A stretch of DNA of 64,000 nucleotides from assembly GCA_964447765.1 (NCBI GenBank), contig CAYUTO010000001.1, positions 205,870-269,869 of the forward strand, read 5' to 3'. Below the pieces are notes generated by a model. That model did not search any database. It was not told the origin of the DNA and worked only from the letters and a program-made list of their open reading frames with translations. Both the position numbers and the translations under genes were made by a program. Below are positions 1 to 64,000 of the stretch, piece by piece. Positions within the stretch are counted from its first letter, which is position 1. Every line of letters starts with the position of its first letter. This stretch comes from an uncultured Gammaproteobacteria bacterium. GTDB taxonomy: Bacteria; Patescibacteriota; Patescibacteriia; Magasanikbacterales; UBA922.

Positions 1-336
1 ATCAACCCGAAGATTCTTTTCCTTGAGCGTTCGGATGAGTGCGTAATCTGGGTCTTTGACCCCCAGTGATATTGAAATAAAAATGTCCTGATTTTTTCCA
101 ATCCATTCCACAATTTCTTCGTAGGTATAAAAACGGTGCAAAATATAAAAATGATTATTCTCTGCCATCCAGCGAGCAAGCGCGAAGTCTATCGTGCATT
201 TCATATTTGCAGGCATAACCGGTGTTCGCCAGGTACGACCTGCACTTTGTACACTTGTATCACATTCTGAGCGTGAATTTACTACACACAATTTTGGCAC
301 GAGCCAAATAGCCGAGTAGTCGAGTGCTCTATTCAT
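1..336 (-). CDS. guaC: GMP reductase (GuaC, IMPDH/GMPR family), N-terminal 112 aa only; the 3' end lies beyond the window start
   Basis: Minus-strand translation from the ATG at 336 reads MNRALDYSAIWLVPKLCVVNSRSECDTSV...VMPANMKCTIDF...HFYILHRF. This is colinear with the type 2 GMP reductase N-terminus, which has IVNSRSECDT and PANM motifs. The reading frame stays open to position 1. Confidence 0.7.
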   Translation of the reverse strand, partial: MNRALDYSAIWLVPKLCVVNSRSECDTSVQSAGRTWRTPVMPANMKCTIDFALARWMAENNHFYILHRFYTYEEIVEWIGKNQDIFISISLGVKDPDYALIRTLKEKNLRVD

Positions 337-403
337 AGACAAGCTTAAAAATAAATGAATTAATTAATTTTGTTCGCGTAAAAAAAGGGTTATGTTTAAC
401 CCT

Positions 404-2305
404 TTATTCTACGATTGCTTTGATGCGGCGAACCCCGGCACTTACCGCTTCTTCTTTTGTAATTTTGAATTTTCCAATACTTCCCGTGTGTTCTACGTGT
501 GGACCTCCACAGAGTTCGCGGCTGAATGTCGGCGCATTCGGGTCGGCCACCGGAACCTCTTTTGGATCGCCCACACTATACACTTTCACCATGTCTTCAT
601 ACTTATCACCAAAAAGTCCCATTGCCCCGCGTTTTTTTGCTTCATCAAGCGGAAGTATTTCAAAACTCACTGGATAATCACGGGTGATAGCTGCATTCAC
701 CAAATTTTCCACTTCTACAATTTGTTCTGGTGTCATTTTTTCTCCATGCGCAAAATCAAATCGCAATCGTTCGGGCGTAATATTACTTCCCTTTTGTACT
801 GCGTGAGGACCTAATACTTTCTGAACAGCTGCATGCAGCAAGTGTGTGGCAGTATGATATTTCAAACTCATTTCACTGTGATCTGCAAGTCCGCCTTTGA
901 ATTTTTGCTCTGAACCCGCTCGTGACAAATCCTGATGTTTCTTGAATTCTTCATTATATTCTTCGCTATTGATTTCACTTCCCGAAATTTGTTTTGCAAT
1001 CTCAATCGTAAGTTCTTTTGGAAAACCAAAATTCTGGTAGAGATCAAAGGCATCTTTACCGGTGACTGTTTTTTTAGTCTGTAATATTTTTTCAAGCTCT
1101 TTCGTTCCTTTTTGCAAAGTCGCACTAAATTTTACCTCTTCTTTTTCAATTTCTGCTAATATTTTTTCTTTCTTTACAACTAAATCAGGATATGCATCGC
1201 TATACATGCCGATAATAGACTCAGCAATATTTGTAGCAAAAGCCGTCGTAATATCTAGATTTCTCGCATAGCGAATACTGCGACGAATGAGGCGTCTCGT
1301 AAAATATCCCTGATCCTTGTTGCTTGGCACTACTCCATCTGCAACTAGGAATGTAGCTGCACGCAAGTGATCGAGAATTACTCGAAATGCATACGTAATC
1401 TCCACACTCTCTTCATATTTTTTTCCAGACACTTCCTCGAGTTTGTTTCGGACATTATTAAACAAATCAATTTTAAATACGTCTGGATTATTATTTAGAG
1501 CTGCAGCAATTCGCTCAAGTCCTCCACCAAAATCTACATTCTGCTGCTTTAATTTTTCAAATCCATTTTCCGTCTTCTGGTATTCCATGAATACATTATT
1601 TCCAATTTCCATGAATCTTCCGCAATCACAATTCACATGACATGGTTCGCTCTTCCATAGTGAATTCTCATGCAACCCGAGCTCAATACCGAAATCCCAG
1701 AACATCTCAGTATCTGGACCTCCTGGTTCGCCTACAGGCATATTCCCTGGCACACCACTGCGACTCCACCAATTTTTCTTTTCAGAATAATAAAAAATAC
1801 GCTCACCCACCTGTATCCCCTCTGTTTCAGGATTTTCTCCAATAAGAGCTTCAATTCCTCTGTCTGCAAAAAGCTTTTGCCACAATTGAGCAGCTTCAGT
1901 ATCGCGCGGAATCCCAAGCTCTTCATTTCCTTTGAAACAAGTGAAATAGAGTCTCTGCGGATCAAGTCCAATTTCTTTGGTAAGAAACTCCCACATCCAC
2001 GGGATTTGCTCTTGTTTGAAGTAGTCTCCGAGTGACCAATTACCTAGCATCTCAAAGAATGTGGTATGACGATTGTCGCCCACTTCCTCAATATCCTGTG
2101 AACGGAAACATTTTTGTGAATCCACGATTCTTGTTCCACTCGGATGTTTTTGTCCAAGTAGATACGGAACCATAGGCTGCATTCCTGAGCCTGTAAACAA
2201 GGTCGTTGGATCATTCTCAGGAAGAAGTGAAGAAGATGGGATGATCGCATGACCCTTACTCGCAAAAAAGTCTAAATATTTTTTTCGTAAATCTGTTGTA
2301 CGCAT
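404..2305 (-). CDS. alaS: Alanyl-tRNA synthetase, short form lacking the C-terminal C-Ala domain
   Basis: The N-terminal catalytic motifs FTGSGMQP and RHTTFFEMLGNWSLGDYFK are present. The editing-domain HxxxH motif (HTATHLLHAAV) and the GGPHV segment near the C-terminus are also present. The protein is 633 aa versus about 870 aa for full-length AlaRS. Confidence 0.9.
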   Translation of the reverse strand: MRTTDLRKKYLDFFASKGHAIIPSSSLLPENDPTTLFTGSGMQPMVPYLLGQKHPSGTRIVDSQKCFRSQDIEEVGDNRHTTFFEMLGNWSLGDYFKQEQIPWMWEFLTKEIGLDPQRLYFTCFKGNEELGIPRDTEAAQLWQKLFADRGIEALIGENPETEGIQVGERIFYYSEKKNWWSRSGVPGNMPVGEPGGPDTEMFWDFGIELGLHENSLWKSEPCHVNCDCGRFMEIGNNVFMEYQKTENGFEKLKQQNVDFGGGLERIAAALNNNPDVFKIDLFNNVRNKLEEVSGKKYEESVEITYAFRVILDHLRAATFLVADGVVPSNKDQGYFTRRLIRRSIRYARNLDITTAFATNIAESIIGMYSDAYPDLVVKKEKILAEIEKEEVKFSATLQKGTKELEKILQTKKTVTGKDAFDLYQNFGFPKELTIEIAKQISGSEINSEEYNEEFKKHQDLSRAGSEQKFKGGLADHSEMSLKYHTATHLLHAAVQKVLGPHAVQKGSNITPERLRFDFAHGEKMTPEQIVEVENLVNAAITRDYPVSFEILPLDEAKKRGAMGLFGDKYEDMVKVYSVGDPKEVPVADPNAPTFSRELCGGPHVEHTGSIGKFKITKEEAVSAGVRRIKAIVE

Positions 2306-2506
2306 ACCTGTGCAATCGTACCGTAAATTCTGGTTTAGCGCAAGTATTTGAGGGCAACAAATAAAATGATGCCGACGAGGATAATGTATGGCCAGGTAGC
2401 GATGAGAAAACTGGTCATAGTAATAGTTTCTTGTCCCATACTTTTACTTTGGTTAGCGAGTTGAAGTATTAAAATCAAATTCGATTAAAATTATAGCATA
2501 AAACGC

Positions 2507-2535
2507 TTGACAGAGACAAAAATCTATGGTATTTT
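2507..2535 (+). promoter_or_regulatory. Sigma70-like promoter, TTGACA-N17-(TGg)TATTTT, upstream of the GC-rich two-gene cassette
   Basis: TTGACA lies at 2507-2512. After a 17 nt spacer there is an extended -10 element, TGgTATTTT, ending at 2535. Confidence 0.35.
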
Positions 2536-2597
2536 ATTTTGTCAGATTTAACAGTCTGGACAGTAGTTCTTCTTACAACCCACACAGGAGCCTAGCC

Positions 2598-2873
2598 ATG
2601 GAGCGAATGCTTCAATATCTTACCTCGATTGCTGTTAAAGCAGAGGTTCGGTCTGAGTGCAAAAAGCATGGGAAGTCGACGTGGTATGAGCTCATTACCT
2701 ACCTGATCCAGGACGTACAGTTCTCGGATCGGAAGGTGAAGCTGCACTTCGCGTTCTTCCTCATCATGTCTGATCCGGGAGGGGAAAAACAGATCCAAGA
2801 GTTAGCACAACTGATCCGTACTCATCGACCTATTCTTGCAATCCGCATGGGCCTCGTACACCTCGTACGCTGA
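2598..2873 (+). CDS. Hypothetical protein (91 aa) in a GC-rich, plus-strand island
   Basis: An ORF with an AGGAG ribosome-binding site 9 nt upstream of the ATG at 2598. GC content is about 50% against about 40% in the flanking genes. The track ORF from 2526 would begin inside the promoter, so the later start is preferred. No family was recognised. Confidence 0.4.
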   Translation: MERMLQYLTSIAVKAEVRSECKKHGKSTWYELITYLIQDVQFSDRKVKLHFAFFLIMSDPGGEKQIQELAQLIRTHRPILAIRMGLVHLVR

Positions 2874-2895
2874 CCTCTTCGCAAAGGAATGAACA

Positions 2896-3351
2896 ATGAT
2901 CTCTCGTAAAGGAGCCCAGCTCCTCAACCGCCTCATCCGATGGTCCAAGACGGAGCTCATTAGCAGACCGTCGTATCACCTGTGCAAAGAAGTGATAGAG
3001 AGGACAGAGACCTTCAGTGATCAAATCGCTGACAGGGTCTACACCCTCTTCACGCTCTTCTTTCCTCACACGCAAGATCAGCTGGACGACCTGGACGCCC
3101 TCCTCTCGGAGCACCGACTGGATCTCGCGCTCGAACTACGGACCAGAAGGCGCGACTTCAACACTCTGGTCAACATGATCAAAGACCTCGAGATCGAGGA
3201 TCTTGCAGTGACGAAGGCTTTTCTGAAGTTCACGGATGAGGACACTGTCCGCATCTTCTCGCTCTTACTCTTCCGGATGATCGAAAAAAAGCGTCCAGAG
3301 CTCACAGAGCTTATCACAGATAGGCTGACCCCTGAGTTCAGACTCCTGTAG
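2896..3351 (+). CDS. Hypothetical protein (151 aa), second gene of the GC-rich cassette
   Basis: An ORF with an AAGGAA ribosome-binding site before the ATG, co-directional with and 22 nt after the previous gene. It is GC-rich. No family was recognised. Confidence 0.45.
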   Translation: MISRKGAQLLNRLIRWSKTELISRPSYHLCKEVIERTETFSDQIADRVYTLFTLFFPHTQDQLDDLDALLSEHRLDLALELRTRRRDFNTLVNMIKDLEIEDLAVTKAFLKFTDEDTVRIFSLLLFRMIEKKRPELTELITDRLTPEFRLL

Positions 3352-3437
3352 CCCGTCGTCCCGTGTTTGTTCCGTCCCTCTGGACGATGCGACGAACACG
3401 GGCGGCACAAACACATTCACCAATATATGGTGTTTTT

Positions 3438-4523
3438 TTATTTTATAACCCCGCCACCGAGACATTCACCCTTTTTATACAGCACAGCAAATTGTCCTGA
3501 CGTAATGGCTCGCTGGGGATTGGTACAGGTAATCGTAATAGTATGAGGATCAGAAACATGAACACTACATTTCTCTAATTTTTGTCGGTGACGAAAACGC
3601 ACCGTGCAATCAAATGACGAACTTTCGGGTTTACCTGAAATCCAGTGCATGCGTTCTACTTTTATTTCTGTACTAAAAAGTAGTGGATCATTTTCCGGCC
3701 CAACAATTAATTCATTTTTTTTACTATCTTTACCAACTACATACAACGGTCGTTCTCCCCCAGCTTGAGCAAATCCATGACGCTGTCCAATCGTATAAAA
3801 TGGAAGTCCGACGTGTTCACCAAGTATTTCTCCATTATGTTTTCGTACTTTTCCTTTTCTCCCTTTGATACGTTTACTCAAAAATTCTTTCATCGACACT
3901 TCACCAATAAAACAAATCCCCATACTTTCTTCTTTTTGAGCTGTCGGTAAATCAAACTTTTCAGCTAATTTTCGCACTTCGGTTTTTGTGTATTTTCCAA
4001 TTGGAAACATCGCATGAGATAGCTGTGCTTGGTTTAATTGATGCAAGAAATACGTCTGGTCTTTGTCTGTATCAACAGATTCACGCAATTGATATATATT
4101 CCCTTTTTTCTTCACCTCAGCATAATGTCCGGTCGCGAGAATATCAAACCCTTTTTTCTTTATAACTTCAAGCCATACACCATATTTGATCAGACTGTTG
4201 CACAATATATCTGGATTTGGAGTCATCCCTGCTTCATATTCTCGATAGACGTATTCCAATACTTTTTCTTTATATTCTTTTCTAAAGTCTAGTTTTATCA
4301 ACGGGATATCGAGTCGTGCTGCAACCCGAAGTGCATCACGGTATTCTGGAATCCAGCATGATTCACCATCAGTGGTAATAGCCTCGTCTGTAGTATCATA
4401 ATTAATCATGAATGCACCAGTCACCTCATATCCTGCTCTAACCAAAAGAGCGGCAGCGACTGATGAGTCAACACCGCCAGACATTGCAATGAGGATTTTC
4501 TGTTTTTTATTTTTAAAAATCAT
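3438..4523 (-). CDS. mnmA: tRNA-specific 2-thiouridylase MnmA
   Basis: The PP-loop motif IAMSGGVDSSVAA is at the N-terminus. Overall length (361 aa) and the conserved C-terminal region match the MnmA family. Confidence 0.9.
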   Translation of the reverse strand: MIFKNKKQKILIAMSGGVDSSVAAALLVRAGYEVTGAFMINYDTTDEAITTDGESCWIPEYRDALRVAARLDIPLIKLDFRKEYKEKVLEYVYREYEAGMTPNPDILCNSLIKYGVWLEVIKKKGFDILATGHYAEVKKKGNIYQLRESVDTDKDQTYFLHQLNQAQLSHAMFPIGKYTKTEVRKLAEKFDLPTAQKEESMGICFIGEVSMKEFLSKRIKGRKGKVRKHNGEILGEHVGLPFYTIGQRHGFAQAGGERPLYVVGKDSKKNELIVGPENDPLLFSTEIKVERMHWISGKPESSSFDCTVRFRHRQKLEKCSVHVSDPHTITITCTNPQRAITSGQFAVLYKKGECLGGGVIK

Positions 4524-4561
4524 AGCGGCGCTATGCTACCAGATCTATACATCAAAATCAA

Positions 4562-4646
4562 TAGAACACAGATCACCAGGATCTCCAGGATTAACCAAGA
4601 TTAAATCCTGGATTATCTGGGTAATCATGGAAATCTGTGTTCTATG
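4562..4646. repeat. Structured intergenic element: 13 bp perfect inverted repeat (ATAGAACACAGAT / ATCTGTGTTCTAT) enclosing a nested hairpin
   Basis: Arms at 4562-4574 and 4634-4646. The interior contains TCCAGGATTAA...TTAAATCCTGGA stems. The arm core AATAGAACAC-GAT resembles the TIR family found at 12.3 kb and 50.3/50.7 kb. Confidence 0.4.
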
Positions 4647-4666
4647 AACTTTACTTAAAAAATCTA

Positions 4667-5122
4667 CTACTTACTTTTCTTAGTTAATCCTGTCTCGTCA
4701 AATGTATACGTCCGGTCAAATTCGAATCCTGCGTATGTCGAAGTACCAATCAGAATTACCACTGTCGCATAAAACTTCCAGTCAGCATATAAGGTTCCAA
4801 GCATTTTTATTCCTTCTCCTCCTGGCATACTTACTAACACGAGTATCATATCAAGCACACACGAGATAACCAGCGCTAAAATTCCCAGTAATAACCCTCT
4901 TCGAGTGGAAGGCTGGAATTTTCTAAAGTACCATTTCGCGCATATCAATATTGCAGGAATTAAGGTGAGCAGATACACTACACACTGTAATACAGGAATG
5001 TCATTTGGAGCAGTATCGAGACTGGTGCCAAAAACTACGGACATTAGTGCAAATAGAATAAAGCTTGCAAGATAAAACAATACGGAAAAACTGAGGGCAC
5101 GTTTGAAATGTAAGTCTTTCAT
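4667..5122 (-). CDS. Hypothetical integral membrane protein
   Basis: The ORF has several hydrophobic segments. The internal start MKDLHF at 5122 was chosen so that it does not overlap the upstream gene. Confidence 0.5.
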   Translation of the reverse strand: MKDLHFKRALSFSVLFYLASFILFALMSVVFGTSLDTAPNDIPVLQCVVYLLTLIPAILICAKWYFRKFQPSTRRGLLLGILALVISCVLDMILVLVSMPGGEGIKMLGTLYADWKFYATVVILIGTSTYAGFEFDRTYTFDETGLTKKSK

Positions 5123-5135
5123 AGGATTATGATTA

Positions 5136-7201
5136 TTATACAAGATCATCAAAACTAATTTCCTCATTCTCATTTATTTTCTTGGGCTTTGGTTCTTCTA
5201 CTTGCTTTGCTTGTTGCGGGGGTGTTGGAGGTATTACAGGTTTAAGAGTTGGTGAAACAATCATACCTTCTACTGCAGGAAGTGGTGCGTGTAATTCAGT
5301 ACGAACTTGTTCCCGCTGTTGAGGTACTGGCTGATTATTCTCCCTCTGTATCATGGGCTGATTTCCACTCATCGGATTTCCACCGATTGGATTTCCTTCC
5401 GCATCCCTATTCCCTCTTTTTCTTCTTCGTCTTCGTTTTTTTCCTGTACCCGGTTCACCTTGAATTTGAGTTGGATTTTGAGGTTGAGATTGAGATTGAA
5501 GTTGAGGTTGCACTTGAGATTGTCCTTGTTGTACCGGAAGAGGTCGTGGTGGGCGATTTTCAAACACACTCACCGGAGGAGCAGGTGTTTGTGGCTTATC
5601 ACGACGAGTATCAGTACGGGGAGTAAGACTCGTAAGTGATATTACCACTTCTTTTACTTCCTCAGTTTTTTTCTCTCTTGGTGCTTCCTTTTTTTCCTGA
5701 TTCTGCCTACGATCATCAGGTCTTTTATCGTCCCTTCGTGGTTGAGGTCGAGATTGGGGTTGAGACTGAGGTTGGGGTTGGGGTTTTGGTAATTGAACAA
5801 CAGGTTGTGCTGAAGGTAATTTTTTTAATTCTTTATTTTCTGGCAATAATACCATATCACTATCGACTCCCGCATCCTCCTCGTCTGTTGCAGAACTACT
5901 CCAACGTGCAATTTTTTCTTCCACCAATCCACGCTTCCTACCATATCGTTCACGCGATACGCGAATTACTTTTTCTGCTGAGTCTGTAGGACTCGCAAGC
6001 GGAGGAAGGGTTGCTGCGCTAAATGGCTGTGATGCCACCCCATCAATCATGAGCTTCAAAATAATCTGATATTTAGTGAGGTTTACAATATCTTCTTCGG
6101 TAAATGTAGGGGTAAATTCTTTTACGAGCATTTCAGCATCAGCACCTCCCACACGGAAGGTCACAATCGTCCCCACGTTACCAAATACAGCGTCAGCCAC
6201 CACTTCATCGAGCTGTGCCACATATTGGTGCGCCATGATGAGGCTCAGGCGATATTTACGCGCTTCAGATAAGATATTTGCAAAAGACGGAGTTGCAAAG
6301 TTTTGAAACTCATCTACATAGAGAAAAAAATCTTTTCGATCAGGCTCCGGCGTATCTACCCGCTCCATTGCAGCGAGCTGCAGTTTGGTAATAAGCATTC
6401 CCCCGAGCAGACGACTGTTGTCTTCGCCAATTCGACCCTTTGACAAGTTCATGATAAAAATTTTCTGTGAATCCATGAGCTCACGAACATTGATCGTAGA
6501 CTTCACCTGTGCGACCATGTTTCTAATGACTGAGGCAGACAAAAACTGACCGATTTTATTCTGAATCGGAGCCACCGCTTCTTTTGCATAGCGATCATCA
6601 TAATTTGCAAATTCATCACGCCAAAACGCTTTGATCACCGGATCTTTCAAATTTCTTACGACACGTTTGCGATATTCCTTGTCAGACAAAAGACGATTGA
6701 CTCCCAATAATGTTGATCCTGGATAATCAAGCAATGCTAGTAACGTATTATTTAAAATATATTCCATTCTCGAACTCCACACATCTGGCCAGATTTTTTT
6801 AAATGTTCCCATGAGCCCTCCGGCAATCAGATGCGCCTGTTCTTCATTTTTTACTTCAAGAATATTGAAACCAATCGGATTATCTGTGTCTGCCGGATTG
6901 AGGTATACCACATCGTTCAAACGCCATGATGGAATATGATTGATAATTTTCTCAGCAAAATCTCCGTGAGGATCAACTAGCCCTACGCCATGTCCTGCAT
7001 AGATGTCTGACAAGACCATATTCTCCATGATCGTAGTCTTACCCATTCCTGTTTTTCCAATCACATACATGTGACGACGACGATCATCCACTTTGATACC
7101 AAAACGACGCATTTGATTGCGGTAATTGGTTTGACCAAACAAACAGATTTCTTCATCTTTTTTTGGAGCCGTTCCTGGAGCTCTTAGCTGTGGAGTTGGC
7201 A
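5136..7201 (-). CDS. TraG/TraD/VirD4-like (type IV coupling protein family) P-loop ATPase with a long Pro/Gln-rich disordered C-terminal tail
   Basis: Walker A motif GKTGMGKT and Walker B motif LYVDEFQNF are present. A TraM-recognition-type region (MAHQYVAQLDE...GNVGTIVTFR) follows. The C-terminal 250 aa is low complexity, with PQPQPQSQPQSRPQP, a KKRRRRRKRG stretch and QSQVQPQLQSQSQPQ. The start MPTPQ was chosen at 7201. Confidence 0.7.
5451..5530. repeat. Tandem hexamer-like repeats (GTTGAG/GATTGA)n in the coding region of the P/Q-rich tail. A second block lies at 5740-5790
   Basis: The sequence ttgaggttgagattgagattgaagttgaggttg and similar runs are visible in the DNA. They encode the PQ/SQ repeats. 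Confidence 0.6.
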
Positions 7202-7259
7202 TGAGACGAACTCGTTTAAAACTAATACGTACAGTATAGCACAAAGTTTATTGCAGGAG

Positions 7260-8333
7260 CTATTCACACACTCGATTACATACTTCAAGAATATCACCTG
7301 ACTCCGCAGTCTTTAAGGTATGATTCATGGAAACTGCGAGAGATTTAGCATACTCAGGATTCCCGAGTATTTCTCTAATTTTTTTGGCAAGAAATAGTCC
7401 ATCAGCAGTAAGTTCGTTTATGAGAACAGCCGCACCAGCACGCTCAAGAAATCGTACGTTTTCCACCTGATGACCTGGTTTTGGAATGATAATACATGGT
7501 TTACCAAGTGCTGCAGCCTCGGTAAGCGTACCAAACCCCCCTCGACATACAATAATGTCAGCTACTGCATACGCATCTTTCATCTCACGCCCCAGAAATT
7601 GAAATACTCGATAATTAGGAAATAGTTCAGCTGTTTTTACCACTGATTCTTGTGGGCGTTCTTTTCCAGATAAATGAATAACTTCTGCATGACCCCCGAG
7701 ATGTGGAATAGCTTCGGTAATCAATTGATTCACTTTGAGAGACCCTGTCCCCCCTCCAAGAACTAACACTACAGGTAGACGCGAAGTAAGACCAAACATT
7801 TTCCGTGCACGAGTCTTGTTTCCTTCAAAAATTTCTGTGCGCACTGGACTTCCCAGCCATACCGTTTTTTTTCTTGAAAACTCTTTGGTGATTCGCTCAA
7901 GTGAGGTGGTAACTATTTTTGCAAATGGTGCCATGATTTTGTTTGCAAGCCCTACTGCCACATCTTGCTGATGTACCCACGTAGGAATGCCAAGAAGCCA
8001 AGCAGCAGTATGCACCGGAACAGATACAAATCCCCCCGCCGTCACACACATATCTGGACTTTCTTTGAGTAGAATTCTGAGTGACTGAAAAAATCCAATT
8101 ATGACGCGGATAACGTCAAACAAATTAAGAAATGAAAAATATCTGCGAAATTTACCCGCCGTGATTGAATAAAACGGAAGACCATGCTCTTCTACCATCT
8201 GTTTTTCAGGACCTCCTACCGTCCCAATCCACACAAATGACGACAAAGCATCTTTTTCACGCACCACATCTTTGATTGCAAGCAGTGGGGTGACTGGACC
8301 GAGAGTTCCACCACCAGAGAAGAGAATTTTCAT
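7260..8333 (-). CDS. murG: Undecaprenyldiphospho-muramoylpentapeptide beta-N-acetylglucosaminyltransferase MurG
   Basis: The N-terminus reads MKILFSGGGTLGPVTPLLAI, a GGTGGH-like start. The C-terminal glycosyltransferase-28 region GGFGTLTEAAALGKPCIIIP is present. Confidence 0.9.
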   Translation of the reverse strand: MKILFSGGGTLGPVTPLLAIKDVVREKDALSSFVWIGTVGGPEKQMVEEHGLPFYSITAGKFRRYFSFLNLFDVIRVIIGFFQSLRILLKESPDMCVTAGGFVSVPVHTAAWLLGIPTWVHQQDVAVGLANKIMAPFAKIVTTSLERITKEFSRKKTVWLGSPVRTEIFEGNKTRARKMFGLTSRLPVVLVLGGGTGSLKVNQLITEAIPHLGGHAEVIHLSGKERPQESVVKTAELFPNYRVFQFLGREMKDAYAVADIIVCRGGFGTLTEAAALGKPCIIIPKPGHQVENVRFLERAGAAVLINELTADGLFLAKKIREILGNPEYAKSLAVSMNHTLKTAESGDILEVCNRVCE

Positions 8334-8394
8334 AATTTCTAATTATTCTAATTGACCTAATTGTTCTAAATAAATCCCCAGTTTAAAGTTTAAA

Positions 8395-9507
8395 TTATTT
8401 TGCCTGTTTACTCACATTTACCACAATACCCATTGCGGCCATACCGATCAGAAGTGCTGTTCCACCATGACTTACAAAAGGTAATGGAACCCCCGTGAGA
8501 GGCATAATCCCAACCATTGCGCCCACATTCATAAATGTCTGAATACCGATCCAGCTCATGATCCCTAATACGAGATACCGCCCAAAATCGTCTGGAGAAC
8601 TACGTGCTATCGAAAATCCACGATAAATCAACAGTAGATAGAGAGTAAGACACCCAACCATAATCACAAACCCAAGCTCTTCTGCTGCCACCGCAAAAAT
8701 ACTATCAGCATGAACTTCGGGTAGGTACTGGAATTTCTGACGCGAATGTCCAAGACCTAAGCCTGTCCACCCCCCAGTACCAATTGCCAAAAAAGCCTGA
8801 TTGATCTGGTACCCCTGACCCTCGGGATCAAGTTCGGGATGGAGGAAGGTCATAAATCGGTTTGCACGGTAGGGAGCTGCAAAAACCATAATCCCAAATG
8901 CAACAATGCCAAGCAAAAAAACCGCTGTCAGATGACTCATCTTTGCGCGAGCAAAAAAGAGCATCAGTATAATGAGCGACCCCATAATAACCATTCCCCC
9001 TGTGTCTGGTTGCAGTGCAATAAAAACCACTGGAATCAATGCGACACCAAAAATTGAAAGAAATCCTTGAACTTCTTTGATTCTATGTCCTATCGAAGAG
9101 AGAACTGCAGCGAGATAAATAACGAGTCCTAATTTTGCAGCCTCAATTGGTTGGAATGAAAAATTACCAAGTACAATCCAGCTATGAGCAAAGGTATTAT
9201 TATCAGAACCAATACCAGGAATAAAGACGAGAATAAGTAAGAGTATGGATAATATAAAAATAGGAAGCGCATATTTTCTCCACACTTTATAATCAATATA
9301 TGAAGTAACCAAAAATGCGACCACTCCCGGTACAAAACCCAACAACAATTGCCGTTTGATAAAAAAGTATGAATCAGAAAACCGATCAATTCCAACCGCT
9401 ACTCCAGCTGAACTCAATACTAATAACCCAAACAAAATAATCGCTCCTGCATAGCCAATAAAGACGTAGTCAGCATGTCCACTGCTTGTAGCTACAGTCC
9501 GACGCAT
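8395..9507 (-). CDS. ftsW: FtsW/RodA/SpoVE family peptidoglycan polymerase, flippase-like (SEDS protein)
   Basis: A multi-pass membrane protein of 370 aa with SEDS-like conserved segments. It is adjacent to murG, the gene order seen in the dcw cluster. Confidence 0.85.
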   Translation of the reverse strand: MRRTVATSSGHADYVFIGYAGAIILFGLLVLSSAGVAVGIDRFSDSYFFIKRQLLLGFVPGVVAFLVTSYIDYKVWRKYALPIFILSILLLILVFIPGIGSDNNTFAHSWIVLGNFSFQPIEAAKLGLVIYLAAVLSSIGHRIKEVQGFLSIFGVALIPVVFIALQPDTGGMVIMGSLIILMLFFARAKMSHLTAVFLLGIVAFGIMVFAAPYRANRFMTFLHPELDPEGQGYQINQAFLAIGTGGWTGLGLGHSRQKFQYLPEVHADSIFAVAAEELGFVIMVGCLTLYLLLIYRGFSIARSSPDDFGRYLVLGIMSWIGIQTFMNVGAMVGIMPLTGVPLPFVSHGGTALLIGMAAMGIVVNVSKQAK

Positions 9508-9518
9508 AGTTCAGAATT

Positions 9519-9599
9519 AGTCAAAAGTCATAAAGTCATAAAGTCATAAAGTCATTTATATTGTACTTTCGACTTTACAAACTTTCGACTTTCTGACTT
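9519..9599. repeat. Inverted array of 8 nt AAAGTC(A/G) repeats: (AAAGTCAT)x3.5, then TTTATATTGT, then the reverse-complement units ACTTTCGACTTT x2
   Basis: Seen directly in the sequence. It lies immediately upstream of the ftsW start on the minus strand. It forms an imperfect palindrome of about 80 bp. Confidence 0.6.
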
Positions 9600-9602
9600 A
9601 TG

Positions 9603-9965
9603 TTAGATGTTCAAAAATACCACCAAAACACTCGAAATAGCAACAAACATATTCACGACAACCCCAATAGCGAGAAGGGTATACGAATAGAACCAACCCC
9701 TACGATAGAGCACCCACCCACCAAAAAAGTTCAGTATCAGAAGCACCAACCCTATAAGCGGAACATAGTAGACCTGCCCTGGCTCGCCTATCTGATCTAC
9801 GCCGAATAGTATGGTATAGTGAAGAAATACCTGCTCTGCGGTACGAGGGATCTGAAGAAGTAGCCAGACCCAAGAAAACACATTGAGCAGTGCACCTACG
9901 CCCATAAGTACAACAACAGGAATTTTCCTAAAATAGAGCTTGAGCGGGTATAGATGATATTCCAT
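9603..9965 (-). CDS. Hypothetical small membrane protein; start uncertain
   Basis: A hydrophobic ORF. The annotated start at 10031 would overlap the strong divergent rpmA promoter. The internal start MEYH at 9965 is therefore preferred. Confidence 0.4.
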   Translation of the reverse strand: MEYHLYPLKLYFRKIPVVVLMGVGALLNVFSWVWLLLQIPRTAEQVFLHYTILFGVDQIGEPGQVYYVPLIGLVLLILNFFGGWVLYRRGWFYSYTLLAIGVVVNMFVAISSVLVVFLNI

Positions 9966-9996
9966 ATGCCCTATAGTATACGTGGCGACGAGTGTC

Positions 9997-10025
9997 TTGA
10001 CAAGAAAGGGGCAATAGCGTATACT
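9997..10025 (+). promoter_or_regulatory. Sigma70 consensus-like promoter TTGACA-N17-TATACT for rpmA
   Basis: TTGACA lies at 9997-10002. After a 17 nt spacer, TATACT lies at 10020-10025. The rpmA ATG at 10079 is about 50 nt downstream. Confidence 0.6.
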
Positions 10026-10078
10026 CTCCAAGCGTATTACATTTTAAAAGAAGTTAAACCCCCTTATATTTTTGTCCT

Positions 10079-10435
10079 ATGGCAACCAAAAAGGCGGGTG
10101 GTGCAGTACGGCTTGGACGCGACTCCAATCCACAGTACCTTGGCGTGAAAGTTGGCGATGGCCAGATGGTTCACCCAGGTATGATACTCGTAAGACAACG
10201 AGGTACTCGCATACACCCCGGAAACAATGTCCGTCGTGCAGTCGATGATACTCTATTTGCAGTAGCATCTGGTGCAGTAAAATTTCAGACCAAAAAACGT
10301 ACTCGTTTTGACGGAAAACTCAAAACAGCAAAATACGTTCATGTGCGCGACGCTGAGGCACTCGCAGTAGCAAAAGTAAAAACAACTGCGCACGCAAAAG
10401 CAAAAGCGACAAAGAAGACAACGAAGAAGAAATAA
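10079..10435 (+). CDS. rpmA: 50S ribosomal protein L27 with an unusual Lys/Ala-rich C-terminal extension
   Basis: The sequence [51 protein letters not shown] matches the L27 signature. An extra tail of about 35 aa follows: [21 protein letters not shown]. Confidence 0.85.
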
Positions 10436-10438
10436 TGA

Positions 10439-10462
10439 AATCCCGCGAAAGCGGGGTTTTTG
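10439..10462 (+). terminator. Rho-independent terminator of rpmA
   Basis: The hairpin AATCCCGC GAAA GCGGGG is followed by TTTTTGTTT. Confidence 0.7.
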
Positions 10463-10497
10463 TTTAAACGATGATCAAGTGATATACTTTAGCACGT

Positions 10498-10556
10498 CAT
10501 TCCCGCGAACGCGGGAATCTAAAAATACAAATACAGGATCCCCGTTTTCACGGGGA
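10498..10556. repeat. Two further GC-rich palindromic hairpins related to the rpmA terminator stem: ATTCCCGCGAACGCGGGAAT and ATCCCCGTTTTCACGGGGAT
   Basis: Seen directly. All three hairpins share a (A)T(T)CCCGCG/CCCCG stem core. Confidence 0.5.
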
Positions 10557-10569
10557 TGACGGAAATCCT

Positions 10570-11379
10570 ATGATTCTTGAAGCCGCCAAACAAATTCTAC
10601 TCTCAACTGTAATCCAAATAGGAATCGTTTTTGGTTTATTCTTCGTTCTTGGATTTATTCATTCCATTATTTACAAACTAACGATTAGATATTTTTCTCG
10701 TGTATTTGGGTGGACTGGCATTATTGTAACAGGTGTTATCGGGACTCCCATTCACGAAATCTCACACTGGCTGATGGCAAAGATATTTCGCCACAAAGTA
10801 CACTCCGTGAGTCTCTTTAGTCCAGACAGAGATTCGGGAAAACTCGGACATGTAGAACATAGTTATGATCGGAGAAGCGCATTCCAAACTATGGGTAATT
10901 TTTTTATCGGATCCTCCCCTATTATTTTTTGTTCACTCGCGCTTATCACATTGCTCTATTTTTTCTTTCCCAATCCATCATCAATTATTAACCCTCTCAT
11001 TACTCTCCCTCATTCGATCCAGGAATTCTTGCACGCGTGGAGTACTTCATTTAGGAATGCATGGGCGCAGATTGATGTTACTAGTTGGAAATTTTGGGTA
11101 TTCTTTTTTCTCTCACTTTCAATTGCTCTCCACATGTCACCAAGTTCCTATGATCAAAAAACAATGTGGAAGGGTTTCTTCCACATTTCATTACTCATGC
11201 TCGTTGTAAATATTATTTTAACGATCGCACGAGTTCCCTATACTGAATTTCTACTTTCTCACGTTTCCCTATTATACACTTTTGCATGGGTATTGGTGTA
11301 TGCAATTTTTATCTCATTACTCTTTCTTATCTTATCCTTTACTCTTTCACTCTTAAGTAGAATCGTCTTCCGAAGATAG
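10570..11379 (+). CDS. Polytopic membrane protein with an HExxH motif (putative membrane-embedded zinc metalloprotease, DUF3267-like)
   Basis: The motif HEISHWLMAKIF lies between hydrophobic helices. There are at least six predicted transmembrane segments. Confidence 0.5.
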   Translation: MILEAAKQILLSTVIQIGIVFGLFFVLGFIHSIIYKLTIRYFSRVFGWTGIIVTGVIGTPIHEISHWLMAKIFRHKVHSVSLFSPDRDSGKLGHVEHSYDRRSAFQTMGNFFIGSSPIIFCSLALITLLYFFFPNPSSIINPLITLPHSIQEFLHAWSTSFRNAWAQIDVTSWKFWVFFFLSLSIALHMSPSSYDQKTMWKGFFHISLLMLVVNIILTIARVPYTEFLLSHVSLLYTFAWVLVYAIFISLLFLILSFTLSLLSRIVFRR

Positions 11380-11383
11380 AATA

Positions 11384-11911
11384 CTATTGATTCACGGTTA
11401 TTTTTCTATTGAGAGCTTTTTCATATCCTGACAAATTGGACGTATAGATGCGCATCACATATTCAGGAGTCACCACACCAACCACCGGAGCCTCAAAACT
11501 ACCCTGAACATCGATTACATACTCTCCTTTGGAATTCACCTTAGCAACAACACCTGAGAGCGTAATCTGAACGCTTGCAAATCCATCCTGGAGTGCCTGT
11601 TGCACCACACCCTCCCCATTAGGAAGCGCTCCGAGCAAAAAAACCGTATAAATCCGCGCATCAGGTTTTCTCCAAAACCTCTGACCCACAATAATTCTCT
11701 TGTTTGTAATTTTAATAGTAGCACGTATGATAACCGTTGTTCGGTTGCGGGTTCGATCAAATTGGATGCGCTTAGGATTTTCTTCAAACAACAATTCTTC
11801 TCCTTCATCGAGTGGCAACTGATTCAGTGTTTTTGTATTTCTAAACTTAATCGCGACTACCACCATAAATACAAAAAACAGAATTACAACTGCCCAAGAT
11901 AGACTTCCCAT
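11384..11911 (-). CDS. Hypothetical membrane-anchored protein (N-terminal transmembrane helix, possible bacterial PH-like domain)
   Basis: The N-terminal transmembrane segment reads SWAVVILFFVFMVVVAI. The remainder is soluble. No firm family assignment. Confidence 0.45.
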   Translation of the reverse strand: MGSLSWAVVILFFVFMVVVAIKFRNTKTLNQLPLDEGEELLFEENPKRIQFDRTRNRTTVIIRATIKITNKRIIVGQRFWRKPDARIYTVFLLGALPNGEGVVQQALQDGFASVQITLSGVVAKVNSKGEYVIDVQGSFEAPVVGVVTPEYVMRIYTSNLSGYEKALNRKITVNQ

Positions 11912-11920
11912 AGAATAAAA

Positions 11921-12301
11921 TTAAACAATTTTAAATGTCTGAATCATTGAGATAATACGAGCCCCTTCTCCCTCCACCACTTCTCCTTCGTATTCTCCAC
12001 CATGCGCAGAAGTGCCTTGGTAGCTCGGCTGTTTCTGATCCAGATGCAAATTCACCTGAAATCCTCCTTCATACTCCTCAATATACGCGTGAAACCTTGG
12101 GTAGAGTGTTCTTCCATTGATCATTCGCATGTAGCTGGTTTGACCCGTATTTCTCCCAACCATCTTCCCATACCCACATCGACGGAGGATGTATTCAGGA
12201 TTGTGTTTGTACTGTCCATCGCAGAAAATTTTCATAACATTGGTTACACTGAAATTAAATTCCGTTTCTATTCCGTCAGATTCGTTAAATCCGTGTTCCA
12301 T
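11921..12301 (-). CDS. Hypothetical protein (126 aa); the first five codons (MEHGF) lie inside the left arm of the TIR-like repeat
   Basis: An ORF with a Gly/Glu-rich C-terminus. The N-terminal DNA ATGGAACACGGATT is part of the inverted-repeat arm at 12258-12301. Confidence 0.4.
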   Translation of the reverse strand: MEHGFNESDGIETEFNFSVTNVMKIFCDGQYKHNPEYILRRCGYGKMVGRNTGQTSYMRMINGRTLYPRFHAYIEEYEGGFQVNLHLDQKQPSYQGTSAHGGEYEGEVVEGEGARIISMIQTFKIV

Positions 12302-12359
12302 TCAATATTCGCTTAATAGAACACGGATTGGACAGAATTGAACAAATTTAGACGGAATT
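12258..12359. repeat. Head-to-head inverted pair of the ~45 bp TIR-like repeat (consensus TTAATAGAACACGGATTGGAC(A/G)GAAT...GACGGAATT)
   Basis: The left arm at 12258-12301 is the reverse complement of the right arm at 12312-12359. The right arm is about 90% identical to the copy at 50294-50342. Confidence 0.6.
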
Positions 12360-12831
12360 AAATATGACATGATTCTTCCCCTCGTTTCATCAAATACTTC
12401 TGATGATAGTCTTCTGCTTTCCAGAAATTTTCAGCAGGAGTAACCTCAGTCACAATTGGACTTTTCCATTTACCAGAACTTTCTAACTCTTCTTTTGATT
12501 TTTCTGCAACTTCTTTTTGTTCGGGCGTATGATAAAAAATTGCTGAACGATATTGAGTACCAACATCCGGGCCTTGGCGGTTCAAAGTGGTAGGATTATG
12601 CGATTGCCAAAAAATATTCAATAATTCTTCGTACGAAATTTTATCAGGATCATAGGTGAGCTGTAGTACTTCTGCATGTCCGGTTCGAGATGAGCACACT
12701 TCCTCATACATAGGACGTTCAGACTGACCTCCCATATATCCGACTGCAGTTTCAATCACTCCGGGTAGTTTTCGAAATGTTTCCTCTACTCCCCAAAAGC
12801 ATCCTGCGCCAAATGTTGCTTGTTGCGTCAT
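12358..12831 (-). CDS. msrA: Peptide methionine sulfoxide reductase MsrA
   Basis: The active-site motif [10 protein letters not shown] is near the N-terminus. Length is 157 aa. Confidence 0.9.
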
Positions 12832-12834
12832 AAA

Positions 12835-13221
12835 TTACTTATACCACTCACCCAGCCATTTTTTCATTTGTTCAATTTCTTTGGTCTGAGCCTTGATGAT
12901 CGCTCCCGACAAAGTTCGAAGCTCCCGATGCTCTGAATTCTTCACTAACTCTGCCATTTCGATTGCACCTTCATGATGTACAATCATTTCTTCTAAGAAA
13001 GCTTTATCGAGTTCATCGCCTGTTTTTCCTTCAAGACCTGAAGTCATTGCATCCATAGCGTGGTGCATATCATCTTCTTCTACTACAGGGGTCACCGTGC
13101 TTATTGCGGTTTGTTCTGGAGCATATTTTTCAGCTACAAGCATAGCCCCACCAATTCCTCCTACCAAAAAGCTTAATACAATGGTTACCACAAACATGGT
13201 TATATCTTTCATACAGTTCAT
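12835..13221 (-). CDS. DUF305 family protein (membrane-anchored, four-helix metal-binding-like)
   Basis: An N-terminal transmembrane segment plus the sequence LEEMIVHHEGAIEMAELV, typical of DUF305 (MIxHHxGAIxMA). Confidence 0.7.
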   Translation of the reverse strand: MNCMKDITMFVVTIVLSFLVGGIGGAMLVAEKYAPEQTAISTVTPVVEEDDMHHAMDAMTSGLEGKTGDELDKAFLEEMIVHHEGAIEMAELVKNSEHRELRTLSGAIIKAQTKEIEQMKKWLGEWYK

Positions 13222-13252
13222 TTAATGAATTAGGTCGATTTGAGTATAAAAC

Positions 13253-13281
13253 AAAAGCTGACGTTGTGCAACGCCAGCTTT
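13253..13281 (-). terminator. Hairpin plus T-run terminator downstream of the DUF378 gene (minus strand)
   Basis: Minus-strand reading: AAAGCTGGCGTTGCACAACGTCAGCTTTTGTTTTAT. Confidence 0.5.
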
Positions 13282-13301
13282 ATACTATCGAATAAACAAA
13301 A

Positions 13302-13517
13302 TTACATCTTTGGAGTGGAGCAAGCTCGGCAATCTTTCTTATGAGTAAAGAGAAGAACGAGAGCTGAAAGACCAACCAAAACGTAAACGATGCGTGAGAA
13401 TGTTGCGTCCATACCGCCAAACCATTGACCGATATCCCAACCAAAAAGTCCAACGAGCAACCAATTCAACCCGCCGACTACGACGAGTACAAACGCGATA
13501 CAATGTAATGCTTTCAT
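13302..13517 (-). CDS. DUF378 family small membrane protein
   Basis: The sequence MKALHCIAFVLVVVGGLNWLLVGLFGWD matches the DUF378 signature GGLNWGLVGLF. Confidence 0.7.
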   Translation of the reverse strand: MKALHCIAFVLVVVGGLNWLLVGLFGWDIGQWFGGMDATFSRIVYVLVGLSALVLLFTHKKDCRACSTPKM

Positions 13518-13652
13518 GTGTGTTCACCTCCTGTCATACTTTAGAAAAGTGACTGAGTTAACGACACGTGATTAGTATACACTTAATTCATCTCTTTTAA
13601 CAATGATAGAGAGAAATTATCCACCTTCGGATAGAACGACGAACGATATACG

Positions 13653-13696
13653 TAACACGACTCAAGAAAAATTTTGTGTCGTGTTCCATGAGTCGT
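13653..13696. repeat. Intergenic palindromic motif pair ACACGACTCA ... TGTGTCGTGTTCCATGAGTCGT; shared with the locus at 40407-40465
   Basis: The 16-mer TGTGTCGTGTTCCATG is identical at both loci. ACGACTCATGGAACA occurs in inverted orientation at both. Each motif lies 14-36 nt downstream of the stop of a minus-strand gene. Confidence 0.55.
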
Positions 13697-13709
13697 AGGT
13701 CATTTGAAA

Positions 13710-14309
13710 TTATTTCAATTTTAATAAATTATACACAAACGACACCATCGGATCAGCCTCTGGTCCATAGACCATTCCACCACCAAGAGCACCAGTGATC
13801 GTGATACAAATCAATCCTGCGAGAGCACCAATGATAACGACTGGGCGAAGTTTGACCACTTTTGAAATTCGCTCTAATATTTTCCAGATCACATACATCC
13901 ATTCACGTTTGCTCACAAACCGAGTCACGGCAACAGTTGAAGCAACAACTACTTCAGCTCCCGCAAGGATCATAAAGATTATTTTGGTAATCATTGCCAT
14001 GAGTTCATGCATGGCGAGTGCTGTACCTGGTGTAATATTCTCTCCCCCACGTGCTTCACCCGTAGTCTCGGCGACAATAATTGCCAGTGTTCCGAAGAAT
14101 AACAATATGCGCTTGGCAAAAATCCACTTCGGATCAGTCCAGGTAATTCTGAATGGGATTAATTCCAATACTGCATAGAGTGTCAAAAGCCCGATCGGGA
14201 AATGAACGATGACGGGATGGAGTTGAGCCAAAAGAGTTTGGAGAGACATAGATATTTTTACAAGTAATAAATATACAATACACATGGATAAAGATACAAA
14301 AATACCCAT
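13710..14309 (-). CDS. Hypothetical polytopic membrane protein
   Basis: A hydrophobic ORF of 199 aa. No family was recognised. Confidence 0.5.
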   Translation of the reverse strand: MGIFVSLSMCIVYLLLVKISMSLQTLLAQLHPVIVHFPIGLLTLYAVLELIPFRITWTDPKWIFAKRILLFFGTLAIIVAETTGEARGGENITPGTALAMHELMAMITKIIFMILAGAEVVVASTVAVTRFVSKREWMYVIWKILERISKVVKLRPVVIIGALAGLICITITGALGGGMVYGPEADPMVSFVYNLLKLK

Positions 14310-14421
14310 TTACACGAGTCATGTATATTGTATCTTGTTTAGACTTCGTCAAATTTTTGTGTACTTGGTTTGTATTTTAACACAAACACGAGCCAGCTGA
14401 TACACTTTCAGAAATGTGTGG

Positions 14422-14955
14422 TCAAAACTTCCTACTATCATAAGCCCAATGCAATACCGCTTGTCTCTGACGTGGTCGACAGGTCGTATCCCCTGCTTCA
14501 CAACTTTTTTTGATTTGCGTGATATGACGTCGCATTGCCCACCACCGTGCAATCTGGCGCTTATCTTCTTTTGGAATTCGTCGGCCCAGATAATATCTAC
14601 AATACCATTGGAACCATCCATGCGGATCGTCGCTATATATCCAGCCTTTTTCCTGCCAGATTTTCAATGACTGGCTCGCGTCCACTTTGAAATAATTATA
14701 TTGTTTGTGTTTGGTATTATCAGGCGACAACTTCACCCCAGCAAACCACGATTTTGGAAGGTCTTTTGGAATTCCTTTATCCACTCCAATAAAATATGCG
14801 CCACCAAAAATTCCAACCGTAAGCATTTCTTTCGGTGTTAGGTCTGGACGAAACAGTGGGTCAAAATTTTTACCCTCTAGTTCCGTTAAAGTGTACTGAT
14901 ATTTTTTCTGAAAATTATCAGAGTAAACAATTTTTTTCACCGTACGACGCGACAT
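14422..14955 (-). CDS. Conserved hypothetical protein (177 aa; GWFQWYCRYYLGRR motif)
   Basis: A clean ORF with a Cys/Trp-rich C-terminal motif. No family was recognised. Confidence 0.5.
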   Translation of the reverse strand: MSRRTVKKIVYSDNFQKKYQYTLTELEGKNFDPLFRPDLTPKEMLTVGIFGGAYFIGVDKGIPKDLPKSWFAGVKLSPDNTKHKQYNYFKVDASQSLKIWQEKGWIYSDDPHGWFQWYCRYYLGRRIPKEDKRQIARWWAMRRHITQIKKSCEAGDTTCRPRQRQAVLHWAYDSRKF

Positions 14956-14958
14956 ACA

Positions 14959-15435
14959 TTATCGATTGAGATACCAGATTGCACCATTCAATACACTAGC
15001 AAATGATGCCCAGAGTAGATATGGAATGAGTAGATATCCTGCAACTTTTTTCTGACGATAAAATACTATAATAGTTAGTACAATTGCGAGCCACATCGCG
15101 ATAATCACTCCGAATGCGAAACCGAGTGCATGCATACCAAAAAATATTGGTGTCCAAATTGCATTGAGAAATAACTGAACAAAAAATATGGTAATCGCTC
15201 CCTGCCATTCTTTATTTCTTTTTTTCTGTTCCCACACCAGAAACAACGAGATTCCCATGAGCGCATAGAGTATTGTCCAGACGGGACCAAAGAGCCAATT
15301 GGGTGGCGAAAATGACGGACGGATAAGTTCAGTCAAGTACCAGGTTTGAATTTGTGAGGCAGTAAAAAAAGTTCCCAGAATTCCTGCCGCTTCACAGAGC
15401 AGAATTGCGCCAATACACCGAAGTGCCTTATTCAT
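14959..15435 (-). CDS. tspO: TspO/MBR family tryptophan-rich sensory protein
   Basis: The sequence WYLTELIRPSFSPPNWLFGPVWTILYALMG matches the TspO signature WYxxLxKPxxxPPxWxFGPVWTxLY. There are five transmembrane helices. Confidence 0.8.
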   Translation of the reverse strand: MNKALRCIGAILLCEAAGILGTFFTASQIQTWYLTELIRPSFSPPNWLFGPVWTILYALMGISLFLVWEQKKRNKEWQGAITIFFVQLFLNAIWTPIFFGMHALGFAFGVIIAMWLAIVLTIIVFYRQKKVAGYLLIPYLLWASFASVLNGAIWYLNR

Positions 15436-15469
15436 AAATAATAAATGTAGTAGAAGAAAACCCTCTATC

Positions 15470-16183
15470 TTATTGGTTATACTCGACGGTAGCCATCATG
15501 GATCTAAAAAACATACCGATATTGAACGCCTTATGTTCTTCTTCGCACGCAACATTCTCAGAACTACTGAGACTTGTACATGATGAGTGTTGAAGGCCAA
15601 AGATAAACTGAAGGCTTTTTTCACCAAATACGCTGGTAAAAGTGTAGTTGAGAGTGGTACTTCCTGCAGTATCTTTACTCTGCGTCGTTATACAATATTC
15701 TTGCCCAGCAATTACTTTTTTTTCTGTTTTCCCTGTAGGACTTGCTTCAGTGCCTTTCACAACACAGCTATACGGAGTATGCACCAATGTTACGACCGGT
15801 GGCCATTTTGCGGTATGAATATACGTGGTAAAAAGTTTTTCTGGATAGCTAAATATAATTTCTTTGGTAGAATCAACTCCTCGTTTCCACGTAGACACTT
15901 CACCTATATAGAGAGCCATATCAGGACATTCCCCATTAGCACATGCTTCCGCCCAATGTGGTTCACCTTCATCGGAACATGCTGCAAATTCGCATTGAGG
16001 ACCACTGCGTCCGACATATGATCCATCAGGACATAATTTTGCATCTGCTGTACACATCACTGATTTGCCATCACTAATTCTGCCTCCGGTGTTTTTTTCA
16101 GTTAGGCTTTTGTACCAGAGAAACCCGGTAAAACAAAGTATGACTGCAATAACAATAATAAGAGGTAGAGATGTTCTATTCAT
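15470..16183 (-). CDS. Secreted or membrane-anchored Cys-rich protein, paralog 1 of a tandem pair
   Basis: An N-terminal transmembrane or signal segment is followed by the motif C-x-DAK-C-PDGSYVGR-GP-CEF-AC, shared with the adjacent gene. Confidence 0.6.
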   Translation of the reverse strand: MNRTSLPLIIVIAVILCFTGFLWYKSLTEKNTGGRISDGKSVMCTADAKLCPDGSYVGRSGPQCEFAACSDEGEPHWAEACANGECPDMALYIGEVSTWKRGVDSTKEIIFSYPEKLFTTYIHTAKWPPVVTLVHTPYSCVVKGTEASPTGKTEKKVIAGQEYCITTQSKDTAGSTTLNYTFTSVFGEKSLQFIFGLQHSSCTSLSSSENVACEEEHKAFNIGMFFRSMMATVEYNQ

Positions 16184-16194
16184 ACCATAATCAT

Positions 16195-16896
16195 TTAGTT
16201 CCCCTGCATATCAAGCGTGAACTCACTCCAATTATAGGCAGCGAACATCTGGCTGACGAAACTATCAATACTAAATATTGCACGTTCAGCTTCACATGCT
16301 TTTTTCTCTGTTTCATCATAATTCGCGCATTGTGTGTATTGAACGGCAAAATCAAATATAACCGTACCGCTATTATGTGCTACCGTATAGTTGTAGGTGT
16401 TGTAACTACTTCCTGCAGCACCCTCGGTTTGTGTAGTTACACAATATTCGTATCTACCTACTACATGCTTTTCTGTTTTTGCAGAAACAACCATACTCTC
16501 GTCGCTTCCCGCAAGATTACACGAGTATGGAGTCGTAGAAGCGATGGTAATTTTTGCATTAGTACCAAGCACATGCATGTACTTTGTCGTCAGTTTATCG
16601 ATATTCAAAAATGTTTGAGCTTGTTTGTCACCGATATAGAGACTCCACTGTATTTTATTTTCCCCTCCTGATGACATTGGGCATGCTTCGAATTCACAGC
16701 TAGGCCCAGTGCGGCCCACATATGATCCATCGGGACATACTTTTGCGTCCATAGTACATGCGACAGGTTCGGTTGACGTCGGACTTACGACGATGACGGT
16801 CGGAGGTGTTGATGGTCCATAGAGGACTTTGTCGTAGACGATATAGCCGAGTGCTCCGACGAGAGCGAGAATAATGACGATGAGTAAGGCTTTCAT
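16195..16896 (-). CDS. Secreted or membrane-anchored Cys-rich protein, paralog 2 of the tandem pair
   Basis: Same architecture and the same six-cysteine motif (CTMDAKVCPDGSYVGRTGPSCEFEAC) as the 15470-16183 gene. Confidence 0.6.
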   Translation of the reverse strand: MKALLIVIILALVGALGYIVYDKVLYGPSTPPTVIVVSPTSTEPVACTMDAKVCPDGSYVGRTGPSCEFEACPMSSGGENKIQWSLYIGDKQAQTFLNIDKLTTKYMHVLGTNAKITIASTTPYSCNLAGSDESMVVSAKTEKHVVGRYEYCVTTQTEGAAGSSYNTYNYTVAHNSGTVIFDFAVQYTQCANYDETEKKACEAERAIFSIDSFVSQMFAAYNWSEFTLDMQGN

Positions 16897-17009
16897 ACTG
16901 CAAGTGGGTTAGTGATTGAAATGGCTGAATCTCTGCTTTTGCAGTGATGACAGTTTTTTATGTGTTCACTGTAGCACACCACACCTTTATTGTCATTTTA
17001 CCCTCTCTT

Positions 17010-17129
17010 TGTGTCATTCCGAGCGACTGAGTCTTCGAGGGAATCGAGGAATCCCTTTCATTACGCAAACACGCGCTAAACAAGGGATCCTTCGACTCGT
17101 CGGATGCACTCCTCGCTCAGGATGACACA
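17010..17129. repeat. GC-rich imperfect hairpin of about 120 nt (outer arms TGTGTCATTCCGAGCGAC / TCGCTCAGGATGACACA)
   Basis: Seen directly. It lies between the paralog-2 start and the arfB stop. Local GC content is clearly above background. No flanking T-run is present. Confidence 0.5.
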
Positions 17130-17134
17130 ATACC

Positions 17135-17536
17135 CTATTCATCATCCATCATTCTCCGTCCCCGCTTCTTTTCTCCGGTGATTTTCTTTGCTGTAAGCCG
17201 TCGCTCTTTTGAAGCATATGTCCGCTTGGTCGGACGGCGGATTTTCATCGGACGAAGTGCGACGCCCACGAGCGCATGCAATTTTTCGATTGCCACCTGC
17301 CTATTCTGCGACTGTGATCGCTCTTCCGAAGCATCGACCATAAGTTCATCATCCTGATTGATACGATTCTCAAGCTGGGTTCGTACTGCTTCTTTTTCTT
17401 CGTAGGTAAGCACGCTCGAAGCTCCGATATTCCATCGGAGCTGAACTTTGGTCTCAACCTTGTTGACATTCTGCCCACCCGGACCGCCGGAGCGCGCAGT
17501 ATCGATCGTGAATTCTGATTCGGGGATTCGAAGCAT
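17135..17536 (-). CDS. arfB: Alternative ribosome-rescue factor ArfB (peptidyl-tRNA hydrolase, RF-1 GGQ domain)
   Basis: The GGQ motif SGGPGGQNVNKVETKV is present, followed by a basic C-terminal tail. Length is 133 aa. Confidence 0.85.
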   Translation of the reverse strand: MLRIPESEFTIDTARSGGPGGQNVNKVETKVQLRWNIGASSVLTYEEKEAVRTQLENRINQDDELMVDASEERSQSQNRQVAIEKLHALVGVALRPMKIRRPTKRTYASKERRLTAKKITGEKKRGRRMMDDE

Positions 17537-17539
17537 AGA

Positions 17540-18004
17540 TTATTTCTCCGACATTTCTTTCAAGAGTACGAGTGCTTTTGGCCACGTGTCATTAAAAAAC
17601 TCTTCGTATTCTTCAATAGTATCCACGTCCACCATTACCTGCGTGCCTCCATCTTTTTGCACAAAGGTATAATTCTCGAATGCAGGGGTCCATTGCTTTG
17701 CCTGTTCGCTCTCAGTATCTACTTCACCCTTATCATTCACCACACCGATATGCTCGATTGAAATAAATTCATGTTTTCTATTCTCAGCAACACGAGATGC
17801 CATACCGCCTTTGTTACCATCATCATCGACGCCGATAAATTTGAGATCAGATCCTTTTTCCCAACTTCCCTCATACCATGATTCGGTTTTGGTACCAGGA
17901 CTAAAAGGCTTGGTCCATTTCATGTAGGTTTCTTTCTCCAGCATGGTATTCCATACTTTTTCTACAGGTACTGCAATAAAGATTTCGTGATGCAATGTTT
18001 TCAT
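17540..18004 (-). CDS. SRPBCC superfamily protein (Activator of Hsp90 ATPase homolog 1-like)
   Basis: A 154 aa protein with an N-terminal helix reading EKVWNTMLEKETYMKW and the sheet pattern typical of AHSA1/START-like proteins. Confidence 0.6.
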   Translation of the reverse strand: MKTLHHEIFIAVPVEKVWNTMLEKETYMKWTKPFSPGTKTESWYEGSWEKGSDLKFIGVDDDGNKGGMASRVAENRKHEFISIEHIGVVNDKGEVDTESEQAKQWTPAFENYTFVQKDGGTQVMVDVDTIEEYEEFFNDTWPKALVLLKEMSEK

Positions 18005-18052
18005 ATGATTATAGTTAAAAATAAGAGCTTAGTTAATTTTTTGGGATATTAT

Positions 18053-18277
18053 CTATGCTATACCATCAGGTTTGGCATCAAACTCCCGCTGCATTCTCTC
18101 CATCCATTGCTCTTTGTTTTCACCGGTACGCTCCGCCATACTCATGACCTGTTTCTGATGTTCTTCATCTGATCCCATGTGCGACATACCTTTTTGCATC
18201 ACCTCCATAAATGTATTTCCGGAAAATTCTTCATCACACGCACCTCCTAATTCGCGACATGTAAATGTTTTGCTCAT
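18053..18277 (-). CDS. DUF1059 small metal-binding protein
   Basis: The sequence MSKTFTCRELGGACDEEFSGNTFMEV...HM...H matches the DUF1059 pattern. Confidence 0.65.
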   Translation of the reverse strand: MSKTFTCRELGGACDEEFSGNTFMEVMQKGMSHMGSDEEHQKQVMSMAERTGENKEQWMERMQREFDAKPDGIA

Positions 18278-18295
18278 ATAATTGAAATTATGTGG

Positions 18296-18691
18296 TTAGA
18301 TAATTTTTTCTAACTTTCCTTTTCGTTTCACAATATTTTTGTAATCCCACTGAATGGTTTTTGACTTCTTGAGCCAGCGCTTCAGTTCGCTCACCTTAAT
18401 TTCTTCGAGTGAATTGTAAAAAATCGATGCGTCTTTGAATTTCCCGGTTCCATGCTCTAGATTTGCTTCGTCAAAATCTGCGCCACTCCAGAACATCAAT
18501 CTGATTCCTGCTTTTTGTTTGCTATACCCGACAATCGGATTACCATCGAGAAACCACACCGGATGCCGGTGCCACACCTTATTCTCAGATTTAGGAATGC
18601 CTTTCTCTATCTCATTTGCCAATGCATTGGCGATTTTCTTGTCTTCTTTGTCGAGTGCTTTGTTATACGCGGTAATGTCTTTATGTATCAT
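18296..18691 (-). CDS. DUF1801 (YdhG-like) domain protein
   Basis: Length and motifs fit DUF1801. It is one of three DUF1801 paralogs in the window. Confidence 0.6.
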   Translation of the reverse strand: MIHKDITAYNKALDKEDKKIANALANEIEKGIPKSENKVWHRHPVWFLDGNPIVGYSKQKAGIRLMFWSGADFDEANLEHGTGKFKDASIFYNSLEEIKVSELKRWLKKSKTIQWDYKNIVKRKGKLEKII

Positions 18692-18718
18692 ACAATAACT
18701 AAAAAATAAGCTATATGA

Positions 18719-19015
18719 TTAGTATAGCACTTCTCTTGGTTTTACTCCCCTCCCTGGACCAATAATTCCGTCGTGTTCGAGTTCGTCCATAATCATTGCC
18801 GCGTGAGCGTACCCAATTTTTAATTTTCTCTGAAGTAGAGATGCACTTGCTTTCTTGGTTTTTATCACAATATCTTTTGCTTGCTGGTACACTTCCTGAT
18901 GATATGGAGGTGTTTTCGTATCAGTAATATAGCCACGCTCCATAAAACTGTGCTTGAGCGAGGTAATCTCTTCGAGAATCTGATCAATTTTTTTCTCAAT
19001 CGTATTTTTGGACAT
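18719..19015 (-). CDS. Standalone FtsK-gamma (winged-helix, KOPS-binding type) domain protein
   Basis: The sequence SASLLQRKLKIGYAHAAMIMDELEHDGIIGPGRGVKPREVL matches the FtsK C-terminal gamma domain. There is no ATPase domain. Confidence 0.75.
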   Translation of the reverse strand: MSKNTIEKKIDQILEEITSLKHSFMERGYITDTKTPPYHQEVYQQAKDIVIKTKKASASLLQRKLKIGYAHAAMIMDELEHDGIIGPGRGVKPREVLY

Positions 19016-19029
19016 ATGATTATTTAAAA

Positions 19030-19779
19030 TTATTCTTCAAATTTTTGTCGTGCATTCCAATACCCGCACCAATCACAACTATCTCCAGTTTCTAGAATCA
19101 TATCATTCTCGAGACACTCTTTGATTTCACCAAGTGTGCCCTCGACCCAGGAATCGTCGCCGGTGTAGGGAATCAGGTTCACGTCGAATTCGATACGTTT
19201 ATCGAACGCAGTCCGGTCCATCTTCCCGGTGCAATAGACAAAGTACCCGGTGTGAGACACCGGTAATCCATTCTGGCGGATAAGCCACTGATACACTTCC
19301 ATCTGCCGCTTGTACCCATCCTGCCATTCCTTATCGAGCTCGGTCACTGCCTCGTCTTTTGCGGTCGCCTTGTAATCCACGACAATATACTCACCTGCCC
19401 CACTGATCCAGAGATCATCGATCGCTCCAGACACGAGCATTCCAGTCGGCTGGTGCAGATGCTGTACTCCCATGAAATTATGTCGCCATGCATCCAGCTC
19501 GGCATGCGCCACGGGCCTGGCATCGATGCCATACTCCTTCTGCAGTGGATGCTGTTCGCCCCGCACCCGATGTGCGTCGAATTCCTGCTTCAGGAGATAG
19601 TCGACTGCGCTATTGATAGAGAATGGGAATCCGGGGACGCGCTTCAGCCCGAGCTTATTGTCGAGGTAGAAGCAGCGAGGGCACTCGAGAAACAGGTCGA
19701 TCTTTGATCGACTCAGTTTCCAGTTTTTTCCTCCGTAGTTCCATTCTGCTCCGCGAGTGGGGTTGTAGTAGTCGGACAT
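19030..19779 (-). CDS. Cas4-like PD-(D/E)XK nuclease (RecB-family fold with N- and C-terminal cysteines)
   Basis: The N-terminal Cas4-type motif CPRCFYL, the core VVDYK and the C-terminal C-x2-C (CDWCGY) are present. GC content is higher than in the neighbouring genes. Confidence 0.65.
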   Translation of the reverse strand: MSDYYNPTRGAEWNYGGKNWKLSRSKIDLFLECPRCFYLDNKLGLKRVPGFPFSINSAVDYLLKQEFDAHRVRGEQHPLQKEYGIDARPVAHAELDAWRHNFMGVQHLHQPTGMLVSGAIDDLWISGAGEYIVVDYKATAKDEAVTELDKEWQDGYKRQMEVYQWLIRQNGLPVSHTGYFVYCTGKMDRTAFDKRIEFDVNLIPYTGDDSWVEGTLGEIKECLENDMILETGDSCDWCGYWNARQKFEE

Positions 19780-19783
19780 AGGG

Positions 19784-20389
19784 TTATTCTAAATTTTCAA
19801 GTCTTTTTCTTAATTCATCTAAAGTTTCTTCGCCGTATTTCCAATAAGCAGTGCCCTGAACTCCGTAATCATACCCTAATATTTTTTGCGCAGAAGTAGA
19901 TAAACTTGTTATTTCATTATTGTAACTAATGTGTTTATTATCCACTACTGTCGCCTTTATATTTTCATTACGACTAAAAACTAATTCTGATCCTATAGCA
20001 ATATTCACCATACTAAAATTAAACTTTTCTCTTATCTCTGACCTAACTTGATCAATAGCGTTCTGGTCATCTTTGTTATCAATAAATTCTTTCTTTGGAG
20101 TAATATCCTCTATTTCTCTGAGCTTTAGGGCAGACCGGACTCTTTCGGGAGAAATTCTAAAAAATTCTCTTTTAGGATTTATCCGATTATCAGCAAAAGC
20201 ATCATGTAATTGAGTTTCTATAAACGTAGCGCCTGTTACTGTGCAGGCATAGAAACATGTAAAAGGTAAAGGAACACTGGTAGAGCTGCTCAACTCTCTA
20301 ATTCTTTGCTCAAGACTTGTTGATGTTTTTCCAATTTTCACATAGCCCGGCATTGACTCGTTCGTTAAAATATAAATAATTTCATTCAT
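19784..20389 (-). CDS. T5orf172 (GIY-YIG-like) plus DUF4357 domain protein
   Basis: The sequence IYILTNESMPGYVKIGKTS...RIRELS fits the T5orf172/MUG113 domain. A C-terminal DUF4357-like region follows. Confidence 0.6.
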   Translation of the reverse strand: MNEIIYILTNESMPGYVKIGKTSTSLEQRIRELSSSTSVPLPFTCFYACTVTGATFIETQLHDAFADNRINPKREFFRISPERVRSALKLREIEDITPKKEFIDNKDDQNAIDQVRSEIREKFNFSMVNIAIGSELVFSRNENIKATVVDNKHISYNNEITSLSTSAQKILGYDYGVQGTAYWKYGEETLDELRKRLENLE

Positions 20390-20393
20390 AAAT

Positions 20394-23225
20394 TTATGTA
20401 ATCAGATTATTAATTGTAGAAGTAATCATAATTCTTTCTGTCTCAACAATCACATACCGCCACGGTTTTGTGATACCATATTTTCCGAGGTTTTTTGACA
20501 CGAGCTCACAATATTTTTCAGCTGTTTTCTTCTTCTCCTGCACGTCGATGCTTTGAACTTCAGTACTTGGTTTTACTTCGATCATCACAATCTCATTCTC
20601 AAACTCAACAACAAAATCTGGCTCATACCTGTGCTGGGAGTTACCAAGCTGATCACGCCAATACAACCCTTCGAACTGATTCGGAGCAGGCTTGAGCCAG
20701 TCTTCAACAGATGAATCCGTGTCCAGTAAATATGCCATCCGTGCTTCATCAGAAGAATCAAATTTATACATTGAATGGCAGGCCTTCTTGAATCCTGTGT
20801 AGATCTTATCTCTTGAGAAGCGGTCAATCTGTGATTCCAAAGTAACAGGCTTTTCATCAAGGGTTCGGGAAATGTTGTACTGCTCCAAGTAAGGTCTCGC
20901 ATCGCGGATACCTGACTCCAAGTAGCTCTCGGACTTGAATTCTTTGTGTGTAAGTATCTGATCGTATATCTCCTTGGCAATTAGTCGGAAGTTGTTTTCC
21001 ACCATCATCTTGAGTGCATTGTTATCACTGACGAATGATCTGTAGTGATCTACAGCTTGCTTCGTTAATTTAAGCAGCAGATTTTTTTGGTTTTTATCAT
21101 CATAGTCTATGAGCGGTTCTTCAACAAGAGCCGAAAGGATAGTGCTTTCTGGACTTTGTGCACGACCCTCACCAAGACTTGACACACGAGTGAGTACGGT
21201 CTCTCTCTGACTAGAATGAGCTACACCAAACAAGTCCTTTTGTTCTTTCCCTTGTAGGGACTGTTCGAGTATTGAAGCATCCGTTGCGTACCTACTTAAT
21301 TTCTTAGTATCTAAATCAAAATCGGTAATAACAAGCTCTCCATAATGGGGAGTGAGCATTAACCTCGGAATCGGGATATTTCGGACCTCTATGGTTTGCC
21401 TAGAGATACGCCCGATATTCTCAAGCTCTTGCTTTGCGGGTTCGCTCAGTATATTAAATAACGATCCTTCGTCGAATACCATTTCGGATGATATCTTCCT
21501 CGCTTCATTTTTTGCGGCAATCTCCACGATCTCATCCACCTTGTTTTGTATGGTGAGAGCCACAACATCCGCTGGTGTGTCAGTTCCAATTACAGCGCTC
21601 ACGGTTTTTGTTGCTTGAGCTTCAATCTCTTGCATTATCGCAGGACTGGCTTTAATCTGCTCCTCAATGTTTGTAACAAACACTGACTGTACCTCAATAA
21701 CTTCTCTTACTATTTTTGTATCGTCGGTAGAAATACTTTCAATATTGGATGGCTGTATAAGTTTAGAGTGTTGTGCCTCCTCAATCACTTTAGCGTAATT
21801 GTCATGAGCAACAATCATTACTCGATCAACAAGTTTATTTCCCGTTTTCTCTCCATAAGGCAAACGGAGGCCTCTGCCAATAGTCTGCTCTGTTAATATT
21901 TCCGATGCAGATGATCGGATCGGCGCAATAGTGTAAATATTCGTAACATCCCAACCTTCTTTAAGCATGTTTACGTGGATAACAATTTCTACGATATTAT
22001 CCGGGTGCTCGAGTGATATCAATTTTTCAATTGTTTCGTCTGCTTCATCCCCTCTTGTTTTTGTATGAACTTCAATCACCTTACCTTTGTACGCACCACC
22101 TCTAAATTCATCACTATCAATACGTCTTCGCAGTAAGCCTGCGTGAATTGTATCTTTAGCAACAACAAGCATAACAGGCTTTACTTCCTGTCTGTTATTT
22201 TCGAGAGCATACTCTTTCAAAGCCACTTTTGCGCGTTCATGAAAAAAAGCTGCAAGTTGTAATTTACGAGCATCAGTATCTATAGAATCCTTCTGAAGCT
22301 GACTAAAATCCACATCTGCTTCCGTACCAACCCACGGATCTTTTACATACCCATCACGAATGGCGTCACCTAAATTATAGGTGTAAAAAATATTCTTTTT
22401 TGTTTCTGGGTGTTTTTCTTTACCTCGACCAATCATATTTCCAGTATATGGCGTAGCCGTAAATTCAAGCCCAAACAATGGGTTAATTCGATCAAGCGAC
22501 TCCAACGCCGCATCAGCATGATAATGATGGGATTCATCCATCAGTATCACCAAGTCACTTTGCTCCTTCAGGTAGTCAAAGTAGGACAAAAGCTTACCGT
22601 CTTCAACGCCGAAAATTTCTGAACCTTTTGTGATACCTTTTTCTTTTTCGATATCCTTCTGCGCAAACTGCTGAATGTTAAAAATATTTATTTCTATCTT
22701 ATTTTTGAAAAGCTGTGCCAGTTGGCTTTGTCCGTAATTTTCTTTTGTGATTACTTTTACATTCGACGTAGTGAGTTCTTCGATGCCTCGAAAGACGTAC
22801 TTCGGATTACTAGCCTTGCTAAAATCTTCCACCAATTTACGGTAGATGGTGTTGCCCGGTGCCACGATCATAAAATGCTGTACGCCATATACAAGATAGA
22901 GGTAGGTCACAAATGCACCCATCAGACGGGTTTTCCCCACACCGGTAGCAAGAGCAAAAGTATATGCAGGGAAAGTACGCTCAAAAGACTGAAATTGTCT
23001 TAAATCAGGAATTGCATTTGAGTATTCTCTAGTCGCAATCTCAATCTCTCCGATATTTACTCGAACGTCTCTCTTCATCCTCTCTATTACTTTTTTACCG
23101 GCCTTACTTTCTAAGTAGTCAGCAAAAAATACTAAGCTTTTTTCCTGAGGAGCTCGCAGACTCAGTGCGTTTGTTATGTATTGTAGAGCTTGTTCTTTTT
23201 TCATAAGATTATTCGTCAGATTCAC
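20394..23225 (-). CDS. res: Type III restriction-modification Res subunit (SF2 helicase plus C-terminal PD-(D/E)XK endonuclease)
   Basis: The Walker A motif ATGVGKTRLMG and the DEAH-like motif LMDESHHY are present. The helicase C-terminal motif QTIGRGLR is present. The C-terminus reads EPDFVVEFENEIVMIEVKP. Length is 943 aa. The gene overlaps mod by 17 nt. Confidence 0.8.
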   Translation of the reverse strand: MNLTNNLMKKEQALQYITNALSLRAPQEKSLVFFADYLESKAGKKVIERMKRDVRVNIGEIEIATREYSNAIPDLRQFQSFERTFPAYTFALATGVGKTRLMGAFVTYLYLVYGVQHFMIVAPGNTIYRKLVEDFSKASNPKYVFRGIEELTTSNVKVITKENYGQSQLAQLFKNKIEINIFNIQQFAQKDIEKEKGITKGSEIFGVEDGKLLSYFDYLKEQSDLVILMDESHHYHADAALESLDRINPLFGLEFTATPYTGNMIGRGKEKHPETKKNIFYTYNLGDAIRDGYVKDPWVGTEADVDFSQLQKDSIDTDARKLQLAAFFHERAKVALKEYALENNRQEVKPVMLVVAKDTIHAGLLRRRIDSDEFRGGAYKGKVIEVHTKTRGDEADETIEKLISLEHPDNIVEIVIHVNMLKEGWDVTNIYTIAPIRSSASEILTEQTIGRGLRLPYGEKTGNKLVDRVMIVAHDNYAKVIEEAQHSKLIQPSNIESISTDDTKIVREVIEVQSVFVTNIEEQIKASPAIMQEIEAQATKTVSAVIGTDTPADVVALTIQNKVDEIVEIAAKNEARKISSEMVFDEGSLFNILSEPAKQELENIGRISRQTIEVRNIPIPRLMLTPHYGELVITDFDLDTKKLSRYATDASILEQSLQGKEQKDLFGVAHSSQRETVLTRVSSLGEGRAQSPESTILSALVEEPLIDYDDKNQKNLLLKLTKQAVDHYRSFVSDNNALKMMVENNFRLIAKEIYDQILTHKEFKSESYLESGIRDARPYLEQYNISRTLDEKPVTLESQIDRFSRDKIYTGFKKACHSMYKFDSSDEARMAYLLDTDSSVEDWLKPAPNQFEGLYWRDQLGNSQHRYEPDFVVEFENEIVMIEVKPSTEVQSIDVQEKKKTAEKYCELVSKNLGKYGITKPWRYVIVETERIMITSTINNLIT

Positions 23226-24816
23226 TTTCTTCTTCGTCGATTTCTTCCATTACCCGCTCTTTAATAGGGAGGAGATATTCTTTCATTCCAAACTGGCACG
23301 CCTTCAGAATTGACTGCGGTATTTTCTTAATCGTTATACGAGCATCTACCTTTTCACATCCGGGCTCAAACTTCTTCGGGCAAATAAGAAGGGTCTCATT
23401 TGTGCCTAAATGGCTCACGATCTGTTGGACCATCGCCACTGAGAGCATTTGCGTAGTTACATAGATACTATTCTTGCCTTGCCCCTTGCCATGCCTCCAG
23501 TAGTCAGTAGGGCTTGGAGCAAAGGTGTAATTGGTGAGCTTACACATTGCACGGATGAGTTTGACGTCATTGTAGTAGCTGTCGATCACTGGATTGCCGA
23601 ATTCATCAATTACCACGAAGCTAGGGGCGAGTTCATAAAACTTGAAACCGCCTCCGCCTTTCCAATCAAGAGTCTCTGTAAGTTTGAGTCCGTCATTACC
23701 ATCTACCACCTTTTTCATACGCGTCTGCACGTGAGTATATGCGTGTTCACCCATTTCAATGCCAATGAATTTTCTACCCATCTTTAAAGCTACTGCCGTT
23801 GCCGTGCCAGAGCCCAGGAATGAATCAAGAACAATGTCTCCCTTCTCAGAGCCAAGGGTCAAAATCCTCTGGAGAAGTCTTTCAGGTTTGGGAGTATCAA
23901 AAATGTCTTGATCAAACAGTTGTTTGATTTCTTTTTTCCCCTCTTGATTGTCACCGACGTCTTCACGCATCCACAATGTCATTGACACGACGCCGTCTTT
24001 AACTTCCGACAAAAATCGTTTAATCCTGGGAACGTTATCCCCGGTAGACCCGAAATAAATACGATTGTCTTCAACCATTTCTTGATATTTTTCTTTACTA
24101 AACCGCCAACAAGCTTGGGGCGGAGGCAATACTTTCTTTCCATTAGGGGTAACTATTTCATAAACCCTTGATTCAACCCTGGGTCCTACTTGGATCGGTC
24201 CGGATGCCCAAGGACCCCTTGAATCATTGTCTGGATTAGAAAAACTAGCATTAAGTTCGTCGGTCCTTGGTAGTTTATTTAAAATAAGAGGATTGTCACT
24301 TTTACCGTACACAAGGATAGCGTCATGGTTCCTTGAAAGAGTTTTCTTGAGATTAATTGGAGCGTATGACCTTTGCCAAATTACTTCATCGATAAAATTA
24401 TTCCTGCCAAATACTTCGTCACATAGAACTTTCAGGTAGTGACTTTCGCCTGCATCAATAGAAATCCATATCGTTCCGTTGTCTTTGCTCAATAAAACTT
24501 TCAAAATTTCAAGTCTGGGTCTTATTAGAGAGAGCCATGTTGAGTGTTCGACGCTATCGTCATAATGTTCAAAAGCTTCGCCGGTGTTGTAAGGAGGGTC
24601 AATGTAGATACATTTTATTTTTCCTTCGAATTCCGGAAGTAGTGCCTTGAGCGCGAGCAGATTGTCACCATGAATAATCATATTCTCGGTGTCCTTGTCG
24701 CCATACGACAGATCAGTCCGCTCTTCCAAGATGCGCGGTTCAATGTTGGCGATATCATACTCGGGATTGTTTTTCCCGATCCACGTAAGCTCTAGTTTTT
24801 GTTTGTTATTGCTCAT
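23209..24816 (-). CDS. mod: Type III R-M Mod subunit (beta-class N6-adenine DNA methyltransferase)
   Basis: The DPPYN motif (CIYIDPPYNTGEAF) precedes the FxGxG motif (VLDSFLGSGTATAVA). Confidence 0.85.
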   Translation of the reverse strand: MSNNKQKLELTWIGKNNPEYDIANIEPRILEERTDLSYGDKDTENMIIHGDNLLALKALLPEFEGKIKCIYIDPPYNTGEAFEHYDDSVEHSTWLSLIRPRLEILKVLLSKDNGTIWISIDAGESHYLKVLCDEVFGRNNFIDEVIWQRSYAPINLKKTLSRNHDAILVYGKSDNPLILNKLPRTDELNASFSNPDNDSRGPWASGPIQVGPRVESRVYEIVTPNGKKVLPPPQACWRFSKEKYQEMVEDNRIYFGSTGDNVPRIKRFLSEVKDGVVSMTLWMREDVGDNQEGKKEIKQLFDQDIFDTPKPERLLQRILTLGSEKGDIVLDSFLGSGTATAVALKMGRKFIGIEMGEHAYTHVQTRMKKVVDGNDGLKLTETLDWKGGGGFKFYELAPSFVVIDEFGNPVIDSYYNDVKLIRAMCKLTNYTFAPSPTDYWRHGKGQGKNSIYVTTQMLSVAMVQQIVSHLGTNETLLICPKKFEPGCEKVDARITIKKIPQSILKACQFGMKEYLLPIKERVMEEIDEEESESDE

Positions 24817-24822
24817 AATTTT

Positions 24823-27771
24823 TTAAATGATTTTCCAGCTGATTGTAAATAATGTTTCTATTTGTGATTTCTGTTTTAGCTGAGCTTCTATTCCTTCCAG
24901 TAACTTTTCTTTTTTAATCTCTACCTCGTCCTGTGCCTCATATAACTTTCTCCGCATCTCATTCCTTTTTTTCTCTGAATCTTTTATTTCCCGTTGAGCC
25001 TTGAGCTTCTCTTCAAGATTAACAATTTTCTTGGCATTTGTTTTGGCTGTCTTGATATCAATATCAAGCTTCCTTAGATCAAGCTCGAGACCTTTCTTTA
25101 CATCATCTGACCAGTTATCGAGTTTATCTACTTCATCATCAAAAAACTCACTGTTTCTTTCTGCGATCTGACCGGAAATTACAAAAATACTTTGTTGCTC
25201 AAGCTCATCTAGCTTCGTGAACTCTTCAGGTGACAGCGTTTTAAGTGTAACTGATTGAGTAGAAAGCGAGAACAGTTTCTTAATTATGTCTCTTTCAATA
25301 GGCTCTCCATTATTATCGAGCGCAGACACGACAACAGCATCTTCTTTTTCAAAAGCCTCAACGGTGTAGTTAGAAACTTTTAAGGTTCCATGTTTGCCAA
25401 CAAATGGTTCTAGTACGGAAATAATAGACGAGTGATTTGAATAATCAAAAATAATCTCAGCAGACTCAATCTGTTTGTTTTTAACCTCATTCAATATTCT
25501 TTGTGCCAAGGAGTGCCCAGGACGGTAGACGTGCGCGTCTTCCACATTTTTACCAATCTTGTATGGACCTGGATCTATGTCCTCATTTTGAAAAGGATTT
25601 ACTTTGAGAGAAAAAGAATACTCGTGCTCGGCAAAGTCGGCGTTATCCCCCAAGTAGTAACGAGTAACGTCCCATAGCCAGCGTTCATAGGTATCGAGAT
25701 ATGACTGACTCTCTCTTTGGTTGAGTTTAAGCTTTTCGTGAACTTCAGCATCAAAGTTTTCCAGAAGTTTTTGACGTGTATCAGATAAATTACTCTGAAT
25801 ACTCTCATCCATTTCCTCCTGAAGTTTATCGAAGGCGGTGTTGATATCATCAGACGTGCGACATGTCTGATAGATTCCTGCAATTCTCTTTTCAAAATCA
25901 ACACCAGACTCAATCGAACCAAGCACTTCGTCACTCACACCGAATACACCCTTAAACAACTTGAATTTTTGGTCGAGTAATTCATATACACGCTGGTCGG
26001 CTGCATTCTTTCTGTTTACAAAGTTGATTACAACGACATCATGCTTCTGTCCGTAACGATGGCAACGACCGATACGCTGTTCAATTCTCTGAGGATTCCA
26101 TGGTAGATCGTAATTAATAACCAAAGAACAGAATTGAAGATTTACACCTTCTGCTCCTGCTTCAGTAGCGATCATTATTTCTGCTTCATCTTTAAAGTAC
26201 TCAATAAGTGCGGCTCGAGTATCTGCTGTTTTTGAACCAGTTATCTTATCAGTATCCTTATTTTTTTCGAGCCAATTTTTATATATCTCTTTAGATTTTT
26301 CATCATTGTTTGAACCATTGAACAAAACTATTTTGTCTTTGTATCCATTGTTAGCAAGAAGCGTCTGAGCCAAATATCCCTGTGTGATTGTGGATTCAGT
26401 AAAGATAATTGCTTTCTTTTTTGCACCAAGCTCTGCGGTCATCTCGAATCCTTTTTTCAATGCGGTGAGCAAAGCATCTCCCTTAGAGTTTGTGTATATT
26501 TTCTTTGCTATATCGCGGAACCTTTCTAGGTCAATTTTCTCTTGTTCCATTAAAACAATATCTTCTTTCGTAAGAACTTTCTTCTCTTTCTCATCTTCGT
26601 CGTCATCACTTTCTTCGTCATCAATCCACTCATCAGACATTTCTGGAAGAGCTTCAAAATCTCCAAGCAGAGAAATAGTGTCAGAGTCTTGTAGAGGAAA
26701 CTTTGCTTTTGTATCCACAATCAACTGTTCAAGCTTATACACCAACTTATCTAACGTGCTTGCAATAGCAAAGGAAGAAGAAGCTAGAAGCTTTCGCAAA
26801 ATAAGTGTCATCAACTGACGCTGACTAAAAGGTAGTGCGTAAAGTTTTGTTCGTTGTAAGTACTCAGACATTCCATCATAGAGTTCCACTTCTTGTTCAG
26901 TGGGGATGTAGTCCTGAGTAATTGGTTTTCGTTCTGTATAGTTAATGTATTCCAATACTTGTCGACGAAGCGTTCGCATACAGACAGGCTTCAGTCGAGT
27001 TCGTAAATCAACAAACATTTCTTGCTTTGGCTCTACAAGACCAACTTCATTTTCGTAAATATCTTGTTCACGAGAAACTCGTGCATAATTTGCTTTGAAA
27101 CTCTTGAGATCACCAAAGACATGATCGTCAATGATACTCACAAGACCGTAGAGTTCGAGAAGGGAATTTTGTAGTGGAGTCGCTGTAAGTAAAATTTTAG
27201 GAACTTCAGTAAGCGCATCTTTAATTTCACGAGCAATTTTGTTGCTCGTTTTATACACATTACGAAGACGATGTGCTTCATCAATTACTGCCAAGTCCCA
27301 TTTCGTTTGTTTTATATATGGAGACTTTGAACGTGCAAAATGGTAGGAACAAATAACGATTTTATCTTCTTGATTAAATGGATTAAGATTTCCATCTTTT
27401 ATGTATTGATTGAAAGATTTTGCTTCAAGAATTACTGATGGTAAAAAGAATTTTTCGGAAAGTTCATCATTCCATTGCTTTCGCAAACTTGAAGGAACAA
27501 TCAGAAGAATATTTCTCTTTCTCTCAGCCCACTTTTGAGAGAGAACGAGCCCTGCCTCAATCGTTTTACCAAGACCAACCTCGTCAGCAAGAATGGCTCC
27601 TTTAGATAGGGGTGAGCGAAAAGCAAAAAGTGCAGCTTCGATTTGATGAGGATTGAGATCAACTTGTGCATTTGAAAGTGTTGAAGAAAGCTTTTCTAAA
27701 CTATTAGAAGAACAACGCTTTGTTAATTCATAAGCAAAATATTTAGCATGGTAGTCAGTAATTTTTGCCAT
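24823..27771 (-). CDS. SNF2-family helicase with a C-terminal coiled-coil extension
   Basis: Motifs ADEVGLGKTIEAG (I), DEAHRLRN (II) and QRIGRCHRYGQ (VI) are present. The last 120 aa, approximately, are a K/E-rich coiled coil. The stop is 6 nt upstream of the mod start. Confidence 0.85.
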   Translation of the reverse strand: MAKITDYHAKYFAYELTKRCSSNSLEKLSSTLSNAQVDLNPHQIEAALFAFRSPLSKGAILADEVGLGKTIEAGLVLSQKWAERKRNILLIVPSSLRKQWNDELSEKFFLPSVILEAKSFNQYIKDGNLNPFNQEDKIVICSYHFARSKSPYIKQTKWDLAVIDEAHRLRNVYKTSNKIAREIKDALTEVPKILLTATPLQNSLLELYGLVSIIDDHVFGDLKSFKANYARVSREQDIYENEVGLVEPKQEMFVDLRTRLKPVCMRTLRRQVLEYINYTERKPITQDYIPTEQEVELYDGMSEYLQRTKLYALPFSQRQLMTLILRKLLASSSFAIASTLDKLVYKLEQLIVDTKAKFPLQDSDTISLLGDFEALPEMSDEWIDDEESDDDEDEKEKKVLTKEDIVLMEQEKIDLERFRDIAKKIYTNSKGDALLTALKKGFEMTAELGAKKKAIIFTESTITQGYLAQTLLANNGYKDKIVLFNGSNNDEKSKEIYKNWLEKNKDTDKITGSKTADTRAALIEYFKDEAEIMIATEAGAEGVNLQFCSLVINYDLPWNPQRIEQRIGRCHRYGQKHDVVVINFVNRKNAADQRVYELLDQKFKLFKGVFGVSDEVLGSIESGVDFEKRIAGIYQTCRTSDDINTAFDKLQEEMDESIQSNLSDTRQKLLENFDAEVHEKLKLNQRESQSYLDTYERWLWDVTRYYLGDNADFAEHEYSFSLKVNPFQNEDIDPGPYKIGKNVEDAHVYRPGHSLAQRILNEVKNKQIESAEIIFDYSNHSSIISVLEPFVGKHGTLKVSNYTVEAFEKEDAVVVSALDNNGEPIERDIIKKLFSLSTQSVTLKTLSPEEFTKLDELEQQSIFVISGQIAERNSEFFDDEVDKLDNWSDDVKKGLELDLRKLDIDIKTAKTNAKKIVNLEEKLKAQREIKDSEKKRNEMRRKLYEAQDEVEIKKEKLLEGIEAQLKQKSQIETLFTISWKII

Positions 27772-27904
27772 ATATCATTCGAACAACTTATCTCCACAAT
27801 CCTCAAAAAAACAAGCTCACAGCTAGTCTAAATAAGCTGTTTCAGTATATAACTTTCATCTATATACCGCAAATCCGCTAAAACATGCGTATTTTAAGGG
27901 GGTT

Positions 27905-27924
27905 ATAGGGGGTTCGCCCCCTAT
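27905..27924 (-). terminator. Perfect 8 bp stem with a TTCG/CGAA tetraloop (ATAGGGGG TTCG CCCCCTAT) just downstream of recQ
   Basis: Seen directly. Only a weak T-run follows on the minus strand. Confidence 0.35.
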
Positions 27925-27935
27925 CAGAATCTATG

Positions 27936-30089
27936 TTAATTTGTAGATAAAAACAACCGAACGAGCCTAATCTCATCATACGAAAATGTATCACCCAATT
28001 TTTCCTTTACCGGAGACAATGCGCTCGTACCTGCTGCATGAAATGCTTCAGTGATTCGGAGAAATCGTTCGTCTGGAATGGGCTTGAGATATGTGATGTC
28101 CGGCGCCTCACCTGCGGCAAGCAACTGTTCGATATGACTGACGATCGTCCCCACCTTTACTCCTCGACTCCGCGCAATGTCTTCCAACGGAAGTTTGGTA
28201 TCGAGTAATAGTTTGGTTTCTTGATAGGTTGAGCCTGCTCTTCGTATGGTACGTTCCCCATCGGTCCGCACACGCCCTGGGATCGGAGTTTCACTGCGTC
28301 CATGTTCCGTAGCATAGGCGACTATTGCCGAGAGGAATGCAGGGCCGAATGTCGCGAGCTTCTGCGCACCCACACCAAAAATCTCCGCAAGTGACTCACT
28401 CGACTGCGGAATGTATGCAGCCATTTCCTGTAGACTCCGGTCACCAAATACCATGAAGGGCGGAATGCCGCGCTCGTCTGCAATCTGTGATCGAAGATTT
28501 CGGAGTATCTCAAATAGTGCTTCGTCGTACGCGAACGAATCGGTCTCGTCTGATTCGGTGGTTTTAGTCTCTGCCCGCACATCAGGAAGTTCGAGGGTGT
28601 CACGATTCTCGAGCCAGGTGCGTCCTGTTTCAGTCACCGTGATTGTCTGATACATATCTCCTGATTGTAGGAGGAGCCCCTTGTTCACGAGCTGGCGCGC
28701 GATATTCCGCAGGTCTTGTTTCATAAAATTCTTGCCCACAATTCCAAATACTGACAATGTTTCATGTCCACGTTCTCGGATCACGGCAGTGCGCGATCCT
28801 TTGAGAACGTCTGCGACATAGCCGATGCCAAAACGCTGACCTGTCCTGACTACGGCCGAGATAATTTTCTGCGCAATGACCGTCGCGTCAAACGTATTCC
28901 TCGTCGTGGTACAGATATCGCAATTGGCACAGGGCTCCCCTGTCACTGTTTCTCCAAAATATCTAAGTACATATGCCCGCCGACATTCGCCCCCTTCGCA
29001 GAGATCGATCATGATTTTGAGCTTGTCCCATGCGCGTGCTTGTTCCGTTGCATCAACTATTTGTTCGATAAAAAATCCATGTTTGCGGCGGTCTCCTGAG
29101 GAATAGAGAAGGACACACTCGCTTGGCAGGCCGTCTCGACCGGCGCGTCCGGTCTCCTGATAATATCCTTCCACTGTTTTTGGCATATCAGCGTGAATTA
29201 CCAGGCGGATATCTGGCTTATCGATTCCCATACCAAATGCGATGGTTGCGACAATTATGGTGATATGGTCGCGGATAAATTTCTCCTGTGTGTCCCTCCG
29301 TACGACTGGGTCAAGACCTGCATGATAGGGCGCTGCATTGAATCCCGCAGACACGAGATCTGCTGCAATCTCCTCTGTCCCTTTTCTCGAAAAACAATAG
29401 ATGATCGTTGGTTTATCTTGATGAGTCCGGAGCAGTTTGCAGATACGTTCGAATTTGTGTTGTTTCGGTATGATTGAATAATTGAGATTGGGACGATTGA
29501 AACTTGCGACAAATTGTTTTGCTTCCCCCAGATTCAGTTGATGTACAATGTCTCCCCGCACTTTCTCGGTCGCGGTTGCGGTGAGCGCAATGACTGGCAC
29601 ATTTGGAAATACATTTCGGAGCTGGCGCAGGTTGCGGTAGTCGGGACGGAAATCATGTCCCCATTCGGAAATACAATGTGCTTCGTCAATTGCAATTAAT
29701 TTTACGGGAATCGTTTGGAGGAATTTCCGAAATTCAGGCACCGCAAAACGCTCGGGTGCGATATAGATGAGTTTTGCTTCGTTGTTTTTTATTTTCTGAA
29801 ATGCGACTTCTCGCTCTGCTGAAGTGAGCGAACTATTGAGAGACACTGCCGTGATCCCATTTTCCGCAAGCCCGTCGATCTGATCTTTCATGAGCGCGAT
29901 CAGGGGAGAAATCACGAGGGTTATACCAACTTGTGCCACTGCCGGCAATTGATAGCAGAGTGACTTTCCTCCACCTGTCGGCATAAGCACCAAACAATCT
30001 TTGCCCCCGAGTACCGTTTCAATGATTTCCTGCTGGAGCGGACGGAATTCGTCGTAGCCAAAATGTTTTTTGAGGAGGGTGTGGATCAT
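27936..30089 (-). CDS. recQ: ATP-dependent DNA helicase RecQ
   Basis: The N-terminus FGYDEFRPLQQEIIETVLGGKDCLVLMPTGGGKSLCYQLPA is present. The motif DEAHCISEWGHDFR and the zinc-finger cysteines are present. An HRDC-like region is present. Length is 717 aa. Confidence 0.9.
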   Translation of the reverse strand: MIHTLLKKHFGYDEFRPLQQEIIETVLGGKDCLVLMPTGGGKSLCYQLPAVAQVGITLVISPLIALMKDQIDGLAENGITAVSLNSSLTSAEREVAFQKIKNNEAKLIYIAPERFAVPEFRKFLQTIPVKLIAIDEAHCISEWGHDFRPDYRNLRQLRNVFPNVPVIALTATATEKVRGDIVHQLNLGEAKQFVASFNRPNLNYSIIPKQHKFERICKLLRTHQDKPTIIYCFSRKGTEEIAADLVSAGFNAAPYHAGLDPVVRRDTQEKFIRDHITIIVATIAFGMGIDKPDIRLVIHADMPKTVEGYYQETGRAGRDGLPSECVLLYSSGDRRKHGFFIEQIVDATEQARAWDKLKIMIDLCEGGECRRAYVLRYFGETVTGEPCANCDICTTTRNTFDATVIAQKIISAVVRTGQRFGIGYVADVLKGSRTAVIRERGHETLSVFGIVGKNFMKQDLRNIARQLVNKGLLLQSGDMYQTITVTETGRTWLENRDTLELPDVRAETKTTESDETDSFAYDEALFEILRNLRSQIADERGIPPFMVFGDRSLQEMAAYIPQSSESLAEIFGVGAQKLATFGPAFLSAIVAYATEHGRSETPIPGRVRTDGERTIRRAGSTYQETKLLLDTKLPLEDIARSRGVKVGTIVSHIEQLLAAGEAPDITYLKPIPDERFLRITEAFHAAGTSALSPVKEKLGDTFSYDEIRLVRLFLSTN

Positions 30090-30157
30090 AACTATTATTC
30101 ACAAACAGAAAAGTCTACTCTATATCGAGTTTCAATGCGACATTAGTTTTTATAGGT

Positions 30158-30574
30158 TTATTCACTGGTCGTACCATCAAAATGTTCTTCGTCTACTTCT
30201 GCTTCTTCTTTGGTCACATGTACTACTCCATCTCGATGATTCGGTGGTGCATAGACGGTATAGAGTTTGAGCGCCGTGTCGCCGGTATTCACGATATTGT
30301 GTCTGGCACCTGCAGGAACAATGACGGCTATTCCCGCGCTCATATTCCGCTTCTCACCATCAAGAATCGCTTCGCCAACTCCCGCTTCGCAGCGGATAAA
30401 TTGGTCGAGCTGGTGTACTTCTTCACCGATGTCTTCACCTGGCTTCAAGCTCATAACTACAAGCTGGCAGCGGTGTGCTGTATAGAGGACCGTGCGAAAA
30501 TTAGTGTTCTCGAGTGAGAGTTTCTCAATATTGCCGATGTATCCATTCATAGGACGTAGGGTTAGAGCTGACAC
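30158..30574 (-). CDS. Cupin-2 domain protein
   Basis: The sequence GEDIGEEVHQLDQFIRCEAGVGEAILDGE...AGARHNIVNTG matches the two cupin motifs. Confidence 0.7.
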   Translation of the reverse strand: MSALTLRPMNGYIGNIEKLSLENTNFRTVLYTAHRCQLVVMSLKPGEDIGEEVHQLDQFIRCEAGVGEAILDGEKRNMSAGIAVIVPAGARHNIVNTGDTALKLYTVYAPPNHRDGVVHVTKEEAEVDEEHFDGTTSE

Positions 30575-30823
30575 TAAAAAGTATCATTTCCAGTATAGCA
30601 CACAAGGCAATCAACACAACGGTCTGGATTATAGATTTTCTTATTCACTACCAATCACCAAACAAAAACAACCCAATTATTTGAGTTGTTTTTGGTGGTA
30701 CCGTTTAACGCAACGGTAAAGCACCCTCCAGAATTTTACATCTTTAGTCCGATGACTAAGTAAAAAAACAAAATGTCAATATATCTAGCTAACAATGTAA
30801 TAAATAGAAACAATGTGCTAGTA

Positions 30824-30852
30824 TTGACATCAGGGGTCTTTTTCGCTAGAGT
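30824..30852 (+). promoter_or_regulatory. Sigma70 consensus-like promoter TTGACA-N17-TAGAGT
   Basis: TTGACA lies at 30824-30829. After a 17 nt spacer, TAGAGT lies at 30847-30852. Confidence 0.55.
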
Positions 30853-30938
30853 CGTGTACTTACCTGAAGTTTGGACAAGCATTCGCTTGGCCGCATGGTA
30901 AGGAACACTGAATCACTTCAGAGACAACGGAGGGCACT

Positions 30939-31196
30939 ATGCCTGCGAGTTATGACAGCAATCGAGTGAACGAGCTTGCTTACGAGATGCCCTGTTGGAG
31001 GCACCCGAAGATCAAGCTCACCACCAAGAGTCCGCAGTGCATCCGCTGCAAGTGGGAGGACGGCATCGTGATCCACTTCGTGCGGACCCCGAAGCTCGTC
31101 CAGATCTTCACCAGCCGACCGCTGGTCCAGATCCAGCTCGAGAGGCCGAAGCTCCTCGAGTTTCGTCCACCTCCAGGCGACGAGGCCGACAAGTGA
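30939..31196 (+). CDS. Small GC-rich hypothetical protein (85 aa; CxxH...CxxC) with its own promoter and terminator
   Basis: A GGAGGG ribosome-binding site lies 6 nt before the ATG. The local island is about 60% GC. Overlapping alternative-frame ORFs on both strands are typical of GC-rich DNA. The coding versus ncRNA status is unresolved. Confidence 0.35.
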   Translation: MPASYDSNRVNELAYEMPCWRHPKIKLTTKSPQCIRCKWEDGIVIHFVRTPKLVQIFTSRPLVQIQLERPKLLEFRPPPGDEADK

Positions 31197-31224
31197 CGTT
31201 GGGCCCCACACAGGCCCCACAATG

Positions 31225-31267
31225 ACCGAGATATCGCTCTTATGCATATCTCGGTCTCTTTCATTTT
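31225..31267 (+). terminator. Rho-independent terminator (ACCGAGATAT ... ATATCTCGGT followed by CTCTTTCATTTT)
   Basis: A perfect 10 bp stem with an 11 nt loop and a T-rich tail. Confidence 0.65.
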
Positions 31268-31313
31268 ATAGCCCTACACCTAGTAAAAAACTAGACTTAT
31301 CCCCATACATACC

Positions 31314-31342
31314 TTGCAATACATAGTACCTTATACTATAGT
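31314..31342 (+). promoter_or_regulatory. Promoter TTGCAA-N17-TATAGT for the padR-pspC operon; leader only about 8 nt
   Basis: TTGCAA lies at 31314-31319 and TATAGT at 31337-31342. The ATG is at 31351. Confidence 0.45.
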
Positions 31343-31350
31343 AGTCCTAT

Positions 31351-31695
31351 ATGGAACACTTTGATATCACCAAATTTATTGAGAATAATTCTGCCCAGAT
31401 GAGAAAAGGTAGTCTTGAGCTTGCGATCCTTTCTATTATTGGTAAAGGCTCGGTGTATGCAGGAGATATTATTGAAAAACTACAGGCTAATAATCTGATC
31501 GTCGTCGAAGGAACACTCTATCCCCTGCTCTCTCGTATGAAGCGTGGAGGACTCCTCGAGTATTCATGGGTAGAATCTCCCAGTGGTCCCCCACGGAAAT
31601 ATTATGGGCTTACCACTGAAGGACGATCAGTCTTGGAAAGACTGGCGAAAGAATGGAAGGATATGACCGGATCAATTACCAAACTTATTGAATAA
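31351..31695 (+). CDS. PadR family transcriptional regulator
   Basis: The sequence GSLELAILSIIGKGSVYAGDIIEKL...GTLYPLLSRMKRGGLLEYSW...PRKYYGLTTEG matches the PadR winged-helix signature. Confidence 0.85.
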   Translation: MEHFDITKFIENNSAQMRKGSLELAILSIIGKGSVYAGDIIEKLQANNLIVVEGTLYPLLSRMKRGGLLEYSWVESPSGPPRKYYGLTTEGRSVLERLAKEWKDMTGSITKLIE

Positions 31696-31778
31696 ACGAT
31701 GGCGGATTTTCTTCCTTCGACTTCGCTCAGGACAAGCTTTACTTTTGCCTTTTAACTTTTTACTTTTTACTTTGAAAT

Positions 31779-33530
31779 ATGAAGACTACTATCTCAATCA
31801 ATCTCGGCGGCATTGCATTCACGATCGATGATGACGCGTATCGTGAACTTAAAAAATATTTGGATGCACTCTCGAACCATTTCAACAAAGAAGAAGGTGG
31901 AGACGAGATACTTACAGACATTGAAGCTCGCATTGCCGAGGAATTTGCACGCAAACGCGAAAGCGGAATCCAGGTGATTTCTATTTCGATGGTTCAAGAA
32001 ATTATTTCTCGCATGGGACGTATCGAAGATCTTACAGGAGAAAAAACTACTGAGACAGACGGAGTAAAAATCGAAGACCCCTATTTTGCACGCACCGATA
32101 ATGAACGTGTGAAAGGTGCAAAAAAATTGTATCGCGATCCAGAAACTGCGATGCTTGCGGGAGTTTCGTCTGGACTTGCTGCATATTTTAATATTGACCC
32201 TTCAATTCCTCGTTTATTTTTTGTTCTTCTTACCATCTTTGGGGGTACCGGAATTCTTATCTATATTATTCTCTGGCTCGTACTCCCTGAAGCAGATACC
32301 CCATTGAAGCAATCAGAACTCAGAGGAGAATCACCAACTATCAAAGACATAGAAAAAAAGTTCAAAGGCATGTTTGAAACTGGCAAAAAAAAAATTTCTG
32401 AAATTGATACAGAAAAAGCAAAGGAATCAGTAAAGCACGGTGCCACCGTAGTCGCAAACACTCTCTCACATACCATTCGTACGATCGTTCAGATTATCGC
32501 CAGAATTATCGGGGTCATTATTGGCATTATTGGAACTCTATTTTCATTCGTAGGAATCATGGCACTTACTTTTTTTGCGCCATTTATCCTCGTCAATTCA
32601 CCTGAGCGTTTTATTGATATTCCAGTAACCACGATACTCACCACTTCAACGATTTATTTCTTGGTTATTGGCGCTTATTTCTGTCTCGTTATTCCGCTTC
32701 TCTTTATTCTGCTCATTTCAATTAATATCCTGCGAAAGAAAAATAGTATCACGCTTGCACGAGGATTTACACTCTTTGGATTATGGTGCGCCGCACTCAT
32801 TATGACGGGTATTTTTGCCTTCAAAGCTGTCACCTCGTACGACGACTATCTCATGCACAACCCTTCTACAAGCCAGATTATAAACAAAGAAATACCACTC
32901 GACCTTTCTTCTTCTCCTTCTGTTGAAGAAGTACTCATCTCTGATGGATTAACCGTAGAAATTGTGCAAGGAGACCGAATTTTTCTTCAAGTTGGAGGCA
33001 CCACTGAATCAGTAGAAGGCATATATGCTACGGTTGCCAATGGAGAATTAAGAATCGGAAAAACAAGTGTTCCTTGCGTCCTCTGCTTTCGAAAGACACC
33101 CCACATTGTACTCTCACTCCCTGCAGTTTCTTCGATACACGTAGACGAAGGTTCACAGATTATCAGCACTGAAATTATTACACTCGAACCTTTCACTGTC
33201 ACTGTCGGCAGCGGTTCATATGCAGAAATTGATATTACTGCACCAGAAGTAAACGCATTGGTGGAACAGGGATCATATCTTTCTCTCTACGGTGAAAGCG
33301 AAAATCTGAGCGTCAGAGCTAATAACGGAAGCAGTATCGAAGCATACGCCAACAGCTTCAATACGGTATTCGCAGAAGCACGATCTGGTTCACGAATTAG
33401 GGTACATCATCCACGAACCCTTGAGGCGCGCGCATACTCTGGATCTCAGATTATCTATTATGGGGATCCGGCGCTCACTGTCGAAGAATCAGGCGGCAGT
33501 TCGATTAGAAAAGGCGTTGAAGAACAATAA
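31779..33530 (+). CDS. PspC-domain membrane protein with a C-terminal DUF4097-like beta-helical (putative adhesin) domain
   Basis: The PspC motif YRDPETAMLAGVSSGLAAYFNIDPSIPRLFFVLL is present. Several transmembrane helices follow. The C-terminal repeat region SGSYAEIDITAPE...GSSIEAYANSF follows those. A PadR gene upstream followed by a PspC/DUF4097 gene is a common stress module. Confidence 0.8.
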   Translation: MKTTISINLGGIAFTIDDDAYRELKKYLDALSNHFNKEEGGDEILTDIEARIAEEFARKRESGIQVISISMVQEIISRMGRIEDLTGEKTTETDGVKIEDPYFARTDNERVKGAKKLYRDPETAMLAGVSSGLAAYFNIDPSIPRLFFVLLTIFGGTGILIYIILWLVLPEADTPLKQSELRGESPTIKDIEKKFKGMFETGKKKISEIDTEKAKESVKHGATVVANTLSHTIRTIVQIIARIIGVIIGIIGTLFSFVGIMALTFFAPFILVNSPERFIDIPVTTILTTSTIYFLVIGAYFCLVIPLLFILLISINILRKKNSITLARGFTLFGLWCAALIMTGIFAFKAVTSYDDYLMHNPSTSQIINKEIPLDLSSSPSVEEVLISDGLTVEIVQGDRIFLQVGGTTESVEGIYATVANGELRIGKTSVPCVLCFRKTPHIVLSLPAVSSIHVDEGSQIISTEIITLEPFTVTVGSGSYAEIDITAPEVNALVEQGSYLSLYGESENLSVRANNGSSIEAYANSFNTVFAEARSGSRIRVHHPRTLEARAYSGSQIIYYGDPALTVEESGGSSIRKGVEEQ

Positions 33531-33532
33531 TA

Positions 33533-33565
33533 AAAAAATGCTCGCCTTATGCGAGCATTTTTTAT
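33533..33565. terminator. Bidirectional hairpin terminator between convergent genes
   Basis: The sequence AAAAAATGCTCGC CTTAT GCGAGCATTTTTT forms a perfect 13 bp stem flanked by an A-run and a T-run. Confidence 0.75.
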
Positions 33566-34134
33566 TTTGATCGTTTCCAGGCAAACAAAGCTTCGAGCAT
33601 CTGACTTCCAATGATTGCGAGAATAAGTAATACACCGTATCCCACCAGTAATTCAGAAAAAGAATACGGAAGTGACCGAAGCGATCCGAGAATAAATGCA
33701 CTGTACCACGAGACCATAGAAATACTGCCCAAGACAAAGGCTAATCTTCGAAGATTCCGTCTTTTTGCGTCTCGTCCTAATTTCCAATCAATTCGCATAA
33801 GTTTCGGAGCCACCAGTGAATTCAGCGCAAACCCATTCAGTGAAACTACGGTCACGACTATTGCTTTCAATAAGAATTTTGATGACTGCGAATATTTTTC
33901 AATATCTGACAGGAATAATAAAATTCCACTGATCCAGAGTATTGCTAACCCTGCCCAAACAATTTGTGACAACGCACCGAGCACCACATGTTCTTTCTTG
34001 CTAATTTTGAAATCAGCCAAAAACCTAAAAAACATGATATCAGCAATCGTCGCTCCGCCCAACCCAAAAATAAATCCAATCATGTGGAATGCGGTAAATA
34101 CTGAACTATAATTGGCAAGCATTTCAGAAATCAT
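33562..34134 (-). CDS. Hypothetical integral membrane protein
   Basis: A 190 aa protein with about five transmembrane segments. No family was recognised. Confidence 0.5.
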   Translation of the reverse strand: MISEMLANYSSVFTAFHMIGFIFGLGGATIADIMFFRFLADFKISKKEHVVLGALSQIVWAGLAILWISGILLFLSDIEKYSQSSKFLLKAIVVTVVSLNGFALNSLVAPKLMRIDWKLGRDAKRRNLRRLAFVLGSISMVSWYSAFILGSLRSLPYSFSELLVGYGVLLILAIIGSQMLEALFAWKRSK

Positions 34135-34215
34135 GTGATATGAATTGGCATATAGTGTACCACAAAAACAAAAAAAAGTCCTCCAGATAGGAGGACTTTT
34201 TTGTATCGAATACGA

Positions 34216-35292
34216 TTATCTCATCATGAGATTACTTGGCAATGATCCACCTCCGAGCATTGCTCCAACAAAACTTGCCATAAATTCATTCATTGTTTTA
34301 GGTGCCACTGGCGCTTCTACTACTACTTTTTCATTGAAATTTCGAAGTTCGAGTTCTAGGGCGATAGTTCCACTTGTTGGTTTCGCTCCAGTCTTTGCAA
34401 GCGTTACACCAAATGAAGTTTTGTATAGATAATAATCTTTGGTACCTACCCAGATTTCTCCATTAGTCATTTCAGCTCGACCAAAAAACTCAGTCATCTT
34501 CTTCTCATCTTCAATCGATGGAGCTTTTCCATTCACTTCAGTGTTTACTGCGCGCACGACTCGCATCACTTCTGCTTCGTTCAAAGTCACTTTATAATGA
34601 CGAGCTGAAATTCCGCCGAGACTTACCTCGCCCAGATCTTCAGTCACCTGGAAATATGAACCGCCACTGATAATATCTCTTACGTTCTCAGCAGTCTCTT
34701 CGCTCATCGTACTTGAGGTCGCCGTTACAGCAGTCGTGGTTGTTTTTTTGGCATCAAGCTTTACCCACATATTGGTGAGTGACGTTAGATTGAGCTGCCC
34801 AAGCATGGGGATCGTATTGAATTTGAAATACTTATCTGCACCCATATTTTTGAATTCAATTTCAGCTGATCCATTATTGGTAAATTCAGGCGAAGTCAAT
34901 ACAAATTTTGTATCTGATTGCATTTTTTTCCAATCCCCAAATTCTGATGCACCACTAAATGCGAGTGAAAACGCTACTGGTTTATCCGCATCAGCTGCAC
35001 TTGCGCCAGGAAATGATGCGAGTGGATTCTCACCGCCTTCGATATTTGCAGTCAACGTACCTGCGAATTCCGCAGATTCTACCTCAGACATTGAACGTGC
35101 CATTCGATCGACGACACCTTCAGGCGTCGTAGGTGCTGAACCACTTCCTACTGATTTCACAATAAAATAACCAAAAAACAACACAACTACCACTAATATA
35201 ATCTTCCCTGCTGGTCCATTTTTTGGAACCGCTGCTGTAGCGTCTGCCATAGATGTAGATAAAAAATAAATAACGTAATTAATCATGCACAC
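34216..35292 (-). CDS. Hypothetical membrane-anchored or secreted protein
   Basis: An N-terminal transmembrane segment reads KIILVVVVLFFGYFIV. The body is Ala/Ser/Thr-rich. Confidence 0.5.
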   Translation of the reverse strand: MCMINYVIYFLSTSMADATAAVPKNGPAGKIILVVVVLFFGYFIVKSVGSGSAPTTPEGVVDRMARSMSEVESAEFAGTLTANIEGGENPLASFPGASAADADKPVAFSLAFSGASEFGDWKKMQSDTKFVLTSPEFTNNGSAEIEFKNMGADKYFKFNTIPMLGQLNLTSLTNMWVKLDAKKTTTTAVTATSSTMSEETAENVRDIISGGSYFQVTEDLGEVSLGGISARHYKVTLNEAEVMRVVRAVNTEVNGKAPSIEDEKKMTEFFGRAEMTNGEIWVGTKDYYLYKTSFGVTLAKTGAKPTSGTIALELELRNFNEKVVVEAPVAPKTMNEFMASFVGAMLGGGSLPSNLMMR

Positions 35293-35325
35293 GGCAATTG
35301 TCTAACTTTTCACGAATACTGTCAA

Positions 35326-35775
35326 CTACTTCTTTTTGCCCCACCCATTTTCGTAATTATCTATAAAGGCATCTACTGAAACTTTTGTGGTAACCTCGGC
35401 GATCACCTCGAGCGAGACATCTTCAAGCTTTTTGAATTGAAGACAGGATTTTCCCATACGCAATTTCTTTCCCGCCTTTTTCCACGCATCCTTGAACCAT
35501 TTCTCCAACTCTTTGTTTCCGTAGTTACACACGAGATATAATGACATATAGTTTTTCTGACTTGCAAGTGCCATATACATCAGAGGCTGTTTGTTGTACG
35601 TATTTGGATATCGTTTGAGAGGAATTTCATACGCAATCATTCCCCAGTTTATGGTTTCTACATATCCTTTCGGGAGATTTTTTTTGATAACTGTTCTCAC
35701 TTCAGTCAAAGCCTGCTTCCGATCTGGCGGCAAACTATTCAAATATTCGGTCACTGTTTTGGTGGTAGTTTTCAT
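35326..35775 (-). CDS. DUF1801 (YdhG-like) domain protein
   Basis: Motif layout is similar to the DUF1801 genes at 18296-18691 and 37811-38176. Confidence 0.6.
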   Translation of the reverse strand: MKTTTKTVTEYLNSLPPDRKQALTEVRTVIKKNLPKGYVETINWGMIAYEIPLKRYPNTYNKQPLMYMALASQKNYMSLYLVCNYGNKELEKWFKDAWKKAGKKLRMGKSCLQFKKLEDVSLEVIAEVTTKVSVDAFIDNYENGWGKKK

Positions 35776-35776
35776 A

Positions 35777-36307
35777 TTAATATAATTCTGGATTTTTAAA
35801 TGGAATCAGTGCGAGCACCGTCGCATGAACATAATATTCTGTTCGATCAATCACATCCCCGGTCAGAAGACCTGTAGCTCCATTCTTTTGCCCTGAGTTA
35901 TTTCTTCCAAATACCCGATCATCGGCAACAGCAAGTTCGATTCCCTGATTAATCAATTCGATAATTGGCTTGGGTAAGAAAAAAGAACCTGTTTTTCCTT
36001 TGCCCCACACATTATTCTTTGATTTTACGACCATCCAGGCAAACACCTCCATATCATCACCACGTTTTTCAATTCCACCTTCCATCCCTACCCAAAAATC
36101 TGCATCAGGATTTGCCGCATATGCATTCTTTGCACGATTGGTAGCTCCTGCAAGTGTCTCCTCATCTCCAAAAGGCTGATCTGGAACCTCCGACGGAGCA
36201 GGAATTCCCACCACTTCGAACTGTTCACTAGGAAACATGCGCTCAAACGCGAGTTTTGCTGAATTTATTTTTACTGGATTTTTTGAGGCGACTATCACTT
36301 TTTTCAT
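35777..36307 (-). CDS. Non-canonical purine NTP phosphatase (YjjX/ITPase-like, Maf/Ham1 superfamily)
   Basis: The sequence MKKVIVASKNPVKINSAKLAFERMF...EVPDQPFGDEETLAGATNRAKNA is present. The start was chosen at MKK (36307) to avoid overlapping the upstream gene. Confidence 0.65.
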   Translation of the reverse strand: MKKVIVASKNPVKINSAKLAFERMFPSEQFEVVGIPAPSEVPDQPFGDEETLAGATNRAKNAYAANPDADFWVGMEGGIEKRGDDMEVFAWMVVKSKNNVWGKGKTGSFFLPKPIIELINQGIELAVADDRVFGRNNSGQKNGATGLLTGDVIDRTEYYVHATVLALIPFKNPELY

Positions 36308-36308
36308 A

Positions 36309-36620
36309 TTACGCATCGAGTGTCTCATCAAGAATGATTCTCTGGACAAATCCTCCGCGCGCTTCTCGTTTTGCCAATCGCATCTCTTCCAATTTTTCTT
36401 TAGCGACACCTTTATATTCTCCAATTGCATATACTACCTCAAGAATATCTGCGAGTTCTTCTATGGTGCGGTCGGAATTAAACTCGACTACCTCTTCATC
36501 TAATTTTTCAATCAATTTTTCTTCATATTCCTTTTCTGTGGCAATATGAGTGACGACTTTTTCACCCTTTGATTCAATCAGCGCAGGGATATTGTCTCGA
36601 ACGAGTTTATTGTATTTCAT
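36309..36620 (-). CDS. MazG-like nucleotide pyrophosphohydrolase (small all-alpha NTP-PPase)
   Basis: The sequence MKYNKLVRDNIPALIESKG...EEKLIEKLDEEVVEF...EELADILEVVYAI is present. Confidence 0.65.
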   Translation of the reverse strand: MKYNKLVRDNIPALIESKGEKVVTHIATEKEYEEKLIEKLDEEVVEFNSDRTIEELADILEVVYAIGEYKGVAKEKLEEMRLAKREARGGFVQRIILDETLDA

Positions 36621-36713
36621 ATAAAAAAATAAAACCTGGTTTCATCATACCAGGGGCTTATACTAATTACAACTATATAAAACATGAAGCCGCCCTGTTT
36701 TACGAGTGGGCGG

Positions 36714-37241
36714 CTACTCGGCTGAAGGTTGTACGACGTAGAACTTGTGACGCATGATCTGAGCGGCTTGAACTCGATTAATCACCGTGAACTCAATTCC
36801 ATCGATCGTGTACGTTGTTTCTCTTCGTACATCGATCATATAGAGTTGGTTCCGTCCAATGATGTAGCGTGCACGCTCGACCACATACTCGAAGCCCGGG
36901 GTTTCAAACCAAGGCTCCTGTTTGCATTGGCTTCCGATCACCCCGACTTCTTCGACGAACTCCCAGAACGAATCGAACTCTGAGAGAACGACAAAGAATT
37001 CTCCTTGATCAATCTCCTCAGAGATCCGACGAAAGTGAGCGTGACCGAGATCACCCCACCCGAGTTTATGAGCTTTCCGGTTATACCAACCTGCATTGTG
37101 GATGATCTTTGGATAAACCATCTGTCCGCAGATAAGTCCGAAAAGTTCGCTCAGCGAGTGAAACTCGTCTCCGTACATCCCTCTGGTTAATTGACCCCCT
37201 CCATATACTTCTTCGAACGCTTCTTTTCCTAGACTAGTCAT
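36714..37241 (-). CDS. Hypothetical protein (GC-rich, 175 aa)
   Basis: A clean ORF. No family was recognised. GC content is above background. Confidence 0.45.
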   Translation of the reverse strand: MTSLGKEAFEEVYGGGQLTRGMYGDEFHSLSELFGLICGQMVYPKIIHNAGWYNRKAHKLGWGDLGHAHFRRISEEIDQGEFFVVLSEFDSFWEFVEEVGVIGSQCKQEPWFETPGFEYVVERARYIIGRNQLYMIDVRRETTYTIDGIEFTVINRVQAAQIMRHKFYVVQPSAE

Positions 37242-37345
37242 ATCCCCTCCCTTCGTTCTTCTGACCCGTAAAAACAGACTTATATTCTCACGGCTCCGAA
37301 GAAGAGCAGTAGACTATAAATCATTTACAGAGTATTGTCAATACT

Positions 37346-37374
37346 AAAAAGCCCCGCATAACGAGGCTTTTTTG
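37346..37374. terminator. Hairpin with a flanking A-run and T-run (AAAAAGCC ccgcataacga GGCTTTTTT)
   Basis: It lies downstream of the VOC gene stop on the minus strand. It could work in either direction. Confidence 0.5.
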
Positions 37375-37388
37375 AAAAATAGCACTAT

Positions 37389-37787
37389 CTATTTTGCATT
37401 CGTATCTGCCTGATGGATTCCAAACGTGTTCCCCTCAGTATCGAGGAAATATCCCTGCCATGCCATCCCAACGAGTGCAAATTTGGGCATTGCAACTTTT
37501 CCCCCAGCTGCTTCGATTTTTTGTGCAACCGCATCGTAATTATCTACATCAACCGTACAGACAAATGAATTCACACCGCATGCGACCTCTGGCAGTGCAT
37601 TAGGACGTTTCAACAGCCCACCATTGATCCCTGCATCAGCACTCTCTTTTGGTGCAGTAATAATAAACCAGTATTCCCATTCGAGTCCTGGATATTTTTC
37701 AATATTCCACCCAAATACATCTCGGTAAAATTGCGCTGCGCGTTCGGTATCGTCTGCTTGAATTTCAAAGTGTACGACTCGATTCAT
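37389..37787 (-). CDS. VOC family (glyoxalase/bleomycin-resistance fold) protein
   Basis: The sequence VVHFEIQADDTERAAQFYRDVFGW...GGLLKR......FVCTVDVDNYDAVAQKIEAAGGKV is present. Confidence 0.75.
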   Translation of the reverse strand: MNRVVHFEIQADDTERAAQFYRDVFGWNIEKYPGLEWEYWFIITAPKESADAGINGGLLKRPNALPEVACGVNSFVCTVDVDNYDAVAQKIEAAGGKVAMPKFALVGMAWQGYFLDTEGNTFGIHQADTNAK

Positions 37788-37810
37788 ATGATTAATGTAA
37801 GCATTATCGT

Positions 37811-38176
37811 TTATTTTTTTAGCTTACTATTTTCTTTTACACGAAACTCTACAATTTTTTGTATCAATCCCAAAGGTGGTGGCTCATCAATAGGAAATTG
37901 GGCCGAACCTTTGCCGCTTTTGTATGGCGACAATTCTTTTTTGAATTTTGCAGTACCTGAGGGCGTAGGGTAAAAGCCGATATGTTTTTCATAGGCAGCA
38001 AAATACACAAGAGGCTTGCTATTAATTTTAAAAGCTGGCATCCCATAGCTAATTGATTCTACCGCATCCGGTGCTGTTTTTCGTATAATCTCCCGAATCT
38101 TTTTCAAACTCAACTGAACATCTTTTGGAAATGATTTGATATACTGATCAATTGTTTTTACCTGTAAATTTTTCAT
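37811..38176 (-). CDS. DUF1801 (YdhG-like) domain protein
   Basis: The sequence KTIDQYIKSFPKDVQLSLKKIREIIRKTAPDAVESISYGMPAFK is the typical DUF1801 N-terminus. Confidence 0.65.
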   Translation of the reverse strand: MKNLQVKTIDQYIKSFPKDVQLSLKKIREIIRKTAPDAVESISYGMPAFKINSKPLVYFAAYEKHIGFYPTPSGTAKFKKELSPYKSGKGSAQFPIDEPPPLGLIQKIVEFRVKENSKLKK

Positions 38177-38181
38177 ACAGT

Positions 38182-38778
38182 CTAAAAACTACCTGTTTTT
38201 ACTTCTCCTGCGCGTTTGTAATTCGCAATAATCACTCCCTGTGGCGAAACCTTGGAATCAACCAGGGTAAGCGCAGCAGGACTCACACCCTCACCAAACA
38301 AACGCTTACCTTTTCCTAAGGTAACAGGAAAAATTTTGAGCCACAATTCATCGACGAGATCATTCTTCAATAATGTCTGGATAAAGTTACCACTACCATG
38401 CACTTGCAAATCTGGTCCATCCTCTGCTTTGATTTTTTTTATTTCTTCTACCACGTCCCCATTCATGAATATTGAATTATTCCAGGTGTGTGAGGTAAGT
38501 GTATTCGATGCAACATATTTCTTCATCGTATTCACCCCTGGCCAATCAGACTCATGTTCCGGCCAATATGAGGCAAATATTTCAAATGTCTTTCTACCAA
38601 GTAGAAGATCAGATGGTTTACTCATTTGATCACCCATCACCGCACCCAAAAATTCATCAAAATATGGAACCGTCCATCCACCGTACTTAAAATCCCCACT
38701 AGTATCTTCGGTAGGTCCGCCAGGTGCCTGCATAACGCCATCGAGTGTAATAAAAGATAGAACGATGATTTTTCTCAT
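38182..38778 (-). CDS. Dihydrofolate reductase-like (RibD C-terminal domain) protein
   Basis: The sequence MRKIIVLSFITLDGVMQAPGGPTED...LLLGRKTFE...WPEH is present. Confidence 0.75.
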   Translation of the reverse strand: MRKIIVLSFITLDGVMQAPGGPTEDTSGDFKYGGWTVPYFDEFLGAVMGDQMSKPSDLLLGRKTFEIFASYWPEHESDWPGVNTMKKYVASNTLTSHTWNNSIFMNGDVVEEIKKIKAEDGPDLQVHGSGNFIQTLLKNDLVDELWLKIFPVTLGKGKRLFGEGVSPAALTLVDSKVSPQGVIIANYKRAGEVKTGSF

Positions 38779-38808
38779 ATGTTTGAAGTAAGATTAATTT
38801 CTGACGTG

Positions 38809-38895
38809 CGGAAGGTGAGAGATTCGAACTCTCGATACCCTTTCGGATATACCGCCTTTCCAAGGCGGCGCACTCGGCCACTATGCGAACCTTCC
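38809..38895 (-). tRNA. tRNA-Ser (anticodon GGA)
   Basis: A manual fold of the reverse complement gives a 7 bp acceptor stem (GGAAGGU/ACCUUCC). The anticodon stem CCGCC/GGCGG closes the loop UUGGAAA. A long variable arm is present. The T-arm is GAGAG-UUCGAAU-CUCUC and the discriminator is G. CCA is not encoded. Confidence 0.8.
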
Positions 38896-38970
38896 TTAAC
38901 TATACCATAACTATAAAACCGTCCCATACTAACAAAAAAGACCTGTTTTGTACAGGTCTTTTTTGTTACA

Positions 38971-40341
38971 CTACTTCTTCAATTTTACATTCACTTTTCT
39001 AAAATCAGTAACAATCTCCATCACTGCATCCACCGTATCAACGATTTGATAGAGCTCATCATCTTCATCATGAACCGTCTCATATTGATGCACCAAACTC
39101 TTTTTGATAAATAAATGTAAGGGTTCCCAAAATGCATGATCGATAAGAATAACCGGAACTTTTTCCATTTTTCCTGTTTGAATAAGCGTCAAAATTTCAA
39201 ATAATTGATGCAAGGTTCCAAATCCTCCAGGGAAAAATACAAATGCTTTTGCAGGAGCGGTAATAATCAATTTGCGTGTAAATGGAAATTGAAATCCGAT
39301 TGAGCGCTTCACATAGGGATTGATACGCTCTTTTGAACCAAAACGCATATTCACGCCGATTGACTGCCCACCACGCTCAAAACATCCTTTGTTTGCAGCT
39401 TCCATAACTCCTGCTCCCCCACCAGTCATGACTGAAAATCCTGTGTCAGCGAGACGTCCACCAAGATCGTAGGACATTGTATAATACTTGGAATTCGGAT
39501 CAATCATGTTTGTACCAAAGATGGTCACATTTTCAATGACTCCGGTAAGGAAATCAAATCCTTCGACGAGCTCTGCCATGATACGAAAAATTTTCCAGTC
39601 TACTGCTTTGCCACATTGGAAACTATCTGGATCAAGCTCGCAAATCGGAGGCTTCTCACCTGTAGGTTCAATAAAACGGTATGCATCTTCTGCAGTATCA
39701 ACTACATTCCATGATTCAATATCTTTGATCGATGCAGCACCAATCTCTACTGACCTGGCTTTCAAAAAACTAAGCAGCGGATTCCAAAATTCACTATTAA
39801 CGAGAATAATGGGCGACTTGAGCATCTTTCCCATTTCCATGAGATCTACAATTTCAAAAAATTCATCCATGGTCCCAAACCCACCCGGGAACAAAGCAAA
39901 TGCATTCGCCGGACTCGTAAGCATCACTTTGCGTGTGAAGAAATAATAAAACGCCGTTGCTTCGGTAACGTATGGATTGATGCGTTGCTCAAAAGGAAGT
40001 TGAATATTCAAACCTACTGATTTTCCACCAGCTTCATGAGCTCCCTTATTGGCAGCTTCCATGATACCCGGGCCTCCACCAGTAATCGTGGTAAATTCTC
40101 CATGAGCAAGAAGCTCGCCTAATTTTTCGGCAATTTCATAATCTTTTTGTCCATCACTAAGTCTCGCTGAGCCAAGAATAGTTACTTCCTTCTCCATTCG
40201 AGATAAAAACTGATATCCTTCGACAAACTCAGACATGATACGAAAAATTCGCCATGATTCACGAAAATCACCTGATTCATTGATTGCATGACTGTAATCG
40301 ATGATACTTGCTTTTGGACGATTACCTTTGACAGAAGGCAT
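38971..40341 (-). CDS. Tandem-duplicated LOG family protein (two Rossmann-fold LOG / TIGR00730 domains fused)
   Basis: Two repeats are present, each with FRIM(S/A)E(F/L)VEG...TGGGPGIMEAANKGA... / TGGGAGVMEAANKGC... and the PGGFGT motif. Confidence 0.8.
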   Translation of the reverse strand: MPSVKGNRPKASIIDYSHAINESGDFRESWRIFRIMSEFVEGYQFLSRMEKEVTILGSARLSDGQKDYEIAEKLGELLAHGEFTTITGGGPGIMEAANKGAHEAGGKSVGLNIQLPFEQRINPYVTEATAFYYFFTRKVMLTSPANAFALFPGGFGTMDEFFEIVDLMEMGKMLKSPIILVNSEFWNPLLSFLKARSVEIGAASIKDIESWNVVDTAEDAYRFIEPTGEKPPICELDPDSFQCGKAVDWKIFRIMAELVEGFDFLTGVIENVTIFGTNMIDPNSKYYTMSYDLGGRLADTGFSVMTGGGAGVMEAANKGCFERGGQSIGVNMRFGSKERINPYVKRSIGFQFPFTRKLIITAPAKAFVFFPGGFGTLHQLFEILTLIQTGKMEKVPVILIDHAFWEPLHLFIKKSLVHQYETVHDEDDELYQIVDTVDAVMEIVTDFRKVNVKLKK

Positions 40342-40406
40342 AGGAGAGTCGAAGTTAACTTTTTACTATTAACAATACGTCGGAATTTCTAATTGTTTTA
40401 AAACAT

Positions 40407-40465
40407 ACACGACTCATGGAACAATATACCCGATAATACAATTTAATTCTGTGTCGTGTTCCATG
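40407..40465. repeat. Second copy of the ACACGACTCATGGAACA / TGTGTCGTGTTCCATG motif pair, immediately downstream of gatA
   Basis: The 16-mer is identical to 13675-13690. Adjacent 40378-40400 (CGGAATTTCTAATTG) resembles the end of the TIR family. Confidence 0.55.
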
Positions 40466-40482
40466 TATGTTGCATCGTCTTT

Positions 40483-41919
40483 CTATCCCAATGTTTCAAG
40501 TGCATGACCTAATTGCAACACACGTGCCTCTTCGAGTCTTGGTCCGATAATTTGTACTCCTACCGGTAGCCCCTTACTTGTCATTCCACCATTTACACTC
40601 AGTGCCGGAACTCCCGCAACTGACGCAGGGCTTACAAATATATCCGCCAAGTACATCGCAAGTACATCACCTTTTTTCTCCCCGATTCCAAACGCAGGAA
40701 AAGGAGAAGTTGGCGTTATCAATGCATCAACACTCGCAAACACCATTTCAAAATCTTCAATAATTTTGCTTCGTACTTTCTGCGCTTTGATATAATATGC
40801 ATCATAATATCCACTGGATAATGCATACGTACCGATCATGATGCGACGTTTTACTTCTTCAGGAAAACCATTTGCACGAGACTGCGCATATGTTTCATAC
40901 AATGAATTTGCTCCAGTCTGTACTCCATAACGAACCCCATCGATACGACCTAAGTTCGAACTATCTTCAGAAGGAACGATAATGTAATACACTGGAATTG
41001 CGTATTTAGTATGCGGCAAACTGACTTCCACGATTTCACATCCTGCTCGCTCCAGCGCTTTGATTTGTGATTCTACAATCGATCTCACTTCTCCATCCAT
41101 TCCCACGAGCTCCATATATTCTTTGGGAACTCCTATACGCATACCTTTGATAGGACGATCTAATAATTCACTATACTTAGGCACAGCATCAGATACCGTC
41201 GTCGCGTCTTTTGCATCACGACCTGCCATTACTTCCATCAAGTACGCAATATCTTCCACTGTACGCGCAATTGGCCCGACGGTATCAAGTGAACTTGCCA
41301 TCGGCATAATGCCATAGCGAGAATTACGCCCATAACTCGGACGAAGTCCTGCAACTCCGCAGAGACTTGCTGGCTGACGAATCGATCCACCCGTATCTTC
41401 TCCGATTGAAAAAATACACTGTCCATCAGCAACTGCAGCGGCTGATCCTCCTGATGATCCGCCCGCAACCTTACTTGTGTCATGTGGATTTTTTACCGGA
41501 CCATACATCGAATTTTCATTACTCGCACCATGACCAAATGCATCACAGTTTTGTTTTCCGACCATTACCGCACCTGCGTCTTTGATTCTCGCGATCACGG
41601 TCGCATCATAGGGAGCTACATAATTATCTAAGATGGTCGCAGAAGCAGTCGAGCGAATATCAGCGGTACAAATTGCATCTTTTACCCCAAACGGAACACC
41701 TGTAAGAATTCCTGCAGTTCCTTCAGCAATCATTTTGTCTGCACGTGCTGCAGCAGCCCTCGCATATTCATGCGTAATCGTAATAAACGCATTAATTTCT
41801 TGATTTCTATCTTCAATTTTTGATAAACACGCATCGGTTAATTCACGCGAAGAAAACTCTTTATTCAAGAGTCCAGTATGTGCCTGTTTTATGGTAAGTT
41901 TTCCCAATTCAATCGACAT
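40483..41919 (-). CDS. gatA: Glutamyl-tRNA(Gln)/aspartyl-tRNA(Asn) amidotransferase subunit A
   Basis: Amidase signature with a GGSSGGSAAAVA region. Length is 478 aa. gatC lies upstream. Confidence 0.9.
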   Translation of the reverse strand: MSIELGKLTIKQAHTGLLNKEFSSRELTDACLSKIEDRNQEINAFITITHEYARAAAARADKMIAEGTAGILTGVPFGVKDAICTADIRSTASATILDNYVAPYDATVIARIKDAGAVMVGKQNCDAFGHGASNENSMYGPVKNPHDTSKVAGGSSGGSAAAVADGQCIFSIGEDTGGSIRQPASLCGVAGLRPSYGRNSRYGIMPMASSLDTVGPIARTVEDIAYLMEVMAGRDAKDATTVSDAVPKYSELLDRPIKGMRIGVPKEYMELVGMDGEVRSIVESQIKALERAGCEIVEVSLPHTKYAIPVYYIIVPSEDSSNLGRIDGVRYGVQTGANSLYETYAQSRANGFPEEVKRRIMIGTYALSSGYYDAYYIKAQKVRSKIIEDFEMVFASVDALITPTSPFPAFGIGEKKGDVLAMYLADIFVSPASVAGVPALSVNGGMTSKGLPVGVQIIGPRLEEARVLQLGHALETLG

Positions 41920-41925
41920 AATTCT

Positions 41926-42225
41926 TTATTGATCTTCAAATACTCGCGGTACTGACAACATATTATTTTCCGAGTGTGGAAACAATGTTACAATCTTTTT
42001 TCTTGTCTCATCATCACTATTTTTTACCACATCATCTCTCATAATATCTTCAAGACCGGTGACTTGTGTAGTCGGCATGACACCCTCAGTTTCAACTTCA
42101 TTCAATGTATCAATATATGACAACACGACCGAGAGTTCTTCGGCATAGCGGATTTCTTCTTCTGGGGTTAGGGATAATCGAGCAAGATTTGCTATTCCCT
42201 TGATATCTTCGCGAGTTAGTGACAT
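41926..42225 (-). CDS. gatC: Amidotransferase subunit C
   Basis: The sequence MSLTREDIKGIANLARLSLTPEE is present. Length is 99 aa. Confidence 0.85.
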   Translation of the reverse strand: MSLTREDIKGIANLARLSLTPEEEIRYAEELSVVLSYIDTLNEVETEGVMPTTQVTGLEDIMRDDVVKNSDDETRKKIVTLFPHSENNMLSVPRVFEDQ

Positions 42226-42285
42226 ATGGAGCTTAGTGTATCAGATAATACGAGTGCAGTGCAATAACTAATACACCCATTAGTC

Positions 42286-42314
42286 TTGACAAAATCATAC
42301 ATATCAGGTACCAT
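42286..42314 (+). promoter_or_regulatory. Promoter TTGACA-N17-TACCAT for candidate ncRNA-1
   Basis: TTGACA lies at 42286-42291 and TACCAT at 42309-42314. Confidence 0.4.
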
Positions 42315-42320
42315 ATCCTT

Positions 42321-42440
42321 CGCGCCGTGGTAGCTTTTGCTGTTTTCCTAGTTGGGCCCGCACCCACCCAGGGATTCAACAGGCTACCACGGTCGCATCT
42401 ATCTCAATTTCCACACTCAAAACGCCCTCCGGCGTTTTTA
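42321..42440 (+). ncRNA. Candidate structured small RNA 1 (~120 nt): 13 bp closing stem, GC-rich interior, intrinsic terminator
   Basis: GCGCCGTGGTAGC at 42322-42334 pairs with GCTACCACGGTCGC at 42383-42396. The terminator is AAAACGCCCTCCGGCGTTTTT. The region is ORF-free. Identity is unknown. No match to SRP RNA, RNase P RNA or tmRNA hallmarks was found by eye. Confidence 0.3.
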
Positions 42441-42448
42441 CTTATTTA

Positions 42449-42476
42449 TTGACTTTTTTATATATAATGCTATAGT
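42449..42476 (+). promoter_or_regulatory. Promoter TTGACT-N16-TATAGT for candidate ncRNA-2
   Basis: TTGACT lies at 42449-42454 and TATAGT at 42471-42476. Confidence 0.4.
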
Positions 42477-42482
42477 CTATGC

Positions 42483-42612
42483 AAAATCGACCTGACGACC
42501 CTCGCAGGACTCCTTACTGATCGAGCCACGGTGACTGACGGGGACATTCTCCTTAGGCGGCGTAGAGGGCGTCAGGTCGATTTCTCCCTCTTCCCTATTT
42601 AGGGATTTTTTT
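42483..42612 (+). ncRNA. Candidate structured small RNA 2 (~130 nt): 17 bp closing stem plus a T-run
   Basis: ATCGACCTGACGACCCTC at 42486-42503 pairs with GAGGGCGTCAGGTCGAT at 42565-42581. A short hairpin CCCTATTTAGGG follows, with the run TTTTTTT. Identity is unknown. Confidence 0.3.
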
Positions 42613-42747
42613 ATCCTTGACTTTCACTCTTACCCACGCTATTCTCTTGCCTAGGACCGGTCCCAGACACGTCTAGGCAAAGACTATTTATCTTCTCAAT
42701 TGTATCCCCCAAAAAAGAAGGTAAACCAGGACCGGTCCAACCTTCAT

Positions 42748-45574
<2,827 letters not shown>

Positions 45575-45661
45575 AGTGATAAAAAGTATACCATATGTGT
45601 ATACAAAAACTAGCCCTCCAATTGGAGAGCTAGCTTTTGATCGATTACATTGAGTATCCTA

Positions 45662-46102
45662 TTACTGACCGATCATTCCTGATGGTGAAGCAGTAAGTGC
45701 TCCTGCTGCGAATCCACCTGCTCCTGCCTGAAGTGATGCAGTGATTGTATAGGTAGTCGTGCTTCCAGTATAACTATAGAATTCTCCTGCAGTCGGACCT
45801 TCTGGTACGAGACCCATGTATGGAGTTGCGCAACCAGTAGTACTAAATCCGGTCGCATTCAAACATGAGTAGTTTGTGTCTCCCAAATTAACTGCTGATG
45901 CAGCAATAGGGTAAGAATTTTGATCCGTGTAGTAAAGTTCGAGAGCTGTCTGGATCTGCTTGATATCTGACAAACGTTTTGCATCATTTGCCTTCTGTCG
46001 AGCTGAACCAAGCGCAACTACTGCGAGTGTTGAAAGTAAACCAATAATTGCGATTACAACGAGTAATTCAATCAAGGTAAAACCTTTTCTATTTTTGTTC
46101 AT
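45662..46102 (-). CDS. Type IV pilin / pseudopilin (prepilin-type N-terminal methylation motif)
   Basis: The sequence KGFTLIELLVVIAIIGLLSTLAV matches the class III signal peptide with GFTLIE. Confidence 0.8.
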   Translation of the reverse strand: MNKNRKGFTLIELLVVIAIIGLLSTLAVVALGSARQKANDAKRLSDIKQIQTALELYYTDQNSYPIAASAVNLGDTNYSCLNATGFSTTGCATPYMGLVPEGPTAGEFYSYTGSTTTYTITASLQAGAGGFAAGALTASPSGMIGQ

Positions 46103-46148
46103 AATGTCTCACCCCCTTCCCAGATGTGAACCATAACTATAGTGCTAG

Positions 46149-46532
46149 TTATTTTATTTTTAAAACTGACCTCACTTTACTCACCGCTTCAGAGGGTTTC
46201 GTATGTGCCTTGATCAGGTAGTCCACTGCACCCATCTCAAGCCCCTTCTCTACATCATCTTTTTGCCCCAAATTAGTCAGTAAAATCACTGGGATTTTTT
46301 TGGTTGTTTCACTTTTTTTAAGTTCTTCTAATACTGCAAATCCATCGAGTTTTGGCATGAGGATATCAAGTAAAATGATGTCTGGATTCTTCTTTTGAGC
46401 CATTTCAAGACCCACTTCGCCATTTTCAGCAAGTATAACCTTGAATTTCTCCATCTCAAATTTCGTCTTGTAGATATTTGCTAGAAAACTATCATCCTCC
46501 ACTAATAGTACATTCACTACTCTATCTGTCAT
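46149..46532 (-). CDS. Single-domain response regulator (CheY-like receiver)
   Basis: The sequence VLLVEDDSF...DIILLDILMPKLDGF...PVILLTN has the conserved Asp residues. Confidence 0.8.
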   Translation of the reverse strand: MTDRVVNVLLVEDDSFLANIYKTKFEMEKFKVILAENGEVGLEMAQKKNPDIILLDILMPKLDGFAVLEELKKSETTKKIPVILLTNLGQKDDVEKGLEMGAVDYLIKAHTKPSEAVSKVRSVLKIK

Positions 46533-46626
46533 AAGCTAGAATTTATAAACTCAACACATACAGTATACCAGACACGCTTTCTTTCCCCAAGAGTGACTGT
46601 GGATAGGTTATAATACAAATCATCTA

Positions 46627-47763
46627 TTAAAAATGCCGTAATGCGAGTCCGATTGAAACTGCCATGCGCGAACCTATGTCTCGAAGCACAGGCTTCAATC
46701 CTGCTTGATAAATTACTCTCGCCCACGGATCACCTACAAATACTTTCATTGGAAAAGTTTCAGTGAGGTATGATGCAATTGGCGCAAACAAGGCACCTCC
46801 ACCGGAAAGAATTATTTTTTCAGGGGTTTTTCCTTCATTTCCTGATTGTTGAAGATAGAGATCAAAACTGTATTGAATTTCTTTTGCCAGCGGATCAAGG
46901 AATGGCATAAATCGGTCATAGGGAATTCTACTCCCCACACTCGATATATCTTTCTTGATTTGCCCAACCAGAGCTCGATCAACACCGAGGTGCTCACCTA
47001 ATATTTCGTCAATCGTGTTTCCACCGAGATGCAGACTTCGATGTGTCATCGGAAGTCCATCTTCAATAATAAAAAAATTGGTCCGCTCTGCCCCGATATC
47101 CACAACCATCGATACAGCGGCGTCTTTTCCAACAAGTGAGCGTGCGAGCGCAAACGCCTCGGTTTCAAGTTCTTGTAATTCGAGGCCAGCTTTATCAAAA
47201 ATTGCGGTATAAAAAGCGACGAGTGCCTTTGGTGCTGCAGTCACAAGTAGTGTCGTATAATTCTTTTTTGACCCTTCTTTTGCAGGCACTTTCTGGTATA
47301 CAATCTGCATTTCATCTGCCGGACGTGAAATCATTTTAGTAATTTCAGCCTCTACGATACGCGGTAATTCTTTTTCCTCGATATTTGGCAGATTGAGTAC
47401 CGCATGGAATACATAGGACACCGGAAGACTCGAAGTCACTCGTTTTCCTTCAACTCGAGCTTCTTTTACGAGTGCTTTGAGTAAATCAGCATACACTCCG
47501 ATACGGGACTCATTTAAAATAAAATCCCTCACCGACGAAGGTGCCAATGCTGAAGATTTCTGATCCATTGGACTAGGGATCTGACTTTTTTGCTGTGTAG
47601 AGTTGAATGTTACCTTTGGAATATGGACATCAAGTTCTTTATCCAAAATCCCATACGTCCAGAGCTGTGGACGAGTCTTATTTTTTTTGAGCTCCACCAG
47701 CTTGATGCCGTGAGCCCCAATATCAACACCGATAAATGATTCTTGTTTTGAGAGTAATCCCAT
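46627..47763 (-). CDS. pilM: Type IV pilus assembly protein PilM (actin-like ATPase fold)
   Basis: The sequence FIGVDIGAHGIKLVELKK is the FtsA/PilM N-terminus. The start was chosen at MGLLSK (47763). Confidence 0.75.
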   Translation of the reverse strand: MGLLSKQESFIGVDIGAHGIKLVELKKNKTRPQLWTYGILDKELDVHIPKVTFNSTQQKSQIPSPMDQKSSALAPSSVRDFILNESRIGVYADLLKALVKEARVEGKRVTSSLPVSYVFHAVLNLPNIEEKELPRIVEAEITKMISRPADEMQIVYQKVPAKEGSKKNYTTLLVTAAPKALVAFYTAIFDKAGLELQELETEAFALARSLVGKDAAVSMVVDIGAERTNFFIIEDGLPMTHRSLHLGGNTIDEILGEHLGVDRALVGQIKKDISSVGSRIPYDRFMPFLDPLAKEIQYSFDLYLQQSGNEGKTPEKIILSGGGALFAPIASYLTETFPMKVFVGDPWARVIYQAGLKPVLRDIGSRMAVSIGLALRHF

Positions 47764-47870
47764 ATGCAGAATAGTATAACATAAAATACAAAGATTCGGT
47801 ACAAGATTAAAAGATTGAAGACTGAAGATTATCAATGCTATATCTATTCAATCTTTAATCTTCATTTTTT

Positions 47871-48779
47871 CTATTTGATATATGTCATTTCATAGTCCGC
47901 GCCACCAATAATTACCTTAATATCCCCTCCCTGATCCGTCCTCCACACCGTACTTGATACACGCTCCAGTCGTTTGATCACTCGTCTGCTCGGGTGCCCA
48001 TAATTATTATCCTTTCCAGCTGAGGCTACTGCGTCTCGTGGGGTCGTGAGTTCTAAAAATTCCTCGCTTGTTGAACTGTCGCTACCATGGTGTCCAAGTT
48101 TTAAAATATCCACATCCAATTCTTCTCCATATACTTCTCCCAAATATTTTTCCAGAGGATCCTCAGCATCAGCCATCAATAATACGGACGTACTGCCATG
48201 CAATACTTTTATCACTATTGAAGTATTGTTTGAACCCGAATCTTTTGTAAGCCCGGGAATTTTTGAATCTTTCGGAATCTCATGGTCGGGATACAAGAAC
48301 TGAAGTGTTGTAGAAGCAATGTCCCATTCGACTGGACTACTAATTTCTACATACTCACCTTCTGCACGCGAGGCCGTATTAAAAGATTTCCACAATTTAC
48401 TATCTTCTTTTTTCAAACCATTATATACCACATGCTTTACTTCAAACCTATTGAGAACTTCTTCACATCCCCCATAATGATCAAGGTCAGGATGCGTTAC
48501 TACCAGATAATCAATTTCCCTATCATTCCAATCCATTACTCGACCAAGCGCCTCAAGAATTCGCCCATCGATTGCACAATCAATCAACATATCTTCACCA
48601 TTCGCAAATTTCATATACGTCGCATCTCCTTGTCCAATATCAAGAAATGTAATCTCCAGATTGCTTTCACCCACTTCTTTAATACCCCCAACTTGCGGAT
48701 CATTATTTTCTGGTACCTCAAACAAATAACTTACAGCAACCACAAGACTCAATACTATTATATACAAAAGATGTTTCAT
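47871..48779 (-). CDS. Metallo-beta-lactamase domain protein corresponding to the ComEC C-terminal domain, encoded separately
   Basis: The sequence LDIGQGDATYM...VVTHPDLDHYGG...LKLGHHGSDSS carries the MBL motifs. It overlaps the ComEC core gene by 4 nt. Confidence 0.75.
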   Translation of the reverse strand: MKHLLYIIVLSLVVAVSYLFEVPENNDPQVGGIKEVGESNLEITFLDIGQGDATYMKFANGEDMLIDCAIDGRILEALGRVMDWNDREIDYLVVTHPDLDHYGGCEEVLNRFEVKHVVYNGLKKEDSKLWKSFNTASRAEGEYVEISSPVEWDIASTTLQFLYPDHEIPKDSKIPGLTKDSGSNNTSIVIKVLHGSTSVLLMADAEDPLEKYLGEVYGEELDVDILKLGHHGSDSSTSEEFLELTTPRDAVASAGKDNNYGHPSRRVIKRLERVSSTVWRTDQGGDIKVIIGGADYEMTYIK

Positions 48780-50290
48780 ACATTAGTTACTTTTTTTAAT
48801 TTAACCATTAGTCCGAACAGCAGTACATATAATAGCACCATACTCACATAATGTATCCTTAGTTCGACTGATGCAAAAGGTACGTGCGCAAAAAATTGCA
48901 CTACTCGTATGATATATTCCATACCTATATAACCCACAAACCCAAGCATATTTGCCAAGGTTACTGACACAAAACTAAGTGCGACCACTACTGCACCCGC
49001 AATCATAATCCATGGAATAATCCATAGAATAAGAATGTTTACGAGGGGTGCCACAATTGAAAGCCGACCAAATTGAAACAGTATCAAAGGCAATGTCATA
49101 ATAATCGCAGCAAGAGTTGAAATAAGAGACTCTTTGAGTCCCAAAAAATTGGGAAGTTTGGTTATATATTTTTCAAGTATTGGCGACAAGTAGACCAACC
49201 CAATCGTCGCGAGAAACGAGAGCTGAAATCCTGCATCCCAGATGAGGACAAACGGATTATGGACAGTCATAAGTACTGCGGTAAGTACGAGCACATTCCC
49301 AATCGAGCTTTTTCGACCACCCTGTTTTGCAACTAAAACTAATACCCCCATAATTCCTGCTCGCACGACTGATGCGCTCGCACCTGTAAATATCACAAAT
49401 AGAATAATCCCCGTGATGACGACCCAAAAAGCTTTTTTTCGTGGGATGTACACTGCCTTACATAATGCAATAAAAATAGTCGCAATAATCGTAATATTGT
49501 ACCCAGAAATCGCTACAATATGAGTGACACCCGTGGTTGCAAATAAATCATTGAGCGAACCGAGCCCTCCGCGATATCCATATAAGAGCCCTGCCATAAA
49601 GCTCGCATACGGCTCGTGCCAGAGATACTCAATATTATTCGCAAGCTTTTTTTTGAAAGAAAATATAGCGCTGTAAAATACATTTCCTTTCATCTCTCCC
49701 GTAGGATTAATCTCTGGGTTTTGACAGAGTGCATAGATATTCATGCGCGATAGATATCGATCATAACGGAAGGTCGTTCCATTTTCTTTATCTTCAATTG
49801 GCTCAGGTTTTTCTATCTGGCATTCAATACTCAATTGCTCACCATACACATAACGCGGATACAAATCACCTTTCATATACACTTCACCAACTATTTCCTT
49901 ATCTCTATCAACAAAACGTTCCACGTGTACTCGATACCGCACACCATCCTGCCGAATATCTGGCTCAGATGATACAAAGCCTACAAATGAAACTTTATTT
50001 TCTGCATAATTATGGATATATTCAGAAGTATTGGGAGGAAATACAGATTGATAGCGAATGAAGCCCAATATAAAGAATAGTACAGATAATATTACAAAGC
50101 GAGCTAAAGGGTTATCCTTCCATAGAAAGAATGCCGTTACCAAGACTCCTAAGATACTTACTACATACCACAAAGAAATAAATTTCTCAGTCAAAGAGAT
50201 AAGTGTCACACCCAAAAGAAAACAAAAACAGAGCACCAAAAATGTTTTGCTTTTTGAATTTGTTATATGTATGAAGCCTGCCTTGAACAT
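48776..50290 (-). CDS. comEC: ComEC/Rec2 DNA-internalisation channel core (DUF4131 plus Competence domain)
   Basis: A polytopic membrane protein. The conserved competence-domain region reads ATTGVTHIVAISGYNITIIA. Confidence 0.8.
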   Translation of the reverse strand: MFKAGFIHITNSKSKTFLVLCFCFLLGVTLISLTEKFISLWYVVSILGVLVTAFFLWKDNPLARFVILSVLFFILGFIRYQSVFPPNTSEYIHNYAENKVSFVGFVSSEPDIRQDGVRYRVHVERFVDRDKEIVGEVYMKGDLYPRYVYGEQLSIECQIEKPEPIEDKENGTTFRYDRYLSRMNIYALCQNPEINPTGEMKGNVFYSAIFSFKKKLANNIEYLWHEPYASFMAGLLYGYRGGLGSLNDLFATTGVTHIVAISGYNITIIATIFIALCKAVYIPRKKAFWVVITGIILFVIFTGASASVVRAGIMGVLVLVAKQGGRKSSIGNVLVLTAVLMTVHNPFVLIWDAGFQLSFLATIGLVYLSPILEKYITKLPNFLGLKESLISTLAAIIMTLPLILFQFGRLSIVAPLVNILILWIIPWIMIAGAVVVALSFVSVTLANMLGFVGYIGMEYIIRVVQFFAHVPFASVELRIHYVSMVLLYVLLFGLMVKLKKVTNV

Positions 50291-50293
50291 AAA

Positions 50294-50782
50294 CTTAATA
50301 GAACACGGATTGGACGGAATTTAACTAATTTGAACGGAATTTTTAAATTTATTTTCAAATACTTTTCTTTTAAATTGCGGTTTTATACCAAAATTAAATA
50401 AAAAACCAACCTCAATTTCGGTTGCTCTTAGATAATTAATAAGTTGTGCCTCATGTTCCTCTCGAAGACCTTCCGTTGCCTTAAGTTCAATAATTATTTT
50501 ATTCTCCACTATAATATCTGCAAAATATTCACCTACAAGTATTTTTAAATCATAGACTTTTATCGGGACTTGTCTAATACCTCTGATTCTTAATCGTTGT
50601 AACTCAAACACCAATGCATTTTCATACACTTTTTCTAAAAACCCGTATCCAAGCCTATTATATACATTATAGTAGGCTTTGATGATTGTATGCCCCAATT
50701 CCCCCTCCAACATACAATGTATTAATTCGTCTTGATTCCGTCCAATTCTGTGAAATCCGTGTTCTATTAAATCAAACAACAA
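50294..50782 (-). mobile_element. Putative small mobile cassette: a GxxExxY (PD-(D/E)XK fold) gene flanked by ~45 bp terminal inverted repeats
   Basis: The right TIR at 50294-50342 and the left TIR at 50734-50770 (reverse complement) share TTAATAGAACACGGATT...GGACGGAAT. A third copy lies at 12312-12359. The TIRs overlap the first and last codons of the gene. The gene start overlaps the leuS stop by 11 nt. Confidence 0.35.
50321..50782 (-). CDS. GxxExxY family protein (PD-(D/E)XK nuclease-like)
   Basis: The GxxExxY signature is visible in YGFLEKVYENALVFEL. Length is 153 aa. Confidence 0.8.
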   Translation of the reverse strand: MLFDLIEHGFHRIGRNQDELIHCMLEGELGHTIIKAYYNVYNRLGYGFLEKVYENALVFELQRLRIRGIRQVPIKVYDLKILVGEYFADIIVENKIIIELKATEGLREEHEAQLINYLRATEIEVGFLFNFGIKPQFKRKVFENKFKNSVQIS

Positions 50783-53606
50783 TATTCAATATCTTCCCCG
50801 GCACGTAGATTATTTTTTTCGGTTTTTTATCTTCGATCCATTTTGATATTTGTTCTTGTTCATGAACCGCTTTCATCGCGACTTCTTCTCCTGCATCCGG
50901 AGCAATCTCGATCATGCCTCTCATTTTTCCATTTACCTGTACTGCGAGTGTAATCACCTCTTCCTTGAGTTTCGACTCATCGTATTCGGGCCAATCTGCC
51001 TGATGAATACTTCCCTCTCCTTGGAATATACTATGGTACAGCTCCTCAGTGAGATGTACTGCAAAAGGTGCTAGTATTCGATTAAATCTTTCAAGGACAG
51101 ATTTTTGAATTTTATCAGCCTTGGTCAATTCATTCACCGTAATCATCATCTCTGAGACTGACGTATTGAATTGAAATGCAGAAATATCATTCGTCACTTT
51201 CTTAATCGTCTTATTGATCAATTTTTCCTGAGACTCAATCACCACATCCACTAATTCTTTTTCATATAATCTGATATAGCGCTGAAGGAATTTGTATACA
51301 CCCTCAACCCCATTCGTATTCCACGCAGCAGATTGGGTAAATGGGCCAATAAACATTTCATACATTCGGAAACTATCTGCACCATATTTTTCAATCACAT
51401 CATCTGGATTGATCACATTATTCCATCGCTTACTCATCTTACGACCATCTTCTGCCATGATAAGCCCTACGTTAATCAGTTTGTGAAATGGCTCATCAGT
51501 TGAGACAACACCTTGATCAAACAAAAATTTGTGCCAGAATCGAGCATATATCAGGTGACGAGTTGCATGTTCAGTTCCACCTACATACAAATCTACCCCA
51601 TTCTCCCCCATCCAATATTTTTCTTTTGCTGGATCAACTAATTTTTTGGTATTCTTTGGATCAATGTAGCGCAAATAATACCAACTACTTCCTGCCCACT
51701 GTGGCATCGTATTTGTCTCCCGTTTTCCACCTGGTACATTCACCCAACTTTCAATTGACGCTAAGGGTGATTCGCCAGTGCCCGTAGGTTCATAATGTTC
51801 TACTTGAGGGAGTTCTACTGGAAGTTCTTTATCTCCGACAACTTCAATAGATCCGTCTTCTTTGTGAATAAAAGGGAAAGGCTCACCCCAATAACGCTGT
51901 CTCGCAAATACCCAATCACGAAGTTTATACTGCACCTTTCGCTTTCCTTTATTATTTTCTTCCAGCCATTGAATCATTTTTTCTTTAGCATCTTGGGTTG
52001 AGAGGTCATTCAAGAAATCGGAATTAATCGCAATTCCATCTTCTGATATACAGTGTTTGCTTTCCACATACCACTGCCAAAAAGTTTTATGATGGTCTAA
52101 AGTTAACATTTTTTCCACTTCATTTTTTTTCGCCCACACCACTTCATGCATTCCTTCATCTTCTTCACTCAGCTTTTCTCTTTTATTACTATGGAGCTCA
52201 ACAACATACACATGTTCAAAATCATAACAATTAACATCTTTTCTTGGCTTAAATCCGTGTCCAAAAAAGTTTGGTAGCGTAAGACCAAGAGAAAAATCTG
52301 TATATCCAGTTTCTTCTTTAATTTCACGCTCTATTGCTTCATCTACAGATTCCCCGTCCTCTATTGCTCCACCAACAAAACCACTAATATCTTGTTTCCA
52401 ATTAAGAAGTAGATATGTATCATCTTTTGGGTTATGGATAATAGCTGAGACAACATTCTTTTTTCTAACATCCTTATTCTCTCTTGGTTCGCATATACCG
52501 CTACATCGAAGATAAGGAGCAACTACTTGCTGGATTGGCAAACCAAACTTCTTCGCAAATTCATGATCACGCTCATCATGTGCAGGTACTGCCATGATTG
52601 CTCCTGTTCCATATCCCATCATCACATAATCTGCGATCCAGATCGGAAGTGATTCTCCAGTTACCGGATGAATCACCGAAAGTCCTTTTAACTCTACACC
52701 AGTTTTTTCTTTGGTAGCCTGACGATCTACATCTGTTTTTGACTTTGTTTTTTCAATATAGGATTCAACCTCATTCCAATTCTGAATTTCAGATTTCATT
52801 TCTTCTACTAATTCGTGCTCTGGCGCAACCACTACATACGTAGCACCAAACAAGGTGTCTGGACGTGTGGTGAAGACTTCAATTGTTGAATTTGAACTTT
52901 GAAATTTGAAATTTATGAGGGCTCCTTCACTTCTCCCGATCCAGTGTCTCTGCATATCTTTGATCGAGTCTTCCCAATCAAGTTTTTCTAATCCTTCGAG
53001 CAATCTATCTGCGTATTTGGTAATTTTAATAAGCCACTGACGAAGTTTTTTCTTTTCGACTACTGAGCCACAGCGTTCGCATTTTCCATCTTCTAGATCT
53101 TCAAGAGCAAGACCTGTTTTGCAGGTAGGACACCAGATGATTGGTTCATACACTTCTTCCATGAGTCCCGCTTCAAACATTCGCGCAATACACCACTGTG
53201 TCCACCGGTAATATTCTGGATCAGTCGTATTGATTTCTCGCGTCCAATCAAAATTAAAACCGATTTTTTCTAATTGCGATTTGAATACTTCAATATTTTT
53301 TTCTACAGCAACACTTGGATGCACCTTATTCTTAATTGCATAATTTTCTGCAGGTAATCCAAAAGCGTCCCATCCCATCGGATGGAGCACATTGAATCCG
53401 TTCATACGCTTGAATCGAGAATAGATGTCTGTTGCAATATAGCCTTTAGGGTGTCCTACATGCAGTCCTGCGCCACTTGGGTATGGAAACATGTCGAGAA
53501 CATAGCACTTAGGCCTGTCTGTCGTATCTTCTACTAGGTAAACACCCTTCTCTTCCCAATACTTTCTCCACTTTTCTTCTATCTTTTTCGGATTATACAT
53601 TTCCAT
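50772..53606 (-). CDS. leuS: Leucyl-tRNA synthetase with a Nudix hydrolase domain inserted after the CP1 editing domain
   Basis: The N-terminal motif PYPSGAGLHVGHPKGY (HIGH type), the editing motifs TRPDTLFGAT and AVPAHDERDHEFAKKFGLPI and the KMSKR motif are present. A Nudix box GGAIEDGESVDEAIEREIKEETGY lies at roughly aa 385-530. Confidence 0.9.
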   Translation of the reverse strand: MEMYNPKKIEEKWRKYWEEKGVYLVEDTTDRPKCYVLDMFPYPSGAGLHVGHPKGYIATDIYSRFKRMNGFNVLHPMGWDAFGLPAENYAIKNKVHPSVAVEKNIEVFKSQLEKIGFNFDWTREINTTDPEYYRWTQWCIARMFEAGLMEEVYEPIIWCPTCKTGLALEDLEDGKCERCGSVVEKKKLRQWLIKITKYADRLLEGLEKLDWEDSIKDMQRHWIGRSEGALINFKFQSSNSTIEVFTTRPDTLFGATYVVVAPEHELVEEMKSEIQNWNEVESYIEKTKSKTDVDRQATKEKTGVELKGLSVIHPVTGESLPIWIADYVMMGYGTGAIMAVPAHDERDHEFAKKFGLPIQQVVAPYLRCSGICEPRENKDVRKKNVVSAIIHNPKDDTYLLLNWKQDISGFVGGAIEDGESVDEAIEREIKEETGYTDFSLGLTLPNFFGHGFKPRKDVNCYDFEHVYVVELHSNKREKLSEEDEGMHEVVWAKKNEVEKMLTLDHHKTFWQWYVESKHCISEDGIAINSDFLNDLSTQDAKEKMIQWLEENNKGKRKVQYKLRDWVFARQRYWGEPFPFIHKEDGSIEVVGDKELPVELPQVEHYEPTGTGESPLASIESWVNVPGGKRETNTMPQWAGSSWYYLRYIDPKNTKKLVDPAKEKYWMGENGVDLYVGGTEHATRHLIYARFWHKFLFDQGVVSTDEPFHKLINVGLIMAEDGRKMSKRWNNVINPDDVIEKYGADSFRMYEMFIGPFTQSAAWNTNGVEGVYKFLQRYIRLYEKELVDVVIESQEKLINKTIKKVTNDISAFQFNTSVSEMMITVNELTKADKIQKSVLERFNRILAPFAVHLTEELYHSIFQGEGSIHQADWPEYDESKLKEEVITLAVQVNGKMRGMIEIAPDAGEEVAMKAVHEQEQISKWIEDKKPKKIIYVPGKILNIVV

Positions 53607-53663
53607 AGAAACAATACTAATGTGATTCCTATATACTAGCCCAGTCACCTATTTTCTGCAACC

Positions 53664-56600
53664 TTAAGGAGCAATCTCACCACTTGGACTATCCGAAGGA
53701 GTTGAAGATGATTCTTCAGAAGTTTCTTCACTATTATTTATTTCGTCTTGGACTTCTTGTATCAGTTGATCAATAAAACTTGGAGCTGAATCCACCGTTT
53801 CTTCTTCTGGAGGGGTCGGATCTGATTGAGGCTCAACAGGTACATCAACTTGTGGAACACTCTCTGGTTCTGGTTCTTCAACAGCTTCTTCAGAAGCAGA
53901 GGAGGAGCCTGATTCTTCAGGTACTGGACCCGGTACCATTAATTCACCCTGAAGATCACAATCACCCGGTAATTTTTCCCATTCACCATTGGCAATTCGA
54001 ATACAGTAGATTTCTCCCGTCACACTATCCGTCATTTCCATTTCTTCAGTACGAATCTTATCAAACACACCTACTACTGCAGTGACTCTCTCCGCTAGAA
54101 AATCTTTAATCACACCAGCTCCGTCTGAGAGTCTGTTTACGAGATAGGTCATAGCCGAAGCCAGCGGTCTGTTTGCAGCATAGAGGAGTTCTTCTTCTGA
54201 GAGCGTACGAGGAGTAGATGAATTTACTCCTGCAGTTGCAAGGAGAAGTCCATCGATTTGTTGTTGCTGGGATTGTACAGCTGAGATGAGAGGGATCACG
54301 AGACGAGCATAATCGACTGATCGAGGAGTGGTACTACTTGGTTCGTAGATGACGAGATGTTTGTTAACGAGATCCACTTCTTCTGCAATTAACCCTAATT
54401 CTTCTACCTCATCATGATTACGTTTATAGGTTACTGGTCGGAGTTCCAGTATGGTTGAGAGTCCATCATTCCAAGTCTCAATGTCATGTTTAAATCTTTG
54501 AGAGGAAACGGTACAGTTACCTGCTTGATGCGTGATCTTTCCTCCGGTGTCAAAACACAGATAGTCACTGGTGGCACCAGGAGCAGTGAGGCCTGGCATG
54601 TAGACCAGAGAACTTGAGACAACGAGACCACGGAGAGTAGTCGTACCAACCACGCCCAAACCTCCATCGGTGAACATGCCCCCTACACCCACATTAAGAC
54701 CACTGGTGATGTAAGCGTTGTTTCCTACCGTGAGATTCTCCGTTACTGAGATATTACTTGATTGGAGAGAACCGATGTGTGCTGAAGGGGCGTCGATACC
54801 GCCGAGGTCGATGACGGAGAGAGAATGCGAACCATAGCTTGCTACATAGGCATATTTACCAGAAATATGGATTGAAGAAATACCGTTGAGTGCAGTGGAA
54901 GAAACAACTCCACCAACAATGCTCGGTTGAGTAGGGTTCGAAATGTCGATTACACGAAGTGATGTATCTTCAGTATTCGCGACATACGCATATTTACCTG
55001 CAACCTGGATTGAACGCGCACCATTAAGTTGAGACGAAGAAATAGTACCAACAACGGTGGAAGACACAGGATTAGAGATGTCAACAACACTAACGGTGCC
55101 ACCATAACCCGCCACATACGCATATTTTCCTGAAACATACACAGAGCCTGCAGTACCTGCAACATAAGTCATGCTACTAAGAATTATAGGTGTTGTGGGA
55201 TTGGAGATATCGAGCACTGTTAACCTACCTTCATCACTCCCTGTCACATACGCGTACTTACCTGATACATACACGGCGTTAGCACCATTAAGAGCAGTGG
55301 AAGAAACAATACTACTAACAATCGTTGGGGTGGTAGGATTAGAAACGTCAACGATAGCAAAAGAATCACCAAGAAAAGAGGTCACATACGCATATTTCCC
55401 TGAAACGTAGAGGGCAACAGGAATATTCAATGCAGTAGATGACACAACACTACCAACAATACTTGGCGTGGTAGGATTAGAGATATCAACGACAGATAGA
55501 GAATTAGCGTCATAGCTTGCTACATAGGCGTATTTTCCTGCCGCATACACTGCGCGAGCGCCTTGCAGCACAGTCGATGACACAACGCCTCCGACAATAG
55601 TTGGTGATGTAGGATTAGAGATATCAACGATACGAAGGGAGTTGTCAGCAAGGTTTGCCACATATGCATACTTACCTGAAACGTACGTTGAGATCGCTGA
55701 ATTAAGCGCAGTTGATGATGCAACAAATCCTACAATTGTAGGATTACTCTTGATACTCACATCCACCGACCCAGCAGATACCAGTCCGCCAGTCGATATG
55801 CCGCCAGCTCCCACATTCAATCCATTTGAAACATATGCATTATTTGCAACCGTAAGATTATCTGTAACATTAGCCGTATTTACTTGAAGTGCACCAATAT
55901 TTGCAGAAGGCGCATCAATACCGCCAAGGTCAATAATGCGGAACGTCCCACCAGCACCATTCGCCACATACGCATATTTTCCTGATACGTAGACGGACCG
56001 TGCATCATCGAGTAATGTAACGTGCTTGACCCCTCCGACAATTACAGGATTAGTAGAGCTTGAAATATTAATAATACGAATAGAGTCATCGTCCCGAGCT
56101 GCCACATACGCATATTTTCCTGATACGTAGACGGACCGTGCACCATTAAGATTTGCAGCGTCTTTTATTCCACCAACAATACTCGGAGCAGTTGAGCTAG
56201 AGATATCAATAATACGAAGTGAATCATCACTTTCATTCGCCACATACGCATATTTTCCTGATACGTAGACGGACCATGGATCATTGAGGGCAGTTGTTGA
56301 AACTACACTCCCTACAATAGATGGAGTGGCAGGATTTGAGATGTCGATGATACGCAGTGAGTGAGTGTTTCTATCTGTTGTATACGCATATTTTCCTGAA
56401 ACATATATAGAAGATAGTCCACCAAGTGCAGTGGTGGAAACCACACTTCCAACAATACTAAGGTTGGTTGAATTTGAGATGTCGATGACTTGGAGAGAAC
56501 TATCTCCTGATACATACGCATATTTACCTGAAACATACACAGCACTAGCAGTAATCGCTGTTGAAGTTACCCTACCAACAACACTTGGAGTAGTAGGATT

Positions 56601-59600
56601 TGAAACATCGATCACATGGAGCGATTCAAATGCCGTCACATACACATTATTACCGGTAACAAATAAGTCCCCTGGTAAAAAGATCTCTGAGTCGTTTAAA
56701 CTACCAATGTTAACCGGAGTAGTAGGATTTGAAACATCGATTACATTCAACTCATCACTCCCTATACCAATCGTGTATGCATATTTACCAAAAACTTTAA
56801 CTTCTCCAGGAATACCGCCCAAACTCACACCTCCTAGAATAGATGGTTCAGCAAGAGCAGTCTGATTGAAACTACCTGCAACAAAAATATTTGATGAACT
56901 AACATTCGTACCTGATGCGTTGGTGAATGCGAGATTGCTAGTAAATAAATTAGTACTCGTGATAGATGCCCCAACTGCAATTCCAAATGAGAAATTTGTA
57001 GTAGTTGCATTGGTACCATTTAGATTAGTAAATCGCAATCCGGCTGAGAAGAAGTTCGTGCTCGTTGCATTCGTTAAGGTAGTGACTCCAAGATTCGTGA
57101 GACCAGAGACATTCAAGTTAGTTGAGGTAAGTGAAGTTCCGTTCAATCTAGTAAATGAGATATTGGTTGAAGTAACATTAGTAAGTACAGATGAGGTAAC
57201 AAATAAAAACGAAGAAGAAACATTTCCTGCAACATTTAAATTTCCATCGGTTCTCAATGTACCTGCGACAAGTCGATACAAATAAGTATCACTTCCAAAG
57301 CTCAAACCTCCAAATCTAGTGGTCGATGCAGCAAGATTAAGAATCGTTTGAGGAGAAGAGGTGCCAATACCAACAAAACGACCCCCCGTAATACGCATTG
57401 CTTCGACATTATTCATCATGAAGCTAATCGGATTACTCGCATTTGAATTAATATAATTAACACCTGCCAATACACCTCCTACACCCAAATTCGCATGACC
57501 AAATGAAAATTGGAGAGTATTAGTACTATCAAATAAATCAAACGATGTGTATCCATTGGACGCCGCATTCTGATATCTCACTAATCCAGAACCTGGAGCA
57601 TTAGCTACAACAGTCAACGCACTGCTAATCGATGTAGTACCGACACTAATATTTCCAGAAAAAGTTGTTGTTGCTAGACGAGATTGTCCGGTAGTTGTAA
57701 TCGAAGCACCATTCAACCGTACAAAAGAAATATTAGTACCCGTAAGATTTGTTCCTACTGCATTCACAAATGCGAAGCTAGCTGTTGAAGTAATGTTTTC
57801 ACCAATGAGGTTTGTAAACTGTAATCCGGCTGAAAAGAAATTTGTTGAAGTGCCATTGGTAAACGTAGTCATACCAAGATTGGTGAGACCAGACACATTT
57901 AAATTAGTAGAGGTAACATTTACCCCACTCAAGTCAGTGAAAGAAATGTTGGTCGAGGTGAGTGATGCAATACTGGCACTGCCAAATGCAAGATTACTAA
58001 AGAATGCATTCGTAGAAGTAATACTTCCAAACGTAGACGAGGTAGCAAAGAGATTAGTGGTTGTCAAGGAAGTGACACTTAATCCTCCTGCAATATATGA
58101 GGTGGAAGTTCCTGATACCGAAAGTGCGCCATCTACTTTGATTCCCCCAATTCCAACCACAAGACCGTTACCAACATAAGCATCATTAGTAACATTAAAA
58201 TTATCAGTGATATTAAGATTACTTACCTGTAATGCGCCGATATTAGCTGAAGGAGCATCGATTCCCCCAATATCGAGAATATGAAACTCATTACCACCAC
58301 TTTGATTACCCACATACGCGTATTTACCAGAGACAAAAATAGCTCGACCAGCGTCAGGAAGATTAAATCCTCCACCGATGGTATTTGGAGCAGTAGAACT
58401 TGAAATATCAATCACATAGATCTCGGCTCCAATGGCACTAGAATTGGCCAAATACGCATATTTACCTGCGACATAAATCGACTGCACCGTATCATTCGAA
58501 AAATCTTCACTCCCGACAACAGAAAGAGCCGTAGAACTTGAAATATCAATAATATGGAAATCACTGACAGGGTCTGCGGTACCATTAGTACCTACATACG
58601 CATATTTTCCAGAGACATAGATCGATTTAACGGTATTCAACAAATCAATACCCCCAGCAGTCGTAGGACTGACCGGATTAGAGATATTAATAACCTGAAG
58701 ATCATTACCCGTGGAAGAGGTAATACCAATAAACGCATATTTACCAGATACGAAGACAGCGTTGACATCAGTTGATACATCAACACCTCCCACACTGATT
58801 GGACTTACCGGATTTGAGATATCGATAATATGGAAATCATTACCGGACACTGAATTCACACCCACATATGCGTACTTACCAGAGACATAAATTGTTTGAA
58901 CACCCGTCGACAAATCAATACCACCTACTTCAATAGGATTGGTCGGATTAGAGATATCAATAACATGTAGATCACTGCCTGCGGCTGCAGTAGTACCTAC
59001 ATATGCATATTTTCCAGAGACGTACACTGAGATAGCTGCTGAAGATGCCCAGGTTATACCCCCACCAAGCTCGACAGGATTAGTAGGATCCGAAACATCA
59101 ATCACATGAAAATCAACACCGGTACTCTGAGTAACTACATATGCATATTTCCCCGATACGTGTAGTGCCCGAATTGAATCTGATAAATTAAGAGTACCTG
59201 CTTCTGTTAATGATGTATCTACTGCTTGCGTAAAATTATCTACTAAATACAGATTAGTAGACGAAACATTGGTAAATACACCTGTCGAAGGATTTGAATT
59301 ACCAATAGGAGAGTTGTTAACCGTTCCCCCATCAATCGTGAGAGAATTAGCAACCATTGGGTCAGTCACGGAGTTCGTGGGAAGTGAGAGTGCTCCCGTA
59401 ACAGCTAAATTGGTCGAAGTAATACTAGTACCATTCAATCTGGTAAATGAAATATTTGTTGAAGTGAGACTTGTGCCGTTTGCAGTACCAAATGAGAGAC
59501 TTTGTGCAAAGAAGTTTGCAGTTGAACTTGCATTGGTAAATACTGCAGTTGAAGCTCCCGTTGATCCAATCGGTGTGTTGTTAATACTTCCCCCATCGAT

Positions 59601-62063
59601 CGTGAGACCATTCACGACCATTGTGTCAGTAATTGAATTAGCGGGAAGCGTGATCGATCCCGTAACCGCGAAGTTGGTAGTGGTTGCGTTCGTCATGACC
59701 AATCCTCCGGTCATACTTCCTCCCTCAAGTCTGAGATACGATGAACTTGCTGCCATCCAGATAGGATCAGTTTCGGTGTAACTGGTCAGGTAACCTTCGA
59801 GTGCATGGTCTCCCCATTCATAGGCAGTTTGCCAATCAGTCGTTGAAGCAGCCAGCGGAATGGAGTAGCCAGGTAATACATAGGGAGTGAAGGTATGAGT
59901 GTCAGTATTAGACGTAATGAGTAATCCAATACCCGTTCCGGTACTGGTTGCAAATACTTGTGATGAAGCGCCTAACCCATTAAGTGAGGTGAGTCCCCCA
60001 CCAAATTCTCCGAGCTGATCAGTTCCACAAGAAAATTTACCAGTACTACTGTCATAGAGTAATTTACTAGATGATGCATTACTACAACTACTAAGATTAT
60101 TCTGGAAAAATCCACCGGTTACGGTCGTCGTTGCAATGCTGAGATACCCAGTACCGGTAGCATTGGTGAACGTAAGACCAGTAGTGTTAATATTGGTACT
60201 GGTAATGTTTGAAGCAGTGACATTTTCTGGATTGAATGAACTTGCACTCAATGTCGTGAAGAATCCGTTGGTACTAGTAATTGAAGTTCCATTTGCAGTA
60301 CCAAAGGTGGTTGAGAGGAAATTTGAAGTGGTGGCGAAGAGATTGGTTGTCGTGATAGAAGTTCCGACTAATGGACCACTAAGTGTGCCACCAGTTAAGA
60401 GGAGATAATTTGAAGCAGTGATCGTGTCAACAACCATAGCATCAGTGATGGAATTGTTTGGAAGAGTAACAACACCTGTTGCAAGTAAATTTGTAGTAGT
60501 TACGTTCGTTGTCGTGAAATTAGTTGAGTTTAAATTTGCAATGACTCCATTAGTTGCAATGAATGAAGTTGCAAACAAGTTGGTACTGGTTGCATTCGTG
60601 AAGATTCCTGCTGCAGGAGTGACTAATCCAATAGGAGTGTTGTTAATACTTCCCCCATCGATCGTGAGACCATTCACGACCATTGTATCAGTGATGGAGT
60701 TGGTTGGGAGAGTGATCTGACCCGTTGCATTGAAATTAGTAGTGGTAATGTTTGTTGCAACAATATTTGTTGGATTGAAGGTGGTGACTACCAGGTTTGA
60801 AAAGAATCCATTCGTTGAAGTAAGTGACGTACCGTTCGCCGTACCAAATGAGAGGTTAGTTGAGTTGAATGTTTCTGCAAATGCATTCGTCGTGGTAAGA
60901 CTCGTACCATTAGCAGTCGTGAATGAGAGAGCTGCAGTATTGAAGTTGGTAGAAGTTGCATTACCAAGAGTGGTTGCACCAAGGTTAGTTACCCCAGACA
61001 CATTCAAATTAGTTGAAGTAACATTAGTACCAAGAATATTAGTGAACGTAAGTGTGGTACCAGTTAAGGTACCAATGTTAGCGTTGGTTGAGGTAATACT
61101 GGTACCTACTGCTGTACCGAATGCAAGTGTAGTGAAGAAAGCGTTGGTTGAGGTAACACTTGAAATCGCAGTATTTCCAAGCACTGTTAAACCTGAAACA
61201 GAAAAATTTGTAGTAGTAGCGTTTATTCCATTTAGATCTGTGAATGAGAGACTCTCTGAAAAGAAATTAGTTGAAGTACCATTTGTAAAGGCAAGACCTG
61301 CGAGATTGGTATTACCAAATATTCGTAGTGTTCCAGAGGCACTCACACTGCCACCACCATTGACCAAGAATAATCCAGAAAGATCCGAGGTGGATGTAGC
61401 AATCATGAGACCCGTAGCCGTGAGTACCGAAGTATTAGTACCATTAGTTACTGAAACCGGACTAGTAAAATTAGTACTTGTCGCAGACCCACTACTCGTG
61501 TCTACCCCACACATGAATTTTCCCGTAGTTGCGTCATAGAGAAGTGTTTGCACTTCCATACTACAGTCTCCGAGTCCAGTCTGGAAGAATCCACCAGTAA
61601 CCGTTGAAGTTGTAAGTGTAGTGGTACCAGAAATCTGGACAGTAGTAGCAAAAACATTTGTACTCGTTACATTGGTAAATTCACTTGCAACAAAGGTTGT
61701 TGAACCAAAAATCTTCAATGTCCCCGAAGCACTTACATTACCACTACTATCGACAAAAAAGAGACCTGAGAGATTTGAGGTAGAGGTGGCGATATAGAGA
61801 CCATCCGCTCGTAGACTCGAAGATACTGATCCATTGGTAATGGAAATTGGAGTAGTAAAGCCAGGGCCAAGAGGAGTAACTCCACACTCAGGATCAGTCG
61901 GACCACACAGAGGATTCAGTGTTTCACCTGGACTATAGGTAATTGCATGTACGCCAAAAGGAGCGATTACGATCGCCATGAGAATAATGAAGCCGCTCAA
62001 CTGCAGAAAAATACTGTTTCTTACATTTCGAAAGTATTCGCTCTTCATGTATTTTTTTCTCAT
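53664..62063 (-). CDS. Giant secreted surface protein (~2,800 aa): signal/transmembrane N-terminus, Thr/Ser/Asn-rich fibre repeats, two blocks of LVIVD-type beta-propeller repeats, C-terminal intramolecular-chaperone (peptidase S74-like) domain
   Basis: The N-terminus has a transmembrane/signal segment (LSGFIILMAIVIAPFGVHA). Repeat units of about 11 aa have the form TSTN.F...L.F. LVIVD-type units such as YVSGKYAYVA...LRIIDISNPTxPSIVG are present. The C-terminal region reads SSQRFKHDIETW...LELRPVTYKR...IAEEVDLV...VDYARLVIPLISAVQSQQQQIDGL, with the auto-cleavage-type motif S-x4-K. An acidic tail follows. The start was chosen at ATG 62063. Confidence 0.8.
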   Translation of the reverse strand: MRKKYMKSEYFRNVRNSIFLQLSGFIILMAIVIAPFGVHAITYSPGETLNPLCGPTDPECGVTPLGPGFTTPISITNGSVSSSLRADGLYIATSTSNLSGLFFVDSSGNVSASGTLKIFGSTTFVASEFTNVTSTNVFATTVQISGTTTLTTSTVTGGFFQTGLGDCSMEVQTLLYDATTGKFMCGVDTSSGSATSTNFTSPVSVTNGTNTSVLTATGLMIATSTSDLSGLFLVNGGGSVSASGTLRIFGNTNLAGLAFTNGTSTNFFSESLSFTDLNGINATTTNFSVSGLTVLGNTAISSVTSTNAFFTTLAFGTAVGTSITSTNANIGTLTGTTLTFTNILGTNVTSTNLNVSGVTNLGATTLGNATSTNFNTAALSFTTANGTSLTTTNAFAETFNSTNLSFGTANGTSLTSTNGFFSNLVVTTFNPTNIVATNITTTNFNATGQITLPTNSITDTMVVNGLTIDGGSINNTPIGLVTPAAGIFTNATSTNLFATSFIATNGVIANLNSTNFTTTNVTTTNLLATGVVTLPNNSITDAMVVDTITASNYLLLTGGTLSGPLVGTSITTTNLFATTSNFLSTTFGTANGTSITSTNGFFTTLSASSFNPENVTASNITSTNINTTGLTFTNATGTGYLSIATTTVTGGFFQNNLSSCSNASSSKLLYDSSTGKFSCGTDQLGEFGGGLTSLNGLGASSQVFATSTGTGIGLLITSNTDTHTFTPYVLPGYSIPLAASTTDWQTAYEWGDHALEGYLTSYTETDPIWMAASSSYLRLEGGSMTGGLVMTNATTTNFAVTGSITLPANSITDTMVVNGLTIDGGSINNTPIGSTGASTAVFTNASSTANFFAQSLSFGTANGTSLTSTNISFTRLNGTSITSTNLAVTGALSLPTNSVTDPMVANSLTIDGGTVNNSPIGNSNPSTGVFTNVSSTNLYLVDNFTQAVDTSLTEAGTLNLSDSIRALHVSGKYAYVVTQSTGVDFHVIDVSDPTNPVELGGGITWASSAAISVYVSGKYAYVGTTAAAGSDLHVIDISNPTNPIEVGGIDLSTGVQTIYVSGKYAYVGVNSVSGNDFHIIDISNPVSPISVGGVDVSTDVNAVFVSGKYAFIGITSSTGNDLQVINISNPVSPTTAGGIDLLNTVKSIYVSGKYAYVGTNGTADPVSDFHIIDISSSTALSVVGSEDFSNDTVQSIYVAGKYAYLANSSAIGAEIYVIDISSSTAPNTIGGGFNLPDAGRAIFVSGKYAYVGNQSGGNEFHILDIGGIDAPSANIGALQVSNLNITDNFNVTNDAYVGNGLVVGIGGIKVDGALSVSGTSTSYIAGGLSVTSLTTTNLFATSSTFGSITSTNAFFSNLAFGSASIASLTSTNISFTDLSGVNVTSTNLNVSGLTNLGMTTFTNGTSTNFFSAGLQFTNLIGENITSTASFAFVNAVGTNLTGTNISFVRLNGASITTTGQSRLATTTFSGNISVGTTSISSALTVVANAPGSGLVRYQNAASNGYTSFDLFDSTNTLQFSFGHANLGVGGVLAGVNYINSNASNPISFMMNNVEAMRITGGRFVGIGTSSPQTILNLAASTTRFGGLSFGSDTYLYRLVAGTLRTDGNLNVAGNVSSSFLFVTSSVLTNVTSTNISFTRLNGTSLTSTNLNVSGLTNLGVTTLTNATSTNFFSAGLRFTNLNGTNATTTNFSFGIAVGASITSTNLFTSNLAFTNASGTNVSSSNIFVAGSFNQTALAEPSILGGVSLGGIPGEVKVFGKYAYTIGIGSDELNVIDVSNPTTPVNIGSLNDSEIFLPGDLFVTGNNVYVTAFESLHVIDVSNPTTPSVVGRVTSTAITASAVYVSGKYAYVSGDSSLQVIDISNSTNLSIVGSVVSTTALGGLSSIYVSGKYAYTTDRNTHSLRIIDISNPATPSIVGSVVSTTALNDPWSVYVSGKYAYVANESDDSLRIIDISSSTAPSIVGGIKDAANLNGARSVYVSGKYAYVAARDDDSIRIINISSSTNPVIVGGVKHVTLLDDARSVYVSGKYAYVANGAGGTFRIIDLGGIDAPSANIGALQVNTANVTDNLTVANNAYVSNGLNVGAGGISTGGLVSAGSVDVSIKSNPTIVGFVASSTALNSAISTYVSGKYAYVANLADNSLRIVDISNPTSPTIVGGVVSSTVLQGARAVYAAGKYAYVASYDANSLSVVDISNPTTPSIVGSVVSSTALNIPVALYVSGKYAYVTSFLGDSFAIVDVSNPTTPTIVSSIVSSTALNGANAVYVSGKYAYVTGSDEGRLTVLDISNPTTPIILSSMTYVAGTAGSVYVSGKYAYVAGYGGTVSVVDISNPVSSTVVGTISSSQLNGARSIQVAGKYAYVANTEDTSLRVIDISNPTQPSIVGGVVSSTALNGISSIHISGKYAYVASYGSHSLSVIDLGGIDAPSAHIGSLQSSNISVTENLTVGNNAYITSGLNVGVGGMFTDGGLGVVGTTTLRGLVVSSSLVYMPGLTAPGATSDYLCFDTGGKITHQAGNCTVSSQRFKHDIETWNDGLSTILELRPVTYKRNHDEVEELGLIAEEVDLVNKHLVIYEPSSTTPRSVDYARLVIPLISAVQSQQQQIDGLLLATAGVNSSTPRTLSEEELLYAANRPLASAMTYLVNRLSDGAGVIKDFLAERVTAVVGVFDKIRTEEMEMTDSVTGEIYCIRIANGEWEKLPGDCDLQGELMVPGPVPEESGSSSASEEAVEEPEPESVPQVDVPVEPQSDPTPPEEETVDSAPSFIDQLIQEVQDEINNSEETSEESSSTPSDSPSGEIAP
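55950..56300. repeat. Near-identical ~140 bp tandem coding repeats inside the giant gene (LVIVD units)
   Basis: The sequence GCCACATACGCATATTTTCCTGATACGTAGACGGACCGTGCA recurs at about 55.97, 56.11 and 56.25 kb. Confidence 0.6.
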
Positions 62064-62281
62064 AATTAAACAATTACGAAATAACCACAAGGCGACTATT
62101 CTCTGCCTTATTTTTACTAGTGGTAGTGTACCATATTTATGGCTTCACTACTATGAAAATGTGGTCGGGATTGTGGAGAACTTTAATCCGATACATACAT
62201 TCTATTTTTCCATCATTCCCCGCATTTTAATTCATATAAAAAATACCAGAATTCTCTGGTATTTTTTATATGAAACACTTT

Positions 62282-63538
62282 TTATTTCATTTTATCTACA
62301 ATCCGTTCAATTGCTCGTATGAATGCTGCTTTTCGTAATGGTACACTATACTTCTCAGACGTTTCCCATATCTCTCCAAAAGCACGGAGCATCTCTAATT
62401 CAAGCTTCTGGAGGACATCAACTTCGCCCCAATGCTCACTTGCTTTATTCTGCTGCCACTCAAAACAGCTCACCGTAACTCCCCCTGCATTTGCGAGTAC
62501 ATCTGGAACGACTACCACTCCTTTGCTATTCAAAATTTCATCCGCCTCAGGAGTTGTCGGACCATTTGCAAGTTCCACAATAGTCTTTGCCTGTACACGC
62601 GGTGCATTCAGCTCAGTAATCGCTCCTTCAAGTGCTGCAGGAACAAGAATATGGACGGAAAGTTCCAGTAATTCCTCGTTTGATATATCTTTTCCCCCTA
62701 CAAAACCTTTTACACTTCCTGTCTGTTCTTTGTGTTCATGTAATTTTTTGATGTCCAATCCTTCTTCATTATATATTCCACCTTTAGAGTCACTTGCTCC
62801 TACAATTCTAAAACCTTTAGTAGAAAGAATATCCGCCATATGACTACCTGCATTCCCAAATCCCTGAATTGCAATAGTAGTTTCACTTGGATTGAAGTTC
62901 ATTTTTTTACTCAATTCGTGAACACAATATACACCGCCCTGAGCTGTCGCGTATTCGCGCACTTCTGAGCCACCATGCTGTAATGGTTTCCCCGTAATCA
63001 TACCCGGGTCTTTTTTCCCTGAGAGATCTTCAAATTCTTCCCGCATCCACTGCATGATTTCTCCATTGGTATATACATCGGGCGCTGGAATATCAATATC
63101 AGACCCTAGATATCTCCAGAGCTGTTTCACATACCCTCGAGACAATTGTTCAAGTTCAGTTTTGGATAATTTTTTAGGATCCACTATTACACCCCCTTTT
63201 CCTCCCCCCAAAGGAAGACAAAAAGCAGCACATTTTAAAGTCAGCCAAAATGAGAGAGCTTTTACCTCGTCATACGTAACCCCGTGATGATATCGTATGC
63301 CCCCTTTATATGGCCCCAAGACATTATTGTATTGTGATCGATAGCCTGTAAATATTTTTATTTCTCCCGAATCCATGGTAACTGGAATTGAAACTTCAAT
63401 TACTCGGTCAGGATGAGATAATAGTTCAACTTTTTCAGATGACAGATTTATTACTTCTGCTGCTTTTTTTAGTTGTTCCATCGCATTTTCAAATGCACTT
63501 TTCATAATATAGATTTTTTGTTTGTGTAAAATAGTCAC
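62282..63538 (-). CDS. gdhA: Glutamate dehydrogenase (Glu/Leu/Phe/Val dehydrogenase family)
   Basis: The sequence GPYKGGIRYHHGVTYDEVKALSFWLTLKCAAFCLPLGGGKGG is the GDH signature. The NAD(P)-binding GFGNAG motif is also present. Confidence 0.9.
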   Translation of the reverse strand: MTILHKQKIYIMKSAFENAMEQLKKAAEVINLSSEKVELLSHPDRVIEVSIPVTMDSGEIKIFTGYRSQYNNVLGPYKGGIRYHHGVTYDEVKALSFWLTLKCAAFCLPLGGGKGGVIVDPKKLSKTELEQLSRGYVKQLWRYLGSDIDIPAPDVYTNGEIMQWMREEFEDLSGKKDPGMITGKPLQHGGSEVREYATAQGGVYCVHELSKKMNFNPSETTIAIQGFGNAGSHMADILSTKGFRIVGASDSKGGIYNEEGLDIKKLHEHKEQTGSVKGFVGGKDISNEELLELSVHILVPAALEGAITELNAPRVQAKTIVELANGPTTPEADEILNSKGVVVVPDVLANAGGVTVSCFEWQQNKASEHWGEVDVLQKLELEMLRAFGEIWETSEKYSVPLRKAAFIRAIERIVDKMK

Positions 63539-63541
63539 GCA

Positions 63542-64000
63542 TTATGACTGTCTCTTGAGTCTTCTAACTACGAACCATACAACAAGAGCAATCACTCCCC
63601 ATACAGGTGCAAATACAACAACTCGAATAACAATACTTACAAATTCTTTACCAAATTCTACCAATGAGCGCAAGGCCTCCTTGATTTCACCTACCAATTT
63701 CCATTCATTAGAATCATCTAGAATAGGAAGTGATGAACTATCAGAAGACAAATAAACAGTAATGGTTGAATAATCAGCGCTTTCACTGAGATATTTTATC
63801 CGACCTTCAATACTCTCGATTGACGAGCGCACATTCATCAATTCTCGTTGTACCGCCAAAATATCTTGAATCTGTGTAGCTCGCTTCATAATTTCAAGAA
63901 ATTGTGTCTCAGTGGCTCGCAGATTATTCAACTGTGCTTCCAAATCAACAAACTCTTCAGTTACATCTTGTCCGTTAATCGATTCGCTTCTAACTTCTCC
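63542..64000 (-). CDS. DUF4349-like protein (coiled-coil with a C-terminal transmembrane helix), C-terminal part only; the 5' end lies beyond the window end
   Basis: The reading frame stays open to position 64000. The C-terminal transmembrane segment reads VVVFAPVWGVIALVVWFVV. Confidence 0.45.
   Translation of the reverse strand, partial: GEVRSESINGQDVTEEFVDLEAQLNNLRATETQFLEIMKRATQIQDILAVQRELMNVRSSIESIEGRIKYLSESADYSTITVYLSSDSSSLPILDDSNEWKLVGEIKEALRSLVEFGKEFVSIVIRVVVFAPVWGVIALVVWFVVRRLKRQS

Follow-up and report, generated by a model that had tools for sequence, protein, structure and literature searches.

A putative attachment fibre with three LVIVD beta-propellers and a phage-type S74 chaperone end, encoded by a giant gene of Magasanikbacteria

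Results

Layout of the giant gene

The 64 kb window, by which we mean the whole stretch of DNA analysed, carries a giant gene on its minus strand, with an open reading frame that spans 53664..62090, or 2,808 codons when counted from a TTG. The first ATG, at 62063 (MRKKYMKSEYF...), which was taken as the start in the initial annotation, gives a protein of 2,799 aa; the second Met (62048) is the start in the gene calls of close relatives. Thr, Ser and Asn together make up 35% of the residues. The features, in the direction of transcription, are:

62231..62274, no strand assigned: hairpin between gdh and the giant gene, a perfect 20-bp palindrome with T-runs, terminator-like
53664..62063, minus strand: whole giant gene, 2,799 codons plus TAA stop, 286.8 kDa
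61944..62063, minus strand: N-terminal signal sequence (heuristic call), aa 1-40, with a basic n-region, a 21-residue hydrophobic core and a V-H-A site
61878..61943, minus strand: N-terminal Cys-loop signature, aa 41-62, YSPGETLNPLCGPTDPECGV, common to 10 S74-terminated proteins
59187..61877, minus strand: fibre region 1, aa 63-959, with repeats rich in Thr, Ser and Asn and a period of 5 residues
58269..59186, minus strand: LVIVD beta-propeller 1, aa 960-1265, 7 blades by Pfam and motif
58104..58268, minus strand: post-propeller linker 1, aa 1266-1320, GGIDAPSANIGALQ..., kept after propellers in 25 aligned relatives
56808..58103, minus strand: fibre region 2, aa 1321-1752, with a non-repetitive module (aa 1480-1620) ending in a VGIGTSSP motif
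55926..56807, minus strand: LVIVD beta-propeller 2, aa 1753-2046, 7 blades by Pfam and motif
55740..55925, minus strand: post-propeller linker 2, aa 2047-2108
54804..55739, minus strand: LVIVD beta-propeller 3, aa 2109-2420, 7 blades
54507..54803, minus strand: post-propeller linker 3 plus stalk, aa 2421-2519, containing the C2503-C2517 loop
54225..54506, minus strand: S74 intramolecular-chaperone core, aa 2520-2613, with S2520/K2525 and a predicted scissile bond between V2519 and S2520
53667..54224, minus strand: post-S74 extension, aa 2614-2799, with helices, a beta-hairpin held by a Cys bridge (aa 2675-2702) and a tail that is acidic and rich in Pro (aa 2705-2799)

The terminator-like hairpin suggests that the giant gene probably has its own transcript start. 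At the other end, leuS starts 15 nt past the stop codon, and the two genes are probably co-transcribed.

N-terminus and location signals

The signal-peptide call is heuristic, made from sequence features and from relatives. The only hydrophobic segment in the protein covers aa 14-45, and an Ala-x-Ala-type site stands immediately before the conserved YxPGETL motif in 10 relatives, such that the signal sequence is probably cleaved before ITYSPGETL. This single N-terminal hydrophobic segment, together with the arrangement of all 10 Cys in five close pairs, points to an extracellular location. A search for an anchoring device found neither LPXTG nor a second transmembrane segment, and the protein could be released from the cell if its signal peptide is cleaved.

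Ten S74-terminated proteins encoded in Patescibacteria-type MAGs, 523-2,548 aa long, have the Cys-loop motif, always directly after the signal sequence. In a local phmmer search with the N-terminal 250 aa, modules of this region, including the ~150 aa after the Cys loop, recurred internally in other giant proteins, and we therefore abandoned a reading of the first ~300 aa as an N-terminal domain dedicated to anchoring.

Fibre shaft

The long Thr/Ser/Asn-rich region had been described as a series of ~11-aa repeats; its period is instead 5 residues, with super-repeats of 15, 20 and 25 residues. Autocorrelation of both hydrophobicity and residue identity along the shaft peaked at 5, 10, 15, 20 and 25 residues, and TSTN motifs are spaced by 15, 20, 21 or 25 aa. 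Fibre region 1 contains two 'ATSTSxLSGLF' modules, two Cys modules (C167/C185 and C660/C679), four 'ITLPxNSITDxMV' motifs and two 'YLxLxGGxxxGxL' motifs, and its modules are also found within other Magasanikbacteria giant proteins.

The 5-residue periodicity and weak matches to pentapeptide-repeat proteins raise the possibility that the shaft is a monomeric beta-solenoid instead of a trimer. These matches comprise designed pentapeptide solenoids in a PDB search (E 0.09) and NCBIfam profiles, none of which rose above threshold (penta_Alr5209, 25.7 bits against a cut-off of 125; HetL, 16.2 against 260); the Pfam scan of the giant protein gave no pentapeptide hit, leaving the 5-residue period as the sole shared feature. 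PDB searches with the stalk, the shaft and the 'IGTSSP' module returned nothing useful, and sodium/calcium-exchanger hits were discarded as chance matches to GTS.P.

LVIVD propellers

Two blocks of LVIVD-like repeats had been recognised in the initial annotation, but the protein contains three, each of exactly seven blades. The LVIVD family (PF08309) matched with an E of 7.7e-140, Pfam marking 20 stretches and the blade motif identifying 21 blades. Every propeller is followed by the motif GGIDAPSA[NH]IG[AS]LQ and then by a linker of ~55 aa; in AlphaFold2 monomer models the linkers are disordered or of low confidence. One propeller was modelled with AlphaFold2 (monomer) and gave a closed multi-bladed fold of 28 strands with a pLDDT of 88. 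The protein also scored 133 bits against TIGR04312 (choice-of-anchor B; cut-off 100). The earlier description of a giant secreted fibre with beta-propellers is supported.

C-terminal S74 chaperone domain

The C-terminus is a genuine S74 intramolecular-chaperone domain, as had been proposed, on the evidence of its Pfam match, its catalytic register and its modelled fold. Peptidase_S74 (PF13884) matched aa 2520-2568 over profile positions 1-54 of 58 with 29.0 bits (cut-off 22; E 1.3e-6), and the family was present in 19 of 19 C-terminal homologs. The cleavage motif SSQRFK, correctly picked out in the initial annotation, lies at aa 2520-2525 and supplies the catalytic pair S2520/K2525. Profile alignments to solved chaperones placed this pair in register with S911/K916 of endoNF and S587/K592 of MYRF, for which residue equivalence and cleavage position have been described (PMC8326128). 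Because the MYRF ICA is cleaved just before its catalytic Ser, we predict cleavage of the giant protein between V2519 and S2520. The S, R and K of SSxRFK are invariant across three alignments of relatives, and the dN/dS of the S74 part (0.03) is the lowest in the giant gene.

A profile built from 11 relatives matched solved PDB chains that bear the chaperone, namely 8jov (1.2e-15), 6f45 (1.3e-13), the MYRF ICA 7dc3 (3.7e-9), T5 pb1 8hqz (3.1e-5) and phi29 gp12 3gud (4.2e-4). Such a family profile was needed, a single-sequence PDB search with the C-terminal 318 aa having given no match. The monomer model of the S74 core, with pLDDT above 90 over aa 2521-2610, has the small beta 'donut' with short helices and then the long C-terminal helix that mark the S74 fold; the best Foldseek match of the C-terminal model in the PDB (E 0.76) was not significant. 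No ordered structure was predicted for the stalk (aa 2441-2500) when modelled as a monomer.

Orthologs and mosaic structure

An ortholog in the Ca. Magasanikbacteria MAG GCA_018061425.1 (P0001), named 'tail fiber domain-containing protein' by NCBI, has the same flanking genes and the same LVIVD and S74 Pfam content. Its N-terminal 313 aa and C-terminal 1,090 aa are 85% and 95% identical, respectively, to those of the giant protein, whereas it has 2,171 aa, only two propellers and a different, non-collinear central cassette. The middle 4.1 kb of the giant gene (56937-61083), into which most of fibre region 1 falls, is thus replaced in this closest ortholog. In addition, a block of ~900 bp in propellers 2-3 is 98-99.7% identical, compared to 86-93% elsewhere, and its dS is 0.12 as opposed to 0.33-0.65 in the flanking genes. 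The giant gene is a mosaic. A search of the rest of the 64 kb window found neither template-like repeats of the kind seen in diversity-generating retroelements nor paralogs of the giant gene.

Wider family

A scan of species-representative genomes identified 35 loci with the same Cys loop and SSxRFK S74 end. Nearly all are titled Patescibacteria; five carry the title 'uncultured Gammaproteobacteria' and come from co-assembly bins, and we suspect these of being mislabelled. Nine of the 35 contain LVIVD blades: the complete genes have 7, 14, 21 or 28 of them, and two genes that run off the end of their contigs have 4 and 11. Family members have the N-terminal motif and the S74 end in common and differ in their payloads. 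No account of this fibre family turned up in a literature search on LVIVD, S74 or tail fibres in combination with Patescibacteria or CPR.

Discussion

Proposed role and mechanism

On balance, we think it probable that the giant protein is a secreted fibre of the cell surface that follows the design of phage receptor-binding fibres and belongs to the bacterium itself, most likely for contact with another cell or surface. By analogy with known fibres, a function as a cell-attachment fibre or adhesin is plausible.

The following sequence of events would fit the domain order. Sec would export the unfolded chain, directed by the signal sequence at its N-terminus, with cleavage of that sequence probably taking place after VHA40. 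The S74 domains of three chains, being the last to emerge, would associate and nucleate folding of the stalk from the C- to the N-terminus. After trimer formation, on which the self-cleavage of S74 domains from a trimeric beta-helical stalk depends, Ser2520/Lys2525 would cut the predicted scissile bond, releasing the chaperone together with the post-S74 extension as a 30.6 kDa fragment and leaving a mature chain of aa 41-2519 (~251 kDa), presumably retained at the cell surface. In the mature fibre, Thr/Ser/Asn-rich, beta-rich shaft segments would alternate with three tiers of seven-bladed LVIVD propellers, the likely ligand-binding units, and aa 2421-2519 would form the C-terminal tip, with the disulfide-bridged loop at its distal end. 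Such a fibre would most likely contact another cell or surface, and its binding partner would probably be the host of this presumably host-dependent bacterium.

Alternative explanations

It is unlikely, in our view, that the protein is instead a structural cell-envelope or S-layer-type coat protein whose propellers and shafts build or decorate the bacterium's own envelope with no recognition of a partner. The first reports of LVIVD and YVTN propellers concerned proteins on the surface of archaeal and bacterial cells (PMC2447325), and a chromosomal gene with conserved neighbours, purifying selection (dN/dS 0.03-0.24) and probable co-transcription with leuS is consistent with a coat function. 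However, in strains that share 92% protein identity in the flanking genes, replacement of the middle 4.1 kb would not be expected of a coat protein, and the number of propellers ranges from one to four among relatives. Moreover, the characterised S74-capped proteins that we found are elongated binding fibres or spikes, or MYRF, with no lattice former among them.

Improbable as well is a secreted enzyme of the tailspike type, that is, a depolymerase or lyase with catalytic propellers that degrade host surface polymers. Many S74-capped phage proteins, such as endosialidase, are depolymerases; one homolog is named 'beta-propeller fold lactonase family protein', and weak matches were obtained to SBP56, methanethiol oxidase and 6-phosphogluconolactonase. 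These scores nevertheless lie far below their cut-offs (SBP56, 24.9 bits against 34; MtoX, 17.9 against 650; lactonase, 14.4 against 370), and no conserved catalytic motif was identified.

The genomic neighbourhood bears on two further alternatives. The initial annotation placed the gene next to a pilus and competence locus, and indeed pilD, a pilin gene, pilM and comEC, with a response regulator gene among them, lie 3.4-9 kb downstream on the same strand; the link between them and the giant gene, however, is one of proximity only. We give little credence to the suggestion that the giant protein is an accessory or tip protein of this type IV pilus and competence system, acting in DNA uptake or host contact, even though type IV pili mediate host binding in Saccharibacteria (PMC12206443) and two Taylorbacteria loci have comEC ~6-7 kb upstream of their S74-fibre genes. 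Both leuS and a PD-(D/E)XK nuclease gene separate the giant gene from the pilus genes, and the shared strand is uninformative because nearly all genes in the window are oriented alike. The same gene order was found in close Magasanikbacteria relatives only, and for most related fibre loci none of gdh, leuS, comEC, DUF4349 or pilM was found as a neighbour. The giant protein itself lacks a class III (prepilin) signal and an N_methyl match, its Gly24 being followed by FIILM with Met rather than Glu at +5; the true pilin, at 45665-46102, has an N_methyl match.

That the gene encodes the tail fibre of a phage or prophage, or a component of a particle resembling a phage tail, and is chromosomal by chance has been largely refuted already and is very improbable. 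In its favour are the S74 domain, the NCBI name of the ortholog, a match to the PHROG family phrog_22523 over the LVIVD region (1.4e-37) and at least 309 viral contig stretches coding for S74 relatives that share the GLIAEEV core, identity in the best 80 of these loci being 28-63% and mostly 30-45%. LVIVD blades, however, occurred in none of those best 80 viral loci, and the giant protein combines a signal sequence at its N-terminus with five Cys pairs. The surroundings are also cellular: the gene lies between gdh and leuS, with comEC and pilM nearby, in an order that is the same in GCA_018061425.1 and that a second MAG (L083) matches for the downstream genes, and a Pfam scan of the neighbouring and larger ORFs of the 64 kb window found no virion, terminase or integrase family. 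The earlier observation of a phage-fibre build in a chromosomal, cellular gene thus holds.

Finally, a repeat collapse or chimeric join in the MAG has a negligible probability: the gene is highly repetitive, differs in length from its relatives (2,799 aa against 2,171 and 1,616 aa) and encodes a protein not on record, with either start codon, in a large protein collection, but its internal DNA repeats are only 60-81% identical and hence too diverged to collapse, the 8.4 kb frame is open and under purifying selection, blade counts are exact multiples of seven with linkers intact, and both junctions are collinear with an independent MAG.

Implications

If it is an attachment fibre, the giant protein bears on how ultra-small Patescibacteria recognise and hold their hosts, a subject on which little is known past type IV pili and a few adhesins of cultured Saccharibacteria (PMC10633639, PMC12206443). 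The gene is a concrete, testable candidate for host attachment in this group. Because its phage-type cap is predicted to cleave itself, maturation could be followed in E. coli as a band shift and with mutants in which Ser or Lys is changed to Ala, and the propeller cassettes could be used as baits for host ligands. Signatures for mining the family are the YxPGETLxPxC motif at the N-terminus, the GGIDAPSA linker behind the propellers and the C..SSxRFK end.

More tentatively, several Patescibacteria classes may share one phage-RBP-like fibre family, defined by a signal peptide, a YxPGETLxPxC Cys-loop head, swappable payloads that include LVIVD propellers in seven-blade units, and a Cys-loop plus SSxRFK S74 cap. 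It is possible, as a speculation beyond the single gene, that this family sets which host cell an episymbiont attaches to, and that patchy recombination of propeller cassettes shifts host range as tail-fibre swapping does in phages.

Comparison with known systems

The giant protein is not a new kind of system: its domain combination is already present in public annotation, and the advance is incremental. Of known systems, the MAT (mosaic adhesive trimer) fibres of Bdellovibrio bacteriovorus come closest, specifically those of the S74 subgroup such as Bd3182 (Caulton et al. 2024, PMC10769870). MAT fibres, trimeric beta-helices or beta-prisms over their whole length, with a signal peptide and an S74 end, were described in 2024 as acting in prey-cell recognition, and their self-cleavage at the catalytic Ser, surface display and binding of prey glycans have been demonstrated (PMC10769870). 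Given these fibres and the NCBI label of the ortholog, an attachment fibre ending in S74 is less unprecedented than the initial annotation implied; what the present gene does is extend the MAT principle to a very different small-genome lineage.

The two share a chromosomal gene in a bacterium that lives on other bacteria (presumed for the bearer of the giant protein), a signal peptide (heuristic here), a long beta-rich fibre and a C-terminal S74 domain with Ser-x4-Lys. Both belong to modular, mosaic families for which recognition of a partner-cell surface is proposed. The giant protein is, however, ~3 times longer than Bd3182, for which the part of the C-terminus that was crystallised extends to residue 922, and it comes from Magasanikbacteria, Patescibacteria being absent from the table of MAT-like proteins in PMC10769870. 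It carries three serial LVIVD propellers inside the fibre, and none are reported for MATs. Its SSxRFK is preceded by a disulfide loop, in contrast to the MAT motif SDxxxK, and its conserved N-terminal element is a 20-residue Cys loop. MATs have, directly after the signal peptide, a conserved beta-rich N-domain of ~130 aa for which no PDB homolog was reported (PMC10769870). Strain variation also differs in position, affecting the middle of the giant protein and the tip of MATs, which combine a conserved retention end with a diversified distal end; between the two closest strains the C-terminal half of the giant protein is the better conserved, unlike in phage fibres and MAT proteins.

Among phage proteins, the K1F endosialidase (3GW6), the T5 pb1 L-shaped tail fibre (4UW8, 8HQZ) and phi29 gp12 (3GUD) have the same PF13884 domain, the same spacing of the catalytic Ser and Lys and the same extreme C-terminal position. 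The giant protein differs from them in being cellular and, we infer, Sec-secreted, whereas phage fibres are assembled in the cytoplasm onto the virion, and in having ~185 extra residues after the S74 core and low sequence identity. The ICA domain of MYRF (7DC3), a eukaryotic membrane-bound transcription factor, is another non-viral self-cleaving trimerisation domain, but its biology is unrelated: cleavage frees a transcription factor that had been held at the ER membrane, and MYRF is no fibre and carries no propellers. The archaeal and bacterial LVIVD/YVTN surface proteins (Adindla et al. 2004, PMC2447325; TIGR04312; 1L0Q) are likewise secreted, with LVIVD repeats that form seven-bladed propellers. 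They end in C-terminal sorting or anchor signals and have no S74 cap, in contrast to the giant protein, in which the propellers are strung along the fibre with a conserved linker after each.

The giant gene and its product

The minus strand carries one uninterrupted open frame of 2,808 codons across window positions 53664-62090. The first ATG, at 62063, is the start given in the initial annotation and yields a protein of 2,799 aa and 286.8 kDa, 35% of whose residues are Thr, Ser or Asn; gene calls in close relatives start at 62048, five codons further on. A single hydrophobic segment (aa 14-45) and ten Cys residues in five close pairs (53/60, 167/185, 660/679, 2503/2517 and 2687/2702) form the pattern expected of an exported, disulfide-bonded protein. 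Repeat copies within the gene share just 60-81% DNA identity, too little for them to have collapsed during assembly. The gap between the gene and gdh holds a perfect 20-bp palindrome (62231-62274) flanked by T/A runs, a hairpin that could serve as a bidirectional terminator. On the other side, the GTG start of leuS is just 15 nt from the stop codon.

LVIVD propellers and shaft

Our analysis indicates that the initial structural interpretation, a cellular, S74-capped, phage-like surface fibre, was essentially right, with corrections to the number of propeller blocks and to the shaft period. Pfam found LVIVD repeats (PF08309, E 7.7e-140) in 20 stretches, and NCBIfam added TIGR04312 'choice-of-anchor B', the family of LVIVD propellers, which scored 133 bits where the cut-off is 100. 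Motif mapping resolved three blocks of exactly seven blades apiece, rather than the two originally described:

aa 960-1265, LVIVD propeller 1, 7 blades
aa 1753-2046, LVIVD propeller 2, 7 blades
aa 2109-2420, LVIVD propeller 3, 7 blades

Each block closes with GGIDAPSA[NH]IG[AS]LQ, after which comes a conserved linker of ~55 residues. An AlphaFold2 model of aa 2085-2475, built on an alignment of 24 related propeller segments, had a mean pLDDT of 88 and a pTM of 0.80, with 28 strands arranged as seven four-stranded blades.

The ~11-residue repeat proposed for the Thr/Ser/Asn-rich shaft was not borne out: hydrophobic and identity autocorrelation peaked at 5, 10, 15, 20 and 25 residues, and TSTN motifs are spaced by 15, 20, 21 or 25. 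Other shaft motifs are 'YLxLxGGxxxGxL' (two copies), 'ITLPxNSITDxMV' (four) and Cys modules (two). With its 5-residue period and weak matches to pentapeptide repeats, the shaft may be either a trimer or a monomeric solenoid.

The C-terminal S74 domain

The C-terminal intramolecular chaperone (Peptidase_S74) recognized initially was confirmed by Pfam (aa 2520-2568, 29.0 bits where the curated cut-off is 22) and by a profile built from the C-termini of eleven relatives, which matched solved chaperone-bearing chains: the putative tail fibre 8jov (E 1.2e-15), the long tail fibre subunit 6f45 (1.3e-13), the MYRF ICA 7dc3 (3.7e-9), T5 pb1 8hqz (3.1e-5) and phi29 gp12 3gud (4.2e-4). AlphaFold2 modelling of aa 2441-2730 gave pLDDT >90 across aa 2521-2610, with two short helices, four strands and a long helix. 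S2520, R2523 and K2525 are invariant among relatives, and the S2520/K2525 spacing equals that of endoNF S911/K916 and MYRF S587/K592. Because MYRF is cleaved immediately before its Ser (PMC8326128), the predicted scissile bond lies between V2519 and S2520; its cleavage would leave a mature chain of ~251 kDa and free a 30.6 kDa fragment.

This S74 subfamily is distinguished by a disulfide loop immediately N-terminal to the predicted cleavage site, by SS in the motif where others have SD, and by ~185 residues beyond the S74 core, including a Cys-bridged beta-hairpin and an acidic tail. The hairpin (aa 2675-2702, window 53958-54041, pLDDT 78-90) follows the S74 helices and recurs in other S74 proteins from Patescibacteria-type MAGs; comparable Cys hairpins come after the S74 domain in the homologs P0020, P0042, P0045 and P0059, and no counterpart was found in the phage chaperones compared.

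Genomic setting and mosaic evolution

The closest relative is P0001, annotated 'tail fiber domain-containing protein' in Ca. Magasanikbacteria MAG GCA_018061425.1. Both loci share the order DUF4349, gdh, giant gene, leuS, PD-(D/E)XK, comEC and MBL-fold, and a locus in a second MAG (L083) has the downstream genes in common. dN/dS against P0001 was 0.03-0.24 in conserved parts of the gene, lowest in the S74 part (0.03), and 0.06-0.13 in the flanking gdh, leuS and comEC. The conserved neighbours and these ratios mark this as a functional chromosomal gene. No virion, terminase or integrase families were detected among the neighbouring or larger window ORFs scanned against Pfam, in keeping with the cellular setting first proposed. 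The tie to nearby pilus and competence genes is proximity only. In two Taylorbacteria MAGs (L096 1873-3024, L111 1741-2928) comEC also lies ~6-7 kb upstream of an S74-fibre gene, a parallel with this window that may be chance or may reflect a weak association that recurs.

Alignment with the P0001 locus showed 85% identity across window 61084-63988 and 93% across 52516-56936. The intervening 4,147 bp (56937-61083), spanning most of the first shaft region, propeller 1 and nearly all of the second shaft region, stand opposite an unrelated 2,278-bp segment, and this difference leaves P0001 with two propellers and a length of 2,171 aa. Inside the conserved 3' half lies a ~900-bp block (aa ~1955-2254) that is 98-99.7% identical, compared with 86-93% around it. 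Over aa 1710-2440 dS is 0.12; the N-terminus and stalk have 0.58, and the flanking genes 0.33-0.65. These contrasts point to lineages having recombined recently. P0002, a third relative with 1,616 aa, is 94% identical over 111 aa at the N-terminus and 91% in the S74 region, with three diverged propellers and the shaft almost absent.

Other features of the window

The leucyl-tRNA synthetase gene (50775-53648, minus strand) contains an in-frame NUDIX hydrolase domain of ~128 aa (aa ~379-531, window ~52051-52515) just past the editing domain, with a complete Nudix box, GAIEDGESVDEAIEREIKEETG; the insert is absent from the leuS orthologs of L083 and of the related locus L002 (92% identical, 830 aa). 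A restriction-modification or defence-like cluster occupies 20397-27771 (minus strand) and comprises:

minus strand, ResIII/SWI2-SNF2 helicase fused to a TnsA-like endonuclease domain, 943 aa
minus strand, N6/N4 DNA methylase, 535 aa
minus strand, SNF2 helicase, 982 aa

recQ (27939-30089, minus strand) lies in a local G+C peak (0.50 versus ~0.40 window-wide), a possible sign of foreign origin. A TrwB/TraG-like type IV secretion coupling protein of 702 aa (5139-7244, minus strand) fits the type IV secretion systems reportedly present in Patescibacteria (PMC12102498). Nearly all gene-like ORFs of at least 120 aa are on the minus strand, GC skew is negative except within the giant gene (about 0 to +0.14), and the sole tRNA gene is Ser-GGA (38808-38895).

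Distribution of the family

A scan of 185,579 species, each represented by a single genome, with the pattern C[TSG][VA]SS.RFK gave 35 confirmed loci, with genes of 490-3,795 aa. Record titles place thirty of them in Patescibacteria lineages (Magasanikbacteria, Saccharibacteria, Paceibacteria, Parcubacteria, Taylorbacteria and Levybacteria); the other five are co-assembly bins labelled, by title only, 'uncultured Gammaproteobacteria'. LVIVD blades occur in nine loci, numbering 7, 14, 21 or 28 per untruncated gene; two genes that run off a contig end have 4 and 11. Ten S74-terminated proteins (523-2,548 aa) share the motif YxPGETLxPxCxP..C immediately past an Ala-x-Ala-type signal-peptide site.

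The segment from the last blade through linker and stalk to the S74 core was searched exhaustively against 1.84 billion cluster representatives; 11,752 proteins matched at E <= 1e-3, of which 137 reached E <= 1e-30. About 15 of the top 150 had the full propeller-to-S74 junction in one stretch, and many more shared the blade and linker alone. S74 domains that share the GLIAEEV core are common on viral contigs, with at least 309 stretches; LVIVD blades were absent from all of the 80 best viral loci.

Proposed mechanism and comparison with known fibres

We propose that the giant protein would be exported via Sec, after which the S74 domains at the C-termini of three chains would join them into a trimer, act as template for the stalk and finally cut themselves off, leaving a long fibre with three propeller tiers for contact with another cell. 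This best-supported reading draws on analogy with the Bdellovibrio MAT family; the initially suggested adhesin role is plausible. No literature linking LVIVD, S74 or tail fibres with Patescibacteria was found. The MAT family consists of 21 surface fibres with a signal peptide and a conserved N-domain, and 13 end in S74. MAT fibres have been shown to cleave themselves at the catalytic Ser, to be displayed on the cell surface and to bind prey glycans; the published table of MAT-like proteins in other organisms includes neither Patescibacteria nor propellers (PMC10769870). The comparison covered the signal peptide and the S74 end, and makes the giant protein a candidate for the MAT family rather than an established member. 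Cellular S74-capped fibres are already known; the giant protein stands out among them for how large it is, for carrying propeller cassettes in series and for the lineage that encodes it.
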